Assembly: GCA_963706765.1 (NCBI GenBank)
Contig: OY970168.1
Coordinates: 2,886,700-2,950,699, forward strand
Direction of reading: 5' to 3'
Origin: an uncultured Solirubrobacterales bacterium
GTDB lineage: Bacteria > Actinomycetota > Thermoleophilia > Solirubrobacterales > Solirubrobacteraceae
Length of the DNA: 64,000 nt
The notes below the pieces were generated by a model. It was not told the origin of the DNA. It saw only the letters and a list, made by a program, of their open reading frames with translations, and searched no databases. Shown here one piece after another: positions 1 through 64,000 of the stretch. Numbering within the stretch: position 1 is the stretch's first letter; each line of letters starts with the position of its first letter. A program made the translations under genes and the position numbers.

Positions 1-734
1 GCATGACCTGTGAGCTGCGGCAGCCGGCTCGAGACTGCGTGGGACTCCTCGAGCGAGGCTGTGAGGTTGACGTTCGGTATGTGCTGGGCGACGTACTGGT
101 CGAAGTTGACATCGACTTCGGTTGCGATCGCGATCGCGGTGACGAGCATCACCACGCCCAGAACCCGCTGAAGCGCCGGTCCGCGGCCCGCCCTGCGGAT
201 GCGGTCGAACAGCGCACGGCCGCCGATCACGAGCGCCAGCAGCACCGCTGCGGAGCCGATCGAATAGGCGATCGCGACAATCACGCTGCGCCCGCTGGCG
301 GCCCCGACGGAGATCACCGCGGCGAGGATCGGCCCGGCGCAGGGGGTGTAGACGAAGCCGAGGGCCGCTCCGACGAACAGGCCCGAGACGAAGCCGTCGC
401 CGCGATCACGCGGGCCGAGCGCCGCGAGCCGCGATAGGCGCGCCTCGAGGCGATCCGCGATCCGGGGTACGAGCAGCGCTATGCCGGAGGCGAACAGCAC
501 GGCGACCGCGAGGTAGCGCAGCGGATCGGAGCCGAGGCCGACGCCGCCGACGACGCTTGCGATGCCCACGATCGTGACCGTGAAGGTGACGGTCAGACCG
601 AGCACCACTCCCAGTGGCCGACGCCGTCCGCCGACGCCGCCGGCGGACAGCAGCGCGGGCAGCACCGGCAGCACGCACGGCGAGAGCGCGGTGCCCGCGC
701 CAGCGAGCAGGGCGAAGCCGACGAGGACGATCAT
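1..734 (-). CDS. Cytochrome c biogenesis CcdA/DipZ-family membrane protein (runs off window start)
   Basis: Manual translation: MIVLVGFALLAGAGTALSPCVLPVLP ... GFVYTPCAGPILAAVI, the two conserved PC motifs of DsbD/CcdA transmembrane domains. Not in the ORF track because its 3' end is outside the window. Confidence 0.88.
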   Translation of the reverse strand, partial: MIVLVGFALLAGAGTALSPCVLPVLPALLSAGGVGGRRRPLGVVLGLTVTFTVTIVGIASVVGGVGLGSDPLRYLAVAVLFASGIALLVPRIADRLEARLSRLAALGPRDRGDGFVSGLFVGAALGFVYTPCAGPILAAVISVGAASGRSVIVAIAYSIGSAAVLLALVIGGRALFDRIRRAGRGPALQRVLGVVMLVTAIAIATEVDVNFDQYVAQHIPNVNLTASLEESHAVSSRLPQLTGH

Positions 735-777
735 CGGTTCAAGACACTACGCGCACGGGCGTCCGTCCACGCCACCT

Positions 778-1111
778 GGGCGCGGCTCAACGCCGCACGA
801 CGGGCGCGGCTCAACGCCGCACGACGGGCGCGGCTCAACGCCGCACGACGGGCGCGGCTCAACGCCGCACGACGGGCGCGGCTCAACGCCGCACGACGGG
901 CGCGGCTCAACGCCGCACGACGGGCGCGGCTCAACGCCGCACGACGGGCGCGGCTCAACGCCGCACGACGGGCGCGGCTCAACGCCGCACGACGGGCGCG
1001 GCTCAACGCCGCACGACGGGCGCGGCTCAACGCCGCACGACGGGCGCGGCTCAACGCCGCACGACGGGCGCGGCTCAACGCCGCACCTGGGCGCGGCTCA
1101 ACGCCGCACGA
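778..1111. repeat. Tandem repeat, 24-bp unit GGGCGCGGCTCAACGCCGCACGAC, about 14 copies
   Basis: 12 exact copies (778-1065), one 23-bp variant (1066-1088) and a final copy overlapping the stop codon of the gene at 1098. No spacers. Confidence 0.97.
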
Positions 1112-1247
1112 TCACGTAGACGGTCGCGATCGCGAAGGCGATCTGGCCGAATGCGAGCGCGGTGCCGAGGTTGACCGCGCCTAGCGCCCCCGCGAGTGCG
1201 CTCGCGAGCACGAAGGCGCCGAACATCGTGATCAGATCGCGAGTCAA
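1098..1247 (-). CDS. Small hydrophobic membrane protein (about 49 aa)
   Basis: TTG start 1 nt after the meaB stop; LTRDLITMFGAFVLASALAGALGAVNLGTALAFGQIAFAIATVYVIVRR, two predicted TM segments. Confidence 0.6.
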   Translation of the reverse strand: MTRDLITMFGAFVLASALAGALGAVNLGTALAFGQIAFAIATVYVIVRR

Positions 1248-1248
1248 C

Positions 1249-2238
1249 TCAGACCTCGAGTCTTTGCTGCAGCACCGCCAACAGCGACGCGGAGTCGGCG
1301 CTCGGGTCCTGCTCACCCAGCAGCTCCTGGGCGGCGCGGCGTCCGCCGAGCGCGCGCAGGCCGTGCTCGCCATGCTCGCGGATGAACTCATCGAGCGCGC
1401 TCATGCGCCGCGCTGCGATGCGATGCGCCAAGAATCGCTCGCCGGATGGGGGATCGAGGGCCTGCCAGTGCGCCTGCAGGGCGTCGAGCAGCTCGTCGAT
1501 GCCGCTGGTGGGGCTGAGCGAGGAGACCGCGAGGACACGCGCGCCGCCGTCGCCCGAGCGCGCGACGCCGAGCGAGCGAAGCGCGGCGCTGAGGTCGCGT
1601 TTCGTGTGCATCGCTATCGGGCCGAGATCCGCCTTCGTGACGACGAGCACGTCGGGAACTTCCATGATCCCCGACTTCAAGAACTGCAGCACGTCACCAC
1701 TGCCGGGCTGCACGATCACCGCGACCGTGTCGGCGACCTCGGCGACGTCGGTCTCGGCCTGGCCGACGCCGACGGTCTCGATCACGACGACGTCGAATGC
1801 GGCCGCGAGCGCCTGCGCGGCGGCCCGGGTGGCGGGCGCGAGACCGCCGAGACGCTCGCCCGCTGCGGTCGAGCGGATCAGCACCCCTGCATCGCCGGGA
1901 TCGAACTCGATCCGGGCGCGGTCGCCCAGCAGCGAGCCGCCCGAGCGTCGCGAGCTCGGGTCGACCGCGAGGATCGCGACGGTCTGGCCGCGCGCGCGCC
2001 ATCCGTGCAGCAGCGCGGCGAGCAGCGTCGACTTGCCGGCGCCGGGGGGGCCGGTGACGCCGACGATCTGACCGGGAGCCTCTGCGCCGAGGGCAGCTGG
2101 CGAGAGCGCGCGCACGAGCGCGTCTGCCTGCTCGCGGTCGGAGGCGCTGGTGCTCTCGAGCAGGTTGAGCGCGTCCGGCGCAGCGCTCAGGTCACTGGCG
2201 CGCAGGCGCGCCCCGAGCGCGGCTCCGTGGTCGCTCAC
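1249..2238 (-). CDS. meaB: Methylmalonyl-CoA mutase-associated GTPase MeaB/ArgK
   Basis: GVTGPPGAGKST P-loop, VDPSS, GDRAR, ETVGVGQ and VTKAD motifs; GTG start overlaps the mutase stop. Confidence 0.93.
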   Translation of the reverse strand: MSDHGAALGARLRASDLSAAPDALNLLESTSASDREQADALVRALSPAALGAEAPGQIVGVTGPPGAGKSTLLAALLHGWRARGQTVAILAVDPSSRRSGGSLLGDRARIEFDPGDAGVLIRSTAAGERLGGLAPATRAAAQALAAAFDVVVIETVGVGQAETDVAEVADTVAVIVQPGSGDVLQFLKSGIMEVPDVLVVTKADLGPIAMHTKRDLSAALRSLGVARSGDGGARVLAVSSLSPTSGIDELLDALQAHWQALDPPSGERFLAHRIAARRMSALDEFIREHGEHGLRALGGRRAAQELLGEQDPSADSASLLAVLQQRLEV

Positions 2239-4295
2239 GAGGCGCCGTTGGAAGAGGCGCCGCTGGCGAGGGCGTCGCCGGCGGGCCCGCCGTTCGCGCG
2301 GGCGCCGTCGGCGTTCGCGCTCACGAGCTCGACTATGTCGCTCATGATCTGAGTGATGTCGAAGTCCTTCGGCGTGTAGACGGCAGCGACTCCCGCCTGG
2401 CGCAGCGCAGCGACGTCCTGCTCGGGGATGATCCCGCCCACCACCACGGGGGCGTTGACGCCGGCATCGTGCAGCGCGCCGATCACCGCGGGGATCAGCT
2501 CGCGGTGCGAGCCCGAGAGGATCGACAGGCCGATCACGTGCACGCCCTCCTGGCGCGCCGAGGCGGCGATCTGGGCGGGCGTCAGCCGGATGCCCTCGTA
2601 CACGACATCCATTCCCGAATCGCGCGCCCGTACAGCGATCTGCTCGGCGCCGTTGGAATGCCCGTCGAGCCCAGGCTTGCCGACGAGGATCTTGGGCCTG
2701 CGCCCGAGACGCTCCTGCAGGTCGGCGACCCGCTCGCGCAGCTCCTCGAGCTCGGGGTCGGCCTGCGCGGGGGCTGCCTCGCCGACGCCGGTCGGCGCAC
2801 GGTAGCTGCCGAAGACCTCGCGCAGCGTCTTTGCCCACTCGCCCGTCGTGGCACCCGCGCGGGCGGCAGCGATCGTCGCGATCATCAGGTTCTCGCGCTG
2901 CTCGCCCTCCTGCGCCGCGACCCGTGCGAGCTCGGCGAGCGCCGCGTCGACGGCCGCCTGATCGCGCTCGGCGCGCCAGCGCTGGACGGCCTCGATCTGC
3001 TGCGCTTCGACAGCTGGGTCGACGACCAGGATGCCGCCGTCCGCACCCGCCGTCAGCGGCGAGTCCTCGGTCTCGGCGAAGCGGTTCTGCCCCACCACCG
3101 TCTGCTCGCCGGACTCGATCCGCTGGATCCGGGCGCGGTGGGCATCCACGAGCGCCCCCTTCATGTAGGGGACCGCCTCGATCGCGCCGCCGTACTCCGC
3201 CACGACCGCCATCTCGGCGCGGGCGCCCTGCAGCAGCTCTCGCACGAGCGACTCCATCACGTGCGAGCCCTCGAAGATGTCGGGGTACTCGAGGATGTCG
3301 GTCTCATACGCGAGCACCTGTTGGATCCGCAACGACCACTGCTGATCCCACGGCCGCGGCAGCCCCAGCGCCTCGTTCCAGGCGGGCAGCTGGATCGCAC
3401 GGGCGCGCGCGTCGCGCCCGAGCGTCACCGCGAGCGTCTCGAGCACGATCCGCTGCAGGTTGTTCTCCGGCTGGGCCTCGGTCAGGCCGAGCGAGTTCAC
3501 CTGGACGCCGTAGCGGAAGCGCAGCTGGCGCGCGTCCTCCACGCCATAGCGCTCGCGCCCGAGCTCCTCCCAGAGGATGCTCATCGCGCGCAGCTTCGCG
3601 TGCTCCTCGACGAAGCGCACGCCCGCGTTGACGAAGAACGAGATCCGCCCGAACACTTCGCCCATCCGCTCGGCGGGGACGCGCTCGCGGGCGGCATCGA
3701 GGACGGCGATCGCGTTGCTCATCGCGTAGGCGATCTCCTGCACCGGCGTCGCGCCCGCCTCCTGCAGGTGATAGGAGCAGATGTTGATCGGGTTCCACTT
3801 CGGCACGTGCTCGACCGTGTAGGCGATCATGTCGGCGATCAGGCGCAGCGAGGGCGCGGGGGGAAAGGCGTAGGTGCCGCGCGCGAGGAACTCCTTGAGG
3901 ATGTCGTTCTGTGTCGTGCCCTGAAGCTGCGCCTGCTCTGCGCCCTGCTCCTCGGCGGCGACTATGTACAGCGCCAGCAGCCACGCGGCGGTGGCGTTGA
4001 TCGTCATCGAGGTGTTCATCTCCGCGAGCGGGATGCCCTCCATCAGCGCCGCCATGTCGGCGCGGTGTGCGATCGGCACGCCGACCTTGCCCACCTCTCC
4101 GCGGGCGAGCTCGTCGTCGGGGTCATAGCCGGTCTGGGTCGGCAGGTCGAACGCCACCGACAGCCCGGTCTGGCCCTTGGCGAGATTGCGTTTGTAGAGC
4201 TCGTTCGAGGCCCTCGCCGTCGAGTGCCCGGCGTAGGTCCGCATCATCCAGGGCCGGTCGGGCTCGGGCAGCCTGGGAGGCTGATCGGCGCTCAT
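2235..4295 (-). CDS. ecm: Ethylmalonyl-CoA mutase (MeaA/Ecm, B12-dependent)
   Basis: MRTYAGHS, GLSVAFDLPTQ and B12-binding GKPGLDGHSNG motifs; located next to ccr and meaB. Confidence 0.9.
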   Translation of the reverse strand: MSADQPPRLPEPDRPWMMRTYAGHSTARASNELYKRNLAKGQTGLSVAFDLPTQTGYDPDDELARGEVGKVGVPIAHRADMAALMEGIPLAEMNTSMTINATAAWLLALYIVAAEEQGAEQAQLQGTTQNDILKEFLARGTYAFPPAPSLRLIADMIAYTVEHVPKWNPINICSYHLQEAGATPVQEIAYAMSNAIAVLDAARERVPAERMGEVFGRISFFVNAGVRFVEEHAKLRAMSILWEELGRERYGVEDARQLRFRYGVQVNSLGLTEAQPENNLQRIVLETLAVTLGRDARARAIQLPAWNEALGLPRPWDQQWSLRIQQVLAYETDILEYPDIFEGSHVMESLVRELLQGARAEMAVVAEYGGAIEAVPYMKGALVDAHRARIQRIESGEQTVVGQNRFAETEDSPLTAGADGGILVVDPAVEAQQIEAVQRWRAERDQAAVDAALAELARVAAQEGEQRENLMIATIAAARAGATTGEWAKTLREVFGSYRAPTGVGEAAPAQADPELEELRERVADLQERLGRRPKILVGKPGLDGHSNGAEQIAVRARDSGMDVVYEGIRLTPAQIAASARQEGVHVIGLSILSGSHRELIPAVIGALHDAGVNAPVVVGGIIPEQDVAALRQAGVAAVYTPKDFDITQIMSDIVELVSANADGARANGGPAGDALASGASSNGAS

Positions 4296-4340
4296 ACCCG
4301 GCATTGTACGTGCGGCCTGCTCGCATTATCCTTACCCCGG

Positions 4341-4625
4341 ATGAGCCAGACCGTCGAGCTGCCGCGTGTTGGGCTCCCCGGCACAGGACTCGGGAGCTCG
4401 TGGAAGGTGATCGTCCGCAACGACGATCACAACACCTTCGATCACGTCGCGCGTACGCTCGCGCGATACATCCCCGGCACCACGCTCGAGCGCGGGCACG
4501 AGATCGCCAACGTGATCCACAACAGCGGCAAGGCGATCGTCTACAGCGGCCACCGCGAGCCGGCCGAGCACTACTGGGAGCAGCTGAAGGGTGCCGGCCT
4601 GACGATGGCCCCGCTCGCCCGCTGA
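4341..4625 (+). CDS. clpS: ATP-dependent Clp protease adaptor ClpS
   Basis: WKVIVRNDDHNTFDHV ... IHNSGKAIVYSG, the ClpS signature; it is the 3' end of the long shadow ORF 2469..4625. Confidence 0.88.
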   Translation: MSQTVELPRVGLPGTGLGSSWKVIVRNDDHNTFDHVARTLARYIPGTTLERGHEIANVIHNSGKAIVYSGHREPAEHYWEQLKGAGLTMAPLAR

Positions 4626-4628
4626 GCG

Positions 4629-4700
4629 GCGCGGCGGCGGGCCTTCAGCGCGGCGGCTGGCCTTCAGCGCGGCGGCTGGCCTTCAGCGCGGCGGCGGGCC
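4629..4700. repeat. Tandem repeat, 19-bp unit GCGCGGCGGC(G/T)GGCCTTCA, about 3.8 copies
   Basis: Fills the gap between the convergent stops at 4625 and 4701. Confidence 0.9.
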
Positions 4701-5087
4701 CTAGGTGATGTCGCCGACCGTGGCGCCGTTGCCGTGGCCGTTGCCATGGCCGTTGCCGGCTGTCCTCGGGGGCGTGAGCACGCGGCCGTGGACAGTGCAG
4801 TCCCACCAGCTGTAGAGGACGGGCACCTGGTACCAGCCGGAGTGCTCGACCCTGAACTCGATCATCTCGGGGCCCTCCCAGTAGCGTTCCCAGGAGAGTT
4901 TGGCTTCGAACTCGGCGAGCTGCTGGAAGCGGTAGCGGTCATCGCGTGAGCGATAGACGGCATAGTAGGTCGCGCCGTAGCGCAGCGCGACCGCGGCGAT
5001 CTCGTTCAGGTCCCGCTCGAGGGCGTCGCCGCGAAACCCGGTCGCATACCAGGGGACTATGACCGTGCCGGGTCCTCCTGCCGCCAT
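4701..5087 (-). CDS. Hypothetical protein, translationally coupled to ccr (possible ABM-like fold)
   Basis: ATG overlaps the ccr TGA; aromatic-rich, non-shadow composition (VIVPWYATGFRGD...WERYWEGPEM). Confidence 0.7.
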   Translation of the reverse strand: MAAGGPGTVIVPWYATGFRGDALERDLNEIAAVALRYGATYYAVYRSRDDRYRFQQLAEFEAKLSWERYWEGPEMIEFRVEHSGWYQVPVLYSWWDCTVHGRVLTPPRTAGNGHGNGHGNGATVGDIT

Positions 5088-6343
5088 CAGGCGCCCACCT
5101 CGGCGCGGATCGCGCCGGGGCCCTCGGCGGTCTTGCCGAGCCCCTCGGACTCGGCGCCGACGAGAATCGAGATCTTGCCGAGGTGCTTGTTTTCGAGCAT
5201 CAGCTGGTGGGCGTCGGCGACGCCGTCGAAGCCGAGCGTGCGCCACAGCACCGGCCTGATCTGACCGCTCTCGATCAGTTCGTTGGCCTTCATGCACTCG
5301 TAGGCGTTGGCGAAGTGCGAGCCGAGGATCTCCTTCTGGCGCATCCACAGGTAGGCGACGTTGAAATCGAGGTCGAGCCCGGTGGTGCCCGCGCAGATCA
5401 CGACTTTGCCGAACGTCTTGGCCGTGAACACCGAAGTCGGGAACGTGGCTTTGCCGACGTGCTCGAAGACGATGTCGGGGGCATCGCCGAGGATCTCCTT
5501 GACGCGCTTGGCGAAGGCCCGCGAGACCTTGAAGCGCTCGGCCTCCTCCTGCTCGCTCTCGCCGCCCTTGCGCATCATGCCCGCGAACTCGCCGCGATCG
5601 ATGAAGTCGACGGCGCCGAGGCGCTTGACGAGCTCACCCTTCTCGGGCGAGCTGACCACCCCGACGCAATGCGCACCCGTGGCTGCGCACAGCTGCGTGG
5701 CGAACACGCCGAGCCCGCCCGCGGCGCCCCAGATCAGGACCTTCTGGCCCGCCTGCAGGCGGCAGCGGGTCAGCAGCATCCGGTAGGCGGTGAAGTACAC
5801 GAGGCCGTATGACGCCGCCTCCTCCCAGGTCAGGGAGTGTGGCTTGGGCAGCAGCTGCTGGGCCTGGACCTTGGTGAACTGCGCGAACGAGCCCCAGGTG
5901 GTCTCATAGCCCCAGATCTTCTGCGAGGGAGCTGCCATCGGGTCGAGGCCATGCACCTCGGGGTCCTCGTAGGAGGCCTGGTTGCAGTGCACTACCACCT
6001 CGTCGCCCACCTTCCAGCGCGTCACGCCCGCGCCCACCTTCCACACCACACCCGAGGCATCGGAGCCGCCGATGTGATGGCCGAACTCGGGATGATCTCC
6101 GTACCTCATCACCGAAACCGGCTTGCCGAGCGCAGCCCAGACGTTGTTGTAGTTGACGCCCGCTGCCATCACGCGCACGATCACCTCGAAGGCGCCTGGC
6201 TCGGGGACTTCGATCTCCTCGAGCTGGAAAGCATCCTTGGGCTCGCCGAAGCGCTCCTCGCGGATGACCCATGCCGCCATTGTCGCCGGCAGCTCGCCAG
6301 GCTCGGTGCTCAGCTCGGATACTTGTTGCAGGTCGATTGCCAC
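5087..6343 (-). CDS. ccrA: Crotonyl-CoA carboxylase/reductase
   Basis: MAAGVNYNNVWA, HIGGSDASG, WGYETTWGSFAQF and IWGAAGGLG motifs. Confidence 0.95.
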   Translation of the reverse strand: MAIDLQQVSELSTEPGELPATMAAWVIREERFGEPKDAFQLEEIEVPEPGAFEVIVRVMAAGVNYNNVWAALGKPVSVMRYGDHPEFGHHIGGSDASGVVWKVGAGVTRWKVGDEVVVHCNQASYEDPEVHGLDPMAAPSQKIWGYETTWGSFAQFTKVQAQQLLPKPHSLTWEEAASYGLVYFTAYRMLLTRCRLQAGQKVLIWGAAGGLGVFATQLCAATGAHCVGVVSSPEKGELVKRLGAVDFIDRGEFAGMMRKGGESEQEEAERFKVSRAFAKRVKEILGDAPDIVFEHVGKATFPTSVFTAKTFGKVVICAGTTGLDLDFNVAYLWMRQKEILGSHFANAYECMKANELIESGQIRPVLWRTLGFDGVADAHQLMLENKHLGKISILVGAESEGLGKTAEGPGAIRAEVGA

Positions 6344-6445
6344 GTGCTCTGGACCTCGCGTGTCGGGAACGGGTGCGCCAGCAATCCTACCCACGCCCGC
6401 GAGCCGGCGGACCTGAGGCCGCCGACTGGAGAGGCGTGCGGGGGA

Positions 6446-6483
6446 CCGCGCAGGCGCGTGGGGTGTGGCTCGCGCCTGCGCGG
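6446..6483. terminator. 13-bp GC-rich hairpin downstream of the MFS gene
   Basis: CCGCGCAGGCGCG-N12-CGCGCCTGCGCGG perfect inverted repeat between the MFS stop and the ccr start; no U-tract. Confidence 0.5.
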
Positions 6484-6517
6484 CCGTTGCAGGATCGGCT
6501 CGCCCAGATGCGCCCGC

Positions 6518-8179
6518 TCAGACGTGGATCGGCTCGCCCGCCGGGGCCTGCGCAGCGCCACCCGCGGGCTCGCCGGCGAGCACCGGCTCAGCTGCGTGCG
6601 GGACGGGCCGGCCGTTCTGCAGCGCCTGCGCGCCGTCCGTGCGCCCAGGGCTCGCGGCGTTCGCGTGAATATGCGGGCGCACCAGCGTCCAGGCCAGCAG
6701 CGCGCCCAGCAGCGCGAGCCCGCCGCTCACATACAGCGCGTTGGAGAGCGCATAGACGTAGGTCTGGCTCATCGCCGTCTCCACGACCTTCGGCAGGTGG
6801 CCGGTGCTCGCGCCCGAGCCGAGCGCTTCGACGAGCTTGCCGCGCTGTGCGACGGTCGCATGCGGCAGCAGCGTCGCAAGCCGTCCCCGTCCGAGCGTCG
6901 CGACGATCGCGCCCATCACGCTCACGCCGAGCGTCCCGCCGACCATCCGCACCATCGAGAGGATTCCCGAGGCCACACCCGCCCTGCCGCGGTCGACGGC
7001 ATTCATCGCGGCGGTGCTCATCGGCGACATCACGAGCCCGATTCCGAGGCCCATCGCGACGAAGCTGACGAGCAGATACGCGTAGCTGGAGTGGGTGGTG
7101 ATTCCGGTCATCCAGAACATCGCGAACGACACCAGCAGCAGCCCCGCGGTCATCAACGGCCGCGATCCGACGCGGTCGGCCATCCGTCCAGCGATCGGTC
7201 CGGCGACCATCACGAGGATCGTCGAGGGCAGGAAGCGCAGCCCGGCCTCGATCGGGGAGTAGTGGAGGATGTCCTGCATGTACAGCGCGAGGTAGAAGAA
7301 CATCGCGAACATCGTGAAAGAGACGATCAGCGCGACCACGTTCGCGCCGACGAAACCGCGCGAGCGGAACACCTCGAAGTCCACCATCGGGGCGCGCCTG
7401 CGCCGCTCGATCGCGACGAAGCCGGCGAGCGCCAGCGCGGAGATGCCGAACAGCGCCAGCACGCGCGTGGAGCTCCAGCCCCAGGAGTTGCTCTGCACGA
7501 GTCCCAGCACCAGCGCGCCGAGCGCGATCGTCAGCGCTCCGACGCCCGGGAAGTCGATCTCGCTGGCGGTGCGCTTGGCACTCTCATCGCGAGACTCGCG
7601 GGCGGCGAACAGCGTCACGACTATCGCCAGCGCGGCCACGGGGACGTTGAGGAAGAAGATCGATTGCCAGCTCACGTCCTGCACCAGCACGCCCCCGACA
7701 ACCGGGCCGATCGCGAGCGCCATAGCCGACACGCCCGCCCACGTCCCGATCGCCCGACCGCGCTCGTGGGGGTCGAAGGTGTTGGTGATGATCGAGAGAG
7801 TCGCGGGCATCATGAAGCCCGAGCCGATCCCCTGGATCGCGCGGAACACGACCAGCCAGGTGTCGCTCTGCGCGAGCCCGATCATGAAGCTCGAGGCGCC
7901 GAACACGACCACGCCGAACAGGAACATCCGCCGCCGTCCGAACAGATCGCCGAGCCGCCCGGCAGTCACCAGCAGGACCGCGAACGTGAGCGTGTATGCG
8001 TTGACGGTCCACTCCAGCGAGGACGTCGACGCGTCCAGGCTGCGCTGTATCGACGGCAGCGCGACGTTCACGACCGTGTTGTCGAGCATGATCATGAACA
8101 GCGCGAAGCACATCGCCCCGAGCGTCCACCAGCGGCGGTTCTGCTCGGTGATCTGCGGCAGCGGGATGTACTTGCTCAT
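6518..8179 (-). CDS. MFS transporter, DHA2 (EmrB/QacA) family
   Basis: LDNTVVNVALPSI, GRLGDLFGRRR and GPVVGG motifs; about 14 TM segments. Confidence 0.95.
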   Translation of the reverse strand: MSKYIPLPQITEQNRRWWTLGAMCFALFMIMLDNTVVNVALPSIQRSLDASTSSLEWTVNAYTLTFAVLLVTAGRLGDLFGRRRMFLFGVVVFGASSFMIGLAQSDTWLVVFRAIQGIGSGFMMPATLSIITNTFDPHERGRAIGTWAGVSAMALAIGPVVGGVLVQDVSWQSIFFLNVPVAALAIVVTLFAARESRDESAKRTASEIDFPGVGALTIALGALVLGLVQSNSWGWSSTRVLALFGISALALAGFVAIERRRRAPMVDFEVFRSRGFVGANVVALIVSFTMFAMFFYLALYMQDILHYSPIEAGLRFLPSTILVMVAGPIAGRMADRVGSRPLMTAGLLLVSFAMFWMTGITTHSSYAYLLVSFVAMGLGIGLVMSPMSTAAMNAVDRGRAGVASGILSMVRMVGGTLGVSVMGAIVATLGRGRLATLLPHATVAQRGKLVEALGSGASTGHLPKVVETAMSQTYVYALSNALYVSGGLALLGALLAWTLVRPHIHANAASPGRTDGAQALQNGRPVPHAAEPVLAGEPAGGAAQAPAGEPIHV

Positions 8180-8739
8180 GGTTGGTCCTCCGGATCGTCG
8201 GGTCTGTGGGCGGCGATCTCCTCGTGGCGGTCGAGGATCATCGCGAGCGCCTGTGCGAGCGCCTGTGCCTCGTCGTCTTGCAGCGACCCCATCAACTCCT
8301 GCAGTGCCGACAGCCGCGCTTCGTTGAGCGCCAGCGGGACCATGCGACCGGCGTCGGTCAGCCGCACCCGCTTCATGCGCCTGTCGAGCGGATCCTCCTC
8401 GCGCGCGACGAAGCCGCGCTCGAACAGTCCATCGACCGCCCTGCTCATCGCCGGCAGCGAGACTCCCATCGATTCCGCGAGCGCCTTCACCGAGCGTTCC
8501 TCGCCATCCATCTCGAGCGCGCACAGCGCCTTGATCTGGGTGAACGAGAGGTCGAGCTCGGCGATCGCATTGAAGGTGCCGAGGTTCGCCGATCGCAGCA
8601 GATAGCTGGCGAGCGCATACATGTCGCGGCTGAGCGCATCCCGCTCCCGAGGGCTCGGATGCGCGCCTGCGCCGGCCGTAGAAGGCTCCCCTGCCAGGGG
8701 CGCCGTTGTCGTGTTCTGACCCGAAGAATTTGCTTGCAT
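8176..8739 (-). CDS. MarR family transcriptional regulator
   Basis: LSFTQIKAL ... SLPAMSRAVDGLFERGFVAREEDPLDRRMKRVRLT winged helix; overlaps the MFS start. Confidence 0.93.
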   Translation of the reverse strand: MQANSSGQNTTTAPLAGEPSTAGAGAHPSPRERDALSRDMYALASYLLRSANLGTFNAIAELDLSFTQIKALCALEMDGEERSVKALAESMGVSLPAMSRAVDGLFERGFVAREEDPLDRRMKRVRLTDAGRMVPLALNEARLSALQELMGSLQDDEAQALAQALAMILDRHEEIAAHRPDDPEDQP

Positions 8740-8747
8740 GCACGCAA
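8730..8747. promoter_or_regulatory. Putative MarR autoregulatory operator
   Basis: TTGCTTGCA|TGCACGCAA, an 18-bp palindrome with one mismatched pair, centred on the marR ATG. Confidence 0.6.
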
Positions 8748-8882
8748 CTATATTCCGCAAGCAATCATTGCGCGTGTGAGATACATCACAGAAGCAGCCG
8801 GTCGGAGCGTTGCTGCGTCGCCGCTCCGTCCGCACCTCGCGAGCGCTCCTGATGGCAGGTCTGAGCGCCGGCTATTCGGGCG

Positions 8883-9938
8883 CTAGCTGCTCTCGCGGGG
8901 CGCACTGAATGGCAGCTCGACCACTTGTGCGCTGCCCAGGTGCGTGCCGTCGGCCAGGTCCTGGTCCGCGCCTTCGTCCCGGCTTGGCACTCGCACCTGA
9001 ACCTCCGTCCCCGGCGGCGCCTCGCGGCGCACCAGCGCGAGGCCCAACGGACCGAAGGTGGGGGACAGGGCACAGCTGCTCAGCGTCCCGGCCACGCGCT
9101 CGCCGACTAGCAGCTGCGCGCCCGGCGCAGCCGGCTCGCTCAGGAGCAGCCCGCGCAGGTTGCGGTTGGGCTTGCCCCTGTAATGCAGCCTCGCGACCGT
9201 CTCCTGGCCCACGTAACAGCCCTTCGTGAAGCTCACCGCCCGCTCGTTCAGGCCCGCCTCCTGGGGGATCGTGCTGTCATCGAGGTCGATCCCGTAGCGC
9301 GGCTCTCCACGCTCGATCCGCACGACCTCGGCGGCCGCTTCCGAGACCGGGGACGCGCCGCTCTGCAGCAGCGAGTCCACGAGCGCCTGCTTCTCGGGGG
9401 CCTGGCAGACCAGGTCGATGCCCACCGCCGTCCGTATCGCCCGTGCGTCGAGGTTCCCGAGCCGGACTCGCACGTGCCGATGCTCGGACTCTCCCATCAG
9501 CTCCGGCGCGAGGATCGCGTCCGTGTGCGGTCCGATCAGCGACAACATGCCCAGCTCGAGAGTCCGCTTGTGCAGCTCGACCCGATAGCCGATCTGGAAG
9601 CGGCGAATCATGTCGAACAGCGACTGCAGCGCAGAGCGCTCGGTATCGAGCAGCAGCTCGAGCGGCTCTCGCCCGATCGCGAGTATCCGCAGGTCGCCGA
9701 GCATCTTGCCCTTGTGCGTCAGGAACGCCGCGTAGCAGCCTTCGCCGGCCTGTAGATCGGAGAGCTCGTTGGTGACCTGCCCATTGAGGAACTCAACAGC
9801 GTCGCGTCCGGTCAGCAGCAGCTTGCCGCGCTCGGAGCGGTCGAGCAGCCCACAGCCCTCCGTCAAAATGCGGTACTCGTGCTCGATCGCCGCCGCGCTC
9901 ACGCGCCGGGGAGCCATCGCTGAGTCCTGCACAGCCAT
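8883..9938 (-). CDS. ygfZ: Folate-binding protein YgfZ / GcvT family
   Basis: KGCYVGQETVARL signature, FLTHKGK. Confidence 0.9.
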   Translation of the reverse strand: MAVQDSAMAPRRVSAAAIEHEYRILTEGCGLLDRSERGKLLLTGRDAVEFLNGQVTNELSDLQAGEGCYAAFLTHKGKMLGDLRILAIGREPLELLLDTERSALQSLFDMIRRFQIGYRVELHKRTLELGMLSLIGPHTDAILAPELMGESEHRHVRVRLGNLDARAIRTAVGIDLVCQAPEKQALVDSLLQSGASPVSEAAAEVVRIERGEPRYGIDLDDSTIPQEAGLNERAVSFTKGCYVGQETVARLHYRGKPNRNLRGLLLSEPAAPGAQLLVGERVAGTLSSCALSPTFGPLGLALVRREAPPGTEVQVRVPSRDEGADQDLADGTHLGSAQVVELPFSAPRESS

Positions 9939-9972
9939 CTCGCTCGAGGATAGCCACGCTACCCTTCCGTCG

Positions 9973-10338
9973 ATGGCCCTGCTCGCGGAGGATTTCCAGG
10001 CGATAGTCGACTCGCTTCCCGACGACTGGACCGACCTCGAGCTGGACCTGCGTCTCGCCGATGAGTCGCGCTATGTCGAAGCTGCGGTGTACCTGGTGAC
10101 GTGCAATGCGCGTCCCTACTCCAAATACGACTGGCACTGGAGCCTGCTCGTGGCCCACCGCTTCGGCCACGCCGCCTCGGCCCCGACCGTCCACGGCGCG
10201 CTGGCGCTGCTCGACGAAGCCCAGATCGCCGGGGAGCTCGCCATGCGGGAGGTCCGCACCGGGCGTGCGGAGATCGTCCCCGGCTGGGGCCGGCCGGAGT
10301 CCGCGCGCGAGGAGTTCAAGCGCTTGCGCGCGCTCTAG
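9973..10338 (+). CDS. Hypothetical protein
   Basis: Divergent from ygfZ with protein-like composition (MALLAEDFQAIVDSLPDDWTDLELD...). Confidence 0.7.
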   Translation: MALLAEDFQAIVDSLPDDWTDLELDLRLADESRYVEAAVYLVTCNARPYSKYDWHWSLLVAHRFGHAASAPTVHGALALLDEAQIAGELAMREVRTGRAEIVPGWGRPESAREEFKRLRAL

Positions 10339-10355
10339 CTGCTGGGGGCCCCGAG

Positions 10356-10772
10356 ATGGCCGCGCGCGTGCTCGCGCTGATCCCAGACCTGCTGTTCGGC
10401 TCGCGCGTGAAGGCCTCGCTCGCCGCCGCGAGCTGCGACGTCGAGCTGCTCGCCAGCGACTCACAACTTCGCGAGCACCTGGCGCGGACGCCCCCGTCCT
10501 CGCCCACGGTGCTGATCGTGGACCTGACCGATCCCGACCTCGACGGGCCCGCGATCGTGCGCGGGCTGCGCGAGGCGCAGGCGCAGGCGCAGGGACCGGC
10601 CCGACGGGACGGCGAGGGCGATGCACGGCTCCGCGTGCTGGGCTTCTATTCGCACGTCGACGCGCAGGCGCGCCGGCGGGCCGAGGATGCGGGCTTCGAC
10701 GTCGTCGTGCCGCGCTCGCGGATGGCGCGCGAGTCGGCCGAACTGGTGCTCGCGCTCGCGCAGCGCGGCTGA
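10356..10772 (+). CDS. Stand-alone response-regulator receiver-like protein
   Basis: VLALIPDLLF, VLIVDL and VLGFYSHVD follow the receiver beta-strand pattern; the conserved Lys is not evident. Confidence 0.65.
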   Translation: MAARVLALIPDLLFGSRVKASLAAASCDVELLASDSQLREHLARTPPSSPTVLIVDLTDPDLDGPAIVRGLREAQAQAQGPARRDGEGDARLRVLGFYSHVDAQARRRAEDAGFDVVVPRSRMARESAELVLALAQRG

Positions 10773-10849
10773 GCGGCGCGAGTCCGCGCGCCGCGCGCCG
10801 CGCGCCGCGTGTTAGGCGTCGCGCGTCGGAGCGCCGCGCAGGCGCTCGC

Positions 10850-12986
10850 TCAGCTGACGGTGAATGCGCTCGGGCTGCTGACGGTGCCGGTGGGAGCGCT
10901 CGTGTTGGTGACTGTCACAGTCCCGCTCTGAGCGCCTGCGGGGACTGTCGCCTTGAGCTTGCTCGAGGAGATCGAGGTCACGCTCACAGCGGGGCTGCCG
11001 GCGAAGCTGACGCTCGAGGAGCTGTTGAAGCCGAGCCCTTTGATCGTCACGACCTTTCCGGGTGCGCCGCTCGCGGGGTTCACGCGAGTGATCGACAGCG
11101 AGGGGGTGAACTTCGTCGGGCTCTTGGCGCTGCCGGAGGGGGTGGTGACGGTGATCTTTCCCGCGGCTGCGCCATTGGGGATGGTCGCTTCGATCGCTGA
11201 CGCCGACAGGACAGTGAAGTTCGCGGGTAGCTTGCCGATCATCACCTGGGTGGCGCCCGCCAGGCCGCTGCCTTCGATCGTCAGCTGCGCGCCCGTGATC
11301 GCCGCGGCGGGAGCGAAGCCGCTGATGTGCGGAGGGCCGGCCGCAGGGACGACCTTGGTCGCGGCTGAGACGGCCGGCGATCCTTCTCCGGAGCTGTCGG
11401 CCGCGATCTCCTGGACGCGCAGCGTCGAGGAGATGTCGGCTGTGGTGAGACTGTATGTCTGGAGGTTCGCGCTTGCAATCGGCTGGCAGGCGAGCCCGGT
11501 GGAGTTGCAGCGCTCCCACTGGTAGGAGTAGGAGCTCGGTTCGATGCTCCATTCGGCATGAGCCTCCGTGAGCGTTTCGCCCTGCTCGACCGTTCCGGAG
11601 ATAGTCAGCGGGGCGAGCTCAACGGGGGTGCCCGGAAGCGAGAACGCGCCCAGCCCGACCGGGCTGCCGACGCCCGTGGGCCCGTCATAGCCGGCGCCCG
11701 CCTTGCACTCGCTGGTGATACCGCAGCTGCCGTTGCTTCCAGACACGACGTCATAGAGCGCATCCGATTCGCCGAAATGGCCGTATAGGGTCGCCGCGGC
11801 ATGCGCGACCCCGTGCGAGCCGCCGGCGAGGGCGAACTCCGATGCGACGATCGGCGAGGACACCGAGGTGCCTCCCCAGACGCCCCAGCCGGTCGGGTCG
11901 CCGCGGCCGTCGGGAGTGCTGTCGTAGACGTCAACTCCCGTCTGCGGATTGCCGATCGCAGCGACATCGGCTACCGAGCGTGCGCTGGCGCAGCCCGTGG
12001 CGGAGAAGTCTGCGAGTTCGCTCTGCCACAGCGCTGCGGAGAACATCGAGCTGCAGCCGCTGCCTCCTTCGCCCCAGGCGGTGCTGGTCCAGGCACCGGC
12101 ATGTTCCTTGAGCGTCGTACCGCCGACCGCGACGACGTTCGGGGAGTCGGCCGGGAAGTTCGCGCCCACCGGGTCACGGCGGCAGCTCTCGTTCAGGTAG
12201 CCGCAGTCGCCCGAGCTCACCGTCACGACCACGCCGGGATGGTCGTAGCCGGGGGCGTCGGCGTTGTCGCCGGCAACCTCGGTGGCGCCATAGGAGTTGC
12301 TGATCTCGCTTGCTCCAGCGCTCGCGGCGGTGTCGACCGCGGTGCTGAGGTCGCTGAATTCTTCGCTGCTCGCCTCCACCAGCAGCACGTGGCAGTTCTG
12401 GCAGATCGCATGCGCCATCTGCACGTCGATCGAGATCTCCGTGTCCCATTCGCCCTGTTTTTGTGGCAGCGGGCTCGCGTTCCCATGCTCATTGACCTTG
12501 CGAAAGCAGCCATTCGCGCTCGTGCACGGGGGAAGTCCGAACTGCTCGTCATAGACAGCGAGGTCCGATTCGGCGGTCGGATCGTCGAATGCATCCACCA
12601 CCGCGACCGTCTGGGCCGCCGAAGGTGTCGTTTCGTTCGGCAGCGAGTAGGCGCTGTGCAGGCTCTGGGCAGTCAGGAATCCGGGCACAGGCGAGCCCTG
12701 CCCGACCGCGGGCCGCGTCCCGCGCGCGAGCGCCTGGGCGTCCCGTTGCGCTTCCGCGTTGCGCTGGGCTTCGGTCAGGGACGCGGGCAGGAGCCGCTCG
12801 GACAGGCACGAGGCGCCACCGGGGCGGATCGTCGTGCACAGACGCTGGAATCCGATAGGGCGCCGAGAACGAAGCGAGCGCCACGCTGGCGACGAGCACC
12901 GAGGCAGAGCACGCGAGCACCACAGCGAGCAGCGCCGGCAGCGCGAGCCGCGTCCCTGCGGTATGCCCGATCCTCCCTCTGTCCAC
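10850..12986 (-). CDS. Secreted S53 (sedolisin) serine protease with Ig-like and two IPT/TIG domains; probable 1-bp frameshift near 12850
   Basis: EISIDV (Glu/Asp), SSGD and GGTSVSSP catalytic motifs. The signal peptide (LALPALLAVVLACSASVLVASVALA) is in a different frame from the rest. Confidence 0.85.
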
Positions 12987-13165
12987 CGGGCCGCATCGTA
13001 GCGCCGCGGAGGCGGCCGGCTCGCAAGTTCGCGCGCAGCCCGACCGACATTCGAGGGCGTGAACGCACTCACTGCGCCCTCGCCTCGCGCGCGTTGAGGG
13101 CGCGAATGCGCCTCGGGCGCTCTCGCCTCTCGTCTCGCGCCTCTCGCCTCGCGCGTGCAGCCTCG

Positions 13166-13774
13166 CTAGCTCGCGGGCGTCGCCTCCTCGCCGCGGCTCT
13201 CCTCCCGCAGCGCGAGCGCCGGGTCGAGCGGGACGAGCGCGCCGTTGGCCACGCGCTGGGCGCGCGGCTCCCAGTGGCCGGCGCGCGATGAGAGGGCTGC
13301 GCGGATCACCATCCCGTGGCACACCACCAGCGCCGGCAGCGGTCCCTGTTCGACGTCGAGCAGAGCAGCGGCTACTCGCTGCTCCTGTTCTGCGAAGGAC
13401 TCGCCGCCGGGGAACGCGAAGCTCGAGTCTCCGTTGATGAACTTCGCGAACAGCTCGGGCTCGCGCGGCTGCACGTCGGCGAACAGCTCATCGGTCCAGT
13501 CGCCCGCATCTGTCTCCACAAAGCGCTCCTCCTCGCGCAGCTCGAGCCCGATCCTGGCGGCCACGACCTCGGCGGTTTCATGCGCTCGCAGCAGCGTGCT
13601 GCACCACAGCGCCGCGAATCCGAAGCCGGCCGCATGCTCGGCCAGCTCGGCGGCCTGGCGCCGGCCGGTGTCGTCGAGCGGGACCGCCTGGCGACCCTGA
13701 AAACGGCGTTCCAGGTTGTAGGCGGTCTGGCCATGACGTGCGAGATAGACTCGCGCTTGCCCGGGCGTCGACAC
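13166..13774 (-). CDS. Histidine phosphatase (phosphoglycerate mutase) family protein
   Basis: LARHGQT motif, ETDAGDW, VCHG. Confidence 0.9.
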   Translation of the reverse strand: MSTPGQARVYLARHGQTAYNLERRFQGRQAVPLDDTGRRQAAELAEHAAGFGFAALWCSTLLRAHETAEVVAARIGLELREEERFVETDAGDWTDELFADVQPREPELFAKFINGDSSFAFPGGESFAEQEQRVAAALLDVEQGPLPALVVCHGMVIRAALSSRAGHWEPRAQRVANGALVPLDPALALREESRGEEATPAS

Positions 13775-13918
13775 GGCCGCGGAGGATAGAGGGCCTCGCT
13801 TGCGCGGGTCATGGAGAGCGCGCATGATCGCTCGGCATACTCGGGCTGCCGCCGAGGCGCAGGCGGTCTCGCGCCGAGACCGATCACCGACATCGACGAT
13901 TTTCGGAGGACCTTCCAG

Positions 13919-15466
13919 ATGAGTGACGCCAAGCCCCCGCAGAGCACCACCGATGCAGGCATACCGGCGCCCAGCGACGAGCACTCGCTCACGCTCGGAC
14001 CGGATGGGCCGATCCTGCTGCAGGACCACTACCTGATCCAGAAGATGGCTCAGTTCAATCGCGAGCGCGTACCGGAGCGGGTGGTGCACGCGAAGGGGGG
14101 CGCAGCTCACGGGTTCTTCGAAGTCACGGAGGACCTCACGCAGTGGACGAGCGCTGCGTTCCTGGCGCAGAAGGGCAAGCGCACCGACACCTTCCTGCGC
14201 TTCTCCACAGTCGCGGGGGAGCTCGGGTCGGCGGACACCGTGCGCGACCCGCGGGGGTTCGCGCTGAAGTTCTACACCGAGCAGGGCAACTACGACCTGG
14301 TCGGCAACAACACCCCGATCTTCTTCATCCGCGACCCCTCGAAGTTCTCGGACTTCATCCACTCCCAGAAGCGCATGCCCGACACGAACACGCGCTCCAA
14401 CAACGCCCAGTGGGACTTCTGGTCGCTCTCGCCCGAGTCCTATCACCAGGTGTCCTTCCTGATGTCCGACCGCGGCACCCCGCGCACGTGGCGGCACATG
14501 AACGGCTATGGCAGCCACACCTTCATGTGGGTCAATGCCGCCGGCGAGCGCTTCTGGATCAAGTACCACTTCAAGACCGTCCAGGGGATCGAGAGCTTCA
14601 CCGATTCAGAAGCCAAGGCGATGGCGGCGGAGGACCCCGACTACCACCTGCGTGACCTGTTCGAGTCGATCGCCCGCGATGATGCCCCCGAGTGGAGCGT
14701 TCAGATCCAGGTGATGCCGTTCGAGGACGCCAAGGACTACCGCTTCAACCCCTTCGACCTGACCAAGGTCTGGCCCCATGGCGACTACCCGCCGATCACG
14801 ATCGGCCGCCTGGTGCTCGACCGCAACCCGGAGAACTACTTCGCCGAAGTCGAGCAGGCGTCGTTCGAGCCCGCGAACATGGTGCCGGGCATCGGTCCGA
14901 GCCCCGATCGGATGCTGCTCGGGCGGCTGTTCAGCTACCCCGACACCCATCGCTACCGGATCGGTCCCAACTACCTGCAGCTGCCGATCAACCGGCCGCG
15001 CAGTGAGGTGCGCTCATACAACAAGGACGGCGCCATGCGCTACGAGCACGCGGGCGCCCAGCCGGTGTATGCGCCCAACAGCTTCGGCGGTCCCCACGCC
15101 GATCCCAAGGCTCACCCCGACCCCTCCTGGTGGGCCGACGGCGAGATCGTGCGCACCGCCCAGACGCTGCACAGCGAGGACGGCGACTTCGTCCAGGCGG
15201 GGACTCTCTACCGCGAGGTCCTGTCCGAGCGCGACCGCACGCATCTGGTCGAGAACATCATCGGTCACCTCGGCAACGACGTCAGCCGCGAGGTCCAGCA
15301 GCGCGCGGCTGGGCACTGGCGCGAGGTCGACGCCGAGCTCGGCGCGCGCATCGCCGCGGGCATCGGCCTCGAGGGCTCGGGCAACGGCGCCGTTCCCGAG
15401 CATCCCGGCCAGCCCTCCGAGCAGGGAGCGGCGGTGGCCGGCGCCGCCGAGCCCGCGCGCGGCTGA
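13919..15466 (+). CDS. katA: Monofunctional heme catalase (small subunit)
   Basis: RERVPERVVHAKG, VGNNTPIFF and RLFSYPDTHRYR motifs; GGAGGA RBS. Confidence 0.97.
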   Translation: MSDAKPPQSTTDAGIPAPSDEHSLTLGPDGPILLQDHYLIQKMAQFNRERVPERVVHAKGGAAHGFFEVTEDLTQWTSAAFLAQKGKRTDTFLRFSTVAGELGSADTVRDPRGFALKFYTEQGNYDLVGNNTPIFFIRDPSKFSDFIHSQKRMPDTNTRSNNAQWDFWSLSPESYHQVSFLMSDRGTPRTWRHMNGYGSHTFMWVNAAGERFWIKYHFKTVQGIESFTDSEAKAMAAEDPDYHLRDLFESIARDDAPEWSVQIQVMPFEDAKDYRFNPFDLTKVWPHGDYPPITIGRLVLDRNPENYFAEVEQASFEPANMVPGIGPSPDRMLLGRLFSYPDTHRYRIGPNYLQLPINRPRSEVRSYNKDGAMRYEHAGAQPVYAPNSFGGPHADPKAHPDPSWWADGEIVRTAQTLHSEDGDFVQAGTLYREVLSERDRTHLVENIIGHLGNDVSREVQQRAAGHWREVDAELGARIAAGIGLEGSGNGAVPEHPGQPSEQGAAVAGAAEPARG

Positions 15467-15485
15467 ACGAGTGCGATCGATCTGC

Positions 15486-15556
15486 GGACGGGCCGCATGC
15501 GGCCCGTCCCGGGGCCGCACATGTGCGGCCCCGCCGGTCGGCGCATGCGCCGACCG
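15486..15556. repeat. Three back-to-back perfect palindromes (24, 24, 22 bp), each centred on CATG
   Basis: GGACGGGCCGCATGCGGCCCGTCC; CGGGGCCGCACATGTGCGGCCCCG; CGGTCGGCGCATGCGCCGACCG. Confidence 0.9.
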
Positions 15557-15620
15557 CACTGCCGGCTGCGCGTCGGCGGTGCATGGCCCAGGCACGCGCA
15601 CGCTAGAGCCCTAGACTGCG

Positions 15621-17858
15621 ATGGCAATGCGGCGCAGGGTGACCTTCTCGCGCAATCTGACGCTGTCGCTGTCGCGCACGTGTCGCTGCTACTGCAAGTA
15701 CTGCGCCTTCGCCACCCACCAGGCGCATCTGCATCCGCCCGATGAGGTGCTGCAGATTCTCGATCGTGCGCAGCGACGCAACGTCAAGGAGCTGCTCGTG
15801 CTGACGGGCGAGCGCCCGGAGGTCAACGGCGAGGTCGCGGCGCGGCTGCGCGAGTACGGGCACGAGGACTTCACCTCCTATGTCGTGTGGACATGCGAGC
15901 GCGCGCTCGAGCGGGGCCTGTTGCCGCATACGAACCTGGGCGTGCTCGCGCGCGAGGATCTCGTGCGCCTGCGCGAGGTGACGGCTTCGCAGGGGCTGAT
16001 GCTCGAGTCGGTCTCCGAGCGGCTGATGGAGACGGTCCATGCGGGCTCGCCGACCAAGCATCCCGCGCAGCGCCTGCAGACGATCCGGCTCGCGGGCGAG
16101 CTGCGAATCCCGTTCACCAGCGGGATCCTCGTGGGGATCGGCGAGAGCGAGGAGGAGCGCATGCAGTCGCTGGACGCGCTCGCCGCTCTGCATGCCGAGC
16201 ACGGTCACATACAGGAGGTGATCCTGCAGAACTTCGTTCCCCACCAGAGCTACTACGGGCGCGAGCCCGCGGAGATCGCCGATGCGGCCGCGCGCGAGTA
16301 CTGGCGCACCGGCGTGGGGGAGGGCAGGCCGCAGCTGCAGCTGCCCGCATGGGCTTGTCCGGTGAGCATCGATGACATGAAGCGCCTCGTCGCCGAGGCC
16401 CGCAGGCTGATGCCCGGCGTCGGTATCCAGATCCCGCCGAACCTCGCCGACTGGTGGCCTGAGCTGATCGCCTCGGGGGCGAGCGACCTCGGCGGGCTGA
16501 GCGCCAACGGCGATCACATATCCCCCGAGCACCCGTTTCCCTCGCCCCACCAGGTCCGCATCCGCTTGCAGCGCGACGGGATCGCGCTGACCGAGCGCCT
16601 GTGCGTGTACCCGAGCTACATCTCCGCAGACTGGCTCTCACGCGGGGTGCTGGACACGATCAAGGTCAAGTACTGGAGCTTCATCCCCAGGCGCGGCTCG
16701 GGGCGCACCGACCCGCCCGCGCCGATCCGCCGCGACCTAGTGGCGGGCGCGGTGGCGCGTGCGCGCGAGGGGCGACCGCTCGATGGCGAGGAGCTGACTG
16801 CGCTGTTCGCCGAGACTCGCCCCCAGGCGATCGAGGAGATCCGGCTCGCCGCTGATGAGCTGCGCTCGGAGCTCGCCGGGGAGACGGTCACGTTCGTCGT
16901 AAATCGCAACATCAACGTCTCCAACGTCTGCACCGTCGGCTGCGCCTTCTGCGGCTTCGGCCAGAGCAGGCGCTCGCCCGACGCATACGAGCACTCCGAG
17001 GAGGAGTTCGCAAGGCGCGTGCGCGAGGCGCTCGCCTACGGCGCCAGCGAGCTCTGCATCCAGTCGGGCATCCACCCCGACTGGGCCCTCGAGGACTATT
17101 TGCACTGGCTCACCTTCGCCAAGCGCGTCGCTGCTGGCGAGGGGGCGGACATCCACCTGCATGCATACAGCCCAATGGAGATCGCGCACATGTGCGACGT
17201 CTCCGGCCTGCCTCCCGCGGAGGTGTTCGCGCGCCTGCGCGATGCCGGTCTCGGATCGACGCCGGGCACCGCCGCGGAGGTGCTCCACGATGGAGTGCGC
17301 GAACGGATCTCGCCGAACAAGCTGCCGGTGGCCCGCTGGGTGGAGATCATCGAGGCCTCTCACCGCGCCGGGCTGCGTTCGACTGCGACCGTGATGTTCG
17401 GCCATATCGAGGAGCCCTGGGAGCTCGCCGAGCACATGCGGGTCGTCCGCGAGCTGCAGGAGCGCACCGGCGGCATAACCGAGTTCGTGCCCCTGTCCTT
17501 CATCCCCTTCCAGACGCTCCTCGGGCGCACCCACGGCGTGGAGGAGATCTCGCGCGCGGAAAACCTCAAGCACACCGCCGTCTTTCGGCTGGCGCTCGGT
17601 CGCACCGTGGCGAGCCTGCAGGCGAGCTGGGTGAAGATGGGCCTCGACGCCGCCACCGAGTCGCTGCGCTGGGGCGTCAACGATCTCGGCGGGACGCTGA
17701 TGGAGGAGTCGATCAGCCGCCTCGCGGGCAGCTACCACGGCACGAGGCTCGACCCCGAGGAGCTGATCGCCGCCGCGCACCGCGCCGGCAGGCCCGCCGC
17801 GGAGCGCAGCACCCTGTATGAGATTCGGCGTCGCTACGAGCTGCCGGTCGCAGCCTGA
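15621..17858 (+). CDS. fbiC: FO synthase, fused CofG/CofH
   Basis: Two radical-SAM CX3CX2C motifs (CRCYCKYC and CTVGCAFC), QGLMLES, ASWVKMG, NDLGGTLMEESI. Confidence 0.95.
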   Translation: MAMRRRVTFSRNLTLSLSRTCRCYCKYCAFATHQAHLHPPDEVLQILDRAQRRNVKELLVLTGERPEVNGEVAARLREYGHEDFTSYVVWTCERALERGLLPHTNLGVLAREDLVRLREVTASQGLMLESVSERLMETVHAGSPTKHPAQRLQTIRLAGELRIPFTSGILVGIGESEEERMQSLDALAALHAEHGHIQEVILQNFVPHQSYYGREPAEIADAAAREYWRTGVGEGRPQLQLPAWACPVSIDDMKRLVAEARRLMPGVGIQIPPNLADWWPELIASGASDLGGLSANGDHISPEHPFPSPHQVRIRLQRDGIALTERLCVYPSYISADWLSRGVLDTIKVKYWSFIPRRGSGRTDPPAPIRRDLVAGAVARAREGRPLDGEELTALFAETRPQAIEEIRLAADELRSELAGETVTFVVNRNINVSNVCTVGCAFCGFGQSRRSPDAYEHSEEEFARRVREALAYGASELCIQSGIHPDWALEDYLHWLTFAKRVAAGEGADIHLHAYSPMEIAHMCDVSGLPPAEVFARLRDAGLGSTPGTAAEVLHDGVRERISPNKLPVARWVEIIEASHRAGLRSTATVMFGHIEEPWELAEHMRVVRELQERTGGITEFVPLSFIPFQTLLGRTHGVEEISRAENLKHTAVFRLALGRTVASLQASWVKMGLDAATESLRWGVNDLGGTLMEESISRLAGSYHGTRLDPEELIAAAHRAGRPAAERSTLYEIRRRYELPVAA

Positions 17859-17861
17859 ACG

Positions 17862-17887
17862 GGGGACGCCGCCGCGGCGGCGTCCCC
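17862..17887. terminator. Perfect 26-bp palindrome between convergent genes
   Basis: GGGGACGCCGCCG|CGGCGGCGTCCCC between the fbiC and carotenoid oxygenase stops. Confidence 0.6.
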
Positions 17888-17891
17888 AAGC

Positions 17892-19328
17892 TCAGGCGCG
17901 CGCGAACTGCCCGTGAAAGCCAAACGGGATGTGATGGGGCGCCTGGGCGCGGGCGAGCTCGGTCAGGTCGCTGGCGTCGAGCACGAGCAGGAACGAGCTC
18001 CCAGCGCGGGCGTCGAGCACCACTGACAGCAGCACCCCGTCGTCCTCTGCCTCCGCTTCCGGGCGGGCAACGAACACCGGCTCGCCCGGATAGCAGTCGG
18101 GCGCTGCGAAGCTCAGCGTCGGCGCGCCGGTTGTGTCGATCTTGACGATCCGTTCCAGCCAGCCGTGATCGCCGTTGGCGTTGCCCCAGACGTAGCGATA
18201 GGGGCGCTCATTGCAGCGGCGATAGTTGATCCGCGGCAGCTCGAGTTGCCCGTCCTCGAACGTCTGCTTGGTGACTGAACGGTCGGCGAGGCGCAGGCGG
18301 AAGCGGGTCAGGTCCGCGATCCCCACCGATTTCTGCGAGCGCAGGTTGTCGAGGTACAGGTCTTCGACGATCTCCGCATCGGGGTTCGCGCAGACGTCCA
18401 CCACGACCTCGTCGCCGTCCTCATATGCGTTGACATGATGGAATGCGAAGCACGCGTCCGTTTCGAAGCCGCTCAGCGCCTCGCCGCCGATGCGATCGAC
18501 GAGCGTGAAGCGCGTTCCCAGCTCGGGCTTCCAGCGGTAGTTCTCGATGTAGGGGCGTCCCGACAGCGCGAGCGTGAGCGGGTTGACCACGAACGGGAAC
18601 TCCGCCAGCACGAGCCAGCGCTCGGTGAGGCCGAAGGAATGCATGTAAGCGGGTTCGCGCACCGGCAGCGAGGCGATCACACGCGGCTGTTCCTCACCCG
18701 GTGGCACATGGAAGAAGCGGTAGCTGCTGCGCGGGCCGAGCTTCGCGGCGTAGTTGAGCATCCCCCCGGTCGCGCGGTCCGCGTGCGGATGGGCGGTCGA
18801 GAGCTCACCGGGAACCGTATAGGGGCGCACGCCCGCGGTCGCGAGCGTCTGCGGGTCGAACTGCACCGGCAGCGGAGTCTCGGTCATCGCGACGAAGCGC
18901 TCACCGAGCCTCGTGATGTTCACGTTCGCGTTGTCCGTGAGCGCGTTCTCGATCGAGAACAGCTTCTCCGTCGAGAACAGGCTCTGCACGCGCTTGAACA
19001 GCGAGCGGCAGGGATCGGTGGCGAACTCTCCGTAGACCATCCGCCCCTGCTCGCGCGCAGCCCGATAGGCGCGGCTGTTCAGGAAGCGGTTGCCGTAGGA
19101 CACGCGTCCACGATCGATCGTGAAGCGATGCAGCATCGCCAGCCCGTCGAACCAATGGCGCATCTGCTGCTCGCCCACCTCGAATTTCGCGGGCCCCGTT
19201 CGCAGCAGCGAGCCCTCCAGCCAGCTGGGGATCTTGCCGCTGAGCTCGAGCTCATCGACCGTCGTCTCCCGCTCGAGCGTGGAGAAGCCGAGCGCCGGGC
19301 CTGTCGTGCGAGCAGTCGCCATCGCCAT
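17892..19328 (-). CDS. Carotenoid oxygenase family (RPE65/CCD) dioxygenase
   Basis: HWFDGLAMLH, TAHPH, YMHSF, AFHHVNAYE, GEPVFV and IPFGFHG; four iron-binding His present. Confidence 0.93.
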   Translation of the reverse strand: MAMATARTTGPALGFSTLERETTVDELELSGKIPSWLEGSLLRTGPAKFEVGEQQMRHWFDGLAMLHRFTIDRGRVSYGNRFLNSRAYRAAREQGRMVYGEFATDPCRSLFKRVQSLFSTEKLFSIENALTDNANVNITRLGERFVAMTETPLPVQFDPQTLATAGVRPYTVPGELSTAHPHADRATGGMLNYAAKLGPRSSYRFFHVPPGEEQPRVIASLPVREPAYMHSFGLTERWLVLAEFPFVVNPLTLALSGRPYIENYRWKPELGTRFTLVDRIGGEALSGFETDACFAFHHVNAYEDGDEVVVDVCANPDAEIVEDLYLDNLRSQKSVGIADLTRFRLRLADRSVTKQTFEDGQLELPRINYRRCNERPYRYVWGNANGDHGWLERIVKIDTTGAPTLSFAAPDCYPGEPVFVARPEAEAEDDGVLLSVVLDARAGSSFLLVLDASDLTELARAQAPHHIPFGFHGQFARA

Positions 19329-19406
19329 AATAATTCCTCCTAAACGATTCGAAACGGACCGTTCGCACTGTACGCTATCCTGGCGAGCGTGTCAAGCACT
19401 CCGCGT

Positions 19407-19901
19407 ATGACAGAGGCGTCGTACATCGTGCTCGGTCTGCTCTCGCAGGCTCAGTCCGCAACTCCCTACGAGCTCAAGCAGGTCGCGCAGCTGAGCACCA
19501 ACAACTTCTGGTCGGTGCCGCACACCCAGCTCTACAACGAGTGCGCCCGGCTCGCCGAGGAGGGACTGCTCGACGAGCATCGCGAGCAGACGGGCAGGCG
19601 CAGGCGAACCTACAGCCTGACCGAGCGCGGGCGCGAAGAGCTCGAGTCCTGGTGCAACGATCCCACGGGCGAGCTCTATGAACTGCGCGATGTCAGCACC
19701 CTGAAACTGTTCTTCGGCGGCGACCCCGCGACGATCGCGCCGCTGCAGCTTCAGGCGCACGAGCAGCGATTGGCCACCTACCAGCAGCTGAGCGCTCTGC
19801 TCCCCGACCTCCCCACCGGCCAGCGGCTCGCGCTCGAAGGCGGCATTGGGCACGAGCACGAGTTCATCCGTTTCTGGTCGCGTATGCGCGACGAGGGTTG
19901 A
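19407..19901 (+). CDS. PadR family transcriptional regulator
   Basis: YIVLGLL, YELKQ, QLYNECARL, RRTYSLTERGRE; divergent from the oxygenase. Confidence 0.9.
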   Translation: MTEASYIVLGLLSQAQSATPYELKQVAQLSTNNFWSVPHTQLYNECARLAEEGLLDEHREQTGRRRRTYSLTERGREELESWCNDPTGELYELRDVSTLKLFFGGDPATIAPLQLQAHEQRLATYQQLSALLPDLPTGQRLALEGGIGHEHEFIRFWSRMRDEG

Positions 19902-19906
19902 GCCCC

Positions 19907-20677
19907 TCAGCGAAACAGATCCTCGTCCAGCGGTCGCAGCAGAGCCAGCGCTCCGGGGCCATCCTCGGCGGTGACGAAGCGCTGCAGGCCCTCCACGACC
20001 ACGACGGGCTCGCGGGAGTCCTTGGCGCGCGCGAGATCGGCGCATGCGCAGGCTGCATCTGCGACCGCGAGCCAGGTCGCACGCAGGCGCAGGCCGACGG
20101 AGTCCTGGCGTCCGCGCCAGTCCTCGAGCGGGGTCATGCCGGCGCAGCCGACGGTCACGTCGCACTGGCCATGGCGCCATGCGCGGCCGAAGCTGTCGCT
20201 GATGAGCACCGCGACGGTCGCTCCCGTCATCTCGCGCAGGCGCGCGCGCAGGCGCCGCGCCGAGGCGTCGGGGTCGCGGGGGAGCGTCACGAGCGTGTCG
20301 GGGTCGGCGGCGTTGGAGGCGTCCACGCCGGCGTTCGCGCACACAAAGCCGTGGTGGGTCCGGCAGATCAGCACTTCCCGCGTCACGCGCATCAGCTCCT
20401 GTGTCTCGTCGAGCACCACCTGGATCGTGCGCGGGTCCTTGCTCTGCGCGCCCGCCAGCTCGCGCGCACGCTCGCTCGGTTGCACCTTCGCCAGCTCCAC
20501 CACTGCTCCCTCGGACTTCGAGACCGCCTTGTGCGCCACCACCACGACCTGCCCGTCGCTGAGCGCGGGTACGCCTGGGGTCTCGGTCGTCGAGGCCTCG
20601 AGGATCAGTCCCGCGAGATCGTCGCCGGGGCGTATCTCGGGGAGCCCTCCGAGGGCGCGTGCCGTGAGCGTGGGCAC
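19907..20677 (-). CDS. cofE: Coenzyme F420-0:gamma-glutamyl ligase (single domain)
   Basis: GLPEIRPGDDL, HKAVSKSEG, CANAGVDASN, SDSFGRAWRHG, DLFR C-terminus. Confidence 0.93.
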   Translation of the reverse strand: MPTLTARALGGLPEIRPGDDLAGLILEASTTETPGVPALSDGQVVVVAHKAVSKSEGAVVELAKVQPSERARELAGAQSKDPRTIQVVLDETQELMRVTREVLICRTHHGFVCANAGVDASNAADPDTLVTLPRDPDASARRLRARLREMTGATVAVLISDSFGRAWRHGQCDVTVGCAGMTPLEDWRGRQDSVGLRLRATWLAVADAACACADLARAKDSREPVVVVEGLQRFVTAEDGPGALALLRPLDEDLFR

Positions 20678-20691
20678 CGCGGGACTCGCGC

Positions 20692-21372
20692 TCAGGCGGG
20701 CGCCGAGAGAGAGGGTGCGGGACGCATCCCCAGCACCGCACGGGTGCGCGCGGCGGTGTCGTCCCGTCCGGACAGGCGCTCGCGCAGCGCAGCCAGGTCT
20801 TCGCCGGTGTCGATATCGAGCAGCAGCGAGGATGGGCGCGCGATCTGCCAGCTCACTCCCGCGGCCCGCGCAAGAGCAAGGTGGCGCTCGCAGCTGCCGG
20901 GTCCGAAGGCCGGCTCGATCGCATCCGGGGGCGCGAGCAGCAGGCCGTTGGTGCCGGTTCCGTGGCGGTCGGGCACGACCACGACCTGCGCGCTGTCCTG
21001 GTTGGCCTGCTCGGCCAGCAACGCCCGCAGCTCGGCCGGGTCGAGGGACGGGCAGTCGCCCGGAACGCACAGCACTCGCTCGAAGTCCTCGGCGAGAGCC
21101 CGCTGCACCCCCAGAGTGACCGCTGCCGACTGGCTGCTCTCGTCATGGTCCTCGACCAGCAGCGCCCCCGCGGCGCTCACCGCTGGGTGCAGTGACTGCT
21201 CGCAGGTGACGACGATCGTGCGCTCGATCGAGGGCACGCGCGCGAGCGCGAGCATCACGTCGGCCACCATCGCGCTGGCGAGCTCGAGGCGCAGGCGGTC
21301 CGCGACGGTCGCGCCCAGGCGCTGCTTGGCGCGCAGGAAGCGCTTGACTGGCAGGATCGCTGCGGTACGCAT
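20692..21372 (-). CDS. cofC: 2-phospho-L-lactate/PEP guanylyltransferase CofC (FbiD)
   Basis: ILPVKRFLRAKQRL, PDRHGTGTNGL, FGPGS, LDIDT. Confidence 0.92.
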   Translation of the reverse strand: MRTAAILPVKRFLRAKQRLGATVADRLRLELASAMVADVMLALARVPSIERTIVVTCEQSLHPAVSAAGALLVEDHDESSQSAAVTLGVQRALAEDFERVLCVPGDCPSLDPAELRALLAEQANQDSAQVVVVPDRHGTGTNGLLLAPPDAIEPAFGPGSCERHLALARAAGVSWQIARPSSLLLDIDTGEDLAALRERLSGRDDTAARTRAVLGMRPAPSLSAPA

Positions 21373-21520
21373 GCAGCGCAGACGATAGTGGCGCGACCGC
21401 GCCGCGCCGCAATGGCAACGATCGCGGGCGGGCTGGCGGCAGTTCTTAGCCAGTTCTTCGCGCGAGCGCCTGCCGATCTGATGCGATTTACGGCCGTCAT
21501 CGAGAAACGGGAGGCACCAA

Positions 21521-22249
21521 GTGAGCGCCAGCGAGCCAAGCACGAGCATCGAGTTGATAGGAGCCGGCCTGCCGCGCACCGGCACGCTGACCCAGAAGCT
21601 GGCGCTCGAAGAGCTGGGGCTGAGCCCCTGCTACCACTGGGTGAATGTGCTCGCGGACCTCGACGAGGTCGAGCTGTGGACGCGGGCGCTCGACGGCGAG
21701 GGGCCGTGGCAGGAGATCTTCGCCGGCCAGCGCTCGACCGTCGATTGGCCGGGGGGATACTTCTATCGCGAGCTGATGGACGTCTACCCCGACGCGAAGG
21801 TCCTGCTCAGCGTTCGCGACGGGCAGGCGTGGGAGCGCAGCTTCAGGGACACGATCTGGACGATGTGTCACGGCGAGAGCGCGATGCCGCTGCTCTCGCG
21901 CGCACGCGCGGACATCGATCCGCGCTGGCGCCGCTATCTGGATCTCGTCGACCGGATGTTCTGGGGCCCGCAGGGGACTTTCGCGGCCGGGCACGCCGAG
22001 CCCGAGCAGCTGATCGAGCAGATGGAGCGCCACAACGAGCAGGTCAAGCAAGCCGTGCCCAGCGAGCGGCTGCTGGTGTGGAACGTCTCCGAAGGCTGGG
22101 AGCCGCTGTGTGAGTTCCTCGAGCTCGATGTTCCCGACGGGCCGCTTCCCCATGCGAACGACCGCGACTCGTTCGTCGGGCGTGTGATCGACGCCTCGCT
22201 GGAGGCGTTGCGGGCGTGGCGCGAGGAGGCGGTTCCCGCGGCGGGCTGA
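21521..22249 (+). CDS. Sulfotransferase-family protein (P-loop, Sulfotransfer_4-like)
   Basis: LIGAGLPRTGT, CYHW, VDWP, GWEPLCEFL, PHAND. Confidence 0.88.
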   Translation: MSASEPSTSIELIGAGLPRTGTLTQKLALEELGLSPCYHWVNVLADLDEVELWTRALDGEGPWQEIFAGQRSTVDWPGGYFYRELMDVYPDAKVLLSVRDGQAWERSFRDTIWTMCHGESAMPLLSRARADIDPRWRRYLDLVDRMFWGPQGTFAAGHAEPEQLIEQMERHNEQVKQAVPSERLLVWNVSEGWEPLCEFLELDVPDGPLPHANDRDSFVGRVIDASLEALRAWREEAVPAAG

Positions 22250-22268
22250 TCGCGATGCGCGCTCGCGC

Positions 22269-23195
22269 TCAGGCCGCCAATGCGCTCGCGAAGGCGAGCG
22301 TCTGCTCAGCCACGCGAGCGCGCCGCGAGGGGTCGTCCATCAGCGTGTCGAGCTGCAGGGAGGGCAGCCCCGCGGGGGCCTCGTCGGCGACGATGCCATC
22401 GAGCAGCTCTCCGTAGAAGGAGGCGATCCCGGCTGCGCTGCAGTCGAGCGCTGCGAATGCCATGAACGCCTCGGTCGGGCCCTTCAGGACCTCCCCGCCC
22501 ACGATCGGGCTGACCGCCACGACCGGCGCGGGCGCGGAGGCGAGCGCCTCGCGCATTCCGGGCACCGCGAGAATCGGGGCGATCGAGGCGAGCGGGTTCG
22601 AGGGGCCGATCACGATCGCGCGCGCGTGGGCGATCGCCGCGAGCGCATCGACGCTTGCGCGCGCCTGCTCGGCGCCGCGGAACTCGAGCCCCTCGATGAT
22701 CCCGCTCGCGCGCTGGCGGATCATGAACTCCTGAAAGGGACACCAGCCCGAGCCCGTGCGCACCCACGTGCGGACGGGATCGTCGCTCATCGGCAGCACG
22801 CGAGCGCGCACCCCGATCCGCTCGTTCAGGTGCGCCAGCGCCTCGGTGGGAGTGAACGAGGAACCGGCGTCGCCGGCGAGCATCCGGGCGCGCTCCAAAC
22901 ACCACGCGAGGTCGCGGTCGCCGAGGTTGAACCACACGTCGACTCCGAGCTCGCGCATCGCATCCATCACGCCGAAGCTGTCCCCGCGCAGGCCCCAGCC
23001 GCGCTCGTCGATCAGGTCGGCGAGCCAGAATGACACGAGGTCGGGGTCCGGCGAGACGTGGGCTCCGTAGATCTCGATGTCATCGCCGGTGTTCGCGATC
23101 ACCGCGAGCCGGCTGGGCTCGATCACGTCGGCGAATCCGCGCGCCAGCTTGGCGCCGCCGGTGCCGCCCGCAAGAACGACGACCTCGCTGTCCAT
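22269..23195 (-). CDS. cofD: 2-phospho-L-lactate transferase CofD (FbiA)
   Basis: LAGGTGGAKL, ANTGDD, SPDPD, WFNLGDRD, GPSNP. Confidence 0.94.
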   Translation of the reverse strand: MDSEVVVLAGGTGGAKLARGFADVIEPSRLAVIANTGDDIEIYGAHVSPDPDLVSFWLADLIDERGWGLRGDSFGVMDAMRELGVDVWFNLGDRDLAWCLERARMLAGDAGSSFTPTEALAHLNERIGVRARVLPMSDDPVRTWVRTGSGWCPFQEFMIRQRASGIIEGLEFRGAEQARASVDALAAIAHARAIVIGPSNPLASIAPILAVPGMREALASAPAPVVAVSPIVGGEVLKGPTEAFMAFAALDCSAAGIASFYGELLDGIVADEAPAGLPSLQLDTLMDDPSRRARVAEQTLAFASALAA

Positions 23196-23890
23196 CACTC
23201 CCAGATTACGTCGGGCAGGCCCGTCAGGCGGATCCCGGCGTGGGCCTTGTGCCGTGCGTTGACCCCGATCAGCAATGCGGTCAGCGACTCCGTGATGCGC
23301 GAGGTCTCGAGCCGCCCGCAATCGACGCAGCGCAGGCCCTCGATCCGCTCGATCAGGCGCGCTGCCTCGCGCTTGTCGGCGCGATCGTCGCCGCATACGA
23401 GCACGTCCTCCGCAAGCTCGACCCGCAGATCGCTCAGCTTGGCGGCGCCGACGGTGTGCAGGGCCGAGACGACGCGCACGCCCTCCGGCGCCATCTCGCG
23501 GGCCTGCTGCGCGGCTGAGCCCTGCCACACGCCGAGCATCCGCGTCGCCTTGCCGCTCACCGCCGCGGCGAGCGGAACCGTCGCGTCGATCAGCAGCTGT
23601 CCGGGGCGCAGCGCGCCCTTGAGGTTGGTCAGCATCTCGGACTGGTTGCGAAACGGCACGCTCAGGATCACGATCTCAGCGCCGTCGACCGCCTCCGCGT
23701 TCTCATGCGCCGAGAACGTGCCCTTCGGCACCGCTGCGCTGGCGCGAGCGAGCGTCTCGCGGGCGCGCTCGCCGTCGCGCGAGCCGATCGCGATCGCGAC
23801 ACCCGCGTGGGCCAGGCGGACCGACAGCCCGAAGCCGAGCGATCCCGAGGCGCCGACGACGGCGACGGGCGTGGTGGGGGAGGGCGTCAC
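23195..23890 (-). CDS. npdG: NADPH-dependent F420 reductase
   Basis: VVGASGSLGFGL, AIGSRD, IDATVPL, VSALHTV. Confidence 0.9.
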   Translation of the reverse strand: MTPSPTTPVAVVGASGSLGFGLSVRLAHAGVAIAIGSRDGERARETLARASAAVPKGTFSAHENAEAVDGAEIVILSVPFRNQSEMLTNLKGALRPGQLLIDATVPLAAAVSGKATRMLGVWQGSAAQQAREMAPEGVRVVSALHTVGAAKLSDLRVELAEDVLVCGDDRADKREAARLIERIEGLRCVDCGRLETSRITESLTALLIGVNARHKAHAGIRLTGLPDVIWE

Positions 23891-23907
23891 GGCGGCCGAG
23901 TATATGG

Positions 23908-23999
23908 TCCGGCTCGTCCGCGCCCGGTCGTCCGGCTCGTCCGCGCCCGGTCGTCCGGCTCGTCCGCGCCCGGTCGTCCGGCTCGTCCGCGCCCGGTCG
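23908..23999. repeat. Tandem repeat, 23-bp unit TCCGGCTCGTCCGCGCCCGGTCG x4
   Basis: Four exact copies in the divergent npdG / HMG-CoA lyase intergenic region. Confidence 0.95.
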
Positions 24000-24041
24000 A
24001 TGCTCCTGGACCCCGGTGGGGCTCGGGGTACGCTTGAGGCG

Positions 24042-24995
24042 ATGACGCTGCCCAGGATCGCGAGGATCAGGGAGGTCGGGCCCCGGGACGGGTTCCAGAA
24101 CGAGCCCGAGACGATCCCGACGGAGCGCAAGGTCGAGCTGATCGACGCGCTCGCGCGCACCGGGCTCAGGCGCCTGGAGGTCACGAGCTTCGTGCGCGCG
24201 GATGTGATCCCCCAGCTCGCAGACGCCGAGCAGGTGCTCGCGCAGGTCGAAGTGCCGCCCGAGGTCTCGCTGAGTGTGCTGATCCCGAATGAGCGCGGGC
24301 TCGACAGGGCGCTCGAGCTGCGCGAGGCGCTCGCCGCCGAGTCGGGGCGGCGCCCCGCGTTCGATGAGGTGAACGTCTTCCTGTCGGCCTCCGAGACCCA
24401 CAATCGCCACAACGTCAACCGCTCGGTCGCCGACTCGCTGGCGGGCTGCGAGCGGGTTCTGCAGCGGGGCCAGGAGGCGGGGCTGCGCTGCGAGGGCGTC
24501 ATCTCGACGTCTTTCGGCTGCCCCTATGAGGGGCACGTGCCAGCGGAGCGAGTTCTCGAGATCGCGTCCGCGCTGCACCAGGCGGGGGCGCAGGAGGTCG
24601 GGTTCGGCGACACCACCGGGATGGCCAACCCGCGCCAGGTGGCGGAGCGCTTCGCACTCTGGGGTCGTGAGCTGCCGGGCGTCGAGCTGACAGCGCACTT
24701 CCACAACACTCGCGGCCAGGGGCTCGCCAACGTGCTCGCGGCGCTCGAGGCGGGCGTCGACAGCTTCGAGTCGAGCTTCGGCGAGCTTGGCGGCTGTCCG
24801 GTTCCCGCGGGCGCGACGGGCAACATCGCCAGCGAGGACCTGGTCTCGATGCTGCACGAGATGGACATCGAGACCGGCATCGACCTGCCGGCGCTGCTCG
24901 AGTGCTCCCGGCGCGTACAGGAGATCCTCGGACGCACGCTCGGCAGCCACACACTCGTGGCGGGACCGGTGCGGTGGGGCGGCCCGGCGAGCTGA
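24042..24995 (+). CDS. hmgL: Hydroxymethylglutaryl-CoA lyase
   Basis: EVGPRDGFQNE, FGCPYEG, HFHNTRGQGLAN, GELGGCP. Confidence 0.92.
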   Translation: MTLPRIARIREVGPRDGFQNEPETIPTERKVELIDALARTGLRRLEVTSFVRADVIPQLADAEQVLAQVEVPPEVSLSVLIPNERGLDRALELREALAAESGRRPAFDEVNVFLSASETHNRHNVNRSVADSLAGCERVLQRGQEAGLRCEGVISTSFGCPYEGHVPAERVLEIASALHQAGAQEVGFGDTTGMANPRQVAERFALWGRELPGVELTAHFHNTRGQGLANVLAALEAGVDSFESSFGELGGCPVPAGATGNIASEDLVSMLHEMDIETGIDLPALLECSRRVQEILGRTLGSHTLVAGPVRWGGPAS

Positions 24996-26413
24996 GCGCC
25001 GGCGCTCGCGCGAGCGCCCCCAAGGAACGGCCGCGCGCCTCGATCGCCCGCGAGCTGGAACGAATCGTGGGCGCCGAGCATCTGCTCAGTGGGCGCGATG
25101 CGGCTGCATATGAGACGGACGCCACGGCCTCGCGCGGGCTGCGCGGAGTCCCCGACGCGGTGGTGCTGCCCTCCGACGCCGATCAGGTCGCGGAGGTGCT
25201 CGGGTTCTGCTGCGAGCATGGGATCGCGCTCGTGCCGCGCGGCGGGGGCAGCGGCCTGGCGGGAGGCGCCGTGCCCGTCGGCGGCGGGGTCGTCGTCGGG
25301 CTCGAGCGTTTGCGAGCGGTGCACGAGCTGGTCCCCGAGGACTGGCGCCTGCGCGTCGGCGCGGGCGTGAGCACGGCCACCGTACGACGCCTCGCGCGTG
25401 AGAACGGACTGTTCTTCGGCCCCGACCCCGGCGCCCCCGAGCAGTCGCAGATCGGCGGCAACGTCGCCACCAACGCGGGCGGCCCGCATGCCTTCAAGTA
25501 CGGCAGCACCGGCGCCTGGGTGAGCGGTCTCGAGCTGGTCCTGGCGCCCGGGGAGGTCGTCTCGGTCGGCGGCGAGCTGCGCCGCGACGTCGGCGGCTAT
25601 GACGTCAAGAGCCTGTTCGTCGGCTCGGAGGGGACGCTCGGGATCGTCACCGCGGTCACGTTGAGGCTGCTGCCAGCGCCGCAGGCGACGTTCCCGCTGG
25701 TGGCGTTCATGGCCTCGCTCGAGCAGGGCATGCAGGCGGTCGTCGACGTTCTCGCCTCGGGCCTGCGCCCGACAGCGCTCGACTACCTCGACGGGGGCAC
25801 CCTGCAGATCGTCGCCCGCGGCTATCCGGGCAGCGTGCCCCCCGGGGCGCAGTTCGTGCTGCTTTGCGAGGTCGACGGCAGTCGCGAGGAGGCGCTGCGC
25901 GAGCTCGCGGAGCTGCGCGAGCTGCTGAGCGACGGTGCGCTCGCCATCGACGAGCCGCCGGCAACCGAGCTGTGGCGCTGGCGCGAGGGGGTCAGCGGCA
26001 CTGTCGTGGGCGCGCGCGGCGGCAAGGTCGCCGAGGACATCGTCGTGCCGGTCGCTGCGCTGACACAGGCCGCGCACAGGATCGAGGCGCTCGGGCGCGA
26101 GCTGGGGCTGCCGGCGTGCAGCTGGGGACATGCGGGCGACGGCAACGTACACGCGAACCTGCTGATCGATCCCCGCGATCCGCGCGAGCTCGAGCTGGCA
26201 AACGGCGCCGCCCCGCGCCTGTTCGACATCGCGATCGAGCTCGGCGGCGCAGTCACCGGCGAGCACGGCATCGGCTATCTCAAGCGCGGTGCCCTCGCGA
26301 GGCAGTGGACCCCACAGGCGATCGCGCTGCATGAGCGCATCAAGCGCACCTTCGACCCCACGGGCGTGCTGAACCCCGGCAAGAAGCTCGCTCGCATCGC
26401 CGTGCCCGCCTGA
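24992..26413 (+). CDS. FAD-binding oxidoreductase (GlcD / D-lactate dehydrogenase family); start uncertain
   Basis: PRGGGSGLAGG, GGNVATNAGG, GSEGTLG, HAGDGNVH, GEHGIG, NPGK. Confidence 0.92.
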   Translation: MSAGARASAPKERPRASIARELERIVGAEHLLSGRDAAAYETDATASRGLRGVPDAVVLPSDADQVAEVLGFCCEHGIALVPRGGGSGLAGGAVPVGGGVVVGLERLRAVHELVPEDWRLRVGAGVSTATVRRLARENGLFFGPDPGAPEQSQIGGNVATNAGGPHAFKYGSTGAWVSGLELVLAPGEVVSVGGELRRDVGGYDVKSLFVGSEGTLGIVTAVTLRLLPAPQATFPLVAFMASLEQGMQAVVDVLASGLRPTALDYLDGGTLQIVARGYPGSVPPGAQFVLLCEVDGSREEALRELAELRELLSDGALAIDEPPATELWRWREGVSGTVVGARGGKVAEDIVVPVAALTQAAHRIEALGRELGLPACSWGHAGDGNVHANLLIDPRDPRELELANGAAPRLFDIAIELGGAVTGEHGIGYLKRGALARQWTPQAIALHERIKRTFDPTGVLNPGKKLARIAVPA

Positions 26414-26446
26414 GCTCTGTTTGTGCCGGTGGCGCGCGCCCTGCTG

Positions 26447-27250
26447 TCAGCCGGCGACCGGCTGAGCGGGCGCGTCGCCGGTCCCGGCAGAGGCATCGTC
26501 CGCGGCGCTCTGCGCCTCGGCGGCGGCGTTTCGCATCGAGGAGATGCAGAACTCCTGCACCGCAACCTCGAGCTCGAGCGTCTGTGCGAGCGTCGGCCGC
26601 GCTGAGGCGTCCATCACCCGCTTCGAGCGGCCGACCGCGATGTGCGAGTTGGCGAGCAGTTCGTCGACGAGCGTCTGGGTGGCCTCATGCAGCTCGGCCG
26701 GCTCGACGACGCGGTTCACGAGGCCGATGCGCTCGGCCTCGGCGGCGTCGATCAGTCGCGCGGTCATGATCAGCTCCTTCGCGCGCCCGAGACCGACGAC
26801 GGCCGGCAGCCGGCTCGAGCCGCCGACGTCGGGGATGATCCCGAAACGCACCTCCGGCAGTCCGAGCTGCGAGTCGCTCGAGGCGATGCGCAGGTCGCAG
26901 CCGAGCGCCACCTCCAGAGCGCCGCCCACGCATGTGCGGTGAATCTGGCAGATCACCGGCTTGGGCATCGTTTCGCACAGGTTCGCGCACTCCAGGTAGG
27001 TGTTGCGAAACGGCCGCAGCACTCCCGGCGCAGCGGCGGAGGACATCAGCTCGACGAGGTCCACCCCGGCCGAGAAGACCGGGCCCTCGCCACGCAGGAC
27101 CACGCAGTGCACCGACTCCTCGTCGGCTGCGGCGCCGAGTGCCGCGCCCAGCTCCCGCAGCAGCTGCTGGCTCATCGCGTTGCGCTTCTCGGGACGGTTC
27201 AGCACCAGATGCCTGACCGCTCCGCGATCCTCAATGATGATCATGCTCAT
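26447..27250 (-). CDS. Enoyl-CoA hydratase/isomerase family protein
   Basis: LNRPEKRNA, FSAGVDL, GGALE, GLPEVRFG. Confidence 0.93.
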   Translation of the reverse strand: MSMIIIEDRGAVRHLVLNRPEKRNAMSQQLLRELGAALGAAADEESVHCVVLRGEGPVFSAGVDLVELMSSAAAPGVLRPFRNTYLECANLCETMPKPVICQIHRTCVGGALEVALGCDLRIASSDSQLGLPEVRFGIIPDVGGSSRLPAVVGLGRAKELIMTARLIDAAEAERIGLVNRVVEPAELHEATQTLVDELLANSHIAVGRSKRVMDASARPTLAQTLELEVAVQEFCISSMRNAAAEAQSAADDASAGTGDAPAQPVAG

Positions 27251-27411
27251 GGCGGCTCCTGACGCTCGTTGATCGCGGGCCCGCAGGCGCCCGCCGTCTC
27301 AGGCTACACCGCCATCTCCTGCACGGGCGCGTCGCGGTGTTGGGTCGCTCGGGCTGGCCCCACCTCTACGGGTGAGGCCAGCGAGAGCGCCTGGCCGGAG
27401 CGTGGACTTGC

Positions 27412-28608
27412 TCAGTGCAGGAGGTCGAGGGCGTTTTCGGTGTCGTTGACGAAGTAGATGCCCTTGGACGTCGGCGTGACGACGAGGCCGAACAGGCCAC
27501 CTTCTTCGGCGCCGGTGTCGGCCGGCTGGAACTGTGACCCGGCGGGCGTCGTCTCGACGATGTTCCCGTCGCCCGCGTTGGCGGTGAGAATGTCGCCGTT
27601 CGGCGCGAACGTCATCCCGAGTGGGCTGTTGAGGAAGCCGCCTTGGGTCACCGTCTTTCCGGGCTCCTGCAGCGGCATCCTGCGGTGCAGCGCGTTGGGC
27701 ACCGCAGCGATGCGGTTGCCCTGTGTGTCAGCGACGTACAGGACGCCGTCCGATCCGAGCGCCACTCCGGTGGGGCCAACCACCAGCGCCGCTTCGTCCG
27801 TGCGCTCCGGGAACCCTTCGGCGATGACGGTCGGCGTCCCGACTTTTGGCAGGTGCCCCGGGCGGACGCTCAGGCGTATGCGCACCACCGTGCCCTCGTC
27901 GACCGGAGTTTCGCCCGATTCGACTGTGCCGTTGAGGACGTTGGTGACGAACAGGGTCGTGCTTTTTCCCTGCGACACCGACGTCATGTCCCAGGGGCCG
28001 TTTATCGGCGTCCCGGAGATCGTCTCGACCGGCCTGCCGCTGCTGTCGAGGACGATCAGGCATCCCGCCTGCGCCGTTTCCGCGGAGCCGTTCGTCGTCG
28101 GCAGGCTGCCAACCACGACATAGCCCTGTGGAAGCAGCGCCAGCGCAGTCGTCAGGCCGAGCCCGCCCGGGCAGGGACCTGGCAGCGTCGCGGGATCGAG
28201 TTCCGCGAACAGGGACGTGTGCCCGGAGGGCGAGATCTGCACGATCGTGGTGCCCGTGCCCTGTTCGTTCTCCTTGTTGTTGAAGTTGCTGACGAGGATG
28301 TCGCCGGCCACCAGCGAACCGCTGGTCGTCGACACGTTGACGATGCCGTAGGGGTTCAAGTCACCGTTGGCGGGCACGGTAGTGCCGACTTCCGTGACCT
28401 TGGTCAGGGATTCGAGAAACGGTTTTTCGCTCGCCAGCGCCGTGCTTGGCGCGATCGCGGCGAAAACAAGCAATCCTGCGAGCACTCCCAGGTAGCGTGC
28501 TCGCGCGCTCCAACGGAGCCTCGTTCGGGGATCGTGGGTATGACCCGCGGCGGCCGGCCGACGCTGCACCAGCGGCGTGGTCGCGGGGCGCTGAATGAGG
28601 TCTGACAT
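27412..28608 (-). CDS. Secreted NHL-like beta-propeller hypothetical protein
   Basis: GGAGG RBS; signal-peptide-like LGVLAGLLVFAAIAPSTALA; repeated NPYG/GPWD/GPTG/SPLG blade motifs; LYVADT. Confidence 0.7.
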   Translation of the reverse strand: MSDLIQRPATTPLVQRRPAAAGHTHDPRTRLRWSARARYLGVLAGLLVFAAIAPSTALASEKPFLESLTKVTEVGTTVPANGDLNPYGIVNVSTTSGSLVAGDILVSNFNNKENEQGTGTTIVQISPSGHTSLFAELDPATLPGPCPGGLGLTTALALLPQGYVVVGSLPTTNGSAETAQAGCLIVLDSSGRPVETISGTPINGPWDMTSVSQGKSTTLFVTNVLNGTVESGETPVDEGTVVRIRLSVRPGHLPKVGTPTVIAEGFPERTDEAALVVGPTGVALGSDGVLYVADTQGNRIAAVPNALHRRMPLQEPGKTVTQGGFLNSPLGMTFAPNGDILTANAGDGNIVETTPAGSQFQPADTGAEEGGLFGLVVTPTSKGIYFVNDTENALDLLH

Positions 28609-28750
28609 TGCTGCGCCTCCACTCTGTGTTGCCTTCGCGATGCCCTACGGGTTGCCAAACTCCGCGAACGGCGAAAACTTCCCGAGGCGCTCGCGATTGT
28701 TGGTGCGTATAGGCTCCGGTGCGCAAAACGCGAGCGACAGCGGAGGACAA

Positions 28751-29638
28751 ATGGCGCAGGCGATCGAGAAGGTGGGAGTGCTCGGGGCGGGCCTGATGGG
28801 GCACGGCATCGCTCAGGTGGCGGCGCGGTCGGGCTATCAGGTGGTGCTGCGCGAGGTCGACGAGCAGGCGCTGCAGCGCGGAGTGGGCAAGATCGAGAAG
28901 CAGCTCGCGCGGGCGGTGGAGAAAGGGAAGTCCAGCCAGGACGAGGCGGACGCGGTGCGCGCGCGCATCAACGGAACTGTTGAGTACGGCGATCTCGCCG
29001 ACTGTGATCTGGTGATCGAGGCGATCACCGAGAGCCTGCCGCTGAAGCTCGAGATGTGGAAGGAGGTCGACGCGATCGTCAAGGCGGAGGCCGTGTTCGC
29101 GACCAACACGTCCTCACTGGCCGTGATCGATCAGGCGGCGGTCACCTCGCGGCCGGGCCAGTTCGTCGGGCTGCATTACTTCAACCCGGCGCAGGTGATG
29201 AAGCTCGTCGAGGTGGTGCGCTGCGTCACCACCGACGACGCGGCCTTTCAGACGGCGCTCGAGTTCGCGCGCTCCGAGGGCAAGCTCGCGATTCCCACCA
29301 GGGATCGGGCGGGCTTCATCGTCAACCGGCTGCTGGTGCCCTACATGCTCGACGCGATTCGCGCGCTCGAAGAAGGCGTCGGCTCGGCAGGCGAGATCGA
29401 CGAGGCGATGAAGGCGGGGGCGGGCCATCCCATGGGTCCGCTCACGCTCGCGGACTTCGTCGGCCTCGACACTCTCGGCTCGATCTGCGACGTGCTGTTC
29501 GACGAGTTTCGCGAGCGACGCTTCGCCAGGCCGCCGACGCTGCGCAAGATGCTCTCGGCCGGATGGTATGGGCGCAAGTCGGGGATCGGCTTCTATGACT
29601 ACTCGGGAGAGGCTGCTGTCGAGAACGCGGGGCTGTGA
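28751..29638 (+). CDS. hbd: 3-hydroxybutyryl-CoA dehydrogenase
   Basis: GAGLMGHG, ATNTSSL, GLHYFNP, GFIVNR, GHPMGPL. Confidence 0.93.
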   Translation: MAQAIEKVGVLGAGLMGHGIAQVAARSGYQVVLREVDEQALQRGVGKIEKQLARAVEKGKSSQDEADAVRARINGTVEYGDLADCDLVIEAITESLPLKLEMWKEVDAIVKAEAVFATNTSSLAVIDQAAVTSRPGQFVGLHYFNPAQVMKLVEVVRCVTTDDAAFQTALEFARSEGKLAIPTRDRAGFIVNRLLVPYMLDAIRALEEGVGSAGEIDEAMKAGAGHPMGPLTLADFVGLDTLGSICDVLFDEFRERRFARPPTLRKMLSAGWYGRKSGIGFYDYSGEAAVENAGL

Positions 29639-29699
29639 GCGGGCTGCGCGCGCGCGGAGCTTCCGCGACGAGCGCCGAGGACGTGGGTAGTGGAGTCTC

Positions 29700-29782
29700 T
29701 TTTTTGAACGGTGTATCGCGATGGTATTAGCGCGGCGCCCGGCTCGTGGATACCATCGTGATACAGCACTTTTTTTGTTCAA
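29700..29782. other. AT-rich long inverted repeat (16-bp stem) flanked by T-tracts; candidate structured RNA or terminator
   Basis: TGTATCGCGATGGTAT (29712-29727) pairs with ATACCATCGTGATACA (29750-29765) with one G.T pair; outer TTGAAC/GTTCAA. Confidence 0.55.
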
Positions 29783-29911
29783 CACGACACACCCCTTCGT
29801 TGAAGACGAACGTCGACATGACTCTGCTCGAGCATCGCAAGCGCTACCCAGGAGACGGCGAGGACCGGCCGGTTCGTATGCGCGCAAGGGGCGACGCGGG
29901 CGGTTGCACAG

Positions 29912-31513
29912 GTGTCTGACCTGGGCGATCCGGGCGACGCCACCGACCTCGGCGACGCCACTGATCCGGGCGACGCCAGCGATCTCGACGACGCCACCGA
30001 TCTGGGCGACGCCACCGCTCAGGCGCTTGCGGGCGGCCCCGAGCGCCACCATGAGAAGGCAGCGGAGCAGGGCAAGCTGCCCGTGCGCGAGCGCATAGCG
30101 CTGCTGCTCGACGATGGCAGCTTCGCGGAGGAGGCGCTGCTCGCGAACTGGCGGGAGGAGGGGCTGGGCGCGGACGGGGTGGTGACCGGGGTCGGCACGC
30201 TCGCCGGCCGGCCGCTGGCGCTGATGGCCAACGACCCGACGGTCAAGGCGGGCTCGTGGGGGCCCAAGACGGTCGAGAAGATCCTGCGCATCCAGGAGCG
30301 CGCGCTCGCGCTGCAGGTGCCGATGGTTTACCTGGTCGACTCGGCCGGCGCGCGGATCACCGATCAGGTGCAGATGTTCCCCGGTCGGCGCGGCGCCGGC
30401 CGGATCTTCTACAACGAGGTGAAGCTCTCGGGGGTGGTGCCCCAGCTGTGCGTCCTGTTCGGTCCCTCGGCCGCCGGCGGCGCCTACATTCCCGCGTTCT
30501 GCGACATCGTGATCATGCGCGAGGGCAACGCATCGATGTATCTGGGCTCGCCGCGGATGGCGCAGATGGTGATCGGCGAGGACGTGACGCTCGAGGAGAT
30601 GGGCGGTGCGAAGATGCACACCGGCGTCAGCGGGTGCGCGCATCAGCTCGTGCGCAGCGACGCCGAGGGCATCGAGCTGGCGCGGAGCTACCTGTCCTAC
30701 ATGCCTGCGAGCTGGGAGCACGCGCCGCCGACCGCAGTCCCGTCTCGGCCAGCCGCGGGACCGCCGATCGGCGAGCTGATCCCCGCCGATGAGAACAAGC
30801 CGTTCGACATCAAGACGCTGATCGAGGCGATCATCGACGAGGACTCGCTGCTCGAGGTCCAGCCGCGCTTCGCGCGCGAGCTGGTGGTTGGTTATGCGCG
30901 GCTCGAGGGCGAGACGATCGGGATCGTCGCCAACCAGCCCAAGCACAAGGGCGGAGTCCTGTTCGGCGACTCGGCTGACAAGGCCGCGCGGTTCATCTGG
31001 ACGTGCAACGCATTCAACGTCCCGCTGCTGTTCCTCGCCGATGTGCCCGGCTTCATGATCGGAACGCAGGTCGAGCGCGAAGGCATCATCAGGCACGGAG
31101 CCAAGATGATCAGCGCCGTCAGCGAAGCGACCGTGGCGAAGATCTCGGTGATCGTGCGCAAGGCCTACGGCGCCGGCCTGTATGCGATGGCGGGCCCGGC
31201 GTTCGAGCCCGACAGCTGCCTGGCGCTGCCGAGCGCCTCGATCGCGGTGATGGGTCCGCAGGCGGCGATCAACGCCGTCTACTACAACCAGCTGCAGTCG
31301 ATCGCCGACCCCGACGAGCGGGCGGCGAAGACCGAGCAGCTGCGCAGCGAGTATGCGCGCGACATCGACATCCTGCACCTCGCCTCCGAGCTCGTGATCG
31401 ACGCGGTGATCGAGCCCGAGCGACTGCGCGGGGAGCTCGTCACGCGCTTCGCCCATGCACGCGCCAAGCGCCGCGATTGGCCCGCCAAGCGCAATCCGGT
31501 CACACCGGTCTGA
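29912..31513 (+). CDS. Acyl-CoA carboxylase carboxyltransferase (beta) subunit
   Basis: DSAGARI, SAAGGAY, EEMGG, DVPGFMIG, KAYGAG; N-terminal DLGDAT repeats. Confidence 0.94.
   Translation: MSDLGDPGDATDLGDATDPGDASDLDDATDLGDATAQALAGGPERHHEKAAEQGKLPVRERIALLLDDGSFAEEALLANWREEGLGADGVVTGVGTLAGRPLALMANDPTVKAGSWGPKTVEKILRIQERALALQVPMVYLVDSAGARITDQVQMFPGRRGAGRIFYNEVKLSGVVPQLCVLFGPSAAGGAYIPAFCDIVIMREGNASMYLGSPRMAQMVIGEDVTLEEMGGAKMHTGVSGCAHQLVRSDAEGIELARSYLSYMPASWEHAPPTAVPSRPAAGPPIGELIPADENKPFDIKTLIEAIIDEDSLLEVQPRFARELVVGYARLEGETIGIVANQPKHKGGVLFGDSADKAARFIWTCNAFNVPLLFLADVPGFMIGTQVEREGIIRHGAKMISAVSEATVAKISVIVRKAYGAGLYAMAGPAFEPDSCLALPSASIAVMGPQAAINAVYYNQLQSIADPDERAAKTEQLRSEYARDIDILHLASELVIDAVIEPERLRGELVTRFAHARAKRRDWPAKRNPVTPV
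29927..30016 (+). repeat. In-frame 18-bp degenerate repeat x5 encoding D(L/P)(G/D)DA(T/S)
   Basis: Five consecutive GA(T/C)nnnGnCGACGCCAnn units at the 5' end of the carboxyltransferase. Confidence 0.85.
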
Positions 31514-31586
31514 GCCGGCCGCGCTCCGATCACGACGCCGGTCTCTGCTTCGGCCGGCGCCGCGACGAGTCCTCGGAAGGGCCGGT

Positions 31587-32210
31587 CTAGGAAGGCGAGG
31601 GCTGGGGCGGAAGCGGCCCGCTCGGCGTGCCGGCGGCGCGCGTCTGCTCGTCCTGGAACGGAGGGTAGGTCTCGGTCAGGAGGTACAGGTAGGCATCCGA
31701 GCGCGCGATGTAGGAGTTCGCGAGCACCATCAGGTCGAACAGGCCCCGCGGGAGCTTGCCCGTGATCACGATCACGAACCAGGCGCCGATCGCGCCGATC
31801 TCGAGCATCAGCGTCATCACGTAACGGACGATCGCGATCGGGATCGCGAGGATGATGCGGAATAGCGTCTTCCAGCGGTTGTAACTCTCGAGCGGCTCGA
31901 AGTCCATGCGGACCGAATAGTCGGGGTCCGCGGAGCCGACGAACGGTGGATAGGCGTCGGAGAGAAGCACCGTGTAGGCGGTGAAGCGCGCCAAGAAGCG
32001 CGTGAAGTCCGACACGAAGTCGTACAGGCCCCTTGGGTAGCGACCCGTGATCACGATGGCGAACCAGGCGATGACGATCGCGATCGAGGCAACCAGGCCA
32101 TACAGGTAGAGCCAGATCGCAAGCGGTATCGCGAGGATCAGGCGGAAGAACGCCGTGAGGCGGTTTCGAGGCTCGAGATAGTCCGCCTCGAACGTGACTG
32201 GATAGGACAC
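31587..32210 (-). CDS. DUF4389-type membrane protein
   Basis: Two internal repeats, RLILAIP...ITGRYPRGLYDF...AYTVLLSDAYPPF and RIILAIP...YLYLLTETYPPF. Confidence 0.85.
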   Translation of the reverse strand: MSYPVTFEADYLEPRNRLTAFFRLILAIPLAIWLYLYGLVASIAIVIAWFAIVITGRYPRGLYDFVSDFTRFLARFTAYTVLLSDAYPPFVGSADPDYSVRMDFEPLESYNRWKTLFRIILAIPIAIVRYVMTLMLEIGAIGAWFVIVITGKLPRGLFDLMVLANSYIARSDAYLYLLTETYPPFQDEQTRAAGTPSGPLPPQPSPS

Positions 32211-32305
32211 GAGAGATCCCCCTTGGTCGTACGTGCCGCCAAAGAGCGGCTTCTTGCCTTGACACCCATCGTAGGTAGGTGTCGATCGAATACATTGCCG
32301 GCGCG

Positions 32306-33685
32306 ATGAATGCAACCGATCTCGCATACGCCGGAATCGCCAGACAGGCCCAGCTGGTGGCGGCGGGCGAGGTCAGCTCGCGCGAGCTGCTGGACGTATA
32401 TCTGACTCGGATCGAGCGCCACGAGCCGCGGCTGAACGCGTTTCGGGTCGTGTTCTCCGAGCGCGCGCGGCTCGAAGCCGACCAGGCCGACGCCCGCCGC
32501 GGCGCAGGGGACGAGCGTCCGCTGCTCGGCGTTCCGATCGCGGTCAAGGACGATGTCGACGTCGCGGGTGAGCTGACGAGCTTCGGCACCAACGCGCAGG
32601 ATCGGCCAGCGCGGGCGGACTCCGAGTTGGTGCGCCGGCTGCGCGAGGCGGGCGCGGTGATCATCGGCAAGACGAACGTCCCCGAGCTCACGCTATGGCC
32701 GTTCACCGAGACAGCGACGTTCGGCGCGACCCGCAACCCCTGGGACGAGCAGCGTGCCCCCGGGGGCTCGAGCGGTGGCAGCGCCGCGGCGGTGGCGGCG
32801 GGTCTGGTGGGGGCTGCGATCGGCTCCGACGGCGCCGGTTCGATACGCATTCCCGCGGCGTGGTGCGGACTGTTCGGGCTGAAGCCCCAGCGCGGACGCG
32901 TGCCGACCGCCCCGCGCGAGCGGCCGTGGCACGGCCTGACGGTCAACGGCGTGCTGAGCCGCAGGGTGCTCGACACGGCGCTGTTCCACGACGCGATCGC
33001 CGGCGAGCGATCGTTTCGGCAGGCAGCCGCCAATCGCCCCGGCGCGCTGCGGATCGCCTACTCGACGCGAGTCCCGCTCGGCGTCGTATCGAGGCTCGAC
33101 GCCGATAACAGGCGCGCGCTGCTGGAGACTGTCGAGCTGCTGCGCTCGCTCGGACATTCGCTGAGCGAGTGCGATCCCGACTACGGCGTCGACGCGATCC
33201 CGGCGGTGCTGGTGCGCTACCTGCGCGGAGCCCGAGACGATGCGCGGACGCTGGAACATCCGCAGCGCTTGGAACGGCGCACCCGCGCGATGGCGCGGCT
33301 CGGAGAGCTGATCCCGCCTGCGCTGCTCGATCGTGCTCTGGCGAGCGAGGCGGCCTTCACGGCCAGGCTCGGTGCGGTGTTCGAGGATCACGATGTCCTG
33401 CTGACGCCGGCAACCGCGTCTTCGCCACCGCGAATCGGGCGCTTTCAGGGACGCGGCGCGCTCTGGACCCTGAACGTGGTCGGGGGCATGGTGCCCTACA
33501 ACGGCGTCTGGAACGTGACCGGCCAGCCGGCCGCGTCGGTTCCAGCGGGCTTTGGCGGCGACGGCTTGCCGCGGGCCGTCCAGCTGGTGGGGCGCAGCGA
33601 CGACGAGGTGACGCTGCTTGCGCTGGCGGCTCAGCTGGAAGCAGAGCGCTCGTGGTCTGCCCAGCGTCCCCCCGGGTTCTCGTGA
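32306..33685 (+). CDS. Amidase (amidase-signature family)
   Basis: VKD, GKTNVPE, PGGSSGGS, GSDGAGSIRIP. Confidence 0.95.
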   Translation: MNATDLAYAGIARQAQLVAAGEVSSRELLDVYLTRIERHEPRLNAFRVVFSERARLEADQADARRGAGDERPLLGVPIAVKDDVDVAGELTSFGTNAQDRPARADSELVRRLREAGAVIIGKTNVPELTLWPFTETATFGATRNPWDEQRAPGGSSGGSAAAVAAGLVGAAIGSDGAGSIRIPAAWCGLFGLKPQRGRVPTAPRERPWHGLTVNGVLSRRVLDTALFHDAIAGERSFRQAAANRPGALRIAYSTRVPLGVVSRLDADNRRALLETVELLRSLGHSLSECDPDYGVDAIPAVLVRYLRGARDDARTLEHPQRLERRTRAMARLGELIPPALLDRALASEAAFTARLGAVFEDHDVLLTPATASSPPRIGRFQGRGALWTLNVVGGMVPYNGVWNVTGQPAASVPAGFGGDGLPRAVQLVGRSDDEVTLLALAAQLEAERSWSAQRPPGFS

Positions 33686-34530
33686 GCGAGGACCAGCAGG
33701 CGCTGCTCGAGCTCGCGGTGCAGGCGGCTCGGATGGCGGGCGAGCTGCTGATCGAGCGCGCCCAGCGAGGCTCCGAGCGCCAGGTGCAGAGCAAGAGCAC
33801 GCCGACCGATCTCGTCAGCGAGGCGGACGTCGCCTCCCAGGAGGCGATCCGCGGCTTGCTCGCTGCTCACCGTCCCGCGGACGGCTTCGTCGGTGAGGAG
33901 GAGGGGGTCGCGCTGCAGGGGACCAGCGGTCTCAGCTGGGTCGTCGACCCGCTCGACGGCACCGTCAACTTCCTGTTCGGAATTCCCCATTGGAGCGTCA
34001 GCGTGGCGGTGCGCGATGACACGGGCTGGTTGGCGGGGGCGGTGTACGACCCCAACCGTGACGAGCTCTTCGCGGCCACGCGCGACGGGCCCGCGGTGCT
34101 GCGGAGCGCGCTCGGCGCCGTCGAGCTGGCACGGGAGCGAGCGGATGTCGCAGCGCATCGTCGCCGAGGGCCCGATGCGAGCGGCGAGGACTCTGCTCTC
34201 GCCGGCGCGATGGTTGCCACCGGCCTGGCCTACGACGCCGAGGTGCGCGCCGCGCAGGCGGGCGTGCTCGCGCGTCTGATCCCGCGCGTGCGCGACATCC
34301 GGCGCTTCGGCAGCGCGGCCCTGGACCTCGCCTGGACGGCGGCGGGACGCTACGACGCGTACTTCGAGCGCACGGTCAAGCAGTGGGACATCGCGGCCGG
34401 CGTGCTCGTGTGCGAACGCGCAGGATTGCGCGTGCTGGAGCTGCCCGAGCACGAGCACCTGCCGTGGGGAATCCTGGTCGCGAGCCCCGAGCAGGCCGAG
34501 CCCCTGCACCGGCTCGTGGCCGGGCCCTGA
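33682..34530 (+). CDS. Inositol monophosphatase family protein
   Basis: DLVSEAD, GEE, WVVDPLDGTVNF, WDIAAG. Confidence 0.93.
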   Translation: MSEDQQALLELAVQAARMAGELLIERAQRGSERQVQSKSTPTDLVSEADVASQEAIRGLLAAHRPADGFVGEEEGVALQGTSGLSWVVDPLDGTVNFLFGIPHWSVSVAVRDDTGWLAGAVYDPNRDELFAATRDGPAVLRSALGAVELARERADVAAHRRRGPDASGEDSALAGAMVATGLAYDAEVRAAQAGVLARLIPRVRDIRRFGSAALDLAWTAAGRYDAYFERTVKQWDIAAGVLVCERAGLRVLELPEHEHLPWGILVASPEQAEPLHRLVAGP

Positions 34531-34567
34531 CGGCGGCGCTCGGTCGCTGGCCGCCGATCGGCCACAG

Positions 34568-34650
34568 TGCGGCGGGTGGGATTCGAACCCACACGCCCTT
34601 GCGGACAAGGCCTTTTGAGGGCCTCGCGTCTACCGTTCCGCCACCGCCGC
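34568..34650 (-). tRNA. tRNA-Leu(CAA)
   Basis: Cloverleaf: GCGGCGG acceptor, AGGCC-CTCAAAA-GGCCT anticodon arm, long variable arm, GGTTCGAAT; no encoded CCA. Confidence 0.95.
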
Positions 34651-34732
34651 GCATGGGAGCCCAAATATATAGGCGCGGCCCGGCGCGCCTGAAGCGTGTC
34701 CCGGACGCCGTGACCCGGGCGCCCCCGACGAC

Positions 34733-35284
34733 CTAGGCGGGGGTGCCCTGGGCGCCCGCGTAGGCTCCGCCGGCGCCCGCGTAAGGGCCGCCCGCGCTGG
34801 CAGCCGGCCGCTCGAGCTCGACATTCCAGCCCTGGGAGAAGCCGCGCATCGCGAACGCGATCAAGAGCATCTGCACGGGGACGATCAGCAGCGTGATGAC
34901 CCCCAGCAGGCCGGCGTTGAGGGCCGGCTGCTCGAATCCGGTTTTGTCGCGATTGAACCAGGCCGGCCCTGCGACGAGGGCGAACACCAGCAGCAGCACC
35001 GCAAGCGCCGCCGATATCGGCAGCACGCCGCGGTTCCAGCGCGTCGCGAAGAACGCAAGCACGAGGTAGACGATGATGAACCCCACCTGGATGATCCAGG
35101 CGCCCTCGAGCACCTTCCAGCCGCCGACGGTCACGATCAGGACGAGCGCGGCGGAGACGAGCAGCAGCAGGACCACGGTCGCCCGGGTCGCCTGAACGAC
35201 GGGCTTGTCACGGTTGGGATGCGTGATCACGACAGGCCCCGAGGGCAGGTCGGACTCTGCGGGTGTGCGGCCACGTGAAGCCAT
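34733..35284 (-). CDS. Hypothetical membrane protein (about 4 TM)
   Basis: Four hydrophobic segments; lies between the two tRNA-Leu genes. Confidence 0.75.
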   Translation of the reverse strand: MASRGRTPAESDLPSGPVVITHPNRDKPVVQATRATVVLLLLVSAALVLIVTVGGWKVLEGAWIIQVGFIIVYLVLAFFATRWNRGVLPISAALAVLLLVFALVAGPAWFNRDKTGFEQPALNAGLLGVITLLIVPVQMLLIAFAMRGFSQGWNVELERPAASAGGPYAGAGGAYAGAQGTPA

Positions 35285-35348
35285 CGCAATCGATGACCAT
35301 ACAATCTCTGGCGGCCTTCGTGTGCATCCGCACGCGCCTTGGCCCGTT

Positions 35349-35432
35349 GCGCGCGTGGTGGAATCGGTAGACACGCCGGCCTTAGGAGCCGGTGGGCGTA
35401 AGCCCATGGGGGTTCAAGTCCCTCCGCGCGCA
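35349..35432 (+). tRNA. tRNA-Leu(TAG)
   Basis: GCGCGCG acceptor, CCGGC-CTTAGGA-GCCGG anticodon arm, long variable arm, GGTTCAAGT; no encoded CCA. Confidence 0.95.
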
Positions 35433-35637
35433 CCTGGGGCGCCGAACGCCAGGAGGCGCCAAGCGATGCGCCCCCGAGCGGCCCCCGAGTGAGCCCATCG
35501 ATCGTGAGGGAGCCCGGCGCAGGCGATCGAACCGCGCGGGCCCGCGCGCGGAGCCTGCGCGGCACGTTGGGTCGGGGCGGAGGTCGTTTCCGCAACCCGA
35601 CCAGGGGCGTCGGCTGCACGAGGCGCGAGCGGCTCGG

Positions 35638-37926
35638 CTATTCGCTGAAGTTGCTCGGTGGCGCGGTCACGCGCTCGAGTTTCCAGGTGGTGCTGGTCGG
35701 CGTCAGGAAGCTCGGCGGCTGTTTGTTGAGCAGCCGTTCGTCGTAGTTGTAGTTCTTTAGATAGCCGTGTCCGGCCGCGGTGCCGACAGGGCCACGCCAG
35801 TACTGCGCAATCGACCCCCACACGGTCAGTTTGCCTAGTTTTGCGCCGCACTGGTAGTTGTCGACGATGAACGAGTGGTGCGTGCTGAGGATCGCAGCGT
35901 CGATGATCGGTTCGCTCAGCGCGGTGCCAAGTTCGTTCGGGTCTCCGTTTTCCGCGTTTTCAGCGTCGCATTTCCCGGGTTTGTCTTCGTATTCGCATTT
36001 GCCTTCGCCGAGATACTGGTCGGAGTTGGCGCAAGCACCGCACTTTTTTTCGCTGGCGCTGAATTCGCTTTCTTTGCATTTCCCGCATTTGCCTTCTCCG
36101 AAGTACTGGTACCCGGCCGTGCAGCTCGTCTTGGCGCACTTTTTTTCACCAGACCGGTATTCGTAGCCCGATTCGCACGTTGTACTGATGCATTCTCCAG
36201 TTCCGGAGTTGAACGTGTATCCGCTGTTGCAGGTCGTGCTCAGGCATTTCTTGCTGCTTTCGATGTATTCATAACCGGTGTTGCATTTCGCACATTTGCC
36301 TTCGCCGAAATAGGTCGTCCCGGTCGCACACGAGGTTGAGCCGCACTTTTTTTCGCTCGAGATGTATTCATAACCGGTGTTGCATTTGGCGCATTTGCCT
36401 TCGCCGAAGTACGTGCCACTGGAGCACGTCTTGCTGTAGCAGGTGCCCCCGTACGATTCGTATTGGCTACTCGGGGAGCACGAGCCTTTGGATTTCGTCA
36501 CGGTCTGCGTCGACAGCGTCGGCGTCAGTCGTGTGGGCGGGGTTGAGGTCGAGAGCGTCGGTTCGACGCTCGTCGGGATGTAGCTGGCCGGATTCTTGGT
36601 TTCGCTGGGTGAGAGGGTGGGAAGATACGGAGTGGTCGTCAATTCGACTGGGTGATATAGCCGTACGAAGTTCGTCGCGATCAAGCCGAGCGTAGCCGCA
36701 CCTTCGGGTTCTCCAGCCGACGTACCGCCGACCGTCGTCGTCGTTATGTTGCCATTGATGATCACGTCGTTTTCAGCCGCTATCGTCAGCGATTCCGTGT
36801 ATGTCCCGCTGACGTAGACGTTTCCGCACCCCGTGTCGCCAGCGTAGTTCGAGTTGAACGGCGTGTAGGTGATGCCGCAGCCAATGGCAGAGTTGTTTGC
36901 GACGTAGATTATGCCGCTCGCGGGGAAGTTTTTCGTTTCCGGCGCGGACGCGCCAGCGCTGGTGAATTTGGTGATGGTGATCGTGTTCGGCGTACCGGAG
37001 TGAAGCACCAGCTCGGTCTTGCCAGTGAACGTGTAGCCCGCGATTTCCGAGAGTTCGCTGTCGGTTTCGGGGGGGTTGAGTTCTTCGCCATTTTCTGTGT
37101 ATACGCCATTGTTGTTGTAGCTGTTGCTGCAACCGCCTGCGGCGTAGGTGCCGCCATTGATTTCGATTTTGTCTTTTTTGCCGGGACGTCCGAATGTCGG
37201 TTTGGAGCCAGAAGTACCGCACACCTCGGAGGCGTCATCGGTGTGAAGCGGGCCTTTGACTTCGTCTTCGGACGCAAACTCGATCGGGATGCACCATTCC
37301 GACAGGTACTTTGTTTTGCCGTTGAAGGTGTATTTCGTCGTTTTACGCGTCGCGTAGAACTGTTCACACTCTGCCGTGGGCAGCGCTTCGGACGCTGGGA
37401 AGTCGGCTGGATCCTCGACCTCGTAGCGGGTGAAGTAGACGTAGTTGAGGAAACCGGGGTGATCGAACGTGGCCACGAGCGTGCGCGTCTCGTTGCCGGA
37501 GGTCCCGGTCGACTCGATGCGGAATGTGCCCGAAGCGGAGCTCGAGCTGCCCTCGATGATCGCGTACTGTTTCTTTTCCTTGCACTGGGCTTCGGTGTAG
37601 CCGGTCGAGTGCAGCGTCTTGACGGCGTAGCTCTCGTCGCTCGTCTGTGGTACGGCGGTTTTTTCGATCGCGGGGCACGAGGACCAGTAGTTCGGTTCCT
37701 TGTTGAGGTGGTACTTGTACGCCGAGATGCCAGCCAGCGCCGCGTAGTAGGCCTTCTTCTGTTCGGTATCTGTCTTGGTCAGGCGCACGTCGTCGTTCGT
37801 CGCGATGAAGATTGCGGCAACTATGAGAGAGGTGATGAACATGACCATCAGCGCGATGATCATCGTGAACCCGCGCTCGTCGCGGGCGCGGCGTCGGAGC
37901 CGATCGATTAGGCTTGTCATTCGCAT
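35638..37926 (-). CDS. PilX-like type IV minor pilin / pilus tip protein with Cys-rich insertion
   Basis: Class III signal RDERG|FTMIIALMVMF (no Glu5, typical of PilX), FRIESTG...RTLVATF alpha/beta region, C-terminal GSIAQYWRGPVG...YNYDERL. Confidence 0.85.
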   Translation of the reverse strand: MRMTSLIDRLRRRARDERGFTMIIALMVMFITSLIVAAIFIATNDDVRLTKTDTEQKKAYYAALAGISAYKYHLNKEPNYWSSCPAIEKTAVPQTSDESYAVKTLHSTGYTEAQCKEKKQYAIIEGSSSSASGTFRIESTGTSGNETRTLVATFDHPGFLNYVYFTRYEVEDPADFPASEALPTAECEQFYATRKTTKYTFNGKTKYLSEWCIPIEFASEDEVKGPLHTDDASEVCGTSGSKPTFGRPGKKDKIEINGGTYAAGGCSNSYNNNGVYTENGEELNPPETDSELSEIAGYTFTGKTELVLHSGTPNTITITKFTSAGASAPETKNFPASGIIYVANNSAIGCGITYTPFNSNYAGDTGCGNVYVSGTYTESLTIAAENDVIINGNITTTTVGGTSAGEPEGAATLGLIATNFVRLYHPVELTTTPYLPTLSPSETKNPASYIPTSVEPTLSTSTPPTRLTPTLSTQTVTKSKGSCSPSSQYESYGGTCYSKTCSSGTYFGEGKCAKCNTGYEYISSEKKCGSTSCATGTTYFGEGKCAKCNTGYEYIESSKKCLSTTCNSGYTFNSGTGECISTTCESGYEYRSGEKKCAKTSCTAGYQYFGEGKCGKCKESEFSASEKKCGACANSDQYLGEGKCEYEDKPGKCDAENAENGDPNELGTALSEPIIDAAILSTHHSFIVDNYQCGAKLGKLTVWGSIAQYWRGPVGTAAGHGYLKNYNYDERLLNKQPPSFLTPTSTTWKLERVTAPPSNFSE

Positions 37927-38750
37927 GGCAGATTCGCCGCTTCCGCTTCGGTGCTGGACGGGTCATAGCGCAGGACGACCGAGTCGCTGAAGGCGACGGT
38001 GCGGTCGGCGCGCGTATCGCTGCTGCTCGGCGCCTGGGTGAAGCTGATCGAGACCTTCGCGAGTTCGTTTGCCACCGTTTGGGCTTTTTCGGCGGTCGAC
38101 TGGCCCGAGGGCAGTTCGGTGCTCGACAGGGGGCCCACGAGCTGGCCGAAGGTGGAGCCGGAGGTGTGTTCGTAGCGGTAGTACTGGAAGATGGTGTCGG
38201 CGCTCGAGACCTGAGGGGCGATCACGTTCGTTGCGAGCACGTGGACGCTCGCGTTAGCCACCTTCGGTTCGGCGAATTTCCAGTTCGGCGCCGAGCCGCT
38301 GCCGGTGAATTGGTAGTCGGTGAGCGTGCCCAACCGCTGGCCGGTGTTGCTCGTTTCCGTGTAGGTCCAGTTGATGTCGTGCTCGGTCACGGCCGTAATG
38401 GCGGCGGCGCCTGCCGTGGAGTTCCCGTAGGCGCTCAGAAACCAGAGGTTCGTGGCGCCCGTCGCGGCGAGCGGAGAGGTGGGTTTTACGCTCGGGCCCT
38501 GGATTGCGTACGCGCCGAAGCCGGTGCAGCTGGAGTGAAGCGGGTCGATGATGCTGCTCATCGCCGAGCGGCCCACCTGGTTGGCTTGCGCCGCGTCGGT
38601 GATCCTGGTCTGTTGGCGCAGCGTGACGTCGAGGATCGCGAGCAGCGCGCCGGTGACGACGACGCCGGTCGTCATCGCGACCAGCAGTTCGATCATCGAG
38701 ATGCCCCGAGCGTCGCGGAGGCGGTGGACGATTCGCGAGAGGAGCGCCAT
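37917..38750 (-). CDS. PilW-like type IV minor pilin
   Basis: Class III signal RDARG|ISMIELLVAM with Glu5; ATG overlaps the upstream stop. Confidence 0.85.
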   Translation of the reverse strand: MALLSRIVHRLRDARGISMIELLVAMTTGVVVTGALLAILDVTLRQQTRITDAAQANQVGRSAMSSIIDPLHSSCTGFGAYAIQGPSVKPTSPLAATGATNLWFLSAYGNSTAGAAAITAVTEHDINWTYTETSNTGQRLGTLTDYQFTGSGSAPNWKFAEPKVANASVHVLATNVIAPQVSSADTIFQYYRYEHTSGSTFGQLVGPLSSTELPSGQSTAEKAQTVANELAKVSISFTQAPSSSDTRADRTVAFSDSVVLRYDPSSTEAEAANLPCE

Positions 38751-40366
38751 CAGCACGTCCCCGATTTGCCCGCGCCGAGGTAGATCACGCCGTAGCCTTC
38801 TTTGGTCGTCCCGCTCGTGCTCGGCTCGGTGCTCGGCCCGGCGCCGGTGTTGTTCGTGAATTTGAATGTGGCCTTTTTGCTCGAGCCGCTGATCATGCCG
38901 CTGACGCAGAGTTCCCATTCGCCGAACGGCTGGTTCTGGTATGTGAGGTGACCTTGAGGATTGAGAGGCTGGTAGTGGACGTAGGTGGGTGAGGGGTTGT
39001 TCACCGGCGCCTGTTCGCTGAGACACTTGGTGTTCGTCAGGGACGCGGTCCCTGAGGTGAGCACGACGCCTTCGTTGCCTGAACCCGCCGCGGTGCCCGT
39101 GTAGACGACTATCTTGACCGGTGGGACCACGAGCTTTTTGCTGGGTGCGACGGTGCTACCTGGGTTCACCTGGGCGGTCGGGTCGGAGTACGCTTCGCCC
39201 GTTTCCGTTTTGTATTCTTCGACATACTTGCTCTGCGAAGCGGGATCGTTGGCGACGCAATCGCCGGCATATGCCGTGTAGGGATTCGCTTCTGCAGGAG
39301 TTCCCGGCTTCACGAAGGGAAACAGCGTTTTGCTCGAGCTCACGGTGGTCAGGTAGTTGGCCGACGCCAGCGCCGCGGATGTGCTGACCGTGCCCTCGAG
39401 GTCGCGCGAGGGCGCCGCCGTCATGCCCGTCTGCAGCGCGACGAACGTCTCGCCAGGGCTGGGTGAGCCAACGCTCGAGAATTCCGCCGCGATCGCGCCC
39501 GGTTCGCCGATCTGGTAGGTCTTCGACGTCGTGGCTCCCGAAGACAGTTTCACGACATCGGAGCTCGGCGTTTTGCCGTTGACTTCGACCCACCCGGTTT
39601 TGGTTGCCAGGACGGTCACTTCGCTCGCTGCGATCGCCCCGAAGATGACGCATCCCGACGCTGGCGTGATCCGCGAAGGCAACCCTGTCGCGGTGACCGT
39701 TGCGCCCGCCACCGGTTCCTTGTTCTGGTTGATGACCTTCACCAGCAGGGCGCGTCCGATCGGGGCGCTGAGGATGCTCGATTGGCTCACGGGGGGACGG
39801 CTGCCGAGCGTCGGCCACGTGACCGACGAGGTCGTCTGGATGTAGTCGGCTGACCCGCTGCTGCTTTCGCAGGCGAGTGCGGCGCCGGTGGTGCTTTCCG
39901 AGGCGGTCACGTATTCGGCGGAGGAGCTGACCGTGTAGACGTTGCCGGTGTAAGCGACACCCGAGTAGCCGCTGTACTTGGCGTATTCGGTGGCCTTGCA
40001 CGGAGTCGCGGGTTCTTCGGCTTCTTTCGCTTCGAGCTGAGCCTTGGTCGAGTTGATGTAGCGCCAGCTGCTGCCCGACTTTTCGACGCACAGACCGTTT
40101 TCGGCGAGCGTGTGCGAGGAGCTGCCCATCTGGCCGAGCTGCGCCGCCGTGAGGCCGTGCAGGCGCTCCTCGTCCTGCTGTGCGATGACCGTCGCCTGGT
40201 TGTGCGCGCGCTCGTCGAAGGTGGTGCGATTGGTCGAGTCGATCCCGCTGAAGGTCGCCACGGCGATCAGCGCGACCAGCAGCGCGCTGATGATCACCTC
40301 GAGCAGCAGAACGCCGTCCTCGGAGGACGGCGGCGGTAGCCTTGAAATCAATGTCGCAATCATCAC
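38750..40366 (-). CDS. Large PilV-like type IV minor pilin with extended C-terminal beta domains
   Basis: SEDG|VLLLEVIISALLVALIA prepilin motif with Glu5; QQDEERL helix. Confidence 0.8.
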   Translation of the reverse strand: MMIATLISRLPPPSSEDGVLLLEVIISALLVALIAVATFSGIDSTNRTTFDERAHNQATVIAQQDEERLHGLTAAQLGQMGSSSHTLAENGLCVEKSGSSWRYINSTKAQLEAKEAEEPATPCKATEYAKYSGYSGVAYTGNVYTVSSSAEYVTASESTTGAALACESSSGSADYIQTTSSVTWPTLGSRPPVSQSSILSAPIGRALLVKVINQNKEPVAGATVTATGLPSRITPASGCVIFGAIAASEVTVLATKTGWVEVNGKTPSSDVVKLSSGATTSKTYQIGEPGAIAAEFSSVGSPSPGETFVALQTGMTAAPSRDLEGTVSTSAALASANYLTTVSSSKTLFPFVKPGTPAEANPYTAYAGDCVANDPASQSKYVEEYKTETGEAYSDPTAQVNPGSTVAPSKKLVVPPVKIVVYTGTAAGSGNEGVVLTSGTASLTNTKCLSEQAPVNNPSPTYVHYQPLNPQGHLTYQNQPFGEWELCVSGMISGSSKKATFKFTNNTGAGPSTEPSTSGTTKEGYGVIYLGAGKSGTC

Positions 40367-40396
40367 AAGCGCTCGAAACGTGGCTCTGACGAAGGC

Positions 40397-40423
40397 TTCG
40401 GCAGCTCAGAGCCGCGGCTTGAG
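40397..40423 (-). promoter_or_regulatory. Putative FliA/WhiG (sigma28)-type promoter of the pilin operon
   Basis: Minus strand reads CTCA-N17-GCCGAA, ending about 30 nt upstream of the start codon. Confidence 0.6.
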
Positions 40424-40678
40424 GAGCGAACGCGGTTCGAGCGCGAAGCAACGAGCGTCGGCGGGGCAGTCGTCCGCACGGCGCTACGGTCGGCCGCGGC
40501 GACGGTCGGGTCGCGGCGACATCGATGATCCGAGCGAGCGGCCTGCTGGATATGCTCAGCGCCGAGCGTCGGCAGCGGCGCGCGATGCGCCGTCAGCTTC
40601 GCTGCGTTGAGAGCCGAGTCGGACCGCGCGCCGGCCCGTTGCTGGACATACTCGACTCGTCCGCGAGCGGATGGTCTC

Positions 40679-40749
40679 GGGGGACTGGTGTAGTGGTAAC
40701 ACGGCGGTCTCCAAAACCGCAACTCGAGGTTCGATTCCTCGGTCCCCCG
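40679..40749 (+). tRNA. tRNA-Trp(CCA)
   Basis: GGGGGAC/GTCCCCC acceptor, GCGGT-CTCCAAA-ACCGC anticodon arm, GGTTCGATT; no encoded CCA end. Confidence 0.95.
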
Positions 40750-41021
40750 CTCAAGGAGGCCCGGTAGATCCAGGCTTTTCCGCTTTACAGAGCGGGATTA
40801 CGGGGTCACGTCCGGCTCGGTGGGGTTCCTCATCGAGCCGCTGGAATTGGCTGATCTGGCGGTCATATCCCGACTCGGCTCGCATCGGAGGGCGCCACGC
40901 TCGAAGGGGCAGCGGCAGATCAACAAAGGGCTCTGCATGCTAATCTTCATAAATCCAATCAAGAAACACGAGATTGGCGTCCACGCAGCGGTTGGCGGAC
41001 GCTCGGAGACCGACAGGAGCT

Positions 41022-42113
41022 ATGCAAATGCGCATCGACATACACCAGCACTTCTGGACAGAGCCGCTTCTGGAATCGCTCGCGCGCCGGCGTGAGCTTC
41101 CGTTCATCCGCTCCGAGCACGGTCTGACGGCGCTCTATCTCGCAGGCGAGCGACCGTTCGTGCTGGACCTGACGGGCGAATCGCCGCGTGAGCGCGCGCG
41201 TCTGGTGCAGCGGGATGGAATCGAGCGGGCGCTCGTGTGCATCTCGAGTCCTCTGGGGATCGAGTCGCTGCCGCGTGAGGAGTGCCTGCCGCTGCTCGAT
41301 GCGTATCACGAGGGCGCGCTGGCGCTCGGAGAGCCGTTCGGCGTGTGGGGCGCGGTTCCGCTCGACCGTCCCGACCCGCGTGACGTCGATCGCGCGCTCG
41401 ATCGTGGCTGCGTGGGCATCTCGCTGCCTGCCGGCGCTCTGGCGGGGGTCTCGTCGTTCGCGCGCCTGCGGCCGCTGCTCTCACGGCTCGAATCGCGCGA
41501 CGCGCCGCTGCTCGTGCATCCGGGACCGGGCGCCAATCCACCGGGCGCCGATGCCGCGGCGCTCGGAGATCCTCTGTGGTGGCCGGCCCTGACCCGCTAC
41601 GTCTCGGCGATACACACCGCCTGGTTCGCGTTCTTCGCCGTCGGGCGCTCCGCGCATCCGCGTCTGAAGGTCGCTTTCACGATGCTCGCCGGGCTGGCGC
41701 CGCTCCAGGGCGAGCGTCTCGCCGCACGCGGCGGGCACCTGCCGCCAGAGCCCGATCCGCTCGTGTTCTATGACGTCTCCTCCTACGGCGCATCGGCGGT
41801 GCGTGCGATCGCGGCCACGGTCGGTCGCGATCGCCTGCTCTACGGCTCCGACCGACCCGTGGTCGACCCGAGCCCACGCTGGGCGCCAGACTCGCTCGGC
41901 TTCGATCTGCACGCAAGCGGCGCTGAGGCGGCAGCGCGCCTGCTCGACCGCGGCGGTGGCTCGCGTTACTCACTCGCCAGCCGGGCACGCGTCCCGGGCA
42001 GGCCGATCGCGCCGCGCCTGCCGCGGCCTGCGCAAACTGAGTCCGCGCTGGCCGCGCTCGCGCCCCCGAGCAAGTCCAGGCCCAGGCGCGATCGGGGCGT
42101 TCTGGCGCGATGA
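41022..42113 (+). CDS. Amidohydrolase family protein (Amidohydro_2-like)
   Basis: IDIHQH, LLVHP and LYGSDRP metal-site motifs. Confidence 0.85.
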   Translation: MQMRIDIHQHFWTEPLLESLARRRELPFIRSEHGLTALYLAGERPFVLDLTGESPRERARLVQRDGIERALVCISSPLGIESLPREECLPLLDAYHEGALALGEPFGVWGAVPLDRPDPRDVDRALDRGCVGISLPAGALAGVSSFARLRPLLSRLESRDAPLLVHPGPGANPPGADAAALGDPLWWPALTRYVSAIHTAWFAFFAVGRSAHPRLKVAFTMLAGLAPLQGERLAARGGHLPPEPDPLVFYDVSSYGASAVRAIAATVGRDRLLYGSDRPVVDPSPRWAPDSLGFDLHASGAEAAARLLDRGGGSRYSLASRARVPGRPIAPRLPRPAQTESALAALAPPSKSRPRRDRGVLAR

Positions 42114-42661
42114 GACCGGACTTCACGGAGGTGCCGCGTCCTCGGCGGCGCGACCTCAGCGCCCCCGAGCTCGAGATGTTCGTCGCAGAGCTGGCCGACC
42201 GACCTGAGCTGTGGATCCATCTGGTGCGCCACGACGGCAGCCAGCGGATCTACGAGGAGCTGTTCAGCGACGATCACGTGACGTCATGGCTGATCTGCTG
42301 GTCACAGGACCAGGACACCGGCTACCACGACCACGACGTCTCCAGTGGCGCGGTAGCGGTCGTCGGCGGGATGGTTCGAGAGCAGCGTCTGAGGATCGAC
42401 GGACCCCCGCGCGAGCGCAGCTTCGGCGTGGGCGGGCGCTTTCACTTCAGTGCCTCCGACATCCACCGCGTGATGCACGCAGGCGCCGATCCTGCTGTGA
42501 CGCTGCACGTCTACTCGCCGCCGCTCGGTCGCATGGGCGCCTACGCGGTGGCTGAGGATGGTGTGCTTGCCCGTCATCCGCTCGCCTCCGGGCAGGAGCT
42601 GCGCCCGCACGAGCGCAGACCCTCGGCGCACCCTCCTGCGCCTGCGCTGCCGGGGCGCTGA
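42110..42661 (+). CDS. Cysteine/thiol dioxygenase family protein
   Basis: LICW...YHDH, IHRV and LHVYSPP motifs (3-His site plus Tyr); ATGA-coupled to the amidohydrolase. Confidence 0.88.
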   Translation: MRPDFTEVPRPRRRDLSAPELEMFVAELADRPELWIHLVRHDGSQRIYEELFSDDHVTSWLICWSQDQDTGYHDHDVSSGAVAVVGGMVREQRLRIDGPPRERSFGVGGRFHFSASDIHRVMHAGADPAVTLHVYSPPLGRMGAYAVAEDGVLARHPLASGQELRPHERRPSAHPPAPALPGR

Positions 42662-42754
42662 CCGCGAACGGCCCAGCCTGAGCGGAGCGGCGCCTCGCAC
42701 CCGGCCACGCCCGACGCGTAGCGGGCGCCCGAACGTGGCCGTCGCGCCGGCTCC

Positions 42755-43516
42755 TCAGTGCTGGCCCTTGGCTCCGGGCCTGCTGTTGACGCCGCCGTCG
42801 GTCGCGGTGATGATCTCGCTGACCATCTCCGGCGCAAACAGCCCGTGCTCGACAACCCCTGGGGTCGCGCTCAGGCGCGCCGCGAGTTCGCGGGGGTCGC
42901 CGACCGCGCCTGAGTAGTAGGCGAGCAGATTTCCATCCGGGCTCGGCGCGGCCTCGCGCAGGCTGACGTCGCCGAGCTCTCGCAGCGTGCTGTTGACGCC
43001 GAAGCGCAGCAGCTCCAACGGCACCGGTGGCTGGAGATGGGAGACCTCCTTGTTCGCCGAGACGATCACGAGGAAGCGCCTTGCCGCGGCCGCGACGATC
43101 TTCTCGCGCGTGTGCGCACCGCCGCCGCCCTTCACCAGCCAGCCGGCTGGGTCGACCTGGTCGGCGCCATCGATCGCCAACTCGAGCTCCTCGACGTCGT
43201 TGAGCTCGAGCACGTTCAGGCCCAGGCCTTCCGCGATGCTCGCCGTCGCGGGGGAGGTTGCTACGAAGCGGGCCCGGGAGAGCGCTCCGGCGCGCTCGCC
43301 CAGTGCCTGCAGCAGGAACGCGACCGTCGAGCCCGTTCCCAGCCCCGCGAGCATCCCGTCCTCGACCAGATCTGCCGCGGCGTAGCCCGCTGCCCGCTTC
43401 TGCTCTTCGATCTCGGGGAGATCTGCATCGGCGATCTCGGCTCTCTCGGCGAGCTCGGCACGGGCGGCACGCTCAGGCGGCGACGACTCATGCGCAGGGC
43501 CGGGATCCGGCGCCAT
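42755..43516 (-). CDS. rpiA: Ribose-5-phosphate isomerase A (start may be further downstream)
   Basis: GLGTGST, IDGADQV, KGGGGAHTREK, VVEHGLF. Confidence 0.93.
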   Translation of the reverse strand: MAPDPGPAHESSPPERAARAELAERAEIADADLPEIEEQKRAAGYAAADLVEDGMLAGLGTGSTVAFLLQALGERAGALSRARFVATSPATASIAEGLGLNVLELNDVEELELAIDGADQVDPAGWLVKGGGGAHTREKIVAAAARRFLVIVSANKEVSHLQPPVPLELLRFGVNSTLRELGDVSLREAAPSPDGNLLAYYSGAVGDPRELAARLSATPGVVEHGLFAPEMVSEIITATDGGVNSRPGAKGQH

Positions 43517-43527
43517 ACCGGATTCGG

Positions 43528-44019
43528 TTATGGCTGCGCTGCGCCGAGCGGCGGCGCGGCGGGCTCGGACCTGTCAGCACGCATCTCGGCGCGCGTCCTC
43601 GCGTCGATGTCGCCACGAAGGAAGCGCCAGGTCGAGAGAATCACGAGCACTGTCATCAGGATCGCGCTCGACACGCACCACTCACAGATTTTGTGCAGCG
43701 TGAAGACCTCGCGGTAGGTCAGGTAGAGGCTGAATCCGAAGCCCCCGAGCGTCAGCGCGGCGGTCGCGAACCTGGTTGTCTCGTTTTCCCGGACCAGCAG
43801 CGAGCCGAGGATCACGATGTAGCCGATCAGCCCGATCAGCGCCACCGGCACGCCCGCCAGCTCGGAATAGCGCGATTTCTGAACCTGGCTGCAGGGGTTG
43901 CCCTTGATCGAGCAGGGGGGCGTCGTGCCCGAGTAGTGCAGGTAGGTCAGGTAGGCCGCAAGGCAGAGTCCAATGGCCGAGAGCACGATCAGCACCACTC
44001 TGAGGCTCTTCTGGCTCAT
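43528..44019 (-). CDS. Vitamin K epoxide reductase (VKOR) family protein
   Basis: Loop Cys pair CSIKGNPC, YSELAGVPVA, CEWC active site. Confidence 0.93.
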   Translation of the reverse strand: MSQKSLRVVLIVLSAIGLCLAAYLTYLHYSGTTPPCSIKGNPCSQVQKSRYSELAGVPVALIGLIGYIVILGSLLVRENETTRFATAALTLGGFGFSLYLTYREVFTLHKICEWCVSSAILMTVLVILSTWRFLRGDIDARTRAEMRADRSEPAAPPLGAAQP

Positions 44020-44023
44020 GGCG

Positions 44024-44857
44024 CTAGCCCTTGAGGTGCTTTTCGATCGCTTCGTTGAACGACGTCGGGTCCGTAAGCGACGCGTAGGTGAGCTTCGAGA
44101 GTTCGCCCCCGGTCTTGCCGATCGTGAACGACGGAGTGCCCGTGAACCCGTTGTTGTTCGCAGCCTGCGCGTCGGCTTCGACCTGGTTGTTGAAGGCCGG
44201 ATCGCTGCGGTCGCTCGTCCACTGGGTGAGGTTCAGGCCCGGCACCTGCTGCGCCAGCCCCTGAAGGTAGCTTTCATTGACATAGCCGCTGTCCTCTTCT
44301 CCCTGCTCGTGGTAGAAGAGCTCGACGAACTGCCACATCTTCTGCTGCTTACCCGCCGCCAGCGCGGCGACCTGTTGGGTTTTGAAGATTTCCGGTTCGC
44401 GCGTCGCGGTCTCGAGTGAGCGGTATTCGACCTTCACCTTGCCGCTGCGCACCCATTGCTGAACGATCGAGGGGAACGCGCCGAGCGTGAACTCCTTGCA
44501 GATCGGACACTCGAGATCGCCGAAGTACTGGATCGTCACCGGCGCGTTGGGGTTGCCGAGGGTGTTGCCTTTCTGGGGTATGCCGCCGACCGCCTTTTCG
44601 ACTTCGGCGACTGTCTTGTTCGCTTCTTTGGTTCCCGGGGCGACCTTCTTGCTGCTGCCTCCGCCCGTCGCTACGAGGATCACGACGACGACCACGACCA
44701 CCGCTGCGAACGCGCCGCCGAGCAGCGTCAGGCGTTTGCGGCGCGCAGCGCTCGCGGCGTGTTCTTCCTCTACCGCCTTGCGCTCCGCTCGGGCCTGCTC
44801 GCGACGCTGCTTGCGGGTCAGGTTGGTCTCGTCGTCCTCCTCCACCGAACTGCTCAT
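44024..44857 (-). CDS. dsbA: Membrane-anchored DsbA-family thiol-disulfide oxidoreductase
   Basis: One TM anchor, GNPNAPVTI, DLECPIC, GTPSF (cis-Pro loop). Confidence 0.9.
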   Translation of the reverse strand: MSSSVEEDDETNLTRKQRREQARAERKAVEEEHAASAARRKRLTLLGGAFAAVVVVVVVILVATGGGSSKKVAPGTKEANKTVAEVEKAVGGIPQKGNTLGNPNAPVTIQYFGDLECPICKEFTLGAFPSIVQQWVRSGKVKVEYRSLETATREPEIFKTQQVAALAAGKQQKMWQFVELFYHEQGEEDSGYVNESYLQGLAQQVPGLNLTQWTSDRSDPAFNNQVEADAQAANNNGFTGTPSFTIGKTGGELSKLTYASLTDPTSFNEAIEKHLKG

Positions 44858-44975
44858 GGCCTCATTTTCTACAGGGTTTCGTTCAAGCCTGCCTAAGTGG
44901 CGGGCCCGCGGGCGCTGCGCATGCGACGATTCTAGGCTCTGAGGCGCCGGCGGCCAAGGCGGTCGTCGCAGGCAG

Positions 44976-45049
44976 GCCCCCGTAGCTCAGCTGGATAGAG
45001 CATCGGATTTCTAATCCGAGGGTCCCAGGTTCGAATCCTGGCGGGGGCG
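44976..45049 (+). tRNA. tRNA-Arg(TCT)
   Basis: GCCCCCG acceptor, TCGGA-TTTCTAA-TCCGA anticodon arm, GGTTCGAAT; no encoded CCA. Confidence 0.95.
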
Positions 45050-45147
45050 CTGAGGTCCGAACCGGGTCCGCGGACGTCGGCGGACGCCCGCGCTCCATCT
45101 CTGCGCGCGGGCGCTCCATCTCCGATTGCGCCTACTCTGCGAGCTTG

Positions 45148-46077
45148 ATGGGCGACCGTCCTGCAGAGCCGCGCGGCGATCAGATCCTCGAGGGCGAGAA
45201 CCTCGCGCTGCTGCCGCGGTTCAGCGACGGGCTGTTTCAGCTCGTGTACATCGACCCGCCCTTCAACACCGGCCGCCTGCAGTCGCGCAGGAGCATCAGC
45301 ACAGCGCGCGATGAGCGCGGCGATCGCACCGGGTTTCAGGGGCGCCGCTACAGCACCCGCCTGCTCGCCGAGTCCTCCTACCGAGACTCCTTCGACGACT
45401 ATCTCGCCTTTCTCGAGCCCCGCCTGCGCGAAGCCCGCAGGCTGCTGGGCCAGGAGGGGACGCTGTACTTCCACATCGACTACCGCGAGGCCCACTACTG
45501 CAAGCTCCTGCTCGATGAGATCTTCGGGCGCGAGTGCTTTCTGAACGAGATCGTCTGGGCATATGACTACGGGGCCCGCTCGAGCCGCCGCTGGCCGGCC
45601 AAGCACGACACGATCCTCGTCTACGTGCGCGATCCCGAACGCTACTGGTTCGACTCGAGCGCAGTCGATCGCGAGCCCTATATGGCGCCCGGTCTGGTGA
45701 CGCCCGAGAAGGCCGCCCGCGGCAAGCTCCCGACAGATGTCTGGTGGCACACGATCGTGCCGACCAACGGTCGCGAGAAGACCGGCTATCCGACGCAGAA
45801 GCCCGAGGGCATCGTCCGCCGGATGGTCCAGGCCTCGACACGGCCCGGCGACTGGTGCCTGGACTTCTTCGCCGGCAGCGGGACGCTGGGGGCGGTCGCT
45901 GCGCAGCTGGAACGCCACTTCGTCCTGATCGACTCCAGCCCCGAGGCGGTCGCAGTAATGCGCTCGCGCCTGACAGCCGAGCGCGATCAGCGGGACGGCG
46001 CGGACGCCGAGCGCGCGGGCGATCGCCAAGACGGCGCGGACGCCGAGCGCGCGTCCTCGCCGGGCGCCGCGGCCTGA
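45148..46077 (+). CDS. Site-specific DNA methyltransferase (N6A/N4C, beta order), no cognate nuclease nearby
   Basis: YIDPPF (motif IV) precedes YPTQKP and LDFFAGSGT (motif I). Confidence 0.93.
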   Translation: MGDRPAEPRGDQILEGENLALLPRFSDGLFQLVYIDPPFNTGRLQSRRSISTARDERGDRTGFQGRRYSTRLLAESSYRDSFDDYLAFLEPRLREARRLLGQEGTLYFHIDYREAHYCKLLLDEIFGRECFLNEIVWAYDYGARSSRRWPAKHDTILVYVRDPERYWFDSSAVDREPYMAPGLVTPEKAARGKLPTDVWWHTIVPTNGREKTGYPTQKPEGIVRRMVQASTRPGDWCLDFFAGSGTLGAVAAQLERHFVLIDSSPEAVAVMRSRLTAERDQRDGADAERAGDRQDGADAERASSPGAAA

Positions 46078-46128
46078 CCCGCAGACCCCGAGCGCCATGC
46101 AGCCTCGGGACATGGCAGCCTTCGACTC

Positions 46129-46650
46129 GTGTTCCACATCGAGCTGCGCCAGTTTCCGCACAACGCCTGGCGTTTCAACCTCAGCGAGGGCGAGCTGTTC
46201 GCGGCAGTGCTCGAGCCATGGCTGCGCGACCAATGGATCGAGCTCAGCGAACGCAAGTGGAAAGCCGACCAGGCGCGGCTGACGGTGCTCGAGGGACCGA
46301 GCCTCGCGGTGCAGCAGCTCTCGATGGGACGCGGCTGGCGAAACGCCGAGCGCGAGAGCACGGACGTCACCGAGCAGGTGATGGCGCAGGCGCGGGCACG
46401 CGTCGCCAGCGCCGGCGCGCAAGCACACGCCCTGGCGGGCCCGGGCCCGGGCCCGGGCGGGGCGAGCCCGCTCGCCGGCGGGCAGGCAGCCGGCGTGCAG
46501 GAGGAGGTGAGGCGAGCGCTGATCATGCTCCTCGGCAACGATCCCGAGGCGCTTCTGCAGGCCTGGCAGCTCGCTGCAGGTCGGCGTCCCGAGCTCTCTC
46601 CGAGCGAGTGTCTCGCGCTCGCCGAAAGAACGCTCCGATCGCTCGGTTGA
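46129..46650 (+). CDS. Hypothetical protein
   Basis: Protein-like ORF between the MTase and tRNA-His (HIELRQFPHNAWRFNLS...). Confidence 0.7.
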   Translation: MFHIELRQFPHNAWRFNLSEGELFAAVLEPWLRDQWIELSERKWKADQARLTVLEGPSLAVQQLSMGRGWRNAERESTDVTEQVMAQARARVASAGAQAHALAGPGPGPGGASPLAGGQAAGVQEEVRRALIMLLGNDPEALLQAWQLAAGRRPELSPSECLALAERTLRSLG

Positions 46651-46688
46651 GCGCGCTGGGGCGCCGCTAGACTCCGACTGCGTCACGT

Positions 46689-46762
46689 GGTGGGCGTAGC
46701 TCAGCTGGTAGAGCTCCTGGTTGTGGTCCAGGCGGTCGGGGGTTCGAGTCCCCTCGCTCACC
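46689..46762 (+). tRNA. tRNA-His(GTG)
   Basis: G-1:C73 pair, GTGGGCG/CGCTCAC acceptor, CCTGG-TTGTGGT-CCAGG anticodon arm; no encoded CCA. Confidence 0.95.
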
Positions 46763-46770
46763 CTCACAGA

Positions 46771-46799
46771 GCCCCTGTAAGTGGCTGGTTTTCAGGGGC
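46771..46799 (+). terminator. Hairpin after tRNA-His
   Basis: GCCCCTG...CAGGGGC inverted repeat. Confidence 0.45.
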
Positions 46800-46910
46800 A
46801 ACACGTTTGTCCGCGGGGAGCGCTGCACCGAGGGCGAGTCGGACCTCCCGGACACGCCGACTCGAGGCTCCCCGTCGCTGAATGCCTAGCCGAGTGCTGT
46901 TTACCCGTCG

Positions 46911-47630
46911 TCAGTGCCCCGCGGCTTGGCCGCCGTCGATGTGGAGGATCTCGCCGGTGACGAATGTCGCCCGCTCGAGATAGAGGATCCCCTCGGCGAC
47001 GTCGCTGATCTCGCCGAGGCGGCCAAGGGGGTGAAGCTTGGCCATGTCTCCGTAGGAGCTCGGGTCGTGGATCGGGGTTTTGATCACTCCGAGGGAGACC
47101 GCATTGACCCGTATGCCGCGCGATGCGTACTCGATCGCGAGCGAGCGGGTCACCGCGTCCAGCCCGCCCTTGGTCAGCGCCGCCAGCGCGGAGGGTCTGC
47201 TGCTGTCGGCGCTGTCGACGAGGCTCGTGCTGATGTTGACGACGTGACCGCTCCTCTGAGCGACCATCTGGCGGACGACGAGCTGGGTGATGTGGAAGAA
47301 CCCTTCCAGGTTCACGGCTGTGACCGCCGAGTAGTCATCGAGCGTGTACTCCGTGAAGGGCTTGCCGATGAAGATTCCGGCGTTGTTGACCAGGCTGTCG
47401 ATCCGCCCGAAGCGATCGAGCGCCTCCCCAACCACCCGTTCGGCGGTCGCGGCTTCTGTGATGTCACCGTCGATCGTGAGCAGGTCCTGCTGATCGGAGG
47501 GGGGCATCGAGCGCGAAGTGGCCACGACGGCATAGCCGGTGCGGCGGAACGCTTGCGTCAGCCCCGCGCCGATGCCCTGTGAGGCTCCGGTGATGAGGGC
47601 GACCTTCTTTGGGTCGGATGCGCCGCTCAT
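46911..47630 (-). CDS. SDR family oxidoreductase
   Basis: TGASQGIG, VNNAG, ALTK (Tyr of YxxxK appears as Ala), NAVSLG. Confidence 0.9.
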   Translation of the reverse strand: MSGASDPKKVALITGASQGIGAGLTQAFRRTGYAVVATSRSMPPSDQQDLLTIDGDITEAATAERVVGEALDRFGRIDSLVNNAGIFIGKPFTEYTLDDYSAVTAVNLEGFFHITQLVVRQMVAQRSGHVVNISTSLVDSADSSRPSALAALTKGGLDAVTRSLAIEYASRGIRVNAVSLGVIKTPIHDPSSYGDMAKLHPLGRLGEISDVAEGILYLERATFVTGEILHIDGGQAAGH

Positions 47631-47830
47631 CTCAGCGGGTCCCGTTCTGCGCTTCAATCGGCTGGCGCGCGGGCGCGAGCTCGCGGGCGCAGCCGCCAAG
47701 GACGACTACGCCGTGATCGGTACTCCCGCCGATGTCGTTCATCTCGACCTCCGTCATCGGTTGCAGACATTACGAGACCGTCCGCCCCGGAGACACGGTG
47801 GACGGGCTCCCCAGCGGTTAGCATCGGCTC

Positions 47831-48442
47831 GTGCTCGCCGCCGAGATCGCGCCGGGTCTCTGGCGCTGGACCGCCCCCCATCCGGAGTGGGTTGAGACGA
47901 CGGAGGGCGGCAGCGCTGGGGAATGGGACGAGCTGGTCGGCTCGGTGCTCTACGAGCTCGAGGACCGCGTCGCGCTGATCGATCCACTGCTGCCGGTGGC
48001 GCGGCGCGAGCAGTTCCTGAACTGGCTCGACGAGCGCATCGGCGGACGCCCGGTGGGAATCCTCACGACGGTGCGCTGGCATCGGCGCGATCGTGAGCTG
48101 CTCGCCGAGCGCTACCGCACGATCACCCCCGGCGCGTGGAATGCAGTCCCCGCCGGGGTCAAACCGGTGCCGCTGCGGGGAGCCGGGGAGACCGTCTACT
48201 GGCTCGAGCGCGTCGACAGCCTGGTGGTGGGCGACTGTCTGTTGGGCGCTCCCGAGGGCGGCCTGCGGCTGTGTCCCGAGAGCTGGCTGAACGACGTCGC
48301 GGTCGACCGGGCGGGGCTCGCGCATCTCTTGGGGCGACTGCTCGAGCTGCCGATCGAGTGCGTGCTGGTCTCGCACGGGGACCCCGTTCTGCACGACGGA
48401 CGGGCGGCGCTTGCGCGGGCGATCGCGCAGGCGCGCAGATGA
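47831..48442 (+). CDS. Hypothetical protein, degenerate metallo-beta-lactamase-like fold
   Basis: LIDPLLP, TVRWHRRD, VVGDCL and VLVSHG pattern. Confidence 0.6.
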   Translation: MLAAEIAPGLWRWTAPHPEWVETTEGGSAGEWDELVGSVLYELEDRVALIDPLLPVARREQFLNWLDERIGGRPVGILTTVRWHRRDRELLAERYRTITPGAWNAVPAGVKPVPLRGAGETVYWLERVDSLVVGDCLLGAPEGGLRLCPESWLNDVAVDRAGLAHLLGRLLELPIECVLVSHGDPVLHDGRAALARAIAQARR

Positions 48443-48555
48443 GATCAGCCCGTCGTTTGGGGGTCGGAAACACCGGTTGCTTTTCGCCGCCTGGTTCATA
48501 GGATTCCGATTGGCTGGATCGGGAGTCTCCCGGTCCGGGAGTGCATTGGAGGAGG

Positions 48556-49140
48556 ATGGCGGCGAAGAAGCACAAGAGCGCCTCGCTGGTCGAGGGGAGA
48601 TCGCCGGTGAAGGCGGCGACTCTCGCCGTGCTTCTCGAAGGCCCCACCTATGGCTATGAGGTCGCCAAGCGCATCAACCGCCGCATGGGCTCCTCCTGGC
48701 ACGTCCAGCAGAAGCACATCTACACGGTGCTCAAACAGCTCGAAGACGCCGGCCTCGTGCGCTCCGAGCGGCGCTCGATCGACGACCCGCCCTACTGGCG
48801 GCGGTTCTATCACCCGACCGAGGAGGCCATCCGCGCGCGTCGCGAATGGCTCGTGACGCCGCCCGCGGGCAGCGTGTTGCGCGCCGACATCCATGCGAGG
48901 CTCGCGTTCTCCTGCGACGAGGACATCCCCGAGCTGTTGCGGGCGCTTCAGGAATGGCGCGTGGAGCTGCTCGGCGAGATCGAGAACAACGCCGCGACCG
49001 AGACGCCACGAGTGTCCTGGCTCGGGACCATCATGAGCCTCTACAGGTCTGCGGTCGACAAGCGTCTGAAGGCTGAAGTCGAGTGGGTGGGGGAGGCCTG
49101 CCGGACGCTCGAAGAGGTGGCGGCCGAGCAGCGACGATGA
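48556..49140 (+). CDS. PadR family transcriptional regulator
   Basis: GGAGG RBS; LLEGPTYGYEV, HIYTVLKQLEDAGLV, RRFYHPT. Confidence 0.88.
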   Translation: MAAKKHKSASLVEGRSPVKAATLAVLLEGPTYGYEVAKRINRRMGSSWHVQQKHIYTVLKQLEDAGLVRSERRSIDDPPYWRRFYHPTEEAIRARREWLVTPPAGSVLRADIHARLAFSCDEDIPELLRALQEWRVELLGEIENNAATETPRVSWLGTIMSLYRSAVDKRLKAEVEWVGEACRTLEEVAAEQRR

Positions 49141-49892
49141 TGAGCTCGCTGCAGTTTCGCGACGTCACCAAGCGCTTCCTCGACGGCCGCTGGGACGTGC
49201 CCGTGCTCGACTCGGTGTCCTTCGAGCTGGACCGTGGAGAGACGCTCGGCGTGCTCGCCTCGCGAGGCGCGGGCAAGACGACGCTGCTGCGAGTCGCAGC
49301 GGGCCTCGAGGTTCCCGATCAGGGCGAGGTCTGCTGGCAGGGTCGCGATCTGGTCGCGATGAGCGCCGACGAGCGCGCACGTGCGCGACGTCGCGGAGGG
49401 ATCGCGCTGGCGAGCGGCGATTGGCGGGCGGGCGACTCGATCGCGGTTGTCGAGCACGTGGCGATGCCGCTCTACAGCGAAGGCCTGAGCATGAAGCGCG
49501 CGCTCGCCGGCGCCCGGCGGTCGCTGCAGCTGGTCCAGACCCCCGGTCTCGGCTACCTGCCCACGGCACGACTCGGACTGGTCGAGCGAGTACGTGTGGA
49601 GCTCGCGCGCGCGCTCGTGCGCGAGCCCGCGCTGCTGCTGGTCGACGAGCCGGCGGTGCTGCCACAGCCCAAGGACTCCGAGGCCTTCCACGCCCTGCTG
49701 CATTCGCTGCCCGGCGAGCTCGGGATCACGCTGATGATCGCCTCGGAGGAGGTCTCGGCGCTGCGCGGATCGAGTCGCGTGATGAACCTCGATGGCGGGC
49801 GGATGCACACGACCGACTCCTTGCACAAGGTCATCGACTTCGCCCAGCGACGGGCACGCTCCGGCCGGGGCAAGAGCACCGACGCGCTGTGA
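49137..49892 (+). CDS. ABC ATP-binding protein (LolD/MacB-like) with degenerate motifs
   Basis: Walker A variant ASRGAGKT, Walker B LLLVDEP; signature reads LGLVE and H-loop reads ASEE. Confidence 0.85.
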   Translation: MMSSLQFRDVTKRFLDGRWDVPVLDSVSFELDRGETLGVLASRGAGKTTLLRVAAGLEVPDQGEVCWQGRDLVAMSADERARARRRGGIALASGDWRAGDSIAVVEHVAMPLYSEGLSMKRALAGARRSLQLVQTPGLGYLPTARLGLVERVRVELARALVREPALLLVDEPAVLPQPKDSEAFHALLHSLPGELGITLMIASEEVSALRGSSRVMNLDGGRMHTTDSLHKVIDFAQRRARSGRGKSTDAL

Positions 49893-50593
49893 CGCTCGAG
49901 CTGCGCGAGGTCTGCAAGCGCTACGCGAGCGCCGGCGAGACGGTCGCCGCGGTAGATGGCGTCTCGCTGCAGGTTGCCCCTGGCCAGTTCGTCGCGATCT
50001 ACGGACCGAGCGGATCGGGAAAGACGACCCTGCTGCAGCTCGCCGCCGCGATCATGGGTCCGGACGACGGACAGGTGCTGTTCGACGGCCGCTGCGTCAG
50101 CGACCTGGCGGGGCGTGAATCGGCGCGCTACCGGCGCGAGCACGTCGGCGTCGTGTTCCAGTCCTTTCACCTGATCGGCGGCGCATCCGCGCTCGAGAAC
50201 GCAGCGATGAAGCTGCTCGCGCTCGGGATGACGCTGCGCGACGCGACCGCCGCCGCGCGGCCATGGCTCGAGCGGATGGGACTCGGCGAGCGCCTCGGCC
50301 ATGCCGCAACCGAGCTCTCGATGGGGGAGCGCCAGCGGGTTGCGATCGCGCGGGCGTTGGCAAACGAGCCCCGCCTGCTGCTGGCGGACGAGCCGACGGG
50401 CAACCTCGACTCCCAGCGCAGCCGCGAGATCCTGGCCCTGCTCGCGGAGGTCTGCTGCGCTCGCACGATCCCGGTGCTGCTCGTGACCCACGACCCGCAG
50501 GCGTCGGCGTATGTCGATCGGACCTACACGCTGCGCGACGGCCGGCTCAGCGACGGTCTCGACCTGGAGCTCAGGGCGACGCTCGCGCGATGA
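49889..50593 (+). CDS. ABC ATP-binding protein (LolD/MacB-like), intact
   Basis: GPSGSGKTT, LSMGERQR, LLADEPTGNLD, VTHD. Confidence 0.95.
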   Translation: MTLELREVCKRYASAGETVAAVDGVSLQVAPGQFVAIYGPSGSGKTTLLQLAAAIMGPDDGQVLFDGRCVSDLAGRESARYRREHVGVVFQSFHLIGGASALENAAMKLLALGMTLRDATAAARPWLERMGLGERLGHAATELSMGERQRVAIARALANEPRLLLADEPTGNLDSQRSREILALLAEVCCARTIPVLLVTHDPQASAYVDRTYTLRDGRLSDGLDLELRATLAR

Positions 50594-53151
50594 GGGCCCG
50601 GCTGAACCCGCTCGTCTTCGGCGTACGCGCGAGCGTGCTGCTCGGTTTCTACCGCCAGCGCCTGCGCGACCATGCCGTCGCCGAGCTGCTCGCGGGCAGC
50701 GGCATCGCGATCGGCGTCGCGCTCGTGTTCGGCGTTCTCGTCGCCAACGGCAGCATCGTCGGCTCGGTGCGCGAAGACGTCCATGCGGTCGAGGGCGCGG
50801 CGGCGATCGAGTTCAGCTCGCGCTCGCCCGCGGGCTTCAGCGAAGGGTTGGCCGTCCGCTTGGGAAGGCTCGCAGGCGTCGCGGGCGCGGCGCCGCTACT
50901 GCGCGACACCGCGGTCGTCGAGGGTCCCAAGGGCCGCCGGCGGGTTCAGTTCGTGGGCGTCAGCGCCGCGCTCGTGCGGATCGGCGGGTCTGCCACCGGA
51001 AACCTCGGCGCCGGCGCACTGCTGCTCGCGGGAGGCGTCGGCCTGCCTTCGGGTGTCGCCGAAGCTGTCGGTGTGCACGCGCGCGGGCGGGTGACGATCG
51101 CAGTCGAAGGCGTGAGCACTACGACCAGGGTGCGCGTGGCTCTCGGCAGCGGCGCGATCGGGCCGCTCGCGATGGTGCCGATCGCGGTCGCGCGGCTGCG
51201 CTACGCGCAGACGCTCGCCCGCGAGCGCGGACGCGTCAACGACGTGCTCGTTCGTCCTCGCCCGGGTCGCTATCTCCAGGTCGTCGGCGAGCTGCGCGCC
51301 CTAGCGGGCAACACGGTCGATGTCGTCCCGGCTGAAAGCGAACTGCACCTGGCCGAGACCGCTGCACGGCCGGTCGGCCAGTCGACCTCGCTGTTCGTCG
51401 CGATCGCTGCGATGGTCGGGTTCCTGCTCGCCCTCAACGCGATGCTGCTGACGGTGCCCGAGCGCCGGCGGGCGATGGCGGACATGCGCATCCAGGGCTA
51501 CGACTCGAGACAGGTGCTGACGATCCTGATCTCGCAAGCGCTGCTGCTGGGAGTCGGCGCCTCCTGCGCGGGCATCGTCGCCGGGGACCTGCTGGCGCGG
51601 ACGCTGTTTCACGACGTGCCGAGCTATCTGACGACGGTGTTCCCGATCACCGGCCATCAGACGATCAGTTCCGGGACGGTCCTGTTGGCGCTGGGGTGCG
51701 GCGTGGCGGCGTCGCTGCTCGCCTCGCTGGCGCCGGTCTTCGATCTGCGCGCGAGCCGGCCGATCGATGCGGTGATGCACGAATCGGGCGAACCGGGCCA
51801 GAGCATCGGCAGCCGCACCACGCTCGGCGCGGCGCTCGCCGGGATCGTGATGCTGGTCGCGGTGAGCGTGGCCGTCGCGCTCGACCTGGGCCTGACGATC
51901 GTCGGCGGAGTGATGCTCGCGTTCGCAGCTCTGTGCATGATCCCGCTGCTGTTTCGCGCCACCACTCGCCTGCTGAGGCTGTTCGCGTCTCGCTACCACG
52001 GCGGCATGGTGGCGGTCGCGACGATCGAACTCAGCGCCACCGCGACGCGCGCGGTCGCGCTCGCGGGCGTCGCGGCGCTGGCCGTCTACGGGTCTGTAGC
52101 TGTCGGCGGCGCCAGGCACGACCTGCTCACCGGTCTCGACCGCGCGATCGTCCAGGAATGGGGAGCGGCCCCTGTCTGGGTGACTCCGGACAGCAACATC
52201 TTCGACGTCGACAGCTTCCGGCTGCTCGGTGGCCGCGAACCGCTGCGCGCCGCGCGCGCCGATGTCGCTGCCGTCGGGGAGCATCAGGGAGCGTTCCTGG
52301 ACATCGGCGATCACCGCCTGTGGATCCGCGCGGTCCCGCCGAGCAGCGCGATGATCCTCTCGAGCCAGCTCCTCAATGGCGACCTCAGGCACGCCACCGC
52401 GCTGCTGCGAGGCGGAGGCTGGGCGACAGTCTCCAGGGGCTTTGCCACCGAACACGGCCTGCGCCTGGGGAGCCGATTCACGCTGCCAACACCGTCCGGA
52501 ACGGCGAGCTTTCGCGTCGCTGCGCTGACCACCAACATCGGCTGGCCGTCGGGCACCATCACCATCAACAGCGCTGACTACAGCCGCGACTGGCAGATCG
52601 ACACACCCACTGCGCTGTCGCTGACGCTGAAGCCAGGCGTCAGCGCGAACGCCGGCAGGTCCGCGGTCGCGGCCGCGCTGCGCGATCAGCCGAGCCTGCG
52701 TGTGCAGACCGATACGCAGCGCATCGCCGAGGTGCAGAGCACTGTCCACCAGGGCCTGCGCACGCTCAGCGAGATATCGACACTGCTGCTGATCACCGCC
52801 GCGCTCGCGCTCGCGGCGGCACTGTCGACGGCGATTCACCAACGTCGCGTCCGGCTGGCGTCGCTGAAAGCGCAGGGATTCGACCAGCTGCAGCTCTGGC
52901 GAAGCCTGCTGCTCGAGGGTGCAGTCGTGCTCGGCATCGGCTGCATCGACGGCGCGCTGTTCGGGGCCTACGGACATGCTCTCGCAGACCGCTATCTGCG
53001 TCTCGGCGCCGGCTTCCCAGCGCCATTCTCGCTCGGGGGGGCGCAGATCGCGGTCACGCTGCTGCTCGTGCTCGGGATCGCGTTGACCGTCCTCGCACTG
53101 CCGGGCTACTCCGCCGCCGGCGTCTCACCACGAGCGAGCTTCCAAGAGTAA
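50590..53151 (+). CDS. FtsX/MacB-like double-domain ABC permease
   Basis: Two repeats of TM + extracytoplasmic domain + 3 TM, each with the ERRR...LR/KxxG motif. Confidence 0.9.
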   Translation: MRARLNPLVFGVRASVLLGFYRQRLRDHAVAELLAGSGIAIGVALVFGVLVANGSIVGSVREDVHAVEGAAAIEFSSRSPAGFSEGLAVRLGRLAGVAGAAPLLRDTAVVEGPKGRRRVQFVGVSAALVRIGGSATGNLGAGALLLAGGVGLPSGVAEAVGVHARGRVTIAVEGVSTTTRVRVALGSGAIGPLAMVPIAVARLRYAQTLARERGRVNDVLVRPRPGRYLQVVGELRALAGNTVDVVPAESELHLAETAARPVGQSTSLFVAIAAMVGFLLALNAMLLTVPERRRAMADMRIQGYDSRQVLTILISQALLLGVGASCAGIVAGDLLARTLFHDVPSYLTTVFPITGHQTISSGTVLLALGCGVAASLLASLAPVFDLRASRPIDAVMHESGEPGQSIGSRTTLGAALAGIVMLVAVSVAVALDLGLTIVGGVMLAFAALCMIPLLFRATTRLLRLFASRYHGGMVAVATIELSATATRAVALAGVAALAVYGSVAVGGARHDLLTGLDRAIVQEWGAAPVWVTPDSNIFDVDSFRLLGGREPLRAARADVAAVGEHQGAFLDIGDHRLWIRAVPPSSAMILSSQLLNGDLRHATALLRGGGWATVSRGFATEHGLRLGSRFTLPTPSGTASFRVAALTTNIGWPSGTITINSADYSRDWQIDTPTALSLTLKPGVSANAGRSAVAAALRDQPSLRVQTDTQRIAEVQSTVHQGLRTLSEISTLLLITAALALAAALSTAIHQRRVRLASLKAQGFDQLQLWRSLLLEGAVVLGIGCIDGALFGAYGHALADRYLRLGAGFPAPFSLGGAQIAVTLLLVLGIALTVLALPGYSAAGVSPRASFQE

Positions 53152-53164
53152 TGCCGCACGGCGG

Positions 53165-54391
53165 TTGCGGTTCTGCGTGGAATGCAACGCGCTATCCGGT
53201 CTGCACCCTCAGCACAACCAGCAGCTTCGGCTGGCGGGTGCGTTCGCTCTCGCGGCGCGCCGTTACTGGCTGGGCGTCCTGCCCGTCGCGCGCTGTGAGC
53301 TTCGCCGGCTGAGGGCGCGAGCGCTTCGGATCCCCGACCACAGCTTGCGGCGGCTCGCGCTGCAGGTGTATGACGGCGACTGGGCGAGCCTCGAGGGGAC
53401 CGCCGCGTTCGCCGCCTTCACTCCGCGCCACCGTCGCGCGGCGGTCGTGCGGCTGCTGGTACGGCTGCAGAGCATCTACCAGTACACCGACACCGTCATG
53501 GAGCAGCCGAACGAGAGCCCGGCCGCCAACGCCCGCCAGCTGCACGTCGCGCTGGTGCTCGCGCTGCAGCCGGGGCGCGGTCACCCCGACTACTACAGGC
53601 ACTGCGCCCAGCCCGACGACGGGGGCTATCTCGCCGAGCTGGTGGACCTCTGCCGAGCCGAGCTGGCAGGACTGCCCTCATATCCTGCCGTCGCCGATGC
53701 GGCGCTCGCCGGCGCGCGGCGGATCGTCTTCTACCAGAGCGCCATCAACCTCGCACGGACCGCCGATCACGACAACCTCGCACGGACCGCCGATCACGAC
53801 GCCCTTGCGCGGTGGGCCGAGCGCGAGGGCGCGCACGCGAGCGGCCACCGCTGGTGGGAGGTGGCGGCGGCCGCGGGCTCGTCGCTTGCGACGCTCGCCC
53901 TGCTCGGCGCGGCCGGGCGCCCGGGCGTGACTCGCGAGCGCGCACAGGTGATCGAGGGCGTCTACTGGCCGTGGGTCGGCGCGCTGCACACGCTGCTCGA
54001 CAGTCTCGTCGATCACTCCGAGGACGCACTCACCGGGCAGCACAACCTGCTCGACCACTACTCCTCCCCGCAGGAGATGGTGCAGCGGATGGGACGGCTC
54101 GCGGTCGAGTCTCGCGTGCGCGCGGGCGTCGCGGGCACCGAGCACCGGTTGATCCTGGCCGGCGTCACGAGCCTGTATCTGTCAGAGCCCGAGGCCTGGG
54201 TCCCCTACGCTCGCGCAACCACCGAACGCGTGCTCGCCGCGATGGGTGGGCTCGCGATGCCCGCGATGCTGATGCTCCGGGGGCGTCGGCTGGCACACCG
54301 AATGGCCCGTGGCGTCTGTGTTGGCGACGGCGCTGCCGAGCGCTTTGGGGCGGCTGATGCCCGCGAGCGGACCGATGTGGGTATCCGATAG
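53165..54391 (+). CDS. DUF2600 / YtpB-like (tetraprenyl-beta-curcumene synthase family) terpene cyclase; start uncertain
   Basis: SLEG, DYY...DDGGYLAELV, WWEVAAAAGSSL, YWPWVGALHTLLDSLVDHSED and LYLSE match my recollection of B. subtilis YtpB blocks. Confidence 0.8.
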   Translation: MRFCVECNALSGLHPQHNQQLRLAGAFALAARRYWLGVLPVARCELRRLRARALRIPDHSLRRLALQVYDGDWASLEGTAAFAAFTPRHRRAAVVRLLVRLQSIYQYTDTVMEQPNESPAANARQLHVALVLALQPGRGHPDYYRHCAQPDDGGYLAELVDLCRAELAGLPSYPAVADAALAGARRIVFYQSAINLARTADHDNLARTADHDALARWAEREGAHASGHRWWEVAAAAGSSLATLALLGAAGRPGVTRERAQVIEGVYWPWVGALHTLLDSLVDHSEDALTGQHNLLDHYSSPQEMVQRMGRLAVESRVRAGVAGTEHRLILAGVTSLYLSEPEAWVPYARATTERVLAAMGGLAMPAMLMLRGRRLAHRMARGVCVGDGAAERFGAADARERTDVGIR

Positions 54392-54597
54392 GGGACTAGT
54401 CCCTTCGCGGTCTTTTCGCGGTGGCCTGTGAACGTCACCATTCACGCGGGTGACAGAGCTCGCTCACGTCGTCTCTCGCCAGGCTCCGCGGGGGCCAAAG
54501 GGCGATCGGACGTGAGCTTGGCCCTGTCCCCGTCTAGACCAATGCACGGCCGGGTGCTACCCCACAGCACCCGGCCCGTTATACATCAGCATTGGCT

Positions 54598-55473
54598 GTG
54601 AGCAACGAGGGAAAACAGGTGCCGAGAAGCGCGACCCGTCGTGGCGCCGGCAGCGCCCACAAGGCGCCGCCGCCGTTCATGCTGGAAGACCCCCGCTACT
54701 CGCAGTCGGTGGAGCGCGGGCTCGCGATCCTGGCGACGTTCGAGGCGCCGCACCCGGACCTTGGCATCGCGGACATCGCCGACGCGCTCGGGCTCAGCCG
54801 CTCGACGACCCATCGCTATGTCTCGACGCTTCTCGCGCTCGGGTATCTGGAGCAGCAGAGCGACCGCAAGTACAGGCTCTCGGTGCGAGTCAGCGATCTC
54901 GGCATGGCGGCGCTGAACGCCACCGGCCTGCGCGAGCACGCCCATCCGGTGCTCGAGGAGCTGCGCAGACAGCTCTCCTGCCACGCGGCGATGGCTGTGC
55001 TCGACGGCATCGAGATCGTCTACGTCGATCGAGTCCGCAGCTTCAAGCGCGGCTACTTCCAGGTCGAGACCGGCCTGCAGCCCGGATCGCGACTGCCGGC
55101 CTACTGCACCGCGATGGGCAAGCTGCTGCTTGCCCACCTGCCGGAGGCCGAGCGCAACCAGGCGCTCGTCGAGATGCGCCTGAGCAGGCATGGGCCGAAC
55201 ACGATCACGCGCAAGAGCGAGCTCCGCGCGCAGCTGGAGCGAGTGCTCGATGCGGGCATCGCGGTCGACAACGAGGAGATGACCCCGGGCCTCGTGGCGA
55301 TCGCCGCCCCGGTTCGCGACGGCTCCTCCAGTCTGGTTGCTGCGATCGATCTCAGCACCCGCAGCTCGATGATCCGCGCGCAGGACCTCGCGGACGTGCT
55401 CGGACCGCGTCTGCTGATCGCCGCCAAACGCATCTCAGTGGAGCTCGGCTACCGCGGCGATGAGCCCCATTGA
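54598..55473 (+). CDS. IclR family transcriptional regulator (PcaR/PobR-like)
   Basis: SQSVERGLAIL, LSRSTTHR HTH, GSRLPAYCTAMGK, GLVAIAAPV. Confidence 0.95.
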   Translation: MSNEGKQVPRSATRRGAGSAHKAPPPFMLEDPRYSQSVERGLAILATFEAPHPDLGIADIADALGLSRSTTHRYVSTLLALGYLEQQSDRKYRLSVRVSDLGMAALNATGLREHAHPVLEELRRQLSCHAAMAVLDGIEIVYVDRVRSFKRGYFQVETGLQPGSRLPAYCTAMGKLLLAHLPEAERNQALVEMRLSRHGPNTITRKSELRAQLERVLDAGIAVDNEEMTPGLVAIAAPVRDGSSSLVAAIDLSTRSSMIRAQDLADVLGPRLLIAAKRISVELGYRGDEPH

Positions 55474-55488
55474 GCACGCTCTGACCGC

Positions 55489-56313
55489 GTGAGCCTGCTG
55501 CCCGACTACTCGCGCCAGGCCGAGACCTATGACTGCACGCGCTCGGCGAGCCCCTCGGTGCTCGCTCCGGTGCGCGCCGCGCTCGCCGGGGCGCCGGGAC
55601 CGCTGCTCGCAGACGTCGGCGGCGGCACCGGCAACTACGCCGCGGCCCTTCGCAGCGAGGGCTGGCAGCCGCTCGTGATCGACCGCTCGGCGCAGATGCT
55701 CGCTCGAGCTCACGCCAAGGGCCTTCCGACGTTGCTCGCCGATGCCCAGCAGCTGCCGCTCGCGGACAGCAGCTTCGACGCGCTGATGCTGGTGTCGATG
55801 CTCCATCACGTCGAGCGACCCGCCGCGGCCCTGACCGAGGCCGTGCGCGTGCTGCGCCCGAGGGGTGCTCTTGCGCTGATGCTGTTCACGCGCGAGGACG
55901 TCGATGACCTGTGGGTGCTCGAATACTTCCCATCGACTCGCGACTGGCTGCTGAGCACCCACCCGCGGCTGCAGGATCTGCTCGCGCTGCTGCCGGGCGC
56001 ACGCCGCGAAGCGGTCACGTTCGCCGACCTCCAGGACGCCTCACTGGCTGCGCTCTGCTCCCATCCCGAGAAGCTGCTCGAAGGGCGCTGGCGCACGCAG
56101 ACCAGCTACTTCGAGCGCCTCGCCCGCGATCATCCCGCCGAGCTGGAGCAGGGCCTCGAACGTCTCGCGCACGACCTGCAGGAGGGCCTCGCTCCCACGA
56201 GGCCCGGCCGGGCGTCGGTGCTCTCGTGGCGAAAGCCCCAGCTCTCACCGAGCACCTCGAGCTGTTCGCGTGGCTGTCGGTGCCGCTGCGGCGCGGGTAG
56301 CCTGCGCCCATGA
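55489..56313 (+). CDS. Class I SAM-dependent methyltransferase
   Basis: LADVGGGTG, LPLADSSFDA, LHHV, VLRPRG. Confidence 0.9.
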   Translation: MSLLPDYSRQAETYDCTRSASPSVLAPVRAALAGAPGPLLADVGGGTGNYAAALRSEGWQPLVIDRSAQMLARAHAKGLPTLLADAQQLPLADSSFDALMLVSMLHHVERPAAALTEAVRVLRPRGALALMLFTREDVDDLWVLEYFPSTRDWLLSTHPRLQDLLALLPGARREAVTFADLQDASLAALCSHPEKLLEGRWRTQTSYFERLARDHPAELEQGLERLAHDLQEGLAPTRPGRASVLSWRKPQLSPSTSSCSRGCRCRCGAGSLRP

Positions 56314-57134
56314 GCGATCCTCGCGGCGACGACGCCTCGGCCGACCCCGCGGCGCCCACCGGCGCGGGCGCACAGGCCGCCGATCTCGGCGGGGCTGGCA
56401 AGGGCCTCCGCTCAGCGGCCCAAGTGGCCCTGGTGACGGGAGCCAGCGGTGGGATCGGCGCCGCGATCTGCCGCGCGCTCGCCCCCAGCGTCGGAGCGCT
56501 GGCGATCGCCTATCGAGACGGCGCGCACGCCGCCGAGAGCCTGGCCGCGGAGATCGAGGCGGCCGGTACGCGGGCTTGCACGTTCGCGGCCGACATGGCG
56601 GACGCCGACGCTCCGGTGAGGCTCGTCGACGAGGTCGAGCAGCGACTCGGGCCGCCCGCGATCATGGTCGCCGCGCATGGCATCGCCAAGCAGGTCTCCT
56701 ACGAGCAGCTCGACGTCGACGCGTTCGACCGCACGGTCGCGATCAACCTGCGCGCGCCCTTCCTGCTCGCCCAGCGGGTGCTCGGGTCGATGCGCGAGCA
56801 GCGCTTCGGGCGGATCCTGTTCATCTCCTCGACCGCAGCGCTGCGCGGCGGAATGATCGGTCCCGACTACGCGGCGTCCAAGTCCGGGCTGCACGGGCTC
56901 GCGCACTTCCTGGCGGCGCGCGTGGCAGCCGACGGGGTGACCGTCAACGTGCTCGCGCCCGGATACGTTCAGACGGCAATGCTGCCCGGCGATCCCGCCG
57001 AGCTCGGAGCGCGGGTCCCGGCAGGGCGCGTGGGTCAACCGGACGAGATCGCAGACTTCGCGGTGGCGATCCTGCGCAACGGCTTTCTGACGAGCAAGGT
57101 GCTGACGATCGACGGCGGCATTCATCCACGCTGA
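56310..57134 (+). CDS. SDR family oxidoreductase (FabG-like)
   Basis: TGASGGIG, YAASK, NVLAPG. Confidence 0.92.
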   Translation: MSDPRGDDASADPAAPTGAGAQAADLGGAGKGLRSAAQVALVTGASGGIGAAICRALAPSVGALAIAYRDGAHAAESLAAEIEAAGTRACTFAADMADADAPVRLVDEVEQRLGPPAIMVAAHGIAKQVSYEQLDVDAFDRTVAINLRAPFLLAQRVLGSMREQRFGRILFISSTAALRGGMIGPDYAASKSGLHGLAHFLAARVAADGVTVNVLAPGYVQTAMLPGDPAELGARVPAGRVGQPDEIADFAVAILRNGFLTSKVLTIDGGIHPR

Positions 57135-57143
57135 TCGGCCCGC

Positions 57144-58598
57144 TCAGGCGCTGACCATCGGCCGCGCCTCGGTCTCGGCCCGCAGCTGCTCGCCCGCCCT
57201 GCGCGCGGTCGCAAGTGCCCAGCGCCCGGTGGTCGCGAGCCCGATTGCGAGCACCGCCAAGCCGCAGCCGGCGATCGTCCACCAGGCGGTGTGGCTCGCG
57301 CTCGCGAGCTGCGGACCGATGCCGGCGACTGTGGCCGCGCCGACAATCGAGCCGCTCACCGCCACGCCGAGCGCCTGCCCGATCTGGCGGCTCGTCGAGG
57401 CGATCGCGGCGGCTACGCCGGCCTGGTTGTTCGGCATCCCCGAGACCGCTGTGTATGTGATCGGCGAGTTGACCGTGCCGAAGCCCGCGCCGAAGATCGC
57501 ATAGGCCGCCAGCAGCAGCGCGAGCGGCGTCGTGGTCGTGAGCCCGGTGAGCATCACGGCGGCGGCGAACATGCACGCCCCCGCCAGCACCAGCGGTGCC
57601 CGCGGCCCACGGCCGCCGACGACGCGTCCCGACAGCGGACTGCACACGAGCGCCATCACCGCCATCGGCAGCGTGCACAGCCCTGCCTGCAGCGCCGAGT
57701 AGCCACGCACGTCCTGCAGGTAGAGCGTGTTCAGGAACAGGAAGCCGCCGAACGCGGCGAACGCGCAGACCGCGATCACGGTCGCGCCGGAGAAGGGCGC
57801 GCTGCGAAAGAATCGCAGCTCGACGAGCGGGTCGGTGCGGCGCGGCTCGTACAGCAGGAGCGCCACGAGCGCAGCTGCGGAGAGCGCAAACGTGCCGACG
57901 ATCTGCGGCGAGGACCACGAGGCGTGCGGCCCCTCGATCACCGCATAGGTGAGCGAGGCGAGCATCACGATCACGAGCACCTGTCCGACGGGGTCCACGC
58001 GGCGCGGCCGGGCGGCGCGCGATTCGGGCACGTAGCGGGCGGCGAGCGCGAACGCGCTCAGGCCGATCGGGACGTTGATCCAGAAGATCGACCGCCAGCC
58101 GACCGTCTCGGTCAGCGCGCCGCCGAGCACCGGACCGAGCGCGAGGCTCACGCCCACGACCGCGCCCCACGCGCCGATCGCGCGCCCGCGCTCGCGGGGA
58201 TCGGTGAAGACGTTGGTGATGATCGACATCGCGACCGGGTTGAGCATCGAGCCGCCGACCGCCTGCAGCATCCGCGCGCCGATCAGCCAATCGAGTCCCG
58301 GCGCGAGGCTGCACAGCAGCGAGCCGCTCGCGAACACCAGCAGCCCCGTCTGGAAGATGCGTCGACGCCCGAGGCGGTCGGCGGTCGAGCCGGCGAGCAG
58401 CAGAAGGCTTGCGAGCACGATCGTGTAGGCGTCGATCGTCCACTGCAGTCCCGACAGCGAGGCATGCAGGTCGTGGCCGATCGAGGGCAGCGCTACGTTC
58501 ACGATCGTGTTGTCGATCGCGACCAGCAGCAGGCTCATGCAGCAGATCGCGAGGACCACCAGGCGTCTGCGATGGCTGAGCTCGGTCGTCGGCGTCAC
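57144..58598 (-). CDS. MFS transporter, DHA2 family
   Basis: IDNTIVNVALP, DRLGRRR, GPVLGG. Confidence 0.95.
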   Translation of the reverse strand: MTPTTELSHRRRLVVLAICCMSLLLVAIDNTIVNVALPSIGHDLHASLSGLQWTIDAYTIVLASLLLLAGSTADRLGRRRIFQTGLLVFASGSLLCSLAPGLDWLIGARMLQAVGGSMLNPVAMSIITNVFTDPRERGRAIGAWGAVVGVSLALGPVLGGALTETVGWRSIFWINVPIGLSAFALAARYVPESRAARPRRVDPVGQVLVIVMLASLTYAVIEGPHASWSSPQIVGTFALSAAALVALLLYEPRRTDPLVELRFFRSAPFSGATVIAVCAFAAFGGFLFLNTLYLQDVRGYSALQAGLCTLPMAVMALVCSPLSGRVVGGRGPRAPLVLAGACMFAAAVMLTGLTTTTPLALLLAAYAIFGAGFGTVNSPITYTAVSGMPNNQAGVAAAIASTSRQIGQALGVAVSGSIVGAATVAGIGPQLASASHTAWWTIAGCGLAVLAIGLATTGRWALATARRAGEQLRAETEARPMVSA

Positions 58599-58669
58599 GT
58601 CGCGTTAGTTGTAGCGTCGGCACGCCAGCTCACCGCCCGCGCCGGCGCCCTGCCCGGTTGGGCCGGCTG

Positions 58670-60475
58670 TCAGGAATTACGCCGCGATGCGACGTGGGCG
58701 GCGAGGATCGCGATGTCATCGCGCGCCCCATCGTCGAGGTCGACGAGCTCGAGCAGCGCGTCGATCACGTCCTCGGCGAGCATCTGCGAGCCTTCGCCGA
58801 GCCTCGCGATCATCTCCTGCACGCTCACCATCCGCTCGGGGGCGTGAGCCTCGGCGAGGCCGTCGGTGTACAGCGCCAGCGTGTCGCCCGGCTGCAGGAT
58901 CGTCGAGGCGTTCTCGATCACGGGATCGTCGAACACGCCGAGCAGCGTCCCGCGCTCGCCGAGCTCCGCCGTTCCGCCAGCGGCGCGCGTCACCAGCGCC
59001 GGCGGGTGCCCGGCGGCGGCGAGCGTCACGTTCACCTCGGGGCCCGACAGGCCGAAGCGGGCGAGGATCGCGGTCGCGAAGCGGCCCTCGAAGTCCTGCT
59101 TGAGCATCGCCTCGTTGATCTCCGCGAGCACGTCGGCGGGATGCTCGCGCTCGCGCGCCAGCGCGAGCGTGGTGTGGCGCAGGAAGCCGGTCAGCGCAGC
59201 CGCTTCGGCGCCCTTGCCGCATACGTCTCCGACGACGAGCCAGCAGCTGTCGCGATCGGCGAACACGTCATAGAAGTCGCCCCCGACTTCGTTGCCGGCT
59301 CCCATCGGGCGAAAGAAGCTCGCCAGCTCGAGGCCCGGGATCGCCGGCAGCTCCGCCGGCATCAGGCTCCGGCGCAGGGTCTTTGCGACTTCCGCCCGCT
59401 CCTCGTACAGCCGCGCGTTGTCGTAGGCGAGCGCCGCGCGACCGCTCAGATCCTCGAGGATCGCGAGCTGGCCGGGGTCGAAGCGAGCGCCGCTGCGCAG
59501 CCGCAGGAACGAGATCGTGCCGAGCAGCCGCCCGCGCGCGACCATCGGGAACACCGCCGCCGAGCGGTAACCGGCTTCGCGCATGAAACGGCGGTGCTCA
59601 TCGCTCTGGGCCACCAGCCCGAGCGTCACGGAGTCGTGCAGATCGGCGACGAGGTAGGGCTTGCGGTCGCGCAGCACATGTGCGACCGGGTGCGTGCCGT
59701 CGAGGTCGGGCCGGTAGATCTCGCGCAACCGTTCGACCTCCGTCGCGATGCGCGGATCGATCGCTGCTGCGACCGTATTGGTGATCGTCGCGCTCAGGTC
59801 CACGACGTCGATCACGCACAGCTCGGCGAGTTCCGGCACGGCGGTGTTCGCGATCCGCCGCAGCGTCTGGCGCGGATCGAGCGAGCTGTCGAGCTGCGCG
59901 GTCGCTGCCGTCAGGAATTCCAGTCGCCAGCGCTGTTCGCGCATGCGTTCAAGCGCGATGTGCACGACGCTCAAGGCCAGCAGCGCGAGCACGATGCCGA
60001 CGCACGCGATCGCGCCGAATGTGCTCGAGACGTCGCTGTATACGAGCGGCGCCAGGAACCCGACCAGGCCGGCGAAGGAGATCAGCAGAAAGCGCACCCG
60101 CGGCTGAAACGCGGCCGCGTGGCCGATCGCGAAGAAGTAGATCAGCCCGAACGGGCTGCTGCCGCCGCCGGTCGACGCGCACAGGACCGCCACGAGCACG
60201 ACTCCCCACAGGTCTGCGAACCACGCCAGCAGCAGTCCGCCGCGACGCTCTATGTAGGCGAGCACCAGCAACGTCGCCGTGAGGATCGCCGAGGCTGCGA
60301 CCGCGATCACCCCGGCCGGCGAGCTCACGTCGGGAAGCAGCACCGAGGTCGCCGTCAGCGCGGCGCCGACCGCGTACAGACCCGCCGCGCTGATCACGGC
60401 CGCGTGCGCTTCGCGATCGTTGACCCGCCCCGCTGGCCCGGCGCTCACCATCGCCAATTCACGGCCGACAGTCAT
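58670..60475 (-). CDS. Membrane-bound GAF + SpoIIE/PP2C (RsbU-like) phosphatase; start approximate
   Basis: N-terminal TM bundle, GAF region, VGGDFYD, VGDVCGKG, AGHPP, YTDGL, DDIAIL. Confidence 0.9.
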   Translation of the reverse strand: MTVGRELAMVSAGPAGRVNDREAHAAVISAAGLYAVGAALTATSVLLPDVSSPAGVIAVAASAILTATLLVLAYIERRGGLLLAWFADLWGVVLVAVLCASTGGGSSPFGLIYFFAIGHAAAFQPRVRFLLISFAGLVGFLAPLVYSDVSSTFGAIACVGIVLALLALSVVHIALERMREQRWRLEFLTAATAQLDSSLDPRQTLRRIANTAVPELAELCVIDVVDLSATITNTVAAAIDPRIATEVERLREIYRPDLDGTHPVAHVLRDRKPYLVADLHDSVTLGLVAQSDEHRRFMREAGYRSAAVFPMVARGRLLGTISFLRLRSGARFDPGQLAILEDLSGRAALAYDNARLYEERAEVAKTLRRSLMPAELPAIPGLELASFFRPMGAGNEVGGDFYDVFADRDSCWLVVGDVCGKGAEAAALTGFLRHTTLALAREREHPADVLAEINEAMLKQDFEGRFATAILARFGLSGPEVNVTLAAAGHPPALVTRAAGGTAELGERGTLLGVFDDPVIENASTILQPGDTLALYTDGLAEAHAPERMVSVQEMIARLGEGSQMLAEDVIDALLELVDLDDGARDDIAILAAHVASRRNS

Positions 60476-60650
60476 CGTCACTGGCTGACTCACTTCCCCC
60501 TGGTCCCTTCTCCCCGGAACCCAGGCATGACTTGGCATGGGCCCGGTTTCATCGCTCATGTCAATGGTATGCCGATCAACTTCCCGCGACGCCTGCTGCG
60601 CGGGCTCTTGCGGGCGCGTCGTCGCACCGAAGCCAACCGCCTGCTGCGGT

Positions 60651-60720
60651 GCGGCCGGCGCATGCGCCGGCCGCGGGGCCGCGCATGCGCGGCCCCGAGC
60701 CGCGCCGCATGCGGCGCGGC
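60651..60720. repeat. Second triplet of CATG-centred perfect palindromes (24, 24, 22 bp)
   Basis: GCGGCCGGCGCATGCGCCGGCCGC; CGGGGCCGCGCATGCGCGGCCCCG; GCCGCGCCGCATGCGGCGCGGC. Confidence 0.9.
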
Positions 60721-60805
60721 CATTGCGGGTATCGGCCGTTTGGAATCGAGCGCGCGAGGACAGCGCGCGGCTGGCGTGCACGTGCGATCGGAGGATGATT
60801 GGGGC

Positions 60806-61462
60806 ATGCGGTTCGCCGATCGTCGTGACGCCGGCAGGCAGCTCGCGGCCGAGCTTCAGCCGCTCGCGCGCGAGCACCCGGTGGTGGTGGCGTTGCCGCG
60901 CGGCGGCATCCCCGTGGGGTACGAGGTGGCGCGGGCGCTGGCCGCGCCGCTCGAGATCATCGCCGTGCGAAAGCTTGGCGCGCCCGGTAACGACGAGCTC
61001 GCGGTCGGCGCCGTCGCCGAGGACGGCACGGGCGTGCTCGATCGCGACTCGGCGGCGAGATTCGGGATGACCGACGCGATGCTCCAGGCGCGAGTGAGCG
61101 AACGCTCGCGCGAGCTCAAGCGCCACGTCGAGCGCTACCGTCGCGGCCGCGAGCCGCTGACGCTCGAGGGTCGGACCGTGATCCTCGTCGATGACGGCCT
61201 CGCGACTGGGCTCAGCGACCTGGCCGCGCTGCGCGCGCTGCGCGCTCGCGGTGCCGCCCGGATCGTGCTCGCGGTGCCCGTCGGAGCGCGCGAGTCGATC
61301 GCGAGGCTGGCACATGAGGCTGACACGATCGCGTGCCTGCTTGCGCCGCAGTTCCTCGGCAACGTGGGGGCCTGGTACGAGGACTTCGCCGCGGTCACCG
61401 ACGAGGAGGCCCTCGCCCTGCTCGCGCGCGCGTCCAGCGGCGCCGAGGTTGGTGCCGACTGA
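60806..61462 (+). CDS. Phosphoribosyltransferase family protein
   Basis: FADRRDAG, LPRGG, VRKLGAP, VDDGLATG. Confidence 0.92.
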   Translation: MRFADRRDAGRQLAAELQPLAREHPVVVALPRGGIPVGYEVARALAAPLEIIAVRKLGAPGNDELAVGAVAEDGTGVLDRDSAARFGMTDAMLQARVSERSRELKRHVERYRRGREPLTLEGRTVILVDDGLATGLSDLAALRALRARGAARIVLAVPVGARESIARLAHEADTIACLLAPQFLGNVGAWYEDFAAVTDEEALALLARASSGAEVGAD

Positions 61463-61477
61463 CGATGGCGTGATCGG

Positions 61478-62041
61478 TCACGTGCGCGACGCGAGCGCTC
61501 GGACGATGAACTGCCCCTTCGCCTCGGTGTATGCCTCGCGGTCGTCCCTGTGCCTCTGTGCCAGGTCGTGCTTGAGCTGCGCGTATTCGAGCGCCAGGCC
61601 CGGGTCCGCGCGCAGCGCGTCGCAGAACGCCAGCTCCTGCTCATAGCGTGGCGAGCCGGTGGGGATCAGATGCAGGTGGTGCGTGCGCCGAGCGGGGGAG
61701 GGCTTGCAGAACCAGTGCATCTCGCTCGCGCGATAGGGCGCGTAGAGGTAGCCGAGATCGAGCAGCGGCACGCGGCTGGGCCACGAGGCCTCGAGGCTCT
61801 GTACGCCGACGAGGATGTCGATCACCGGCTTGGCGTCGAGGCCCTCCACAGCGGTGCTGCCGACGTGATGGATGCCCCCCGTGATCCAGTCCGAGATCGC
61901 CGCGTCGAGCAGCCGGCGCTCCTGAGCAAAGAGCTTCGCCCAGGCGGGATCGTGCGCGACGATTCGCACCGGTTCGTCCTGCGGCTGCGACTCACCTGGA
62001 CGCTGCTGATGCTGCTGGTTGGGGTCTCGATCGTCTGTCAT
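61478..62041 (-). CDS. GrpB / UPF0157 nucleotidyltransferase-fold protein
   Basis: HVGSTAVEGLDAKPVIDI, HHLHL, YAQLK, YTEAK. Confidence 0.92.
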   Translation of the reverse strand: MTDDRDPNQQHQQRPGESQPQDEPVRIVAHDPAWAKLFAQERRLLDAAISDWITGGIHHVGSTAVEGLDAKPVIDILVGVQSLEASWPSRVPLLDLGYLYAPYRASEMHWFCKPSPARRTHHLHLIPTGSPRYEQELAFCDALRADPGLALEYAQLKHDLAQRHRDDREAYTEAKGQFIVRALASRT

Positions 62042-62109
62042 GCTCACGCCGCTAGGCTGCCGTGAATGATCCCGGACGAGGGCTGAAGCGTTGCGGTATC
62101 TGCCTGGGC

Positions 62110-62237
62110 CTTGAACCGCGACCGGCCCCCTGCGGGCGCCGGCGCGAGCCAGGGCCGCTTCCTGCGCGACGGCGACACGCTCGAAGTGGGACATCGAGCG
62201 GCTGGACACGCTCGTGAACCGCGTCCGCGCTCGGTGA
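62110..62237 (+). pseudogene. Remnant of a fumarylacetoacetate-hydrolase-family C-terminus
   Basis: Correcting two frameshifts gives ATG(T)PAGAG...FLRDGDTLEVDIERLDTLVNRV*, matching the family pattern TGTPxGVG...LxxGDxVEVEIExLGxLxNxV. Confidence 0.6.
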
Positions 62238-62295
62238 CGCCGGGCCTGACTGGCCAGAGCGTCGGGCAGCTTCCGCCGAGCGGCATGCCTCGCTG

Positions 62296-62976
62296 CTAAG
62301 CGCGCGGGAACGCCTCCAGGAGTGTTCGCGCCAGCTCCTCGATCGCCGCCATCTCGAGCGCGCCCGGAGCCTTCAGCCGTCGCACGAGACCTCTGCGGCT
62401 CAGCAGCAGATGGCCGCCGGGGCCACGCGTGCGCAGGGGCAGCTCAGCCCGCGTGAAGCACAGGACGCTCCACACCGGCACACCTGTATGGGCGCTGGCA
62501 AGCGCATCCCCGACCGCAGCGACCTGGCGGCTGAGGCCTTCGACGAGAGCGTCGGCGTTGCGGCCGTCGATCCGCAGCGAGGGCGTCCCGAGCAGAGGCG
62601 CATCGACTCCGACCCTTCCATTGTGGCCCTTGGTGTCGATCACGAACACCCCCGACCGCGCGATCGCGAGATGGTCGATGTTGCCTCGACCCGGTGGCAC
62701 CCGCCGATCGTGCAGCACGATCACCTCGCTTCTGGCCGCGCACCACTCCAGCACCTGTGCCACCGCGCGCTCCTGCAGGGCGCCTTCGCGAAACGCGATC
62801 TCGTGGACGGGGGCGTCGCGCAGCGCCAGCAGCAGCCCTCCGATGCGCGGGTGAACCTCGCGCGTGCGTGCTTCACGCTTGCGCTTGCGACGCTCATACT
62901 CGCGCTCGGCACTCGCGCCGGCACTGCCGCGGTCGAACGGACCCAGAAGTGTCGCACGCGACTGCACGAGTTCCAT
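62296..62976 (-). CDS. NERD (nuclease-related domain) protein
   Basis: EGALQE, VLHDRRVP, NIDHLAIARSGVFVIDTK. Confidence 0.88.
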   Translation of the reverse strand: MELVQSRATLLGPFDRGSAGASAEREYERRKRKREARTREVHPRIGGLLLALRDAPVHEIAFREGALQERAVAQVLEWCAARSEVIVLHDRRVPPGRGNIDHLAIARSGVFVIDTKGHNGRVGVDAPLLGTPSLRIDGRNADALVEGLSRQVAAVGDALASAHTGVPVWSVLCFTRAELPLRTRGPGGHLLLSRRGLVRRLKAPGALEMAAIEELARTLLEAFPRA

Positions 62977-63133
62977 ATCGTCGAACAGATCGTCAGACTT
63001 TACTTCGAGCGAGGACTGGGATGAGCTGTTGCGCTCGCCCGACGCAGCTCGCCCGAACCGCCCTCGCCGGCGGCGCTCGCCGATCAGGCGCGGGGCGAGC
63101 GCGTTCCGTTCTCGGCCCGCGGCGTCGCCGCCG

Positions 63134-63799
63134 CTATGGGACAGCCGGCACGACCGCCACCGGCTGCGAGGCGGGCTCGAGCTCGGAGGTCTCGAAGCTC
63201 GGCCGATCGAGCATGCGCACGTCGGAGAACGTCTCCAGGAAGGCGTCAGCGGGTTCGAGGAAGCCGATCCGCGGAGTGCGGTAGTGCATCGGGACGACCC
63301 AGCGCGGGCTCAGCTGATCGACGATCGTGCGCGCCTGTGCGGCGTCGGCGGTCGGGCCACCGCCGACTGGCATGAACAGCAGCTCGACCGCGCCGATCGC
63401 CGCCGCCTGCTCGTCGCGCAGAGCGCTCTGGCCGAAGTCGCCGAAGTGGCAGACGCGGATGCCGTCGAGGTCGAACACGAAGATCGTGTTCGGACCCCGC
63501 ATCGTGCCCGCCTGCGGATCGTGCTCGGAGGCGACCGCGACCACCTCTCCGATCGGCGAGTCGAGCCGACCCGCGGTAGAGCGCAGGATCGCCGGCTCCC
63601 CGTCGACGACGTGGACCGCGTTGTGGTCGCCATGCTCGTGTGTCACCAGCAGCAGATCCGCGCGCGCGCCCGCGATCGGCGGGTACTCGAACTGCACTCC
63701 GTGGCCGGCCAGCGCCTCGCCGTCGAAGGGATCGACGATGACAGACGCCTGCGGCGAAACGAGGCTGAAGCCGGACTGGCCGTACCACTCAACGCGCAT
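63134..63799 (-). CDS. MBL-fold metallo-hydrolase (Lactamase_B_3-like)
   Basis: WYGQS, DPF, THEHGDH, HFGD, PMHY. Confidence 0.92.
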   Translation of the reverse strand: MRVEWYGQSGFSLVSPQASVIVDPFDGEALAGHGVQFEYPPIAGARADLLLVTHEHGDHNAVHVVDGEPAILRSTAGRLDSPIGEVVAVASEHDPQAGTMRGPNTIFVFDLDGIRVCHFGDFGQSALRDEQAAAIGAVELLFMPVGGGPTADAAQARTIVDQLSPRWVVPMHYRTPRIGFLEPADAFLETFSDVRMLDRPSFETSELEPASQPVAVVPAVP

Positions 63800-64000
63800 G
63801 CTGCTCCTCTCGGGTTGGAAGCTCGGGGATCGGCACCGTCTCGAGGCGCCGCGCGGCGACGCCGTCGCTCGACGGCTCGTCGCTGTGGTGATACTTGCCG
63901 CCCCGCAGCAGCGAGGCGCCGGCTGCGATCAGGCACGCGACGATCGCGAAGGTGAACGCCTCGTGGAGCCCCGCTTCAAACGGGCCCGAGATCAGCGCCG
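63789..64000 (-). CDS. 3' end of a probable MFS transporter (starts beyond window)
   Basis: Manual translation LISGPFEAGLHEAFTFAIVACLIAAGASLLRGGKY...; stop overlaps the MBL gene start. Confidence 0.65.
   Translation of the reverse strand, partial: ALISGPFEAGLHEAFTFAIVACLIAAGASLLRGGKYHHSDEPSSDGVAARRLETVPIPELPTREEQHAR

What the first reader, a model, noticed from the sequence alone, without database searches (positions are those of the whole stretch)
15486..15556. Triplet of CATG-centred perfect palindromes, with a twin 45 kb away
Seen: three abutting palindromes of 24, 24 and 22 bp upstream of fbiC. The same layout occurs at 60651-60720. The middle units differ only by a compensatory pair (CGGGGCCGCACATGTGCGGCCCCG vs CGGGGCCGCGCATGCGCGGCCCCG), while the outer arms differ in sequence but stay perfectly symmetric. 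Inference: symmetry and length are maintained rather than sequence, suggesting a REP/BIME-like repeat family, a cruciform or protein-binding element, or methylation-site arrays. I do not recognise a described family.
Basis: partly seen in the sequence, partly recalled or inferred. Interest (0 to 1): 0.65.

Follow-up and report, generated by a model that had tools for sequence, protein, structure and literature searches.

The report
Dispersed arrays of perfect CATG palindromes
The two palindrome triplets are two copies, in opposite orientation, of an apparently undescribed repeat family found between genes in uncultured soil Solirubrobacterales, and the two arms of each unit change together at about the speed of ordinary silent mutations.

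Summary
The window holds six perfect 22-24 bp palindromes centred on CATG, in two triplets. None occurred in 300 shuffles.

Reverse-complemented, site 2 matches site 1 unit by unit, with 4 differences, all mirrored. However, 22 of 224 triplets from other genomes are closer to site 1 than site 2 is. The "twin" is therefore a family member, not a recent copy.

One truncated scan of species genomes found 114 blocks with such arrays from 90 assemblies. All are Solirubrobacterales or unlabelled Actinomycetota MAGs.
- Arrays have 3-7 units at about 24 bp spacing, with a core C(G/A)CATG(C/T)G.
- Three unit types recur in a preferred order, A-B-C.
- The flanks are weakly conserved.
- About 94% of units are perfect.
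- Only CATG centres show this perfection.

In orthologous arrays the arms differ by mirrored changes at about the third-codon-position rate, which rules out independent compensatory mutation.

Arrays lie in all intergenic contexts and in either orientation. Some sit in frame inside LeuRS, LysA and ABC-F genes.

Best reading: a selfish, REP/MITE-like hairpin-array repeat kept symmetric by DNA-level arm-to-arm copying. It is not an fbiC regulator.

It fails the REP definition: no GTAG or CGTC tag, and no stem mismatch. What moves the element is unknown.

The parts
15486..15509 (.). Unit A of site 1: GGACGGGCCGCATGCGGCCCGTCC, a 24-bp perfect palindrome
   Evidence: type A consensus GGccGgGCCGCA
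15510..15533 (.). Unit B of site 1: CGGGGCCGCACATGTGCGGCCCCG, a 24-bp perfect palindrome with a CACATGTG core
   Evidence: type B consensus CGGGGCCGCACA
15535..15556 (.). Unit C of site 1: CGGTCGGCGCATGCGCCGACCG, a 22-bp perfect palindrome after a 1-nt linker
   Evidence: type C consensus cCgGncGGCGCA
60651..60674 (.). Unit C of site 2: GCGGCCGGCGCATGCGCCGGCCGC. It differs from site 1 unit C by one mirrored T/C..A/G change.
60674..60697 (.). Unit B (CGCG-core variant) of site 2: CGGGGCCGCGCATGCGCGGCCCCG. It overlaps the previous unit by 1 nt.
60699..60720 (.). Unit A of site 2: GCCGCGCCGCATGCGGCGCGGC. It differs from site 1 unit A by two mirrored changes.
13811..15466 (+). Catalase gene; its TGA stop lies 19 nt before site 1
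   Evidence: Pfam PF00199, E 1.6e-187
15621..17858 (+). fbiC (fused CofG/CofH radical SAM enzyme). The conserved start is probably the second ATG at 15627. A TAGACT -10-like hexamer lies at 15612-15617.
   Evidence: Pfam PF04055 x2 and PF19288; sequence
58670..60560 (-). SpoIIE (PP2C) phosphatase with a GAF domain and a membrane N-terminus. It is transcribed away from site 2. The start is uncertain (60451-60560).
60806..61462 (+). Phosphoribosyltransferase-family gene, transcribed away from site 2, starting 85 nt after it

Best explanation
The two triplets are two copies, A-B-C at site 1 and C-B-A at site 2, of a repeat family specific to uncultured soil Solirubrobacterales. The family consists of arrays of 3-7 abutting perfect palindromes of 22-26 bp (mode 24). 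Each unit has an invariant C(G/A)CATG(C/T)G core, a four-position variable zone in each arm and semi-conserved ends.

The arrays behave like selfish, REP/MITE-like DNA. They sit wherever they are tolerated: after stop codons, between convergent, tandem and divergent genes, and in frame inside genes (24 bp is 8 codons). They are not control sites for their neighbours.

Shown: each unit stays exactly symmetric while its arms change at about the neutral single-substitution rate.

Inferred: a change in one arm is copied onto the other in a single DNA-level event. This could be synthesis or repair templated by the hairpin or cruciform, of the kind known as quasipalindrome template switching. Alternatively it could be an enzyme dedicated to the element.

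Inferred, not shown: if transcribed, each unit folds into a 9-10 bp G+C stem with a CAUG tetraloop, so an array could stop RNA polymerase or block 3' exonucleases as a side effect. The agent that spreads the element and the reason the CATG core is kept are unknown.
For: Family and spread. Of these, 114 carry true palindrome arrays, from 90 assemblies, all Solirubrobacterales, Solirubrobacteraceae or unlabelled Actinomycetota MAGs made with different assemblers. The 6 hits from other taxa are plain tandem repeats. No arrays were found in 281 kb of control soil contigs or in 74 kb of viral hits, and plasmids gave no match. More than 20 short contigs of an independent soil run carry the array-like segment with unrelated flanks.

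Anatomy.
- Unit lengths are 24 bp (342 units) and 22 bp (90); linkers are 0-1 nt. Centre-to-centre spacing is 23-26 bp.
- A-B-C trigrams number 56, against 14.6 +/- 3.5 when unit types are shuffled.
- The flank signature is TGnKGTT; GTT occurs at 45 of 219 array ends.

Perfection is specific to the element. Of CATG sites, 455 are perfect through 11-bp arms, 16 have one mismatch and 13 have two. No other palindromic centre has more than 5 perfect cases among up to 21,786 sites. Ordinary hairpins with 3-8 nt loops in the same DNA are not unusually perfect.

Mirrored evolution. Across 56 orthologous array pairs there are 125 homologous unit pairs, of which only 16 are identical, with 179 mirrored substitutions. 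Variable-zone divergence is 0.19-0.31 per position. Third-codon positions in the flanks diverge by 0.25-0.29. L016/L037 show a mirrored 1-nt indel. Only about 11 of roughly 470 units have a mismatch inside an arm.

The window's own site 1. Orthologous arrays of 6 and 5 units lie upstream of fbiC in L105 and L096, at about 84% flank identity.

Selfish behaviour.
- Arrays lie in frame in LeuRS in three species, in an ABC-F ATPase in two, and in LysA.
- There is no orientation bias relative to transcription (19:15).
- Divergent regions are used as often per kb as tandem ones.
- No gene recurs beside the arrays.

Mechanism precedent: template switching between arms makes quasipalindromes perfect (PMC7202029) and can maintain perfect hairpin stems (PMC8794818), both found. 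Predicted folds are -63 to -74 kcal/mol.
Against: - No movement was seen directly. I found no clean filled-versus-empty site between close relatives, no target-site duplication and no mobilising gene.
- Arrays persist at orthologous sites across species, so transposition, if it occurs, is rare.
- A generic template-switch process should also make other hairpins perfect, and it does not. Either there is a threshold effect (only very stable, spacer-free G+C palindromes extrude) or an element-specific factor is needed.
- Arrays are about 3-fold enriched per kb between convergent genes, and many start 0-13 nt after a stop codon. This also fits selection for a role at gene ends.
- The locus set was chosen by a pattern that requires three CATG cores, so unit statistics are conditioned on that. 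Gene calls came from my own simple caller. Homologous units were accepted only at 70% arm identity or better.
- The copy number in the window's own genome is unknown.
Confidence: 0.6

Rival explanations
1. The arrays are purpose-built, factor-independent transcription terminators or insulators: clusters of very stable RNA hairpins without a U-tract, as proposed for high-G+C bacteria. Selection on RNA structure keeps them intact. Site 1 would shield the fbiC promoter from catalase read-through.
For: Site 1 starts 19 nt after the catalase stop codon and ends about 55 nt before the -10-like box of fbiC. Many family members start 0-13 nt after a stop. Arrays are about 3-fold enriched per kb between convergent genes. 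The predicted triple hairpin is -63 to -74 kcal/mol on either strand. Hairpin clusters have been reported as terminators (PMC8355165).
Against: - Site 2, and 14 other arrays, lie between divergent genes, where nothing needs terminating.
- Arrays lie in frame inside LeuRS, LysA and ABC-F genes.
- Selection on RNA would tolerate G-U pairs and loop variation. Only 6 G:T mismatches occur among roughly 470 units of about 10 arm positions each, and the loop is always CATG.
- Unit types, their order and the flank motifs mark a sequence family, not convergent structures.
- Mirrored change at the neutral rate cannot come from selection on independent double mutations.
- No RNA data cover the site.
Confidence: 0.15
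2. The arrays are phased binding or modification sites on double-stranded DNA. A dimeric protein (a nucleoid-associated protein, a recombinase-like protein or a CATG/GCATGC methyltransferase or restriction system) would recognise the CRCATGYG core every 24 bp.
For: The core is invariant and the centre spacing is fixed at 23-26 bp. A 12-bp half-site suits a dimer. The inner six arm positions and the outer two are conserved, while the middle four vary.
Against: - A protein reading the core has no need for the variable zone to stay exactly self-complementary, yet it does in about 94% of units.
- CATG outside arrays occurs at about the frequency expected from base composition: about 2.6 per kb observed, against 2.8 per kb by my calculation. 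There is no sign of restriction avoidance.
- No candidate gene recurs next to arrays.
- Methylation could not be tested.
Confidence: 0.08
3. The arrays are canonical REP/BIME elements mobilised by a RAYT (TnpA-REP, HUH Y1) transposase encoded elsewhere in the genome.
For: They are dispersed, mostly extragenic, palindromic, clustered in arrays and variable in unit number between relatives, as BIME-2 clusters are in E. coli (PMC3333891).
Against: - The defining 5' GTAG tag is found at 3 of 461 units. CGTC is found at 41 of 461 and is not positionally conserved.
- The units have no orientation and no stem mismatch. For the E. coli enzyme, making the REP stem perfect abolished binding and cleavage (PMC3333891).
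- No Y1-like or other gene recurs beside arrays in 945 kb.
- The surveys of tagged REPs that I read do not mention Actinobacteria.
Confidence: 0.07
4. The triplets are chance palindromes in G+C-rich DNA, or an assembly or polishing artefact.
For: G+C-rich DNA produces many short inverted repeats. The window comes from an uncultured organism's assembly that I could not identify.
Against: There were none in 300 shuffles. The same architecture appears in 90 assemblies made by long-read and short-read pipelines and in contigs of an independent run. Orthologous copies are conserved across species.
Confidence: 0.01

Closest known systems
REP elements and their BIME clusters, especially BIME-2 arrays of E. 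coli (PMC3333891; tagged REP superfamilies, PMC3733652)
   Same: Short, G+C-rich, hairpin-forming palindromes. They are dispersed mostly between genes and often just after stop codons, are clustered head to tail in arrays whose unit number varies between relatives, come in a few unit types, and can lie in either orientation.
   Different: - The units here are perfect palindromes through the centre, so they have no polarity.
- They have no GTAG or CGTC tag and no stem mismatch, both of which the E. coli enzyme needs.
- The linkers are 0-1 nt.
- Three unit types occur in an A-B-C order, rather than alternating REP and inverted REP.
- The host is an actinobacterial order.
- No RAYT gene is known for them.
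Rickettsia palindromic elements (RPE) and other bacterial MITEs (review PMC10969869)
   Same: Small non-coding palindromic repeats that insert in frame into protein-coding genes as well as between genes. The Solirubrobacterales arrays also have weakly conserved inverted flanks.
   Different: RPEs are single elements of 100-150 bp with a conserved sequence, not stacks of 24-bp perfect palindromes. I found no target-site duplication and no parent insertion sequence here.
Quasipalindrome template-switch mutagenesis (PMC7202029) and maintenance of hairpin stems by template switching (PMC8794818)
   Same: A one-step process that copies one arm of an inverted repeat onto the other. It gives mirrored substitutions and indels, and perfect stems.
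   Different: It is known as a sporadic mutational process at scattered sites. Here it would have to act persistently on one element family and not on other hairpins of the same genomes.
Clustered-hairpin intrinsic terminators (PMC8355165)
   Same: Two or more adjacent stable hairpins within 80 nt of a stop codon, without a U-tract.
   Different: Those are unrelated sequences defined by position and structure. These are a sequence family with a fixed core, and they also occur in divergent promoter regions and inside genes.

Membership tests
REP / BIME (RAYT-associated) | Conserved tetranucleotide tag (GTAG or CGTC) at one end of the palindrome | tested here: not met
   GTAG at the 5' end of 3 of 461 units. 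CGTC near the 3' end of 41 of 461, with no positional conservation.
REP / BIME (RAYT-associated) | Imperfect palindrome with a stem mismatch or bulge that gives polarity and is needed for TnpA-REP binding | tested here: not met
   455 of 484 candidate units are perfect through 11-bp arms. The requirement is described in PMC3333891.
REP / BIME (RAYT-associated) | High-copy, dispersed, mainly extragenic | tested here: inconclusive
   Dispersed at unrelated loci in 90 assemblies and mostly intergenic. The window has 2 arrays in 64 kb.
REP / BIME (RAYT-associated) | A RAYT / TnpA-REP gene in the genome, typically flanked by its REPs | not testable with these tools
No gene recurs beside arrays in 945 kb. 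The eight genes scanned around the two window sites, including all four immediate neighbours, are housekeeping genes.
MITE | Terminal inverted repeats and a target-site duplication | tested here: inconclusive
   The flanks are weakly conserved (TGnKGTT at one end, often GGAA at the other). About 14 arrays have an inward-pointing AT-rich motif. No target-site duplication was recognised. The window's two copies lack clear flank motifs.
Intrinsic terminator (hairpin cluster) | Lies within about 80 nt downstream of a stop codon, on the transcribed strand | tested here: inconclusive
   Met for site 1 (19 nt after the catalase stop). Not met for site 2 (divergent region).
Intrinsic terminator (hairpin cluster) | RNA 3' ends map to the hairpins | not testable with these tools
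   No RNA run covers the array. Only conserved fbiC coding words were found.
Any Rfam RNA family | Score at or above the family's gathering threshold | tested here: not met
   The best hits score 24 and 12.7 bits, against thresholds of 75 and 48.
CRISPR array | Identical repeats separated by unique spacers of about 30 bp | tested here: not met
   Units differ from each other and abut, with 0-3 nt linkers.

The most novel reading that the evidence does not exclude
The arrays may be the substrate of a dedicated, still unknown enzyme system of this Solirubrobacterales clade. It would recognise the CRCATGYG centre of a hairpin or cruciform and rebuild each unit from one arm. This would be a self-symmetrising mobile element of a kind not described. 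It would explain why only CATG-centred units are perfect while other hairpins in the same genomes are not. It would also explain why the core is fixed while the arms drift at the neutral rate.
Probability: 0.25. Interest if true: 0.85.

Novelty: new variant of a known kind. Interest (0 to 1): 0.62.

Why it matters
If confirmed, this family is a clean natural case of one-step mirrored evolution. There are hundreds of independent palindromes whose arms change together at the neutral rate, with almost no intermediates. That makes the long-standing question of how perfect stems are created and kept directly measurable in genomes.

It would also extend REP/MITE-like hairpin repeats to a little-studied actinobacterial order. 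It warns annotators that 8-codon 'PHAA/AHAP'-type inserts in LeuRS, LysA or ABC-F proteins of these MAGs are repeat DNA. For this window specifically, it removes the idea that the triplet is an fbiC regulatory site.

Tried and rejected
- An exact look-up of the FbiC protein found nothing on record.
- RNA evidence: metatranscriptome contigs share only conserved fbiC coding words and nothing on the array.
- DNA runs hold only relatives, with shares of 0.10 or less. One run was useful as independent evidence of dispersal.
- The single metagenome scan, using the phosphoribosyltransferase, returned only relatives of about 50% identity. It gave no orthologue of site 2 and no arrays, so it served only as a negative control.
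- The viral-contig hits to the pattern are not palindrome arrays.
- Plasmids gave no match.
- Rfam gave nothing above threshold.
- I rejected the idea that the perfection reflects a lineage-wide property acting on all hairpins. Other inverted repeats are not unusually perfect.
- I rejected the idea that site 2 is a recent intragenomic copy of site 1. Triplets in other genomes are more similar to site 1.
- I rejected a directional function. There is no orientation bias relative to transcription.
- A search for clean empty-versus-filled orthologous sites failed. At two places where relatives carry arrays and the window does not (W about 4626-4700 and W 31514-31586), the intergenic DNA is not alignable.

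Full report
THE OBSERVATION. Reading the two sites directly and scanning the window for perfect palindromes confirms six units. They lie at 15486-15509, 15510-15533 and 15535-15556, and at 60651-60674, 60674-60697 and 60699-60720. Each is 22-24 bp and centred on CATG. The 64-kb window (69.2% G+C) contains only seven perfect palindromes with arms of 11 bp or more, and six of them are these. Dinucleotide-preserving shuffles give 0.11 on average, and never a CATG-centred one in 300 trials.

Its statement that the outer arms 'differ in sequence' misses the main point. Reverse-complemented, site 2 aligns to site 1 unit by unit (score 45 against 30). There are one, one and two differences in the three units, and each is mirrored in the opposite arm. 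The two sites are therefore the same three-unit element in opposite orientation. They are not especially close to each other, however: 22 of 224 triplets from other genomes are more similar to site 1 than site 2 is.

SURROUNDINGS. Site 1 lies 19 nt after the stop of a catalase gene and about 65-70 nt before fbiC (Pfam). fbiC has a TAGACT -10-like hexamer just before its conserved start in the window and in two relatives. Site 2 lies between a SpoIIE/GAF phosphatase gene and a phosphoribosyltransferase gene that point away from each other. Nothing there needs terminating. The eight genes I scanned around the two sites include no transposase.

THE FAMILY. I therefore spent the single scan of species genomes on a pattern of three CATG cores at the observed spacing, for which my estimate of chance matches in the whole collection is about 4.
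- 114 blocks come from 90 assemblies labelled Solirubrobacterales, Solirubrobacteraceae or unlabelled Actinomycetota. They were made by long-read and short-read pipelines, and all carry true palindrome arrays.
- The six hits from other taxa are simple tandem repeats.

In the 881 kb of Solirubrobacterales blocks there are 461 perfect CATG-centred palindromes (24 bp: 341; 22 bp: 88), against 85 for all other centres together. They form arrays of 3-7 units with centres 23-26 bp apart and linkers of 0-1 nt.

Controls and an independent check:
- 281 kb of soil contigs fetched for another purpose, and the viral-contig hits, contain none.
- Plasmids gave no match.
- In an independent soil run, more than 20 short contigs carry the array-like segment joined to unrelated flanks.

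The thing is therefore real, dispersed and specific to this lineage.

ANATOMY BEYOND 'SYMMETRY ONLY'. Units fall into three recurrent types:
- A: GGccGgGCCG|CATG
- B: CGGGGCCGC(A/G)|CATG
- C: cCgGncGGCG|CATG

The order A-B-C occurs 56 times, against 14.6 +/- 3.5 when unit types are shuffled. Longer arrays read ABCABC. The two ends differ. The C/B end is usually preceded by TGnKGTT (GTT at 45 of 219 ends, about 25 times expectation). The A end is often preceded by GGAA. About 14 arrays also carry an AT-rich motif (CGCATGCTTnnAAAAGCTGATGtTGTcc) pointing inward, sometimes on both sides. The window's two copies are bare triplets without clear flank motifs. Between orthologues, change is concentrated at arm positions 6-9 from the centre. 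The inner core and the outer two positions are conserved.

PERFECTION IS SPECIFIC TO THE ELEMENT. Of all 2,916 CATG sites, 455 are perfect through 11-bp arms, 16 have one mismatch and 13 have two. The random background peaks at 6-7 mismatches. For the other 15 palindromic centres, the perfect class holds at most 5 of up to 21,786 sites. Hairpins with 3-8 nt loops elsewhere in the same DNA are, if anything, less perfect than in the control contigs. Two perfect units centred on GTATAC inside or beside arrays show that even the centre can change in a mirrored way.

MIRRORED EVOLUTION AT THE NEUTRAL RATE. Flank comparisons identify 56 orthologous array pairs. Within them there are 125 homologous unit pairs, of which only 16 are identical. 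The rest differ by 179 substitutions, each present in both arms. L016/L037 show a mirrored 1-nt deletion. In the closest pairs (flank identity 85% or more), 21 unit pairs differ by exactly one mirrored change. Only 2.9% of random unit pairs differ by one change or none, so these are changes in place, not replacements.

Divergence in the variable zone is 0.19-0.31 per position. That equals third-codon-position divergence in the adjoining genes, 0.25-0.29. Two independent hits, the second waiting for a specific base at a specific site, cannot run at the single-hit neutral rate. Tunnelling through a deleterious intermediate is slower still; this follows from standard population-genetic theory by my own reasoning. 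Only about 11 of roughly 470 units carry a mismatch inside an arm. I therefore infer that a change in one arm is copied to the other in one DNA-level event. The known process that does this is template switching within quasipalindromes (PMC7202029; PMC8794818). Because other hairpins are not kept perfect, one of two things must hold. Either only very stable, spacer-free G+C palindromes extrude often enough, or an element-specific enzyme is involved. I could not tell which.

THE WINDOW'S OWN SITE 1 IS OLD. Two relatives at about 84% flank identity (L105, L096) carry arrays of 6 and 5 units in the same place upstream of fbiC, although their upstream genes differ. The units correspond but differ by mirrored changes: for example, A is GGACGGGCCG, GGCGGGGCCG or GGTGGGGCCG. 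Conversely, relatives carry arrays at two places where the window has none (after W about 4625, and in W 31514-31586). Those intergenic stretches are not alignable, so no clean empty site was obtained.

WHAT THE ARRAYS DO. The evidence favours tolerated selfish DNA over a dedicated function.
- Arrays occur in convergent (25), tandem (47) and divergent (15) regions. Per kb they are about 3-fold enriched between convergent genes, but are as frequent in divergent as in tandem regions.
- Orientation relative to transcription is random (19:15).
- Several arrays lie in frame inside genes: LeuRS in three species, an ABC-F ATPase in two, LysA, and the FtsZ tail. There they encode PHAA/AHAP-like peptides. 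This is possible because 24 bp is 8 codons.
- Many arrays start 0-13 nt after a stop codon, and TAG stops are enriched there (27 of 55 against 241 of 798). That fits either target preference or tolerance.
- As RNA or single-stranded DNA, each window triplet folds into three 9-10 bp stems with CAUG loops, at -63 to -74 kcal/mol on either strand. A side effect on termination or mRNA 3' ends is therefore plausible, but untested.

COMPARISON WITH WHAT IS KNOWN. The closest kind is REP/BIME, especially BIME-2 arrays. The defining features fail, however: there is no GTAG or CGTC tag and no stem mismatch. For the E. coli enzyme, making the REP stem perfect abolished binding and cleavage (PMC3333891). 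RPE and MITE elements share the in-frame insertions (PMC10969869). Hairpin-cluster terminators (PMC8355165) share position only. Rfam has nothing. Paper searches found no description.

Earlier notes of this scan report the same kind of arrays in other Solirubrobacterales windows. I treated them as leads and re-derived the claims from sequence here.
- the three unit types and their order;
- the polar flanks;
- the variable-zone map;
- the rate comparison with third-codon positions;
- the demonstration that perfection is confined to CATG centres.

VERDICT. The triplets are two ordinary members of an apparently undescribed, lineage-specific hairpin-array repeat. I rate it a new variant of a known kind, of moderate to high interest mainly because of the one-step mirrored evolution. 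The mobilising agent, the role of the CATG core and any cellular function remain open.

Noticed in passing
window 17862-17887: A perfect 26-bp palindrome, GGGGACGCCGCCGCGGCGGCGTCCCC (CGCG centre), lies 3 nt after the fbiC stop, between convergent fbiC and an RPE65-family oxygenase gene. It looks like an ordinary bidirectional terminator hairpin and is not a member of the CATG family.
   Followed up: partly
window 4626-4700: About 3.5 tandem copies of a 19-bp unit (GCGCGGCGGCTGGCCTTCA) fill a convergent intergenic gap. After the orthologous gene end, relative L104 carries an A-B-C palindrome array (its downstream gene differs), and L105 has almost no spacer.
   Followed up: partly
window 15612-15629; L105 about 7115-7140: fbiC has a TAGACT -10-like hexamer 6-9 nt before its conserved ATG (MRRRV...) in the window and in L105, and a TAGACT in the same position in L096. 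This suggests a leaderless or near-leaderless mRNA, with the real start at 15627 rather than 15621.
   Followed up: no
L048 3037-3263; L105 6758-7061; L096 6956-6967; L117 3029-3210; L040 1728-1814: An AT-rich motif, CGCATGCTTnnAAAAGCTGATGtTGTcc, sits next to about 14 arrays, always pointing into the array. It is sometimes on both sides in inverted orientation and sometimes itself tandemly repeated. It may be the true end of a longer form of the element, or a promoter-like piece. It is absent from the window.
   Followed up: partly
L059 2482-2575, L064 3562-3657, L091 667-738; L082/L111; L071 2622-2765; L034 5085-5202: Arrays lie in frame inside leucyl-tRNA synthetase (three species), an ABC-F ATPase (two species), diaminopimelate decarboxylase and the C-terminal tail of FtsZ. 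They add 24-49 residues rich in PHAA/AHAP.
   Followed up: partly
L007 2225-2470 (Acidimicrobiia MAG): A 28-bp tandem repeat has a short GACGCATGCGTC palindrome in each copy. It shares the CGCATGCG core, but it is an ordinary tandem repeat with spacers, not the perfect-palindrome family.
   Followed up: no
window 46436-46458: A short (GGGCCC)n run gives overlapping 20-bp perfect palindromes inside a predicted gene. This is low-complexity sequence, unrelated to the finding.
   Followed up: no
L025 about 2758-2783; L004 about 170-190: Units with a GTATAC centre instead of GCATGC (for example GGCAGAGCCGTATACGGCTCTGCC) are still perfect palindromes. The centre itself has changed in a mirrored way.
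   Followed up: partly

Follow-up and report, generated by a model that had tools for sequence, protein, structure and literature searches.

Tip minor pilins determine what type IV pili bind, and the pili of Thermoleophilia, which are abundant and largely uncultured soil actinobacteria, are almost uncharted. [quoted passage not shown] These features of GspK are also discussed in PMC6561018, which describes Thermus ComZ as a pilin of the filament tip that contains a beta-solenoid insertion, binds DNA and has a role in natural transformation. The combination of a pilin fold with a beta-solenoid is also present in cyanobacterial PilX (bioRxiv 10.64898/2026.02.12.705559). In PMC8179133, the diversity of modules carried by modular pilins of different species is treated as evolutionary tinkering, and the accessible part of its supplementary text contains no EGF, furin or TNFR-type terms.

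The window analysed here is a 64,000-nucleotide (64-kb) stretch of DNA from an uncultured Solirubrobacterales bacterium, and it contains an operon of three minor pilin genes:

38750..40366, minus strand: first gene, encoding a 538-aa minor pilin (prepilin motif with VLLLE after the leader Gly, Glu at +5; leader read from the translation)
37917..38750, minus strand: second gene, encoding a 277-aa minor pilin (ISMIE after the leader Gly, Glu at +5)
35638..37926, minus strand: third gene, encoding a 762-aa PilX/GspK/ComZ-like candidate tip minor pilin with an insert (ORF, homologs, AF2 and Foldseek)

The ATG of the 277-aa pilin gene was mapped to a position overlapping the stop codon of the 538-aa gene. 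Profile searches detected a weak CarboxypepD_reg-like stretch in the 538-aa pilin, and the 277-aa pilin showed weak matches to N_methyl, PilV and ComGE. The candidate tip pilin gene is the last of the operon, and this order is kept in Solirubrobacterales, with both upstream pilin genes preceding it in 79 of 80 related loci. No pilus machinery, major pilin, prepilin peptidase or assembly gene was found within the 64-kb window. The G+C content of the tip pilin locus is low (58% vs about 70%). The GC3 of the tip pilin gene is 0.75 (0.67 in the Cys array described below) compared with 0.79-0.89 in neighbouring genes, indicating that most of the drop in G+C is due to amino-acid composition. Horizontal transfer as its cause is unsupported, and the locus is also syntenic in many related genomes.

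The 762-aa protein consists of the following parts:

37699..37926, minus strand: leader (aa 1-19, ending in DERG) and hydrophobic N-terminal helix (aa 20-76), from the sequence and AF2 helices at 17-42 and 54-76
36646..37698, minus strand: pilin beta-strands (about aa 77-157) and a beta-rich solenoid-like domain (about aa 158-427) with eight conserved Cys (pLDDT mostly >90, ComZ match)
36481..36645, minus strand: Thr/Ser/Pro-rich tether (aa 428-482) with three PTLS repeats (composition, low pLDDT)
35995..36480, minus strand: ten C-x10-12-C beta-hairpins (aa 483-644), from hairpin parsing, AF2 models and alignment with nine orthologous arrays
36229..36426, minus strand: the two most alike 99-nt (33-aa, 4-Cys) A-B units (aa 501-533 and 534-566), from nucleotide identity and codon comparison
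35968..36033, minus strand: ancestral hairpin C632-C644 (QYLGEGKCEY) and C653, part of the core and not of the insertion
35641..35967, minus strand: C-terminal core (aa 654-762), resuming at IIDAAILS (invariant columns; high pLDDT at aa 670-730)

The protein begins like a prepilin, with a short charged leader up to a Gly and then a hydrophobic stretch (RRRARDERG followed by FTMIIALMVMFITSLIVAAIFIA), and the motif is kept in homologs. Residue +5 is Ile, as expected of a GspK-type tip subunit lacking Glu5, whereas both upstream pilins have Glu5. Among 73 genome homologs, +5 is hydrophobic in all and Glu in none. Its sequence thus marks the 762-aa protein as a minor pilin of the prepilin type that lacks Glu5. 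We found 615 homologs, all in Solirubrobacterales-type MAGs. In a 47-sequence alignment, all eight N-core Cys except C266 are invariant (C84, C115, C187, C212, C236, C350 and C367), as is C693 in the C-terminal core (35848-35850, minus strand).

The AF2 model of the full protein had a pLDDT of 78, and its sole significant Foldseek match in the PDB was ComZ (6QVI; best E 1.6e-7, probability 1.0). The matches to chains A-C of 6QVI (E 1.6e-7 to 4.6e-6, probability 0.99-1.0) extended over about 535 aligned columns with TM-scores of only 0.14-0.21. Despite these low scores, the model shares with ComZ a pilin fold interrupted by a large beta-solenoid ahead of its last strand or strands. A search of PDB sequences with the family profile gave E 0.45 for ComZ. 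PilX_N (PF14341) scored 16.6 bits (E 0.0077), under the Pfam gathering threshold of 25.5 bits; four homologs have a precomputed PF14341 match, and many are labelled PilX by JGI. The PilX-like pilin proposed in the preliminary description is supported. The missing Glu5 and the ComZ-like fold also support the tip location given there, and the Cys array described below would be displayed at the pilus tip.

The insert between FVRLYHPV (aa 420) and IIDAAILS (aa 674) comprises a Thr/Ser/Pro linker of 55 aa and an array of 171 aa that contains 21 Cys. The region first singled out corresponds to aa 428-664 of the ORF and holds 21 of the 30 Cys of the protein. All the motifs reported for it are present, namely Y[FL]GEGKC four times (aa 506, 539, 608 and 638), CxxGYx[YF] five times, KKC four times and PTLS three times, in a pattern that is far beyond chance and whose grammar recurs in orthologues. 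Thr, Ser and Pro make up 60% of the linker (aa 428-482), and Cys makes up 12.3% of the array (aa 483-653). The array starts with a cap hairpin, continues with three A-B pairs, of which the third has a junction of four residues where the others have two, and ends in A, B' and the ancestral A. Across orthologues the grammar reads cap, (A[2]B[4])n, A[2]B'[2]A[8]C with variable n, and the second hairpin type reads C-x2-G-Y-x-Y-x4-KK-C. One beta-hairpin per Cys pair was predicted in both AF2 models (full protein and array only), with array pLDDT only moderate (66-82 in the full model and 63.6 for the domain alone).

The last hairpin differs in status from the others. In the 47-sequence alignment, C653 never varies and C632 and C644 hardly do, and the ancestral hairpin occurs in the 3-Cys minimal loops of 30 genomes. 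The array hairpins are, by their motifs, paralogues of this hairpin, which is found in most homologs. The array is therefore mostly inserted, as had been proposed, but its last YLGEGKC hairpin (C632-C644) and C653 belong to the conserved core.

Searches with the whole protein and with the array against Pfam and NCBIfam returned only sub-threshold matches. The best Pfam scores of the array were 13.7 bits for TNFR_ELAPOR1_6th (cut-off 33.2) and 13.4-13.8 bits for DUF4215 (cut-off 27), and no array match went beyond about half of its gathering score. None of ten orthologous arrays matched a furin-like, VSP or EGF family of Pfam, and the array matched no PDB sequence. Foldseek with the array-only model found no structural match better than E 0.12; RANK, CD40, 4-1BB, R-spondin Fu1-Fu2, Pvs25 and laminin were listed at E 0.29-3.5 and probability <=0.23, for a query with a pLDDT of 63.6. 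Distant HMMER matches of the array reach cEGF and DUF4215. Because the array-only Foldseek search gave no significant match, an assignment to the TNFR, EGF or furin-like families was set aside as unproven. The likeness to eukaryotic furin-like, growth-factor-receptor and VSP repeats drawn in the preliminary description is thus one of generic single-disulfide hairpins, and it reached no significance threshold. That description knew of no such architecture in described bacterial pilins, and in the searches run the array had no significant match to a described pilin domain, a Pfam family or a solved structure. In a search of 1.84 billion representatives, no protein outside this pilin family had the 33-aa A[2]B[4] super-unit with its Y-F-G-E-G-K-C hairpin.

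The DNA of the array repeats a 72-nt stretch at a period of 99 nt (36244-36315 and 36343-36414; 83% identity), and a 33-nt core recurs in weaker form at five places. A duplication with this period had been noted before; it is real and longer than the roughly 48 bp then given, but it is not recent. The two whole 99-nt units are identical at 68 of 99 nucleotides, and their codons show nine synonymous and eight non-synonymous differences, so the duplication is old and both copies are under constraint. Recent duplication of the array units was rejected on the basis of this 31% nucleotide divergence. The 99-nt period and the hairpin grammar are also present in orthologues. In a second array type, near-identical, recent DNA repeats are present in the tether as well as in the array. 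Neither the window nor, in related loci, the DNA up to 8 kb from the gene contained another copy of the array that could serve as a silent-cassette donor for gene conversion. Copy-number variation in populations was sought as well; only two soil metagenomes held words of the gene (5-7%), too few for read mapping.

The numbers of Cys follow a strict pattern among homologs. The total is even in 117 of 120 proteins and in all 73 mature genome homologs; in the latter, the N-core has eight Cys in 69, the C-core has one in 65, and the count in the insert is always odd. Simpler homologs gain Cys in pairs, from one to three and then five. Since the 3-Cys loops add exactly one hairpin, both of its Cys must pair together. 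The even totals, together with the invariant C653 and C693, favour disulfides over metal sites. We suggest that C653 and C693 form a disulfide pair, and each hairpin of the array is presumably closed by a disulfide of its own. The disulfide-rich nature claimed for the domain is well supported by this parity.

Metal binding had been named as the other option. The four Cys of each 33-aa unit, at CxxC and Cx4C junctions, could form a Cys4 knuckle for a metal such as Zn, and four CxxC junctions are present here (C512/515, C545/548, C614/617 and C629/632). In addition, the ten orthologous arrays scanned had sub-threshold Pfam matches to small Cys-rich families, some of which we take to be zinc-binding. 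However, such a module seems very improbable. The CxxC motif occupies only four of nine hairpin junctions and paired knuckles do not occur in every unit, with one A-B pair of the protein having Cx4C (ISTT) in place of CxxC, and type-b arrays, which have 8-residue spacers, lack CxxC entirely. There are no conserved His or Asp ligands, and Pfam, PDB and Foldseek searches matched no zinc-ribbon family or structure. The pairwise gain of Cys also argues against metal sites, and so does the extracytoplasmic location of pilins, with VKOR and a DsbA-like protein encoded 3 kb from the tip pilin gene.

The length of the tether follows the length of the array (r=0.987, n=12; r=0.996 over five size classes with a slope of 0.30), in a correlation drawn from only five size classes of related sequences. 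This suggests that the array is a rigid rod. The ancestral hairpin and C653-C693 probably anchor the C-terminal end of the array to the core, and the Thr/Pro segment would be a return tether. The geometry is then probably the reverse of the Cys domain on a Thr/Pro stalk that was first envisaged, given that the tether scales with the array and that the array would be anchored C-terminally.

The insert site varies widely between relatives. In 76 related genomes it spans 22 to 442 aa with 1, 3, 5, 17, 21 or 33 Cys. Alignment with homologs, proposed earlier as a check on the insertion, found a Cys array in about nine of 77 genomes (~12%) and in 15 of the top 120 proteins, while most homologs have other, non-Cys-rich modules at the site. 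The modules that occupy it in different homologs include predicted disulfide hairpin rods of two kinds and 50-60-aa GTGI modules in one to eight copies. Two related loci, L005 and L036, have N-cores that are 94% identical and flanks that are 88% identical in DNA, and their inserts are unrelated. In the core tree, array-bearing genes are interleaved with genes carrying other insert types. The insert loop is a hypervariable cassette site, and not the place of a unique insertion into an otherwise constant protein. Among homologs the arrays have 17, 21, 25, 29 or 33 Cys, always 4n+1, because the 33-aa, 4-Cys unit varies in copy number, and the domain can in this sense be called extendable.

This turnover of cassette type and length between close relatives, with unrelated repeat modules in the same site, could also mean that the array itself binds no ligand and serves instead as a variable-length spacer or shield diversified against pilus-specific phages or predators, or a tip plug, a role that has been proposed for solenoid PilX proteins (bioRxiv 10.64898/2026.02.12.705559). 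We consider this unlikely, since Tyr, Gly and Lys positions of the array are strongly conserved among orthologues only 43-58% identical, and the 24-aa core of the duplicated units keeps 22 of 24 residues although its DNA is only 83% identical. Both observations indicate constraint beyond the Cys scaffold. It should be noted that shielding and adhesion are compatible and not mutually exclusive.

The explanation we favour, with a probability of roughly 0.55, is that a tip minor pilin carries a disulfide hairpin rod in a cassette loop and that the rod acts in adhesion. The gene product would be the first-assembled tip minor pilin of a Solirubrobacterales type IV filament. In minimal homologs, a surface loop of the core would be closed by the single C653-C693 disulfide, and this loop would have become the cassette site. 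The ancestral Y-x-G-x-G-K-C hairpin may have been duplicated together with the second hairpin type to give the tandem array of ten hairpins. With one disulfide per hairpin, like the hairpin at the C-terminus of EGF domains or the A1 module in TNF receptors, the array would form a stiff rod of ~10 nm. The core would hold its C-terminal end, and the Thr/Ser/Pro tether, which may be O-glycosylated, would join its far N-terminal end back to the solenoid. Rich in Tyr, Lys, Glu and Ser, the rod would be the ligand-binding or reach-extending part of the pilus, most likely in adhesion. The array is thus probably an adhesin that sets what the pilus binds, and the variation of cassette type and repeat number between species would tune specificity or reach.

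The composition of the array also bears on whether the filament serves competence or secretion, as a ComZ-like DNA receptor or a polysaccharide-export pseudopilus in which the array aids DNA or polymer capture. ComZ, the closest protein of known structure, binds DNA, Lys is abundant in the array at 11.7%, and the tip pilin has weak matches to HpsC-type pseudopilins and to NCBIfam T2SS_GspK (15.8 bits, E 0.0077, against a 130-bit equivalog cut-off). However, the array is neutral (21 K+R vs 20 D+E, pI 7.4) and the core is acidic, so charge-driven DNA binding is unlikely. Moreover, the likeness to ComZ is in fold only, at about 11% identity, and no com or secretion genes were found in the 64-kb window. 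Taken together, we regard a competence or secretion role as very unlikely.

Beyond the proposed adhesive hairpin rod itself, a broader proposal can be made, which we hold as speculative and rather doubtful. The loop between the last solenoid rungs might serve Solirubrobacterales pili as a site dedicated to specificity cassettes, in which repeat modules are swapped between lineages by recombination and change size through tandem duplication while the tether grows with them. It could then play in bacteria the part that exchangeable receptor-binding tips play in phage tail fibres, and the hairpin rod could be a TNFR/EGF-like ligand-binding rod invented in bacteria independently of eukaryotes.

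The loop of one ComZ-like tip pilin is a slot for interchangeable, length-tunable repeat modules, and the predicted disulfide hairpin rod is a module that none of the databases searched describes. If the rod is a ligand-binding element, the family would offer a simple natural system for the evolution of pilus specificity and reach, and the concept of modular pilins would be widened to nested, repeat-based modules. The rod may also be of interest as a compact disulfide-stabilised scaffold of adjustable length.

Compared with known systems, the protein most resembles ComZ of Thermus thermophilus (PDB 6QVI), which is likewise encoded beside other minor pilins and has a proposed position at the filament tip. 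However, sequence identity and TM-scores between the two are low, ComZ has no Cys-rich array, Thr/Pro tether or reported cassette site, and ComZ binds DNA, whereas nothing in the window pilin points to DNA. The pilin shares with GspK the absence of Glu5, the last place in a set of minor pilins, an extra domain in the pilin sheet and the predicted capping of the filament, but the insert of GspK is alpha-helical. The actinobacterial host is expected to be monoderm and without a classical type II secretion system.

Among Cys-rich repeats, cEGF (PF12662), TNF-receptor A1, furin-like and DUF4215/Myxococcus-type (PF13948) repeats have a similar C-x2-G-[YF]-x-[YFL]-x(4-6)-C hairpin and, like the predicted rod, are elongated stacks of small hairpins. 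Hairpins closed by a single disulfide occur at the C-terminus of EGF domains and in the A1 module of TNF receptors. The disulfides of furin-like and full EGF domains are interlocked, in contrast to the pattern within single hairpins predicted for the array.

As in the modular type IV pilins PilB (with vWA) and PilC (with lectin) of Streptococcus sanguinis, a module is grafted on a minor pilin for tip display (general concept in PMC8179133). In PilB and PilC the module follows the pilin domain via a short linker, whereas in the window pilin it is nested in a loop of the inserted solenoid and consists of tandem hairpins for which Pfam has no entry. The array thus adds a new module to an already known type of modular pilin.

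The cysteine-rich array studied here belongs to a 762-aa PilX/GspK/ComZ-like minor pilin (the probable tip subunit, hereafter the tip pilin), whose N-terminus (...DERG/FTMIIALMVMFITSLIVAAIFIA) consists of a prepilin leader followed by a hydrophobic helix. Library matches of this protein were weak (PilX_N, 16.6 bits; GspK, 15.8 bits), and its 615 homologs came without exception from Solirubrobacterales/Solirubrobacteraceae metagenome-assembled genomes, often with the JGI names PilX or PulG. Three pilin genes are translationally coupled here, and that of the tip pilin comes last.

Pilin operon and other features of the window
38750-40366, minus strand: first operon pilin, 538 aa, G/VLLLE
Second operon pilin, 277 aa, G/ISMIE, its ATG overlapping the preceding stop
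35638-37926, minus strand: tip pilin, 762 aa
35349-35434 (plus), 34567-34650 (minus), 40679-40750 (plus): tRNA genes bracketing the pilin operon, tRNA-Trp upstream and tRNA-Leu(tag) downstream
45145-46077: N6/N4 DNA methylase gene
46129-46650: unannotated 173-aa ORF
10850-13072, minus strand: putative surface protein, 740 aa, ending in IPT/TIG domains
27412-28608, minus strand: putative surface protein, a 398-aa NHL-repeat protein

The pilin trio was kept in 79 of 80 related loci along with much of the housekeeping neighbourhood, so the operon is a stable chromosomal locus and not an island; synteny in relatives likewise argues against reading the tRNA-bracketed operon as an integrated element. 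The tRNA-Leu gene overlaps the 5' end of a mechanical ORF for a membrane protein (34733-35407), so the true start of the latter is probably further in. Elsewhere, the methylase gene and the 173-aa ORF sit between tRNA-Arg and tRNA-His genes (44976-46763) and may form a small inserted element.

Residue +5 is Glu in both upstream pilins and Ile in the tip pilin, and none of 73 homologs has Glu at this position. In GspK-type pseudopilins, loss of Glu5 is a sign of the first-assembled (tip) subunit. The first pilin is unusually large, with a weak CarboxypepD_reg-like stretch (PF13620; E 0.0036, below the cut-off); this fold appears among the modules of modular pilins (PMC8179133), and the 538-aa protein may be a second modular pilin of the tip complex.

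The preliminary description had placed a Cys-repeat domain on a Thr/Pro stalk at what maps to aa 428-664 of the tip pilin, and motif and composition counts found all of its listed features there. After FVRLYHPV (aa 420) comes a 55-aa tether (aa 428-482) with 60% Thr+Ser+Pro and three PTLS repeats, and conserved sequence restarts with IIDAAILS (aa 674). The array itself (aa 483-653, 171 aa) holds 21 Cys (12.3%), against nine in the remaining 591 residues, and the motif counts are four for Y[FL]GEGKC, five for CxxGYx[YF] and four for KKC. The AlphaFold2 model (47 homologs as input, pLDDT 78) has an N-terminal helix and four pilin strands, together with a beta-rich domain predicted with confidence (aa 160-427, pLDDT above 90). 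The tether is of low confidence, and beyond it come short hairpins in series (aa 505-645, pLDDT 66-82) and a confident C-terminal sheet.

To compare the insert among homologs, each sequence was anchored on the conserved flanks, covering the top 120 proteins and 76 species-level genomes. The segment between the flanks ranged from 22 to 442 aa and fell into discrete classes.

Classes of segment at the insert site
1-Cys: 22-31 aa
3-Cys: 33-53 aa, at times plus extra modules
5-Cys: one to about eight copies of a 50-60-aa '...TGLxxGxEVxGTGIxxGTTI...LSK' module
Type-a Cys array: YxGEGKC / CxxGYEYxSSEKKC, in the window and six related loci (L001-L006)
Type-b Cys array: 'CPxGYTLxNKKCTxKVxEE', in two related loci (L007, L011)

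Cys arrays were carried by about nine of 77 genomes and 15 of 120 proteins, which bears out the proposal that the array is an insertion with no counterpart in most homologs. In most homologs the site is filled by one to about eight tandem 50-60-aa GTGI modules ('TGLxxGxEVxGTGIxxGTTIxxxK...LSKAAK'; e.g., L028:8001-10832, L020, L022, and L026), and the precomputed Pfam field of such homologs was empty. In a neighbour-joining tree based on the core only, array-bearing genes were interleaved with 5-Cys genes. The N-cores of L005, with a 21-Cys array, and L036, with GTGI modules, are 94% identical and their flanking DNA 88% identical, yet the inserts are unrelated and the DNA alignment stops exactly at the insert, a case of cassette replacement. 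Both loci come from sample MFD00008. Their C-terminal cores are only 77% identical, suggesting that the recombination tract reaches downstream of the insert. Nearly all other loci carry Solirubrobacterales bin labels (L079 is labelled only Actinomycetes), but L024 (contig CAVRRP010000025.1) is labelled Candidatus Eremiobacteraeota; it has the same three-pilin arrangement at 50% identity and an insert almost identical to that of Solirubrobacteraceae locus L030, and is probably a mis-binned contig.

Cut at its cysteines, the array gives ten C-x10-12-C segments, each a single beta-hairpin in both AlphaFold2 models (whole protein and array only). All type-a arrays obey one grammar, in which bracketed numbers are spacer lengths: a cap hairpin (C-S/T-P-x-S-x-[WY]-E...C) and four residues come first, A[2]B[4] is repeated n times, and A[2]B'[2]A[8]C closes the array. 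A stands for C-x2-G-x-(T)Y-x-G-E-G-K-C and B for C-x-T-G-Y-E-Y-x4-KK-C. The A[2]B[4] unit spans 33 aa, 99 nt, and four Cys, and arrays contain 17, 21, 25, 29, or 33 Cys (4n+1). Peculiar to the window protein is a 4-residue junction (ISTT) in its third A-B pair instead of the usual two residues.

C632 and C644 are near-invariant and C653 is invariant across the family, and the minimal loops of the 3-Cys class are just the last A hairpin (e.g., ...KYVGSGKCEY...C). The last A hairpin (QYLGEGKCEY) and C653 thus lie outside the insertion, and the array arose through duplication of a hairpin that the core already had. A duplication of about 48 bp with a 99-bp period had been taken as a sign of recent expansion. 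The repeat is present (36244-36315 and 36343-36414; 72 nt, 83% identity, 99-nt period), but its recency did not hold up: because the two full units share 68 of 99 nt, with nine synonymous and eight non-synonymous codon differences, the duplication is old, with both copies under constraint. The 99-nt periodicity also occurs in related genes, and internal units are nearly identical in some homologs (three in P0006, several in P0002 and P0121). In the type-b gene of L007 (9278-9766), 60-nt array repeats and 33-nt tether repeats both show 87-100% DNA identity, a sign that array and tether have recently expanded together; in L007 and L011 the array is preceded by a Glu/Thr/Pro tether of such 33-nt repeats ('EKTLEQAPTVK'). 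Judged from these repeats, array expansion is lineage-specific and in places recent.

Total Cys was even in 117 of 120 homologs and in all 73 mature proteins from genomes, in which the N-core had eight Cys in 69, the C-core one in 65, and the insert an odd number in all 73. In the 1-Cys class, the equivalents of C653 and C693 are the sole insert and C-core cysteines and both are invariant, so by sequence logic they must pair. Since the 3-Cys class adds exactly one hairpin, its two cysteines must likewise pair together, and by homology every A hairpin would be self-closed. The B hairpin shares its pattern, C-x2-G-[YF]-x-[YFL]-x(4-6)-C, with two single-disulfide hairpins, the cEGF hairpin and the A1 module of TNFR. 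Formally, the array could instead bind metal through Cys4 sites, a reading for which four CxxC junctions in the window protein leave room; however, CxxC is missing from one of its units and from every type-b array, and we predict disulfides rather than metal sites. About 3 kb from the operon, a VKOR-family gene (43528-44019, minus strand) adjoins a DsbA-like thioredoxin gene (44024-44857, minus strand); the two make up the actinobacterial disulfide-forming pair. Of 80 related loci, about 20 share this neighbourhood. Linkage of the pair to a tip pilin for which 15 disulfides are predicted could reflect function or coincidence.

An exhaustive HMMER search with the array against 1.84 billion representatives returned 43 proteins at E≤1e-3. 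The only true relatives were P0001 (the query's own entry), P0006, and P0121, all pilins of this family; the others were unrelated proteins with generic 'C-P-x-G-[YFH]-x-[LWM]-x(5)-C-[VI]' hairpins, several of them with Pfam matches to cEGF, DUF4215, or the C-terminal CBM_14 hairpin. The arrays reached no Pfam threshold and had no match among PDB sequences. Foldseek with the array-only model (pLDDT 63.6) gave no hit better than E 0.12, and its non-significant list was made up largely of TNFR-family receptors, R-spondin furin repeats, Pvs25, laminin EGF, and beta-spiral fibres. The suggested likeness to eukaryotic Cys repeats is a fair description of the general kind of structure; tests for placing the array in the furin-like, growth-factor-receptor, or VSP families did not support such a placement.

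Among the twelve type-a arrays, tethers of 49, 54, 68, 78, and 86 residues accompany arrays of 135, 163, 205, 237, and 259 residues. The relation between array length and that of the Cys-free tether is positive and linear (r=0.987, n=12; r=0.996 for the five size classes), with a slope of 0.30, or about ten tether residues per 33-aa unit, in sequences that are related and fall into five size classes only. The tether repeats differ: PTLS in the window, SSTTASPTTY in L001, and EKTLEQAPTxK in type b. At its C-terminal end, the array would be fixed to the core through the ancestral hairpin and C653-C693. On the simplest reading, it stands out from the core as a stiff rod, with the extended tether running back along it. 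By analogy with TNFR/EGF rods, the length of this rod is estimated to be of the order of 10 nm. The flanks LGLIATNFVRLYHPV and PIIDAAILSTHHSFIVDN resemble consecutive solenoid rungs, suggesting that the insert is a loop of the solenoid rather than the domain junction.

We predict, with a probability of roughly 0.55, that a disulfide-stabilised hairpin rod is displayed at the pilus tip as the ligand-contacting or reach-setting element in adhesion, the structural parts of this statement being held more firmly than this and the function less so. Less probably, the array is a variable spacer without a ligand, or an anti-phage shield. It is neutral (21 K+R, 20 D+E) and enriched in Tyr, Ser, Gly, Lys, and Glu, and orthologues at only 43-58% identity have kept its Tyr, Gly, and Lys positions. 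A filament of the competence or secretion type is a further, less probable alternative to adhesion. The 64-kb window contains no pilus machinery genes. Overall, the initial observation is confirmed and its interpretation as an extendable tip adhesin partly supported.

We found no paper on Solirubrobacterales pilins or Cys-repeat pilins, and the part of the PMC8179133 supplementary text that was searched contains no EGF, furin, or TNFR-type terms. Against the PDB, the only significant Foldseek family for the tip pilin model was ComZ of Thermus thermophilus (6QVI; E 1.6e-7, probability 1.0, ~535 columns, TM 0.14-0.21), a DNA-binding pilin with a beta-solenoid inserted ahead of the last strand and argued to be a tip pilin (PMC6561018). 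A PilX-with-solenoid architecture was newly described in cyanobacteria (bioRxiv 10.64898/2026.02.12.705559), and, taken whole, the protein comes closest to the concept of the modular pilin (PMC8179133). ComZ/PilX-like modular tip pilins are known, and what is new here is a nested repeat module within a hypervariable cassette site.

Follow-up and report, generated by a model that had tools for sequence, protein, structure and literature searches.

Among the 64,000 nucleotides of DNA analysed here (the window), which come from a soil actinobacterium of the order Solirubrobacterales, eight genes follow one another in the same direction at positions 48556-57134. A preliminary description, made from the letters alone, had proposed that together they make and export a terpenoid under the control of two regulators. 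This raises the question of which of these genes belong together, and of what a terpene synthase homologue would do beside an ABC transporter.

Organisation and conservation of the gene cluster

The eight open reading frames, all on the + strand, have a GC3 of 0.82-0.88, as expected for coding sequences, and each of them matches the family proposed for it (Pfam, NCBIfam). The first gene (48556..49140) encodes a PadR-family transcriptional regulator (PF03551, 6.6e-12) of about 194 aa, composed of a winged HTH (aa 23-89) and a C-terminal domain, whose closest solved structures are the PadR regulator 5x11 and AphA. An alternative GTG start at 48541 is possible for this gene. It is followed by two ABC ATPase genes (ATPase1, 49137..49892, and ATPase2, 49889..50593), an FtsX permease gene (50590..53151) and a DUF2600 gene (53165..54391). 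The tight junctions of the preliminary description are indeed read from the sequence, with 4-nt overlaps between PadR and ATPase1 (ATGA, 49137-49140), ATPase1 and ATPase2 (GTGA, 49889-49892) and ATPase2 and the permease (ATGA, 50590-50593), and a 13-nt gap between the permease stop at 53151 and the TTG start of the DUF2600 gene at 53165. The public gene call places this start at a GTG at 53177, so that the gap widens to 25 nt and the product has 404 aa. Downstream, a gene for a PcaR/PobR-like IclR-family regulator (54592..55473; HTH_IclR; IclR_C 4e-40; 210 bits with TIGR02431 of NCBIfam, under the cut-off) lies 200 nt away from the DUF2600 gene and, because of this gap, probably opens a separate transcription unit. 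It is closely packed with genes for a class I SAM methyltransferase (55489-56313; Methyltransf_11 1.8e-21) and an SDR (56310-57134; adh_short 1.8e-44), with a 15-nt gap and then a 4-nt overlap.

The recurrence of this linkage was surveyed in related loci. The full order PadR-ATPase1-ATPase2-FtsX-DUF2600, with PadR in first position, is found in 66 of the 72 related Solirubrobacterales loci that have a sufficient upstream flank, and an FtsX permease lies within 7 kb of DUF2600 in 71/72. The 4-nt overlaps are themselves conserved, and the identities of DUF2600 and of the permease to their window counterparts co-vary across loci (Spearman 0.79). Unbiased clustering of the open reading frames of the loci and of the window flanks recovered only the five cassette families as widely conserved. 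These data cover 80 genome loci, all from Solirubrobacterales MAGs, and metagenome contigs that are unclassified but have a similar GC; shared descent within one order therefore inflates the counts.

The proposed link to PadR and the ABC genes is thus strong, while that to IclR holds only in part. In 51/80 loci, an IclR-type HTH gene follows DUF2600 downstream at a distance of no more than 2.5 kb, and in 17 of the 80 its product is at least 50% identical to the window copy. No orthologue of the methyltransferase or of the SDR was found beside DUF2600 in the 80 related loci (tblastn, E <= 1e-5, >50% coverage), apart from three weak and distant matches with 28-30% identity (L013, L072 and L079). 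Both had been counted as possible tailoring enzymes and are local neighbours; the conserved unit comprises five genes, or six with IclR, and not eight. One locus (L087) has a methyltransferase and an SDR near a fusion gene, and these are not homologous to those of the window.

The association of DUF2600 with a transporter has also outlasted ancient duplication and rearrangement: it is found in deeply divergent cassettes, and genomes hold several paralogous ones. Three loci (L068, L075 and L077) have the order DUF2600-ATPase-FtsX, the "type 2" cassettes have the order ATPase-FtsX-DUF2600 with about 32% identity, and L089 has a five-gene cassette with 39% identity; in L085 and L089 the PadR position is occupied by remote PadR-like proteins. 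In four independent 50%-identity clusters, DUF2600 is fused to a cytochrome P450 whose signatures are intact, and two of the three looked up occupy the same ABC-FtsX cassette. The P450-fusion cassette L085 carries a 52%-identical IclR although its DUF2600 is only 31% identical; L086, also a P450-fusion cassette, has an IclR gene as well, and type-2 cassettes are accompanied by short IclR-HTH genes. Type-2 cassettes are also adjoined by hopanoid-type genes (SQS_PSY, amine oxidase, PNP_UDP_1, radical-SAM+DUF3463 and LPG_synthase_TM); the three nearest are present in 4/4 type-2 genomes examined, and the outer ones where the flank reaches. In L088, DUF2600 is last in an operon in which an MMPL lipid exporter stands in place of the ABC system, and a Clostridia homologue adjoins a polyprenyl synthase gene. 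A secreted-protein pair, to which no function is assigned, recurs near about 20 cassettes.

A large-terpene synthase homologue and a type VII ABC transporter

The attribution of the fifth protein to the YtpB-like DUF2600 family is clear. It matches PF10776 (1.8e-65; 221 bits for a cut-off of 25), its profile matches that of BalTS from B. alcalophilus (PDB 5YO8, E 7.7e-67), and its AlphaFold2 model (pLDDT 88.4) superimposes on 6loo_A with a TMt of 0.88 and an rmsd of 2.4 A (Foldseek). It thus belongs, with B. subtilis YtpB (BsuTS, tetraprenyl-beta-curcumene synthase), BalTS (5YO8/6LOO) and B. clausii BclTS, to the family of the class IB "large terpene" synthases, with the same alpha-helical class I fold, at only about 25% identity. 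Like them, it is predicted to be a soluble, cytoplasmic protein, with no transmembrane segment by hydropathy. Its two acidic motifs are QYTDTVME and DSLVDHSED; the second fits the DxxxDxxED of its relatives, motif 1 retains its central Asp, and the Gly of the G-helix kink is kept. Among 120 close homologues, as among 153 cluster representatives, a set of four catalytic Asp and one Glu is nearly invariant. Motif 1 nonetheless differs from the DYLDNLxD of the characterised enzymes: its first Asp is replaced by Gln in the window protein and its subclade, and its third by Glu. Across this DUF2600 branch the first position is D, N or Q and the last is always Glu. This counts against an active synthase as part of a module, since mutation of any of the six Asp abolished BalTS activity (PMC5939612).

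The term "cyclase", used in the preliminary description, is not established. BalTS and BclTS, two of the three characterised relatives, make acyclic beta-prenes, and ring formation by BsuTS needs a C-terminal extension (PMC5939612); in our alignment, the region that matches this extension is not conserved in the window protein. The DUF2600 gene also contains a perfect in-frame tandem duplication (53746..53800, + strand; TRF: period 27 bp, 2.0 copies, 100% match) that encodes NLARTADHD twice. The insertion is absent from 19/19 aligned homologues, is unique to this genome and maps to a loop around aa 193-203 that is modelled with low confidence.

The genomic partner of DUF2600 is here an ABC transporter, whereas that of YtpB is ytpA. 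The 853-aa permease belongs to the type VII (MacB/FtsX) superfamily (two Pfam FtsX matches, 2.7e-22), and its homologues are annotated with MacB_PCD (PF12704). The protein is predicted to have 10 TM helices and, on the extracytoplasmic side, two domains of the Porter/Sabre type, one at about aa 69-249 and the other at about aa 527-707, in agreement with hydropathy. This is the architecture of E. coli YbbP, in which MacB-like domains are inserted between TM1-2 and TM7-8, and YbbP is also the best PDB match in Foldseek (9ge6_A, E 1.9e-19, TMq 0.55); LolE, BceB, MacB and HrtB come next. Sequence identity with YbbP is about 15%. The AlphaFold2 model of the permease is of moderate confidence only (pLDDT 68, pTM 0.61), which weakens this part of the argument. 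The motif VAALTTNIGWPSGTI (aa 643-657) of the second extracytoplasmic domain is among the most conserved stretches of the permease.

The two ATPases are dissimilar. ATPase2 (ABC_tran 7e-33) is a canonical LolD/FtsE/MacB-type subunit, with LolD (203 bits), FtsE and the MacB nucleotide-binding domain as top NCBIfam matches; its GPSGSGKTT, Q-loop, DEPTGNLD, THD and LSMGE signature motifs are invariant in 68 sequences (window and 67 orthologues). ATPase1 (ABC_tran 2.3e-18), with NCBIfam scores well under those of ATPase2, is degenerate: it retains Walker A GK(T/S)T and Walker B DEP, lacks the Q-loop Gln, has RLGLVER instead of LSGGQ as signature and ASEE as H-loop, and these features are kept in 67 sequences (window and 66 orthologues).

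[quoted passage not shown] Both systems link a transporter with a LolD/MacB-type ATPase to a lipid-processing enzyme. They differ in their regulators and in that YbbA is a homodimer; moreover, TesA works in the periplasm once extraction has taken place, whereas the DUF2600 protein, predicted to be cytoplasmic, would act before it. LolCDE, which uses mechanotransmission to lift lipid-anchored cargo out of the outer leaflet, is likewise related, each permease half aligning to LolE or LolC and ATPase2 being closest to LolD. However, all scores are far below the LolCDE equivalog cut-offs, and the fused permease and heterodimeric ATPases are further differences. The organism is also classified as Gram-positive, and the window was found to contain no LolA-like gene. 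Membrane terpenoid or lipid synthesis is paired with a dedicated transporter in the hopanoid transporter HpnN and the mycobacterial MmpL lipid exporters. The MMPL protein beside DUF2600 in L088 and the hopanoid genes of type-2 cassettes recall these systems, which are proton-driven RND/MMPL proteins and not, as here, ATP-driven.

A proposed role in making and extracting a terpenoid lipid

From the family membership, fold, motif conservation, operon structure and recurrent linkage observed above, we infer a substrate, a product, a direction of transport and a regulatory logic. The probable task of the operon is to make a long-chain terpenoid lipid and to remove or export it, and we give a probability of roughly 0.55 to its being a dedicated "make-and-extract" system. 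The cytoplasmic DUF2600 enzyme would bind an all-trans long-chain polyprenyl diphosphate, held via Mg2+ on the acidic motifs (D/Q)YxDxxxE and DxxxDxxED, ionise it and release an acyclic or monocyclic C25-C35 hydrocarbon of very high hydrophobicity. The absence of a polyprenyl synthase, already noted before, extends to the domains of all plausible open reading frames of the 64-kb window. The likeliest substrate would be heptaprenyl-PP (C35) drawn from the menaquinone-7 pathway, so that the operon would need no prenyl synthase of its own; consistent with such a supply, the main quinone of cultured Solirubrobacter species is MK-7(H4) (PMC10722151). The product would partition into the membrane, from whose outer leaflet the YbbP-like transporter, driven by its canonical and degenerate ATPase pair, may extract it by mechanotransmission and pass it outward, either into the envelope or into the medium. 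PadR would keep the operon repressed as long as no hydrophobic ligand or membrane signal is present, and IclR may provide a frequent second control. Type VII ABC systems usually have an extracytoplasmic partner, and the lack of a conserved one in the window counts against this proposal.

The main competing explanation, which we regard as unlikely, is an envelope-stress or antibiotic-protection module, in which the transporter would, like BceAB, shield lipid-II-cycle intermediates from antimicrobial peptides, DUF2600 would mainly consume heptaprenyl-PP, whose build-up sensitises cells to polyprenyl-PP-binding drugs, and PadR would sense the drug or membrane damage. In B. subtilis, FtsX-family 10-TM BceAB and the DUF2600 enzyme both bear on polyprenyl-PP and envelope stress, and the several paralogous cassettes per genome recall the Bce-type paralogues that Bacillus carries. 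The known physiological phenotype of the B. subtilis homologue is indeed antibiotic tolerance and not export, which speaks against extraction: loss of ytpB with limited MenA leads to heptaprenyl-PP accumulation and bacitracin sensitivity, and cell-wall antibiotics induce ytpAB, which also shows genetic interactions with bceAB and bcrC (PMC7038271; bioRxiv 10.1101/2024.01.17.576085; PMC5939612). The permease also shares its 10 TM helices with BceB, which is among its Foldseek matches (PMC12646458), but it has two extracytoplasmic domains where BceB has one. Furthermore, bceAB and ytpB are unlinked in Bacillus and separately regulated (BceRS; sigma-M), whereas in the window the transporter and DUF2600 genes share one operon, which PadR probably controls, with no BceRS-like two-component system or UPP phosphatase found in or near the cassette, and BceAB activity was unaffected by heptaprenyl-PP accumulation in a later B. 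subtilis study (PMC7038271). Finally, the P450 fusions, the hopanoid-gene adjacency and the MMPL exporter of sister cassettes point to the making of a product and not only to the removal of a precursor.

The terpenoid might also remain in the cytoplasmic membrane and modulate it in the way of a hopanoid, with the transporter moving another cargo (lipoprotein, peptide or cell-wall enzyme) whose function depends on it, or only redistributing it between leaflets. The C35 terpenoids of B. subtilis have been described as residing in the membrane (bioRxiv 10.1101/2024.01.17.576085), hopanoid genes adjoin type-2 cassettes, the jobs of type VII ABC systems are very diverse (e.g., FtsEX, LolCDE and HrtBA), and the recurrent secreted-protein pair also speaks for this reading. 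We nevertheless hold membrane homeostasis without export to be rather improbable: the ORF clustering of the loci yields no conserved gene for an alternative cargo, the genes are very tightly coupled, by overlaps or gaps of 13-37 nt, and stay so through rearrangements, and the replacement of the ABC transporter by an MMPL exporter in L088 suggests that lipid export is the common denominator. That the genes are merely co-inherited within one order, without functional coupling, seems very improbable. While the 80 loci of this order are not independent events, the linkage is kept between cassettes with 30-40% identical proteins and differing gene orders, with and without PadR and ATPase1, in differing surroundings, and the translational coupling through 4-nt overlaps is conserved too.

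We found no prior description in the literature of DUF2600 paired with an ABC transporter, and the association of a large-terpene synthase homologue with a putative lipid-extractor ABC system is apparently new. Altogether, the persistence of the DUF2600-transporter link in divergent paralogous cassettes favours the synthesis of a terpenoid lipid coupled to its extraction or export.

Organisation and conservation of the cassette

The eight ORFs at 48556-57134 all lie on the + strand and have GC3 of coding type, in a window of ~70% GC that is most closely related to uncultured members of the Solirubrobacterales (class Thermoleophilia, phylum Actinomycetota). The preliminary description had read them as a candidate system for terpene biosynthesis and export, and all eight of its family names are borne out by Pfam and NCBIfam: a PadR regulator (PF03551, 45.7 bits against a cut-off of 27), a first ATPase (ATPase1) with a weak ABC ATPase match, a second one (ATPase2) with a strong LolD/FtsE/MacB-like match, a permease of 853 amino acids with two FtsX domains (Pfam), a DUF2600 protein (PF10776, E 1.8e-65), a PcaR-like IclR regulator, a class I methyltransferase (MTase) and a member of the SDR family. 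The three 4-nt overlaps reported for the first genes are seen in the sequence as ATGA, GTGA and ATGA, and the 13-nt gap likewise stands: it precedes the TTG start of the DUF2600 gene (53165-54391, +), for which the public gene call uses a GTG located 12 nt downstream. The DUF2600 and IclR genes are separated by 200 nt, and IclR, MTase and SDR therefore probably form a second transcription unit. Scans for promoter and terminator consensus between 47.6 and 57.6 kb gave nothing exceeding shuffled expectation. As already stated in the preliminary description, no prenyl synthase is encoded here, a polyprenyl synthase domain being absent from every plausible ORF of the 64-kb window.

A scan of one genome per species yielded at least 488 DUF2600-encoding loci, the best 80 of which all belong to Solirubrobacterales MAGs. 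Linkage was counted in the 72 loci with at least 5 kb of upstream flank: an FtsX permease gene lies within 7 kb of DUF2600 in 71/72 of them, and the exact order PadR-ATPase1-ATPase2-FtsX-DUF2600 is found in 66/72, down to 43% DUF2600 identity. The association of DUF2600 with ABC and PadR genes, noticed from one sequence, is thus recurrent. Furthermore, the identities of DUF2600 and of the permease to their window counterparts co-vary (Spearman 0.79), and unbiased clustering of the ORFs from the 80 loci and the window flanks showed that the five core families, encoded at 48556-54391 and hereafter called the cassette, are the only widely conserved ones. Among the best 120 matches listed in each homologue search, only Solirubrobacteraceae-type proteins were found; the breadth beyond the Solirubrobacterales comes from a search of cluster representatives and from nine contig look-ups. 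In two loci, L048 and L035 (~7000-10000), the permease gene gives fragmentary tblastn matches only, with no N runs, and these could be long-read assembly frameshifts or pseudogenes.

The downstream genes do not share this conservation equally. An IclR-type HTH gene is found within 2.5 kb downstream of DUF2600 in 51/80 loci; 32 of these genes are full length and 17 are at least 50% identical to the window IclR. The proposed IclR linkage is consequently partial. As for the MTase and SDR, to which a possible tailoring role had been attributed, neither adjoins DUF2600 in the 80 loci, where only three weak and distant matches were found; we therefore do not retain them as members of the system. At the other end of the cassette, PF03551 scores above the Pfam cut-off and the nearest solved relatives are PadR proteins, consistent with a PadR winged-helix regulator. 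No common motif emerged from the search for an inverted-repeat PadR operator upstream of 67 PadR genes.

Other features of the window were noted. The region 44976-46762, some 1.8 kb ahead of the cassette, holds an N6/N4 DNA methylase gene (45145-46077) and a further ORF, bracketed by two tRNA genes; a methylase of 77-80% identity is also found near the cassette in three related loci (L013, L014 and L017). An RPE65-family carotenoid cleavage oxygenase gene (17892-19328, -) is divergent to a second PadR gene (19389-19901), the product of which carries a Vir_act_alpha_C domain; this is the second case in the window of a PadR gene beside an isoprenoid-related one. Genes for F420 cofactor biosynthesis are located at 15621-17858, encoding a possibly FbiC-like radical-SAM protein with two Radical_SAM stretches and a CofH/MqnC C-terminal domain, and at 20692-21585, encoding a CofC-like guanylyltransferase. 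Finally, large ORFs of 762, 369 and 538 amino acids without Pfam match (35638-40366, -) lie in a stretch bounded by tRNA genes at 35349-35432 and 40679-40749; GC by codon position is somewhat unusual in these ORFs, and the region may be a mobile or lineage-specific island.

The DUF2600 protein and the linked transporter

The assignment of the cyclase-like protein to DUF2600 was confirmed by a clear PF10776 match (221 bits against a cut-off of 25, covering profile positions 1-318 of 328), and a profile built from 20 DUF2600 homologues matches BalTS (5YO8) at E 7.7e-67. The AlphaFold2 model (pLDDT 88.4, pTM 0.87) is all-alpha and predicts the class I terpene synthase alpha-domain fold seen in BalTS; Foldseek aligns it with 6loo_A and 5yo8 with TMt values of 0.88-0.89 and rmsd of 2.4-2.7 Å.

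In BalTS, mutation of any one of six Asp abolishes the activity (PMC5939612). Motif 1 (DYLDNLxD, three Asp) is altered in the window protein to QYTDTVME, in which Gln replaces the first Asp, Glu replaces the third and the central Asp alone is kept. Motif 2 (DY(F,L,W)IDxxED), which has three Asp and one Glu, reads DSLVDHSED in the window protein; all four acidic positions are present, and S-L stands at the aromatic positions Y(F/L/W). Both motifs were tabulated for two sets of sequences, 120 close homologues and 153 cluster representatives (50% identity). In these sets motif 1 has its central Asp without exception, ends in Glu in over 97% and begins with D, N or Q, Q being the residue in the subclade of the window protein. 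The three Asp of motif 2 never vary among the close homologues and persist in 147-152 of the 153 representatives. Judged from these alignments, motif 1 looks like a stably conserved branch variant rather than a product of decay, which argues for a working diphosphate-binding site in DUF2600.

The protein lacks any hydrophobic segment by hydropathy, and its alignment with BalTS starts close to the N-terminus; it should therefore be cytoplasmic. BalTS and BclTS make acyclic beta-prenes, and ring formation by YtpB depends on a C-terminal extension (PMC5939612); the region matching this extension is not conserved in the window protein. We also observed a perfect 27-bp in-frame tandem duplication within the gene (53746-53800), by which NLARTADHD is encoded twice. 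None of the aligned homologues has this duplication, which maps to a surface loop modelled with low confidence and is probably a recent slippage event. A search for public sequencing runs that contain the locus found none.

The two ATPases of the cassette are unlike. ATPase2 has the full canonical motif set, including a signature, LSMGE, that does not vary. ATPase1 retains both Walker motifs (A and B) and lacks the Q-loop Gln, the LSGGQ signature (RLGLxER instead) and the H-loop His (ASEE instead), a degeneracy common to all 67 sequences examined (the window and 66 orthologues). Hydropathy and AlphaFold2 agree on a permease of ~10 TM helices with MacB-type extracytoplasmic domains between TM1-2 and TM7-8, and PF12704 is recorded in its homologues. 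With two FtsX domains, ten TM and two MacB-type domains, the protein can be described with moderate confidence (model pLDDT 68) as a YbbP-like permease. Indeed, its best PDB match by fold is E. coli YbbP (9ge6_A, E 1.9e-19, Foldseek), ahead of LolE, BceB, MacB and HrtB; a sequence-only PDB search gave marginal LolC/LolE matches only, and the fold search was needed to reach YbbP. Conservation along the permease is among the highest at the motif VAALTTNIGWPSGTI (aa 643-657), located in its second extracytoplasmic domain, which fits a functional site on the outside.

YbbAP-TesA, a recently described type VII ABC transporter, is thus far proposed to pull hydrophobic compounds out of the membrane and pass them to an attached hydrolase (PMC12646458). 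While YbbAP contains a homodimer of a single ATPase, YbbA, the window cassette encodes two different ones, and while the partner enzyme TesA is periplasmic, the conserved partner in the cassette is the putatively cytoplasmic DUF2600 protein. No TesA-type hydrolase accompanies the transporter, and no SGNH/TesA-like or other secreted-protein gene was found in or beside the window cassette; the ORFs at 47831-48442 and 46129-46650 were considered as secreted partners and rejected, having no signal peptide and no homologues in the related loci.

Membership of three other known systems was rejected. LolCDE was rejected on the scores of the NCBIfam equivalogs (lolCE 41.6 bits against a cut-off of 362, LolD 203 against 308). 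A BceAB-type transporter was rejected as well, since two extracytoplasmic domains are predicted against the one large domain of BceB (TM7-8), and the regulators are PadR and IclR, with no histidine kinase or response regulator nearby. In the B. subtilis ytpAB operon the DUF2600 gene is paired with the ytpA hydrolase gene, whereas that of the window adjoins an ABC transporter; neither in the window nor in any of the 80 loci does a ytpA-type alpha/beta-hydrolase gene adjoin that for DUF2600.

Other gene arrangements around DUF2600

From these genomic comparisons, the link between DUF2600 and the transporter is not just shared descent of one locus; it recurs in several distinct arrangements. In three loci (L068, L075 and L077) the gene order is DUF2600-ATPase-FtsX. 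A large second paralogue family of ~32% identity, here called type 2, has the order ATPase-FtsX(840 aa)-DUF2600 and thus carries one ATPase. Type-2 cassettes adjoin hopanoid-type genes in all four genomes looked up (L081-L084, ~1-7000): genes for a radical SAM+DUF3463 protein, LPG_synthase_TM, a short IclR-HTH protein and an enoyl-CoA hydratase are present in each, and PNP_UDP_1, amine oxidase and SQS_PSY are found wherever the fetched flank extends to them. The five-gene order is seen again in L089 at 39% identity.

In a full HMM search, 1.84 billion cluster representatives yielded 1568 DUF2600 clusters at E <= 1e-3, and four of these 50%-identity clusters are DUF2600::cytochrome P450 fusions. 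Two of the three fusion loci looked up sit within an ABC-FtsX cassette: L085 (fusion at 6716-9184), in the order PadR-like, degenerate ATPase, ATPase, FtsX, fusion, IclR, and L086 (3392-5803), in the order ATPase, FtsX, fusion, IclR. The P450 signatures are intact in both, and the IclR of L085 is 52% identical to that of the window, though its DUF2600 is only 31% identical. In the third locus, L087 (4657-6897), the P450 part appears frameshifted and ABC genes are absent.

In L088 (36% identity, 868-9128), an MMPL lipid exporter takes the place of the ABC system. This operon, inserted between ribosomal-protein operons, encodes a 914-aa protein, the MMPL transporter, two secreted proteins and, last, DUF2600; a homologue of the 914-aa protein is found upstream of the cassette in L070. 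In a Clostridia MAG (L090, 8001-10029), the genes for DUF2600 and a polyprenyl synthase point towards each other, the latter being split into two ORFs. An ABC gene and two FtsX genes nearby appear to be part of an iron uptake operon of the FTR1/P19 type and were left out of the linkage counts.

A pair of secreted proteins (~165 and ~265 aa, with signal peptides and no Pfam match) is encoded near ~20 DUF2600-ABC cassettes of several lineages, for example at L063 3872-5157, L085 600-1781 and 16708-17954, L051 8589-9846 and L075 14618-15853. The window lacks this pair, a candidate for the missing extracytoplasmic partner.

Possible function of the cassette

We propose, with a probability of roughly 0.55, that DUF2600 synthesises a C25-C35 terpenoid on the inner side of the membrane, from which the YbbP-like transporter then extracts it in an ATP-driven manner. 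PadR would repress the cassette locally, and IclR would often provide a second level of control. The substrate, the product, the direction and the regulation of the cassette are what we infer here. The synthase-P450 fusions, the hopanoid-gene neighbourhoods and the replacement of the ABC system by a lipid exporter are expected of a biosynthetic synthase whose lipid product needs moving. As for the precursor, the main quinone of cultured Solirubrobacter species is MK-7(H4) (PMC10722151); if this genome also uses it, heptaprenyl-PP would be available as in Bacillus and a dedicated prenyl synthase would be unneeded.

The genetics of ytpB in B. subtilis suggests the main alternative, namely that the cassette is a stress-protection unit of the bacitracin or cell-wall antibiotic type. 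In that species, loss of ytpB combined with limited MenA activity leads to heptaprenyl-PP accumulation and bacitracin sensitivity; cell-wall antibiotics induce ytpAB, which also shows genetic interaction with BceAB, a transporter of the FtsX type (PMC7038271, PMC5939612, bioRxiv 10.1101/2024.01.17.576085). However, a later study found heptaprenyl-PP to have no effect on BceAB activity (PMC7038271), the cassette has no BceRS-like system, and its permease has two extracytoplasmic domains where BceB has one. The P450 fusions and the hopanoid and MMPL contexts also count against stress protection, which we consider unlikely. A role in membrane homeostasis without export, or synteny of the cassette genes without functional coupling, is rated lower than stress protection.

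A more speculative extension, which we hold to be still less probable than stress protection, is that synthase and transporter are physically coupled. The degenerate ATPase would dock the synthase on the transporter, and a C35 terpenoid would be made at the membrane, expelled at once and, in many relatives, handed to the secreted pair, giving an outer layer that contains the terpenoid, or a signal that is released, specific to Solirubrobacterales. If true, type VII ABC transporters would gain a new biological role, and large terpenes their first defined physiological role outside Bacillus.

None of the component families is new in itself; the novelty lies in the conserved way they are combined, in the asymmetry of the two ATPases and in a partner enzyme that is cytoplasmic. 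Our search of full-text literature, of incomplete coverage, found no description of an actinobacterial DUF2600-ABC cassette. To our knowledge, the characterised class IB "large terpene" synthases come from only a few Bacillus species and their physiological role is debated, and we know of essentially no role assigned to YbbP-like type VII ABC transporters outside E. coli. A tightly conserved operon joining the two, found in hundreds of genomes of the Solirubrobacterales, an abundant and little-studied soil order, offers a concrete and testable hypothesis for both families. With one predicted active and one degenerate ATPase, the cassette would provide a naturally asymmetric transporter of the type VII ABC class, and it points to an unexplored C25-C35 terpenoid chemistry in Actinomycetota.
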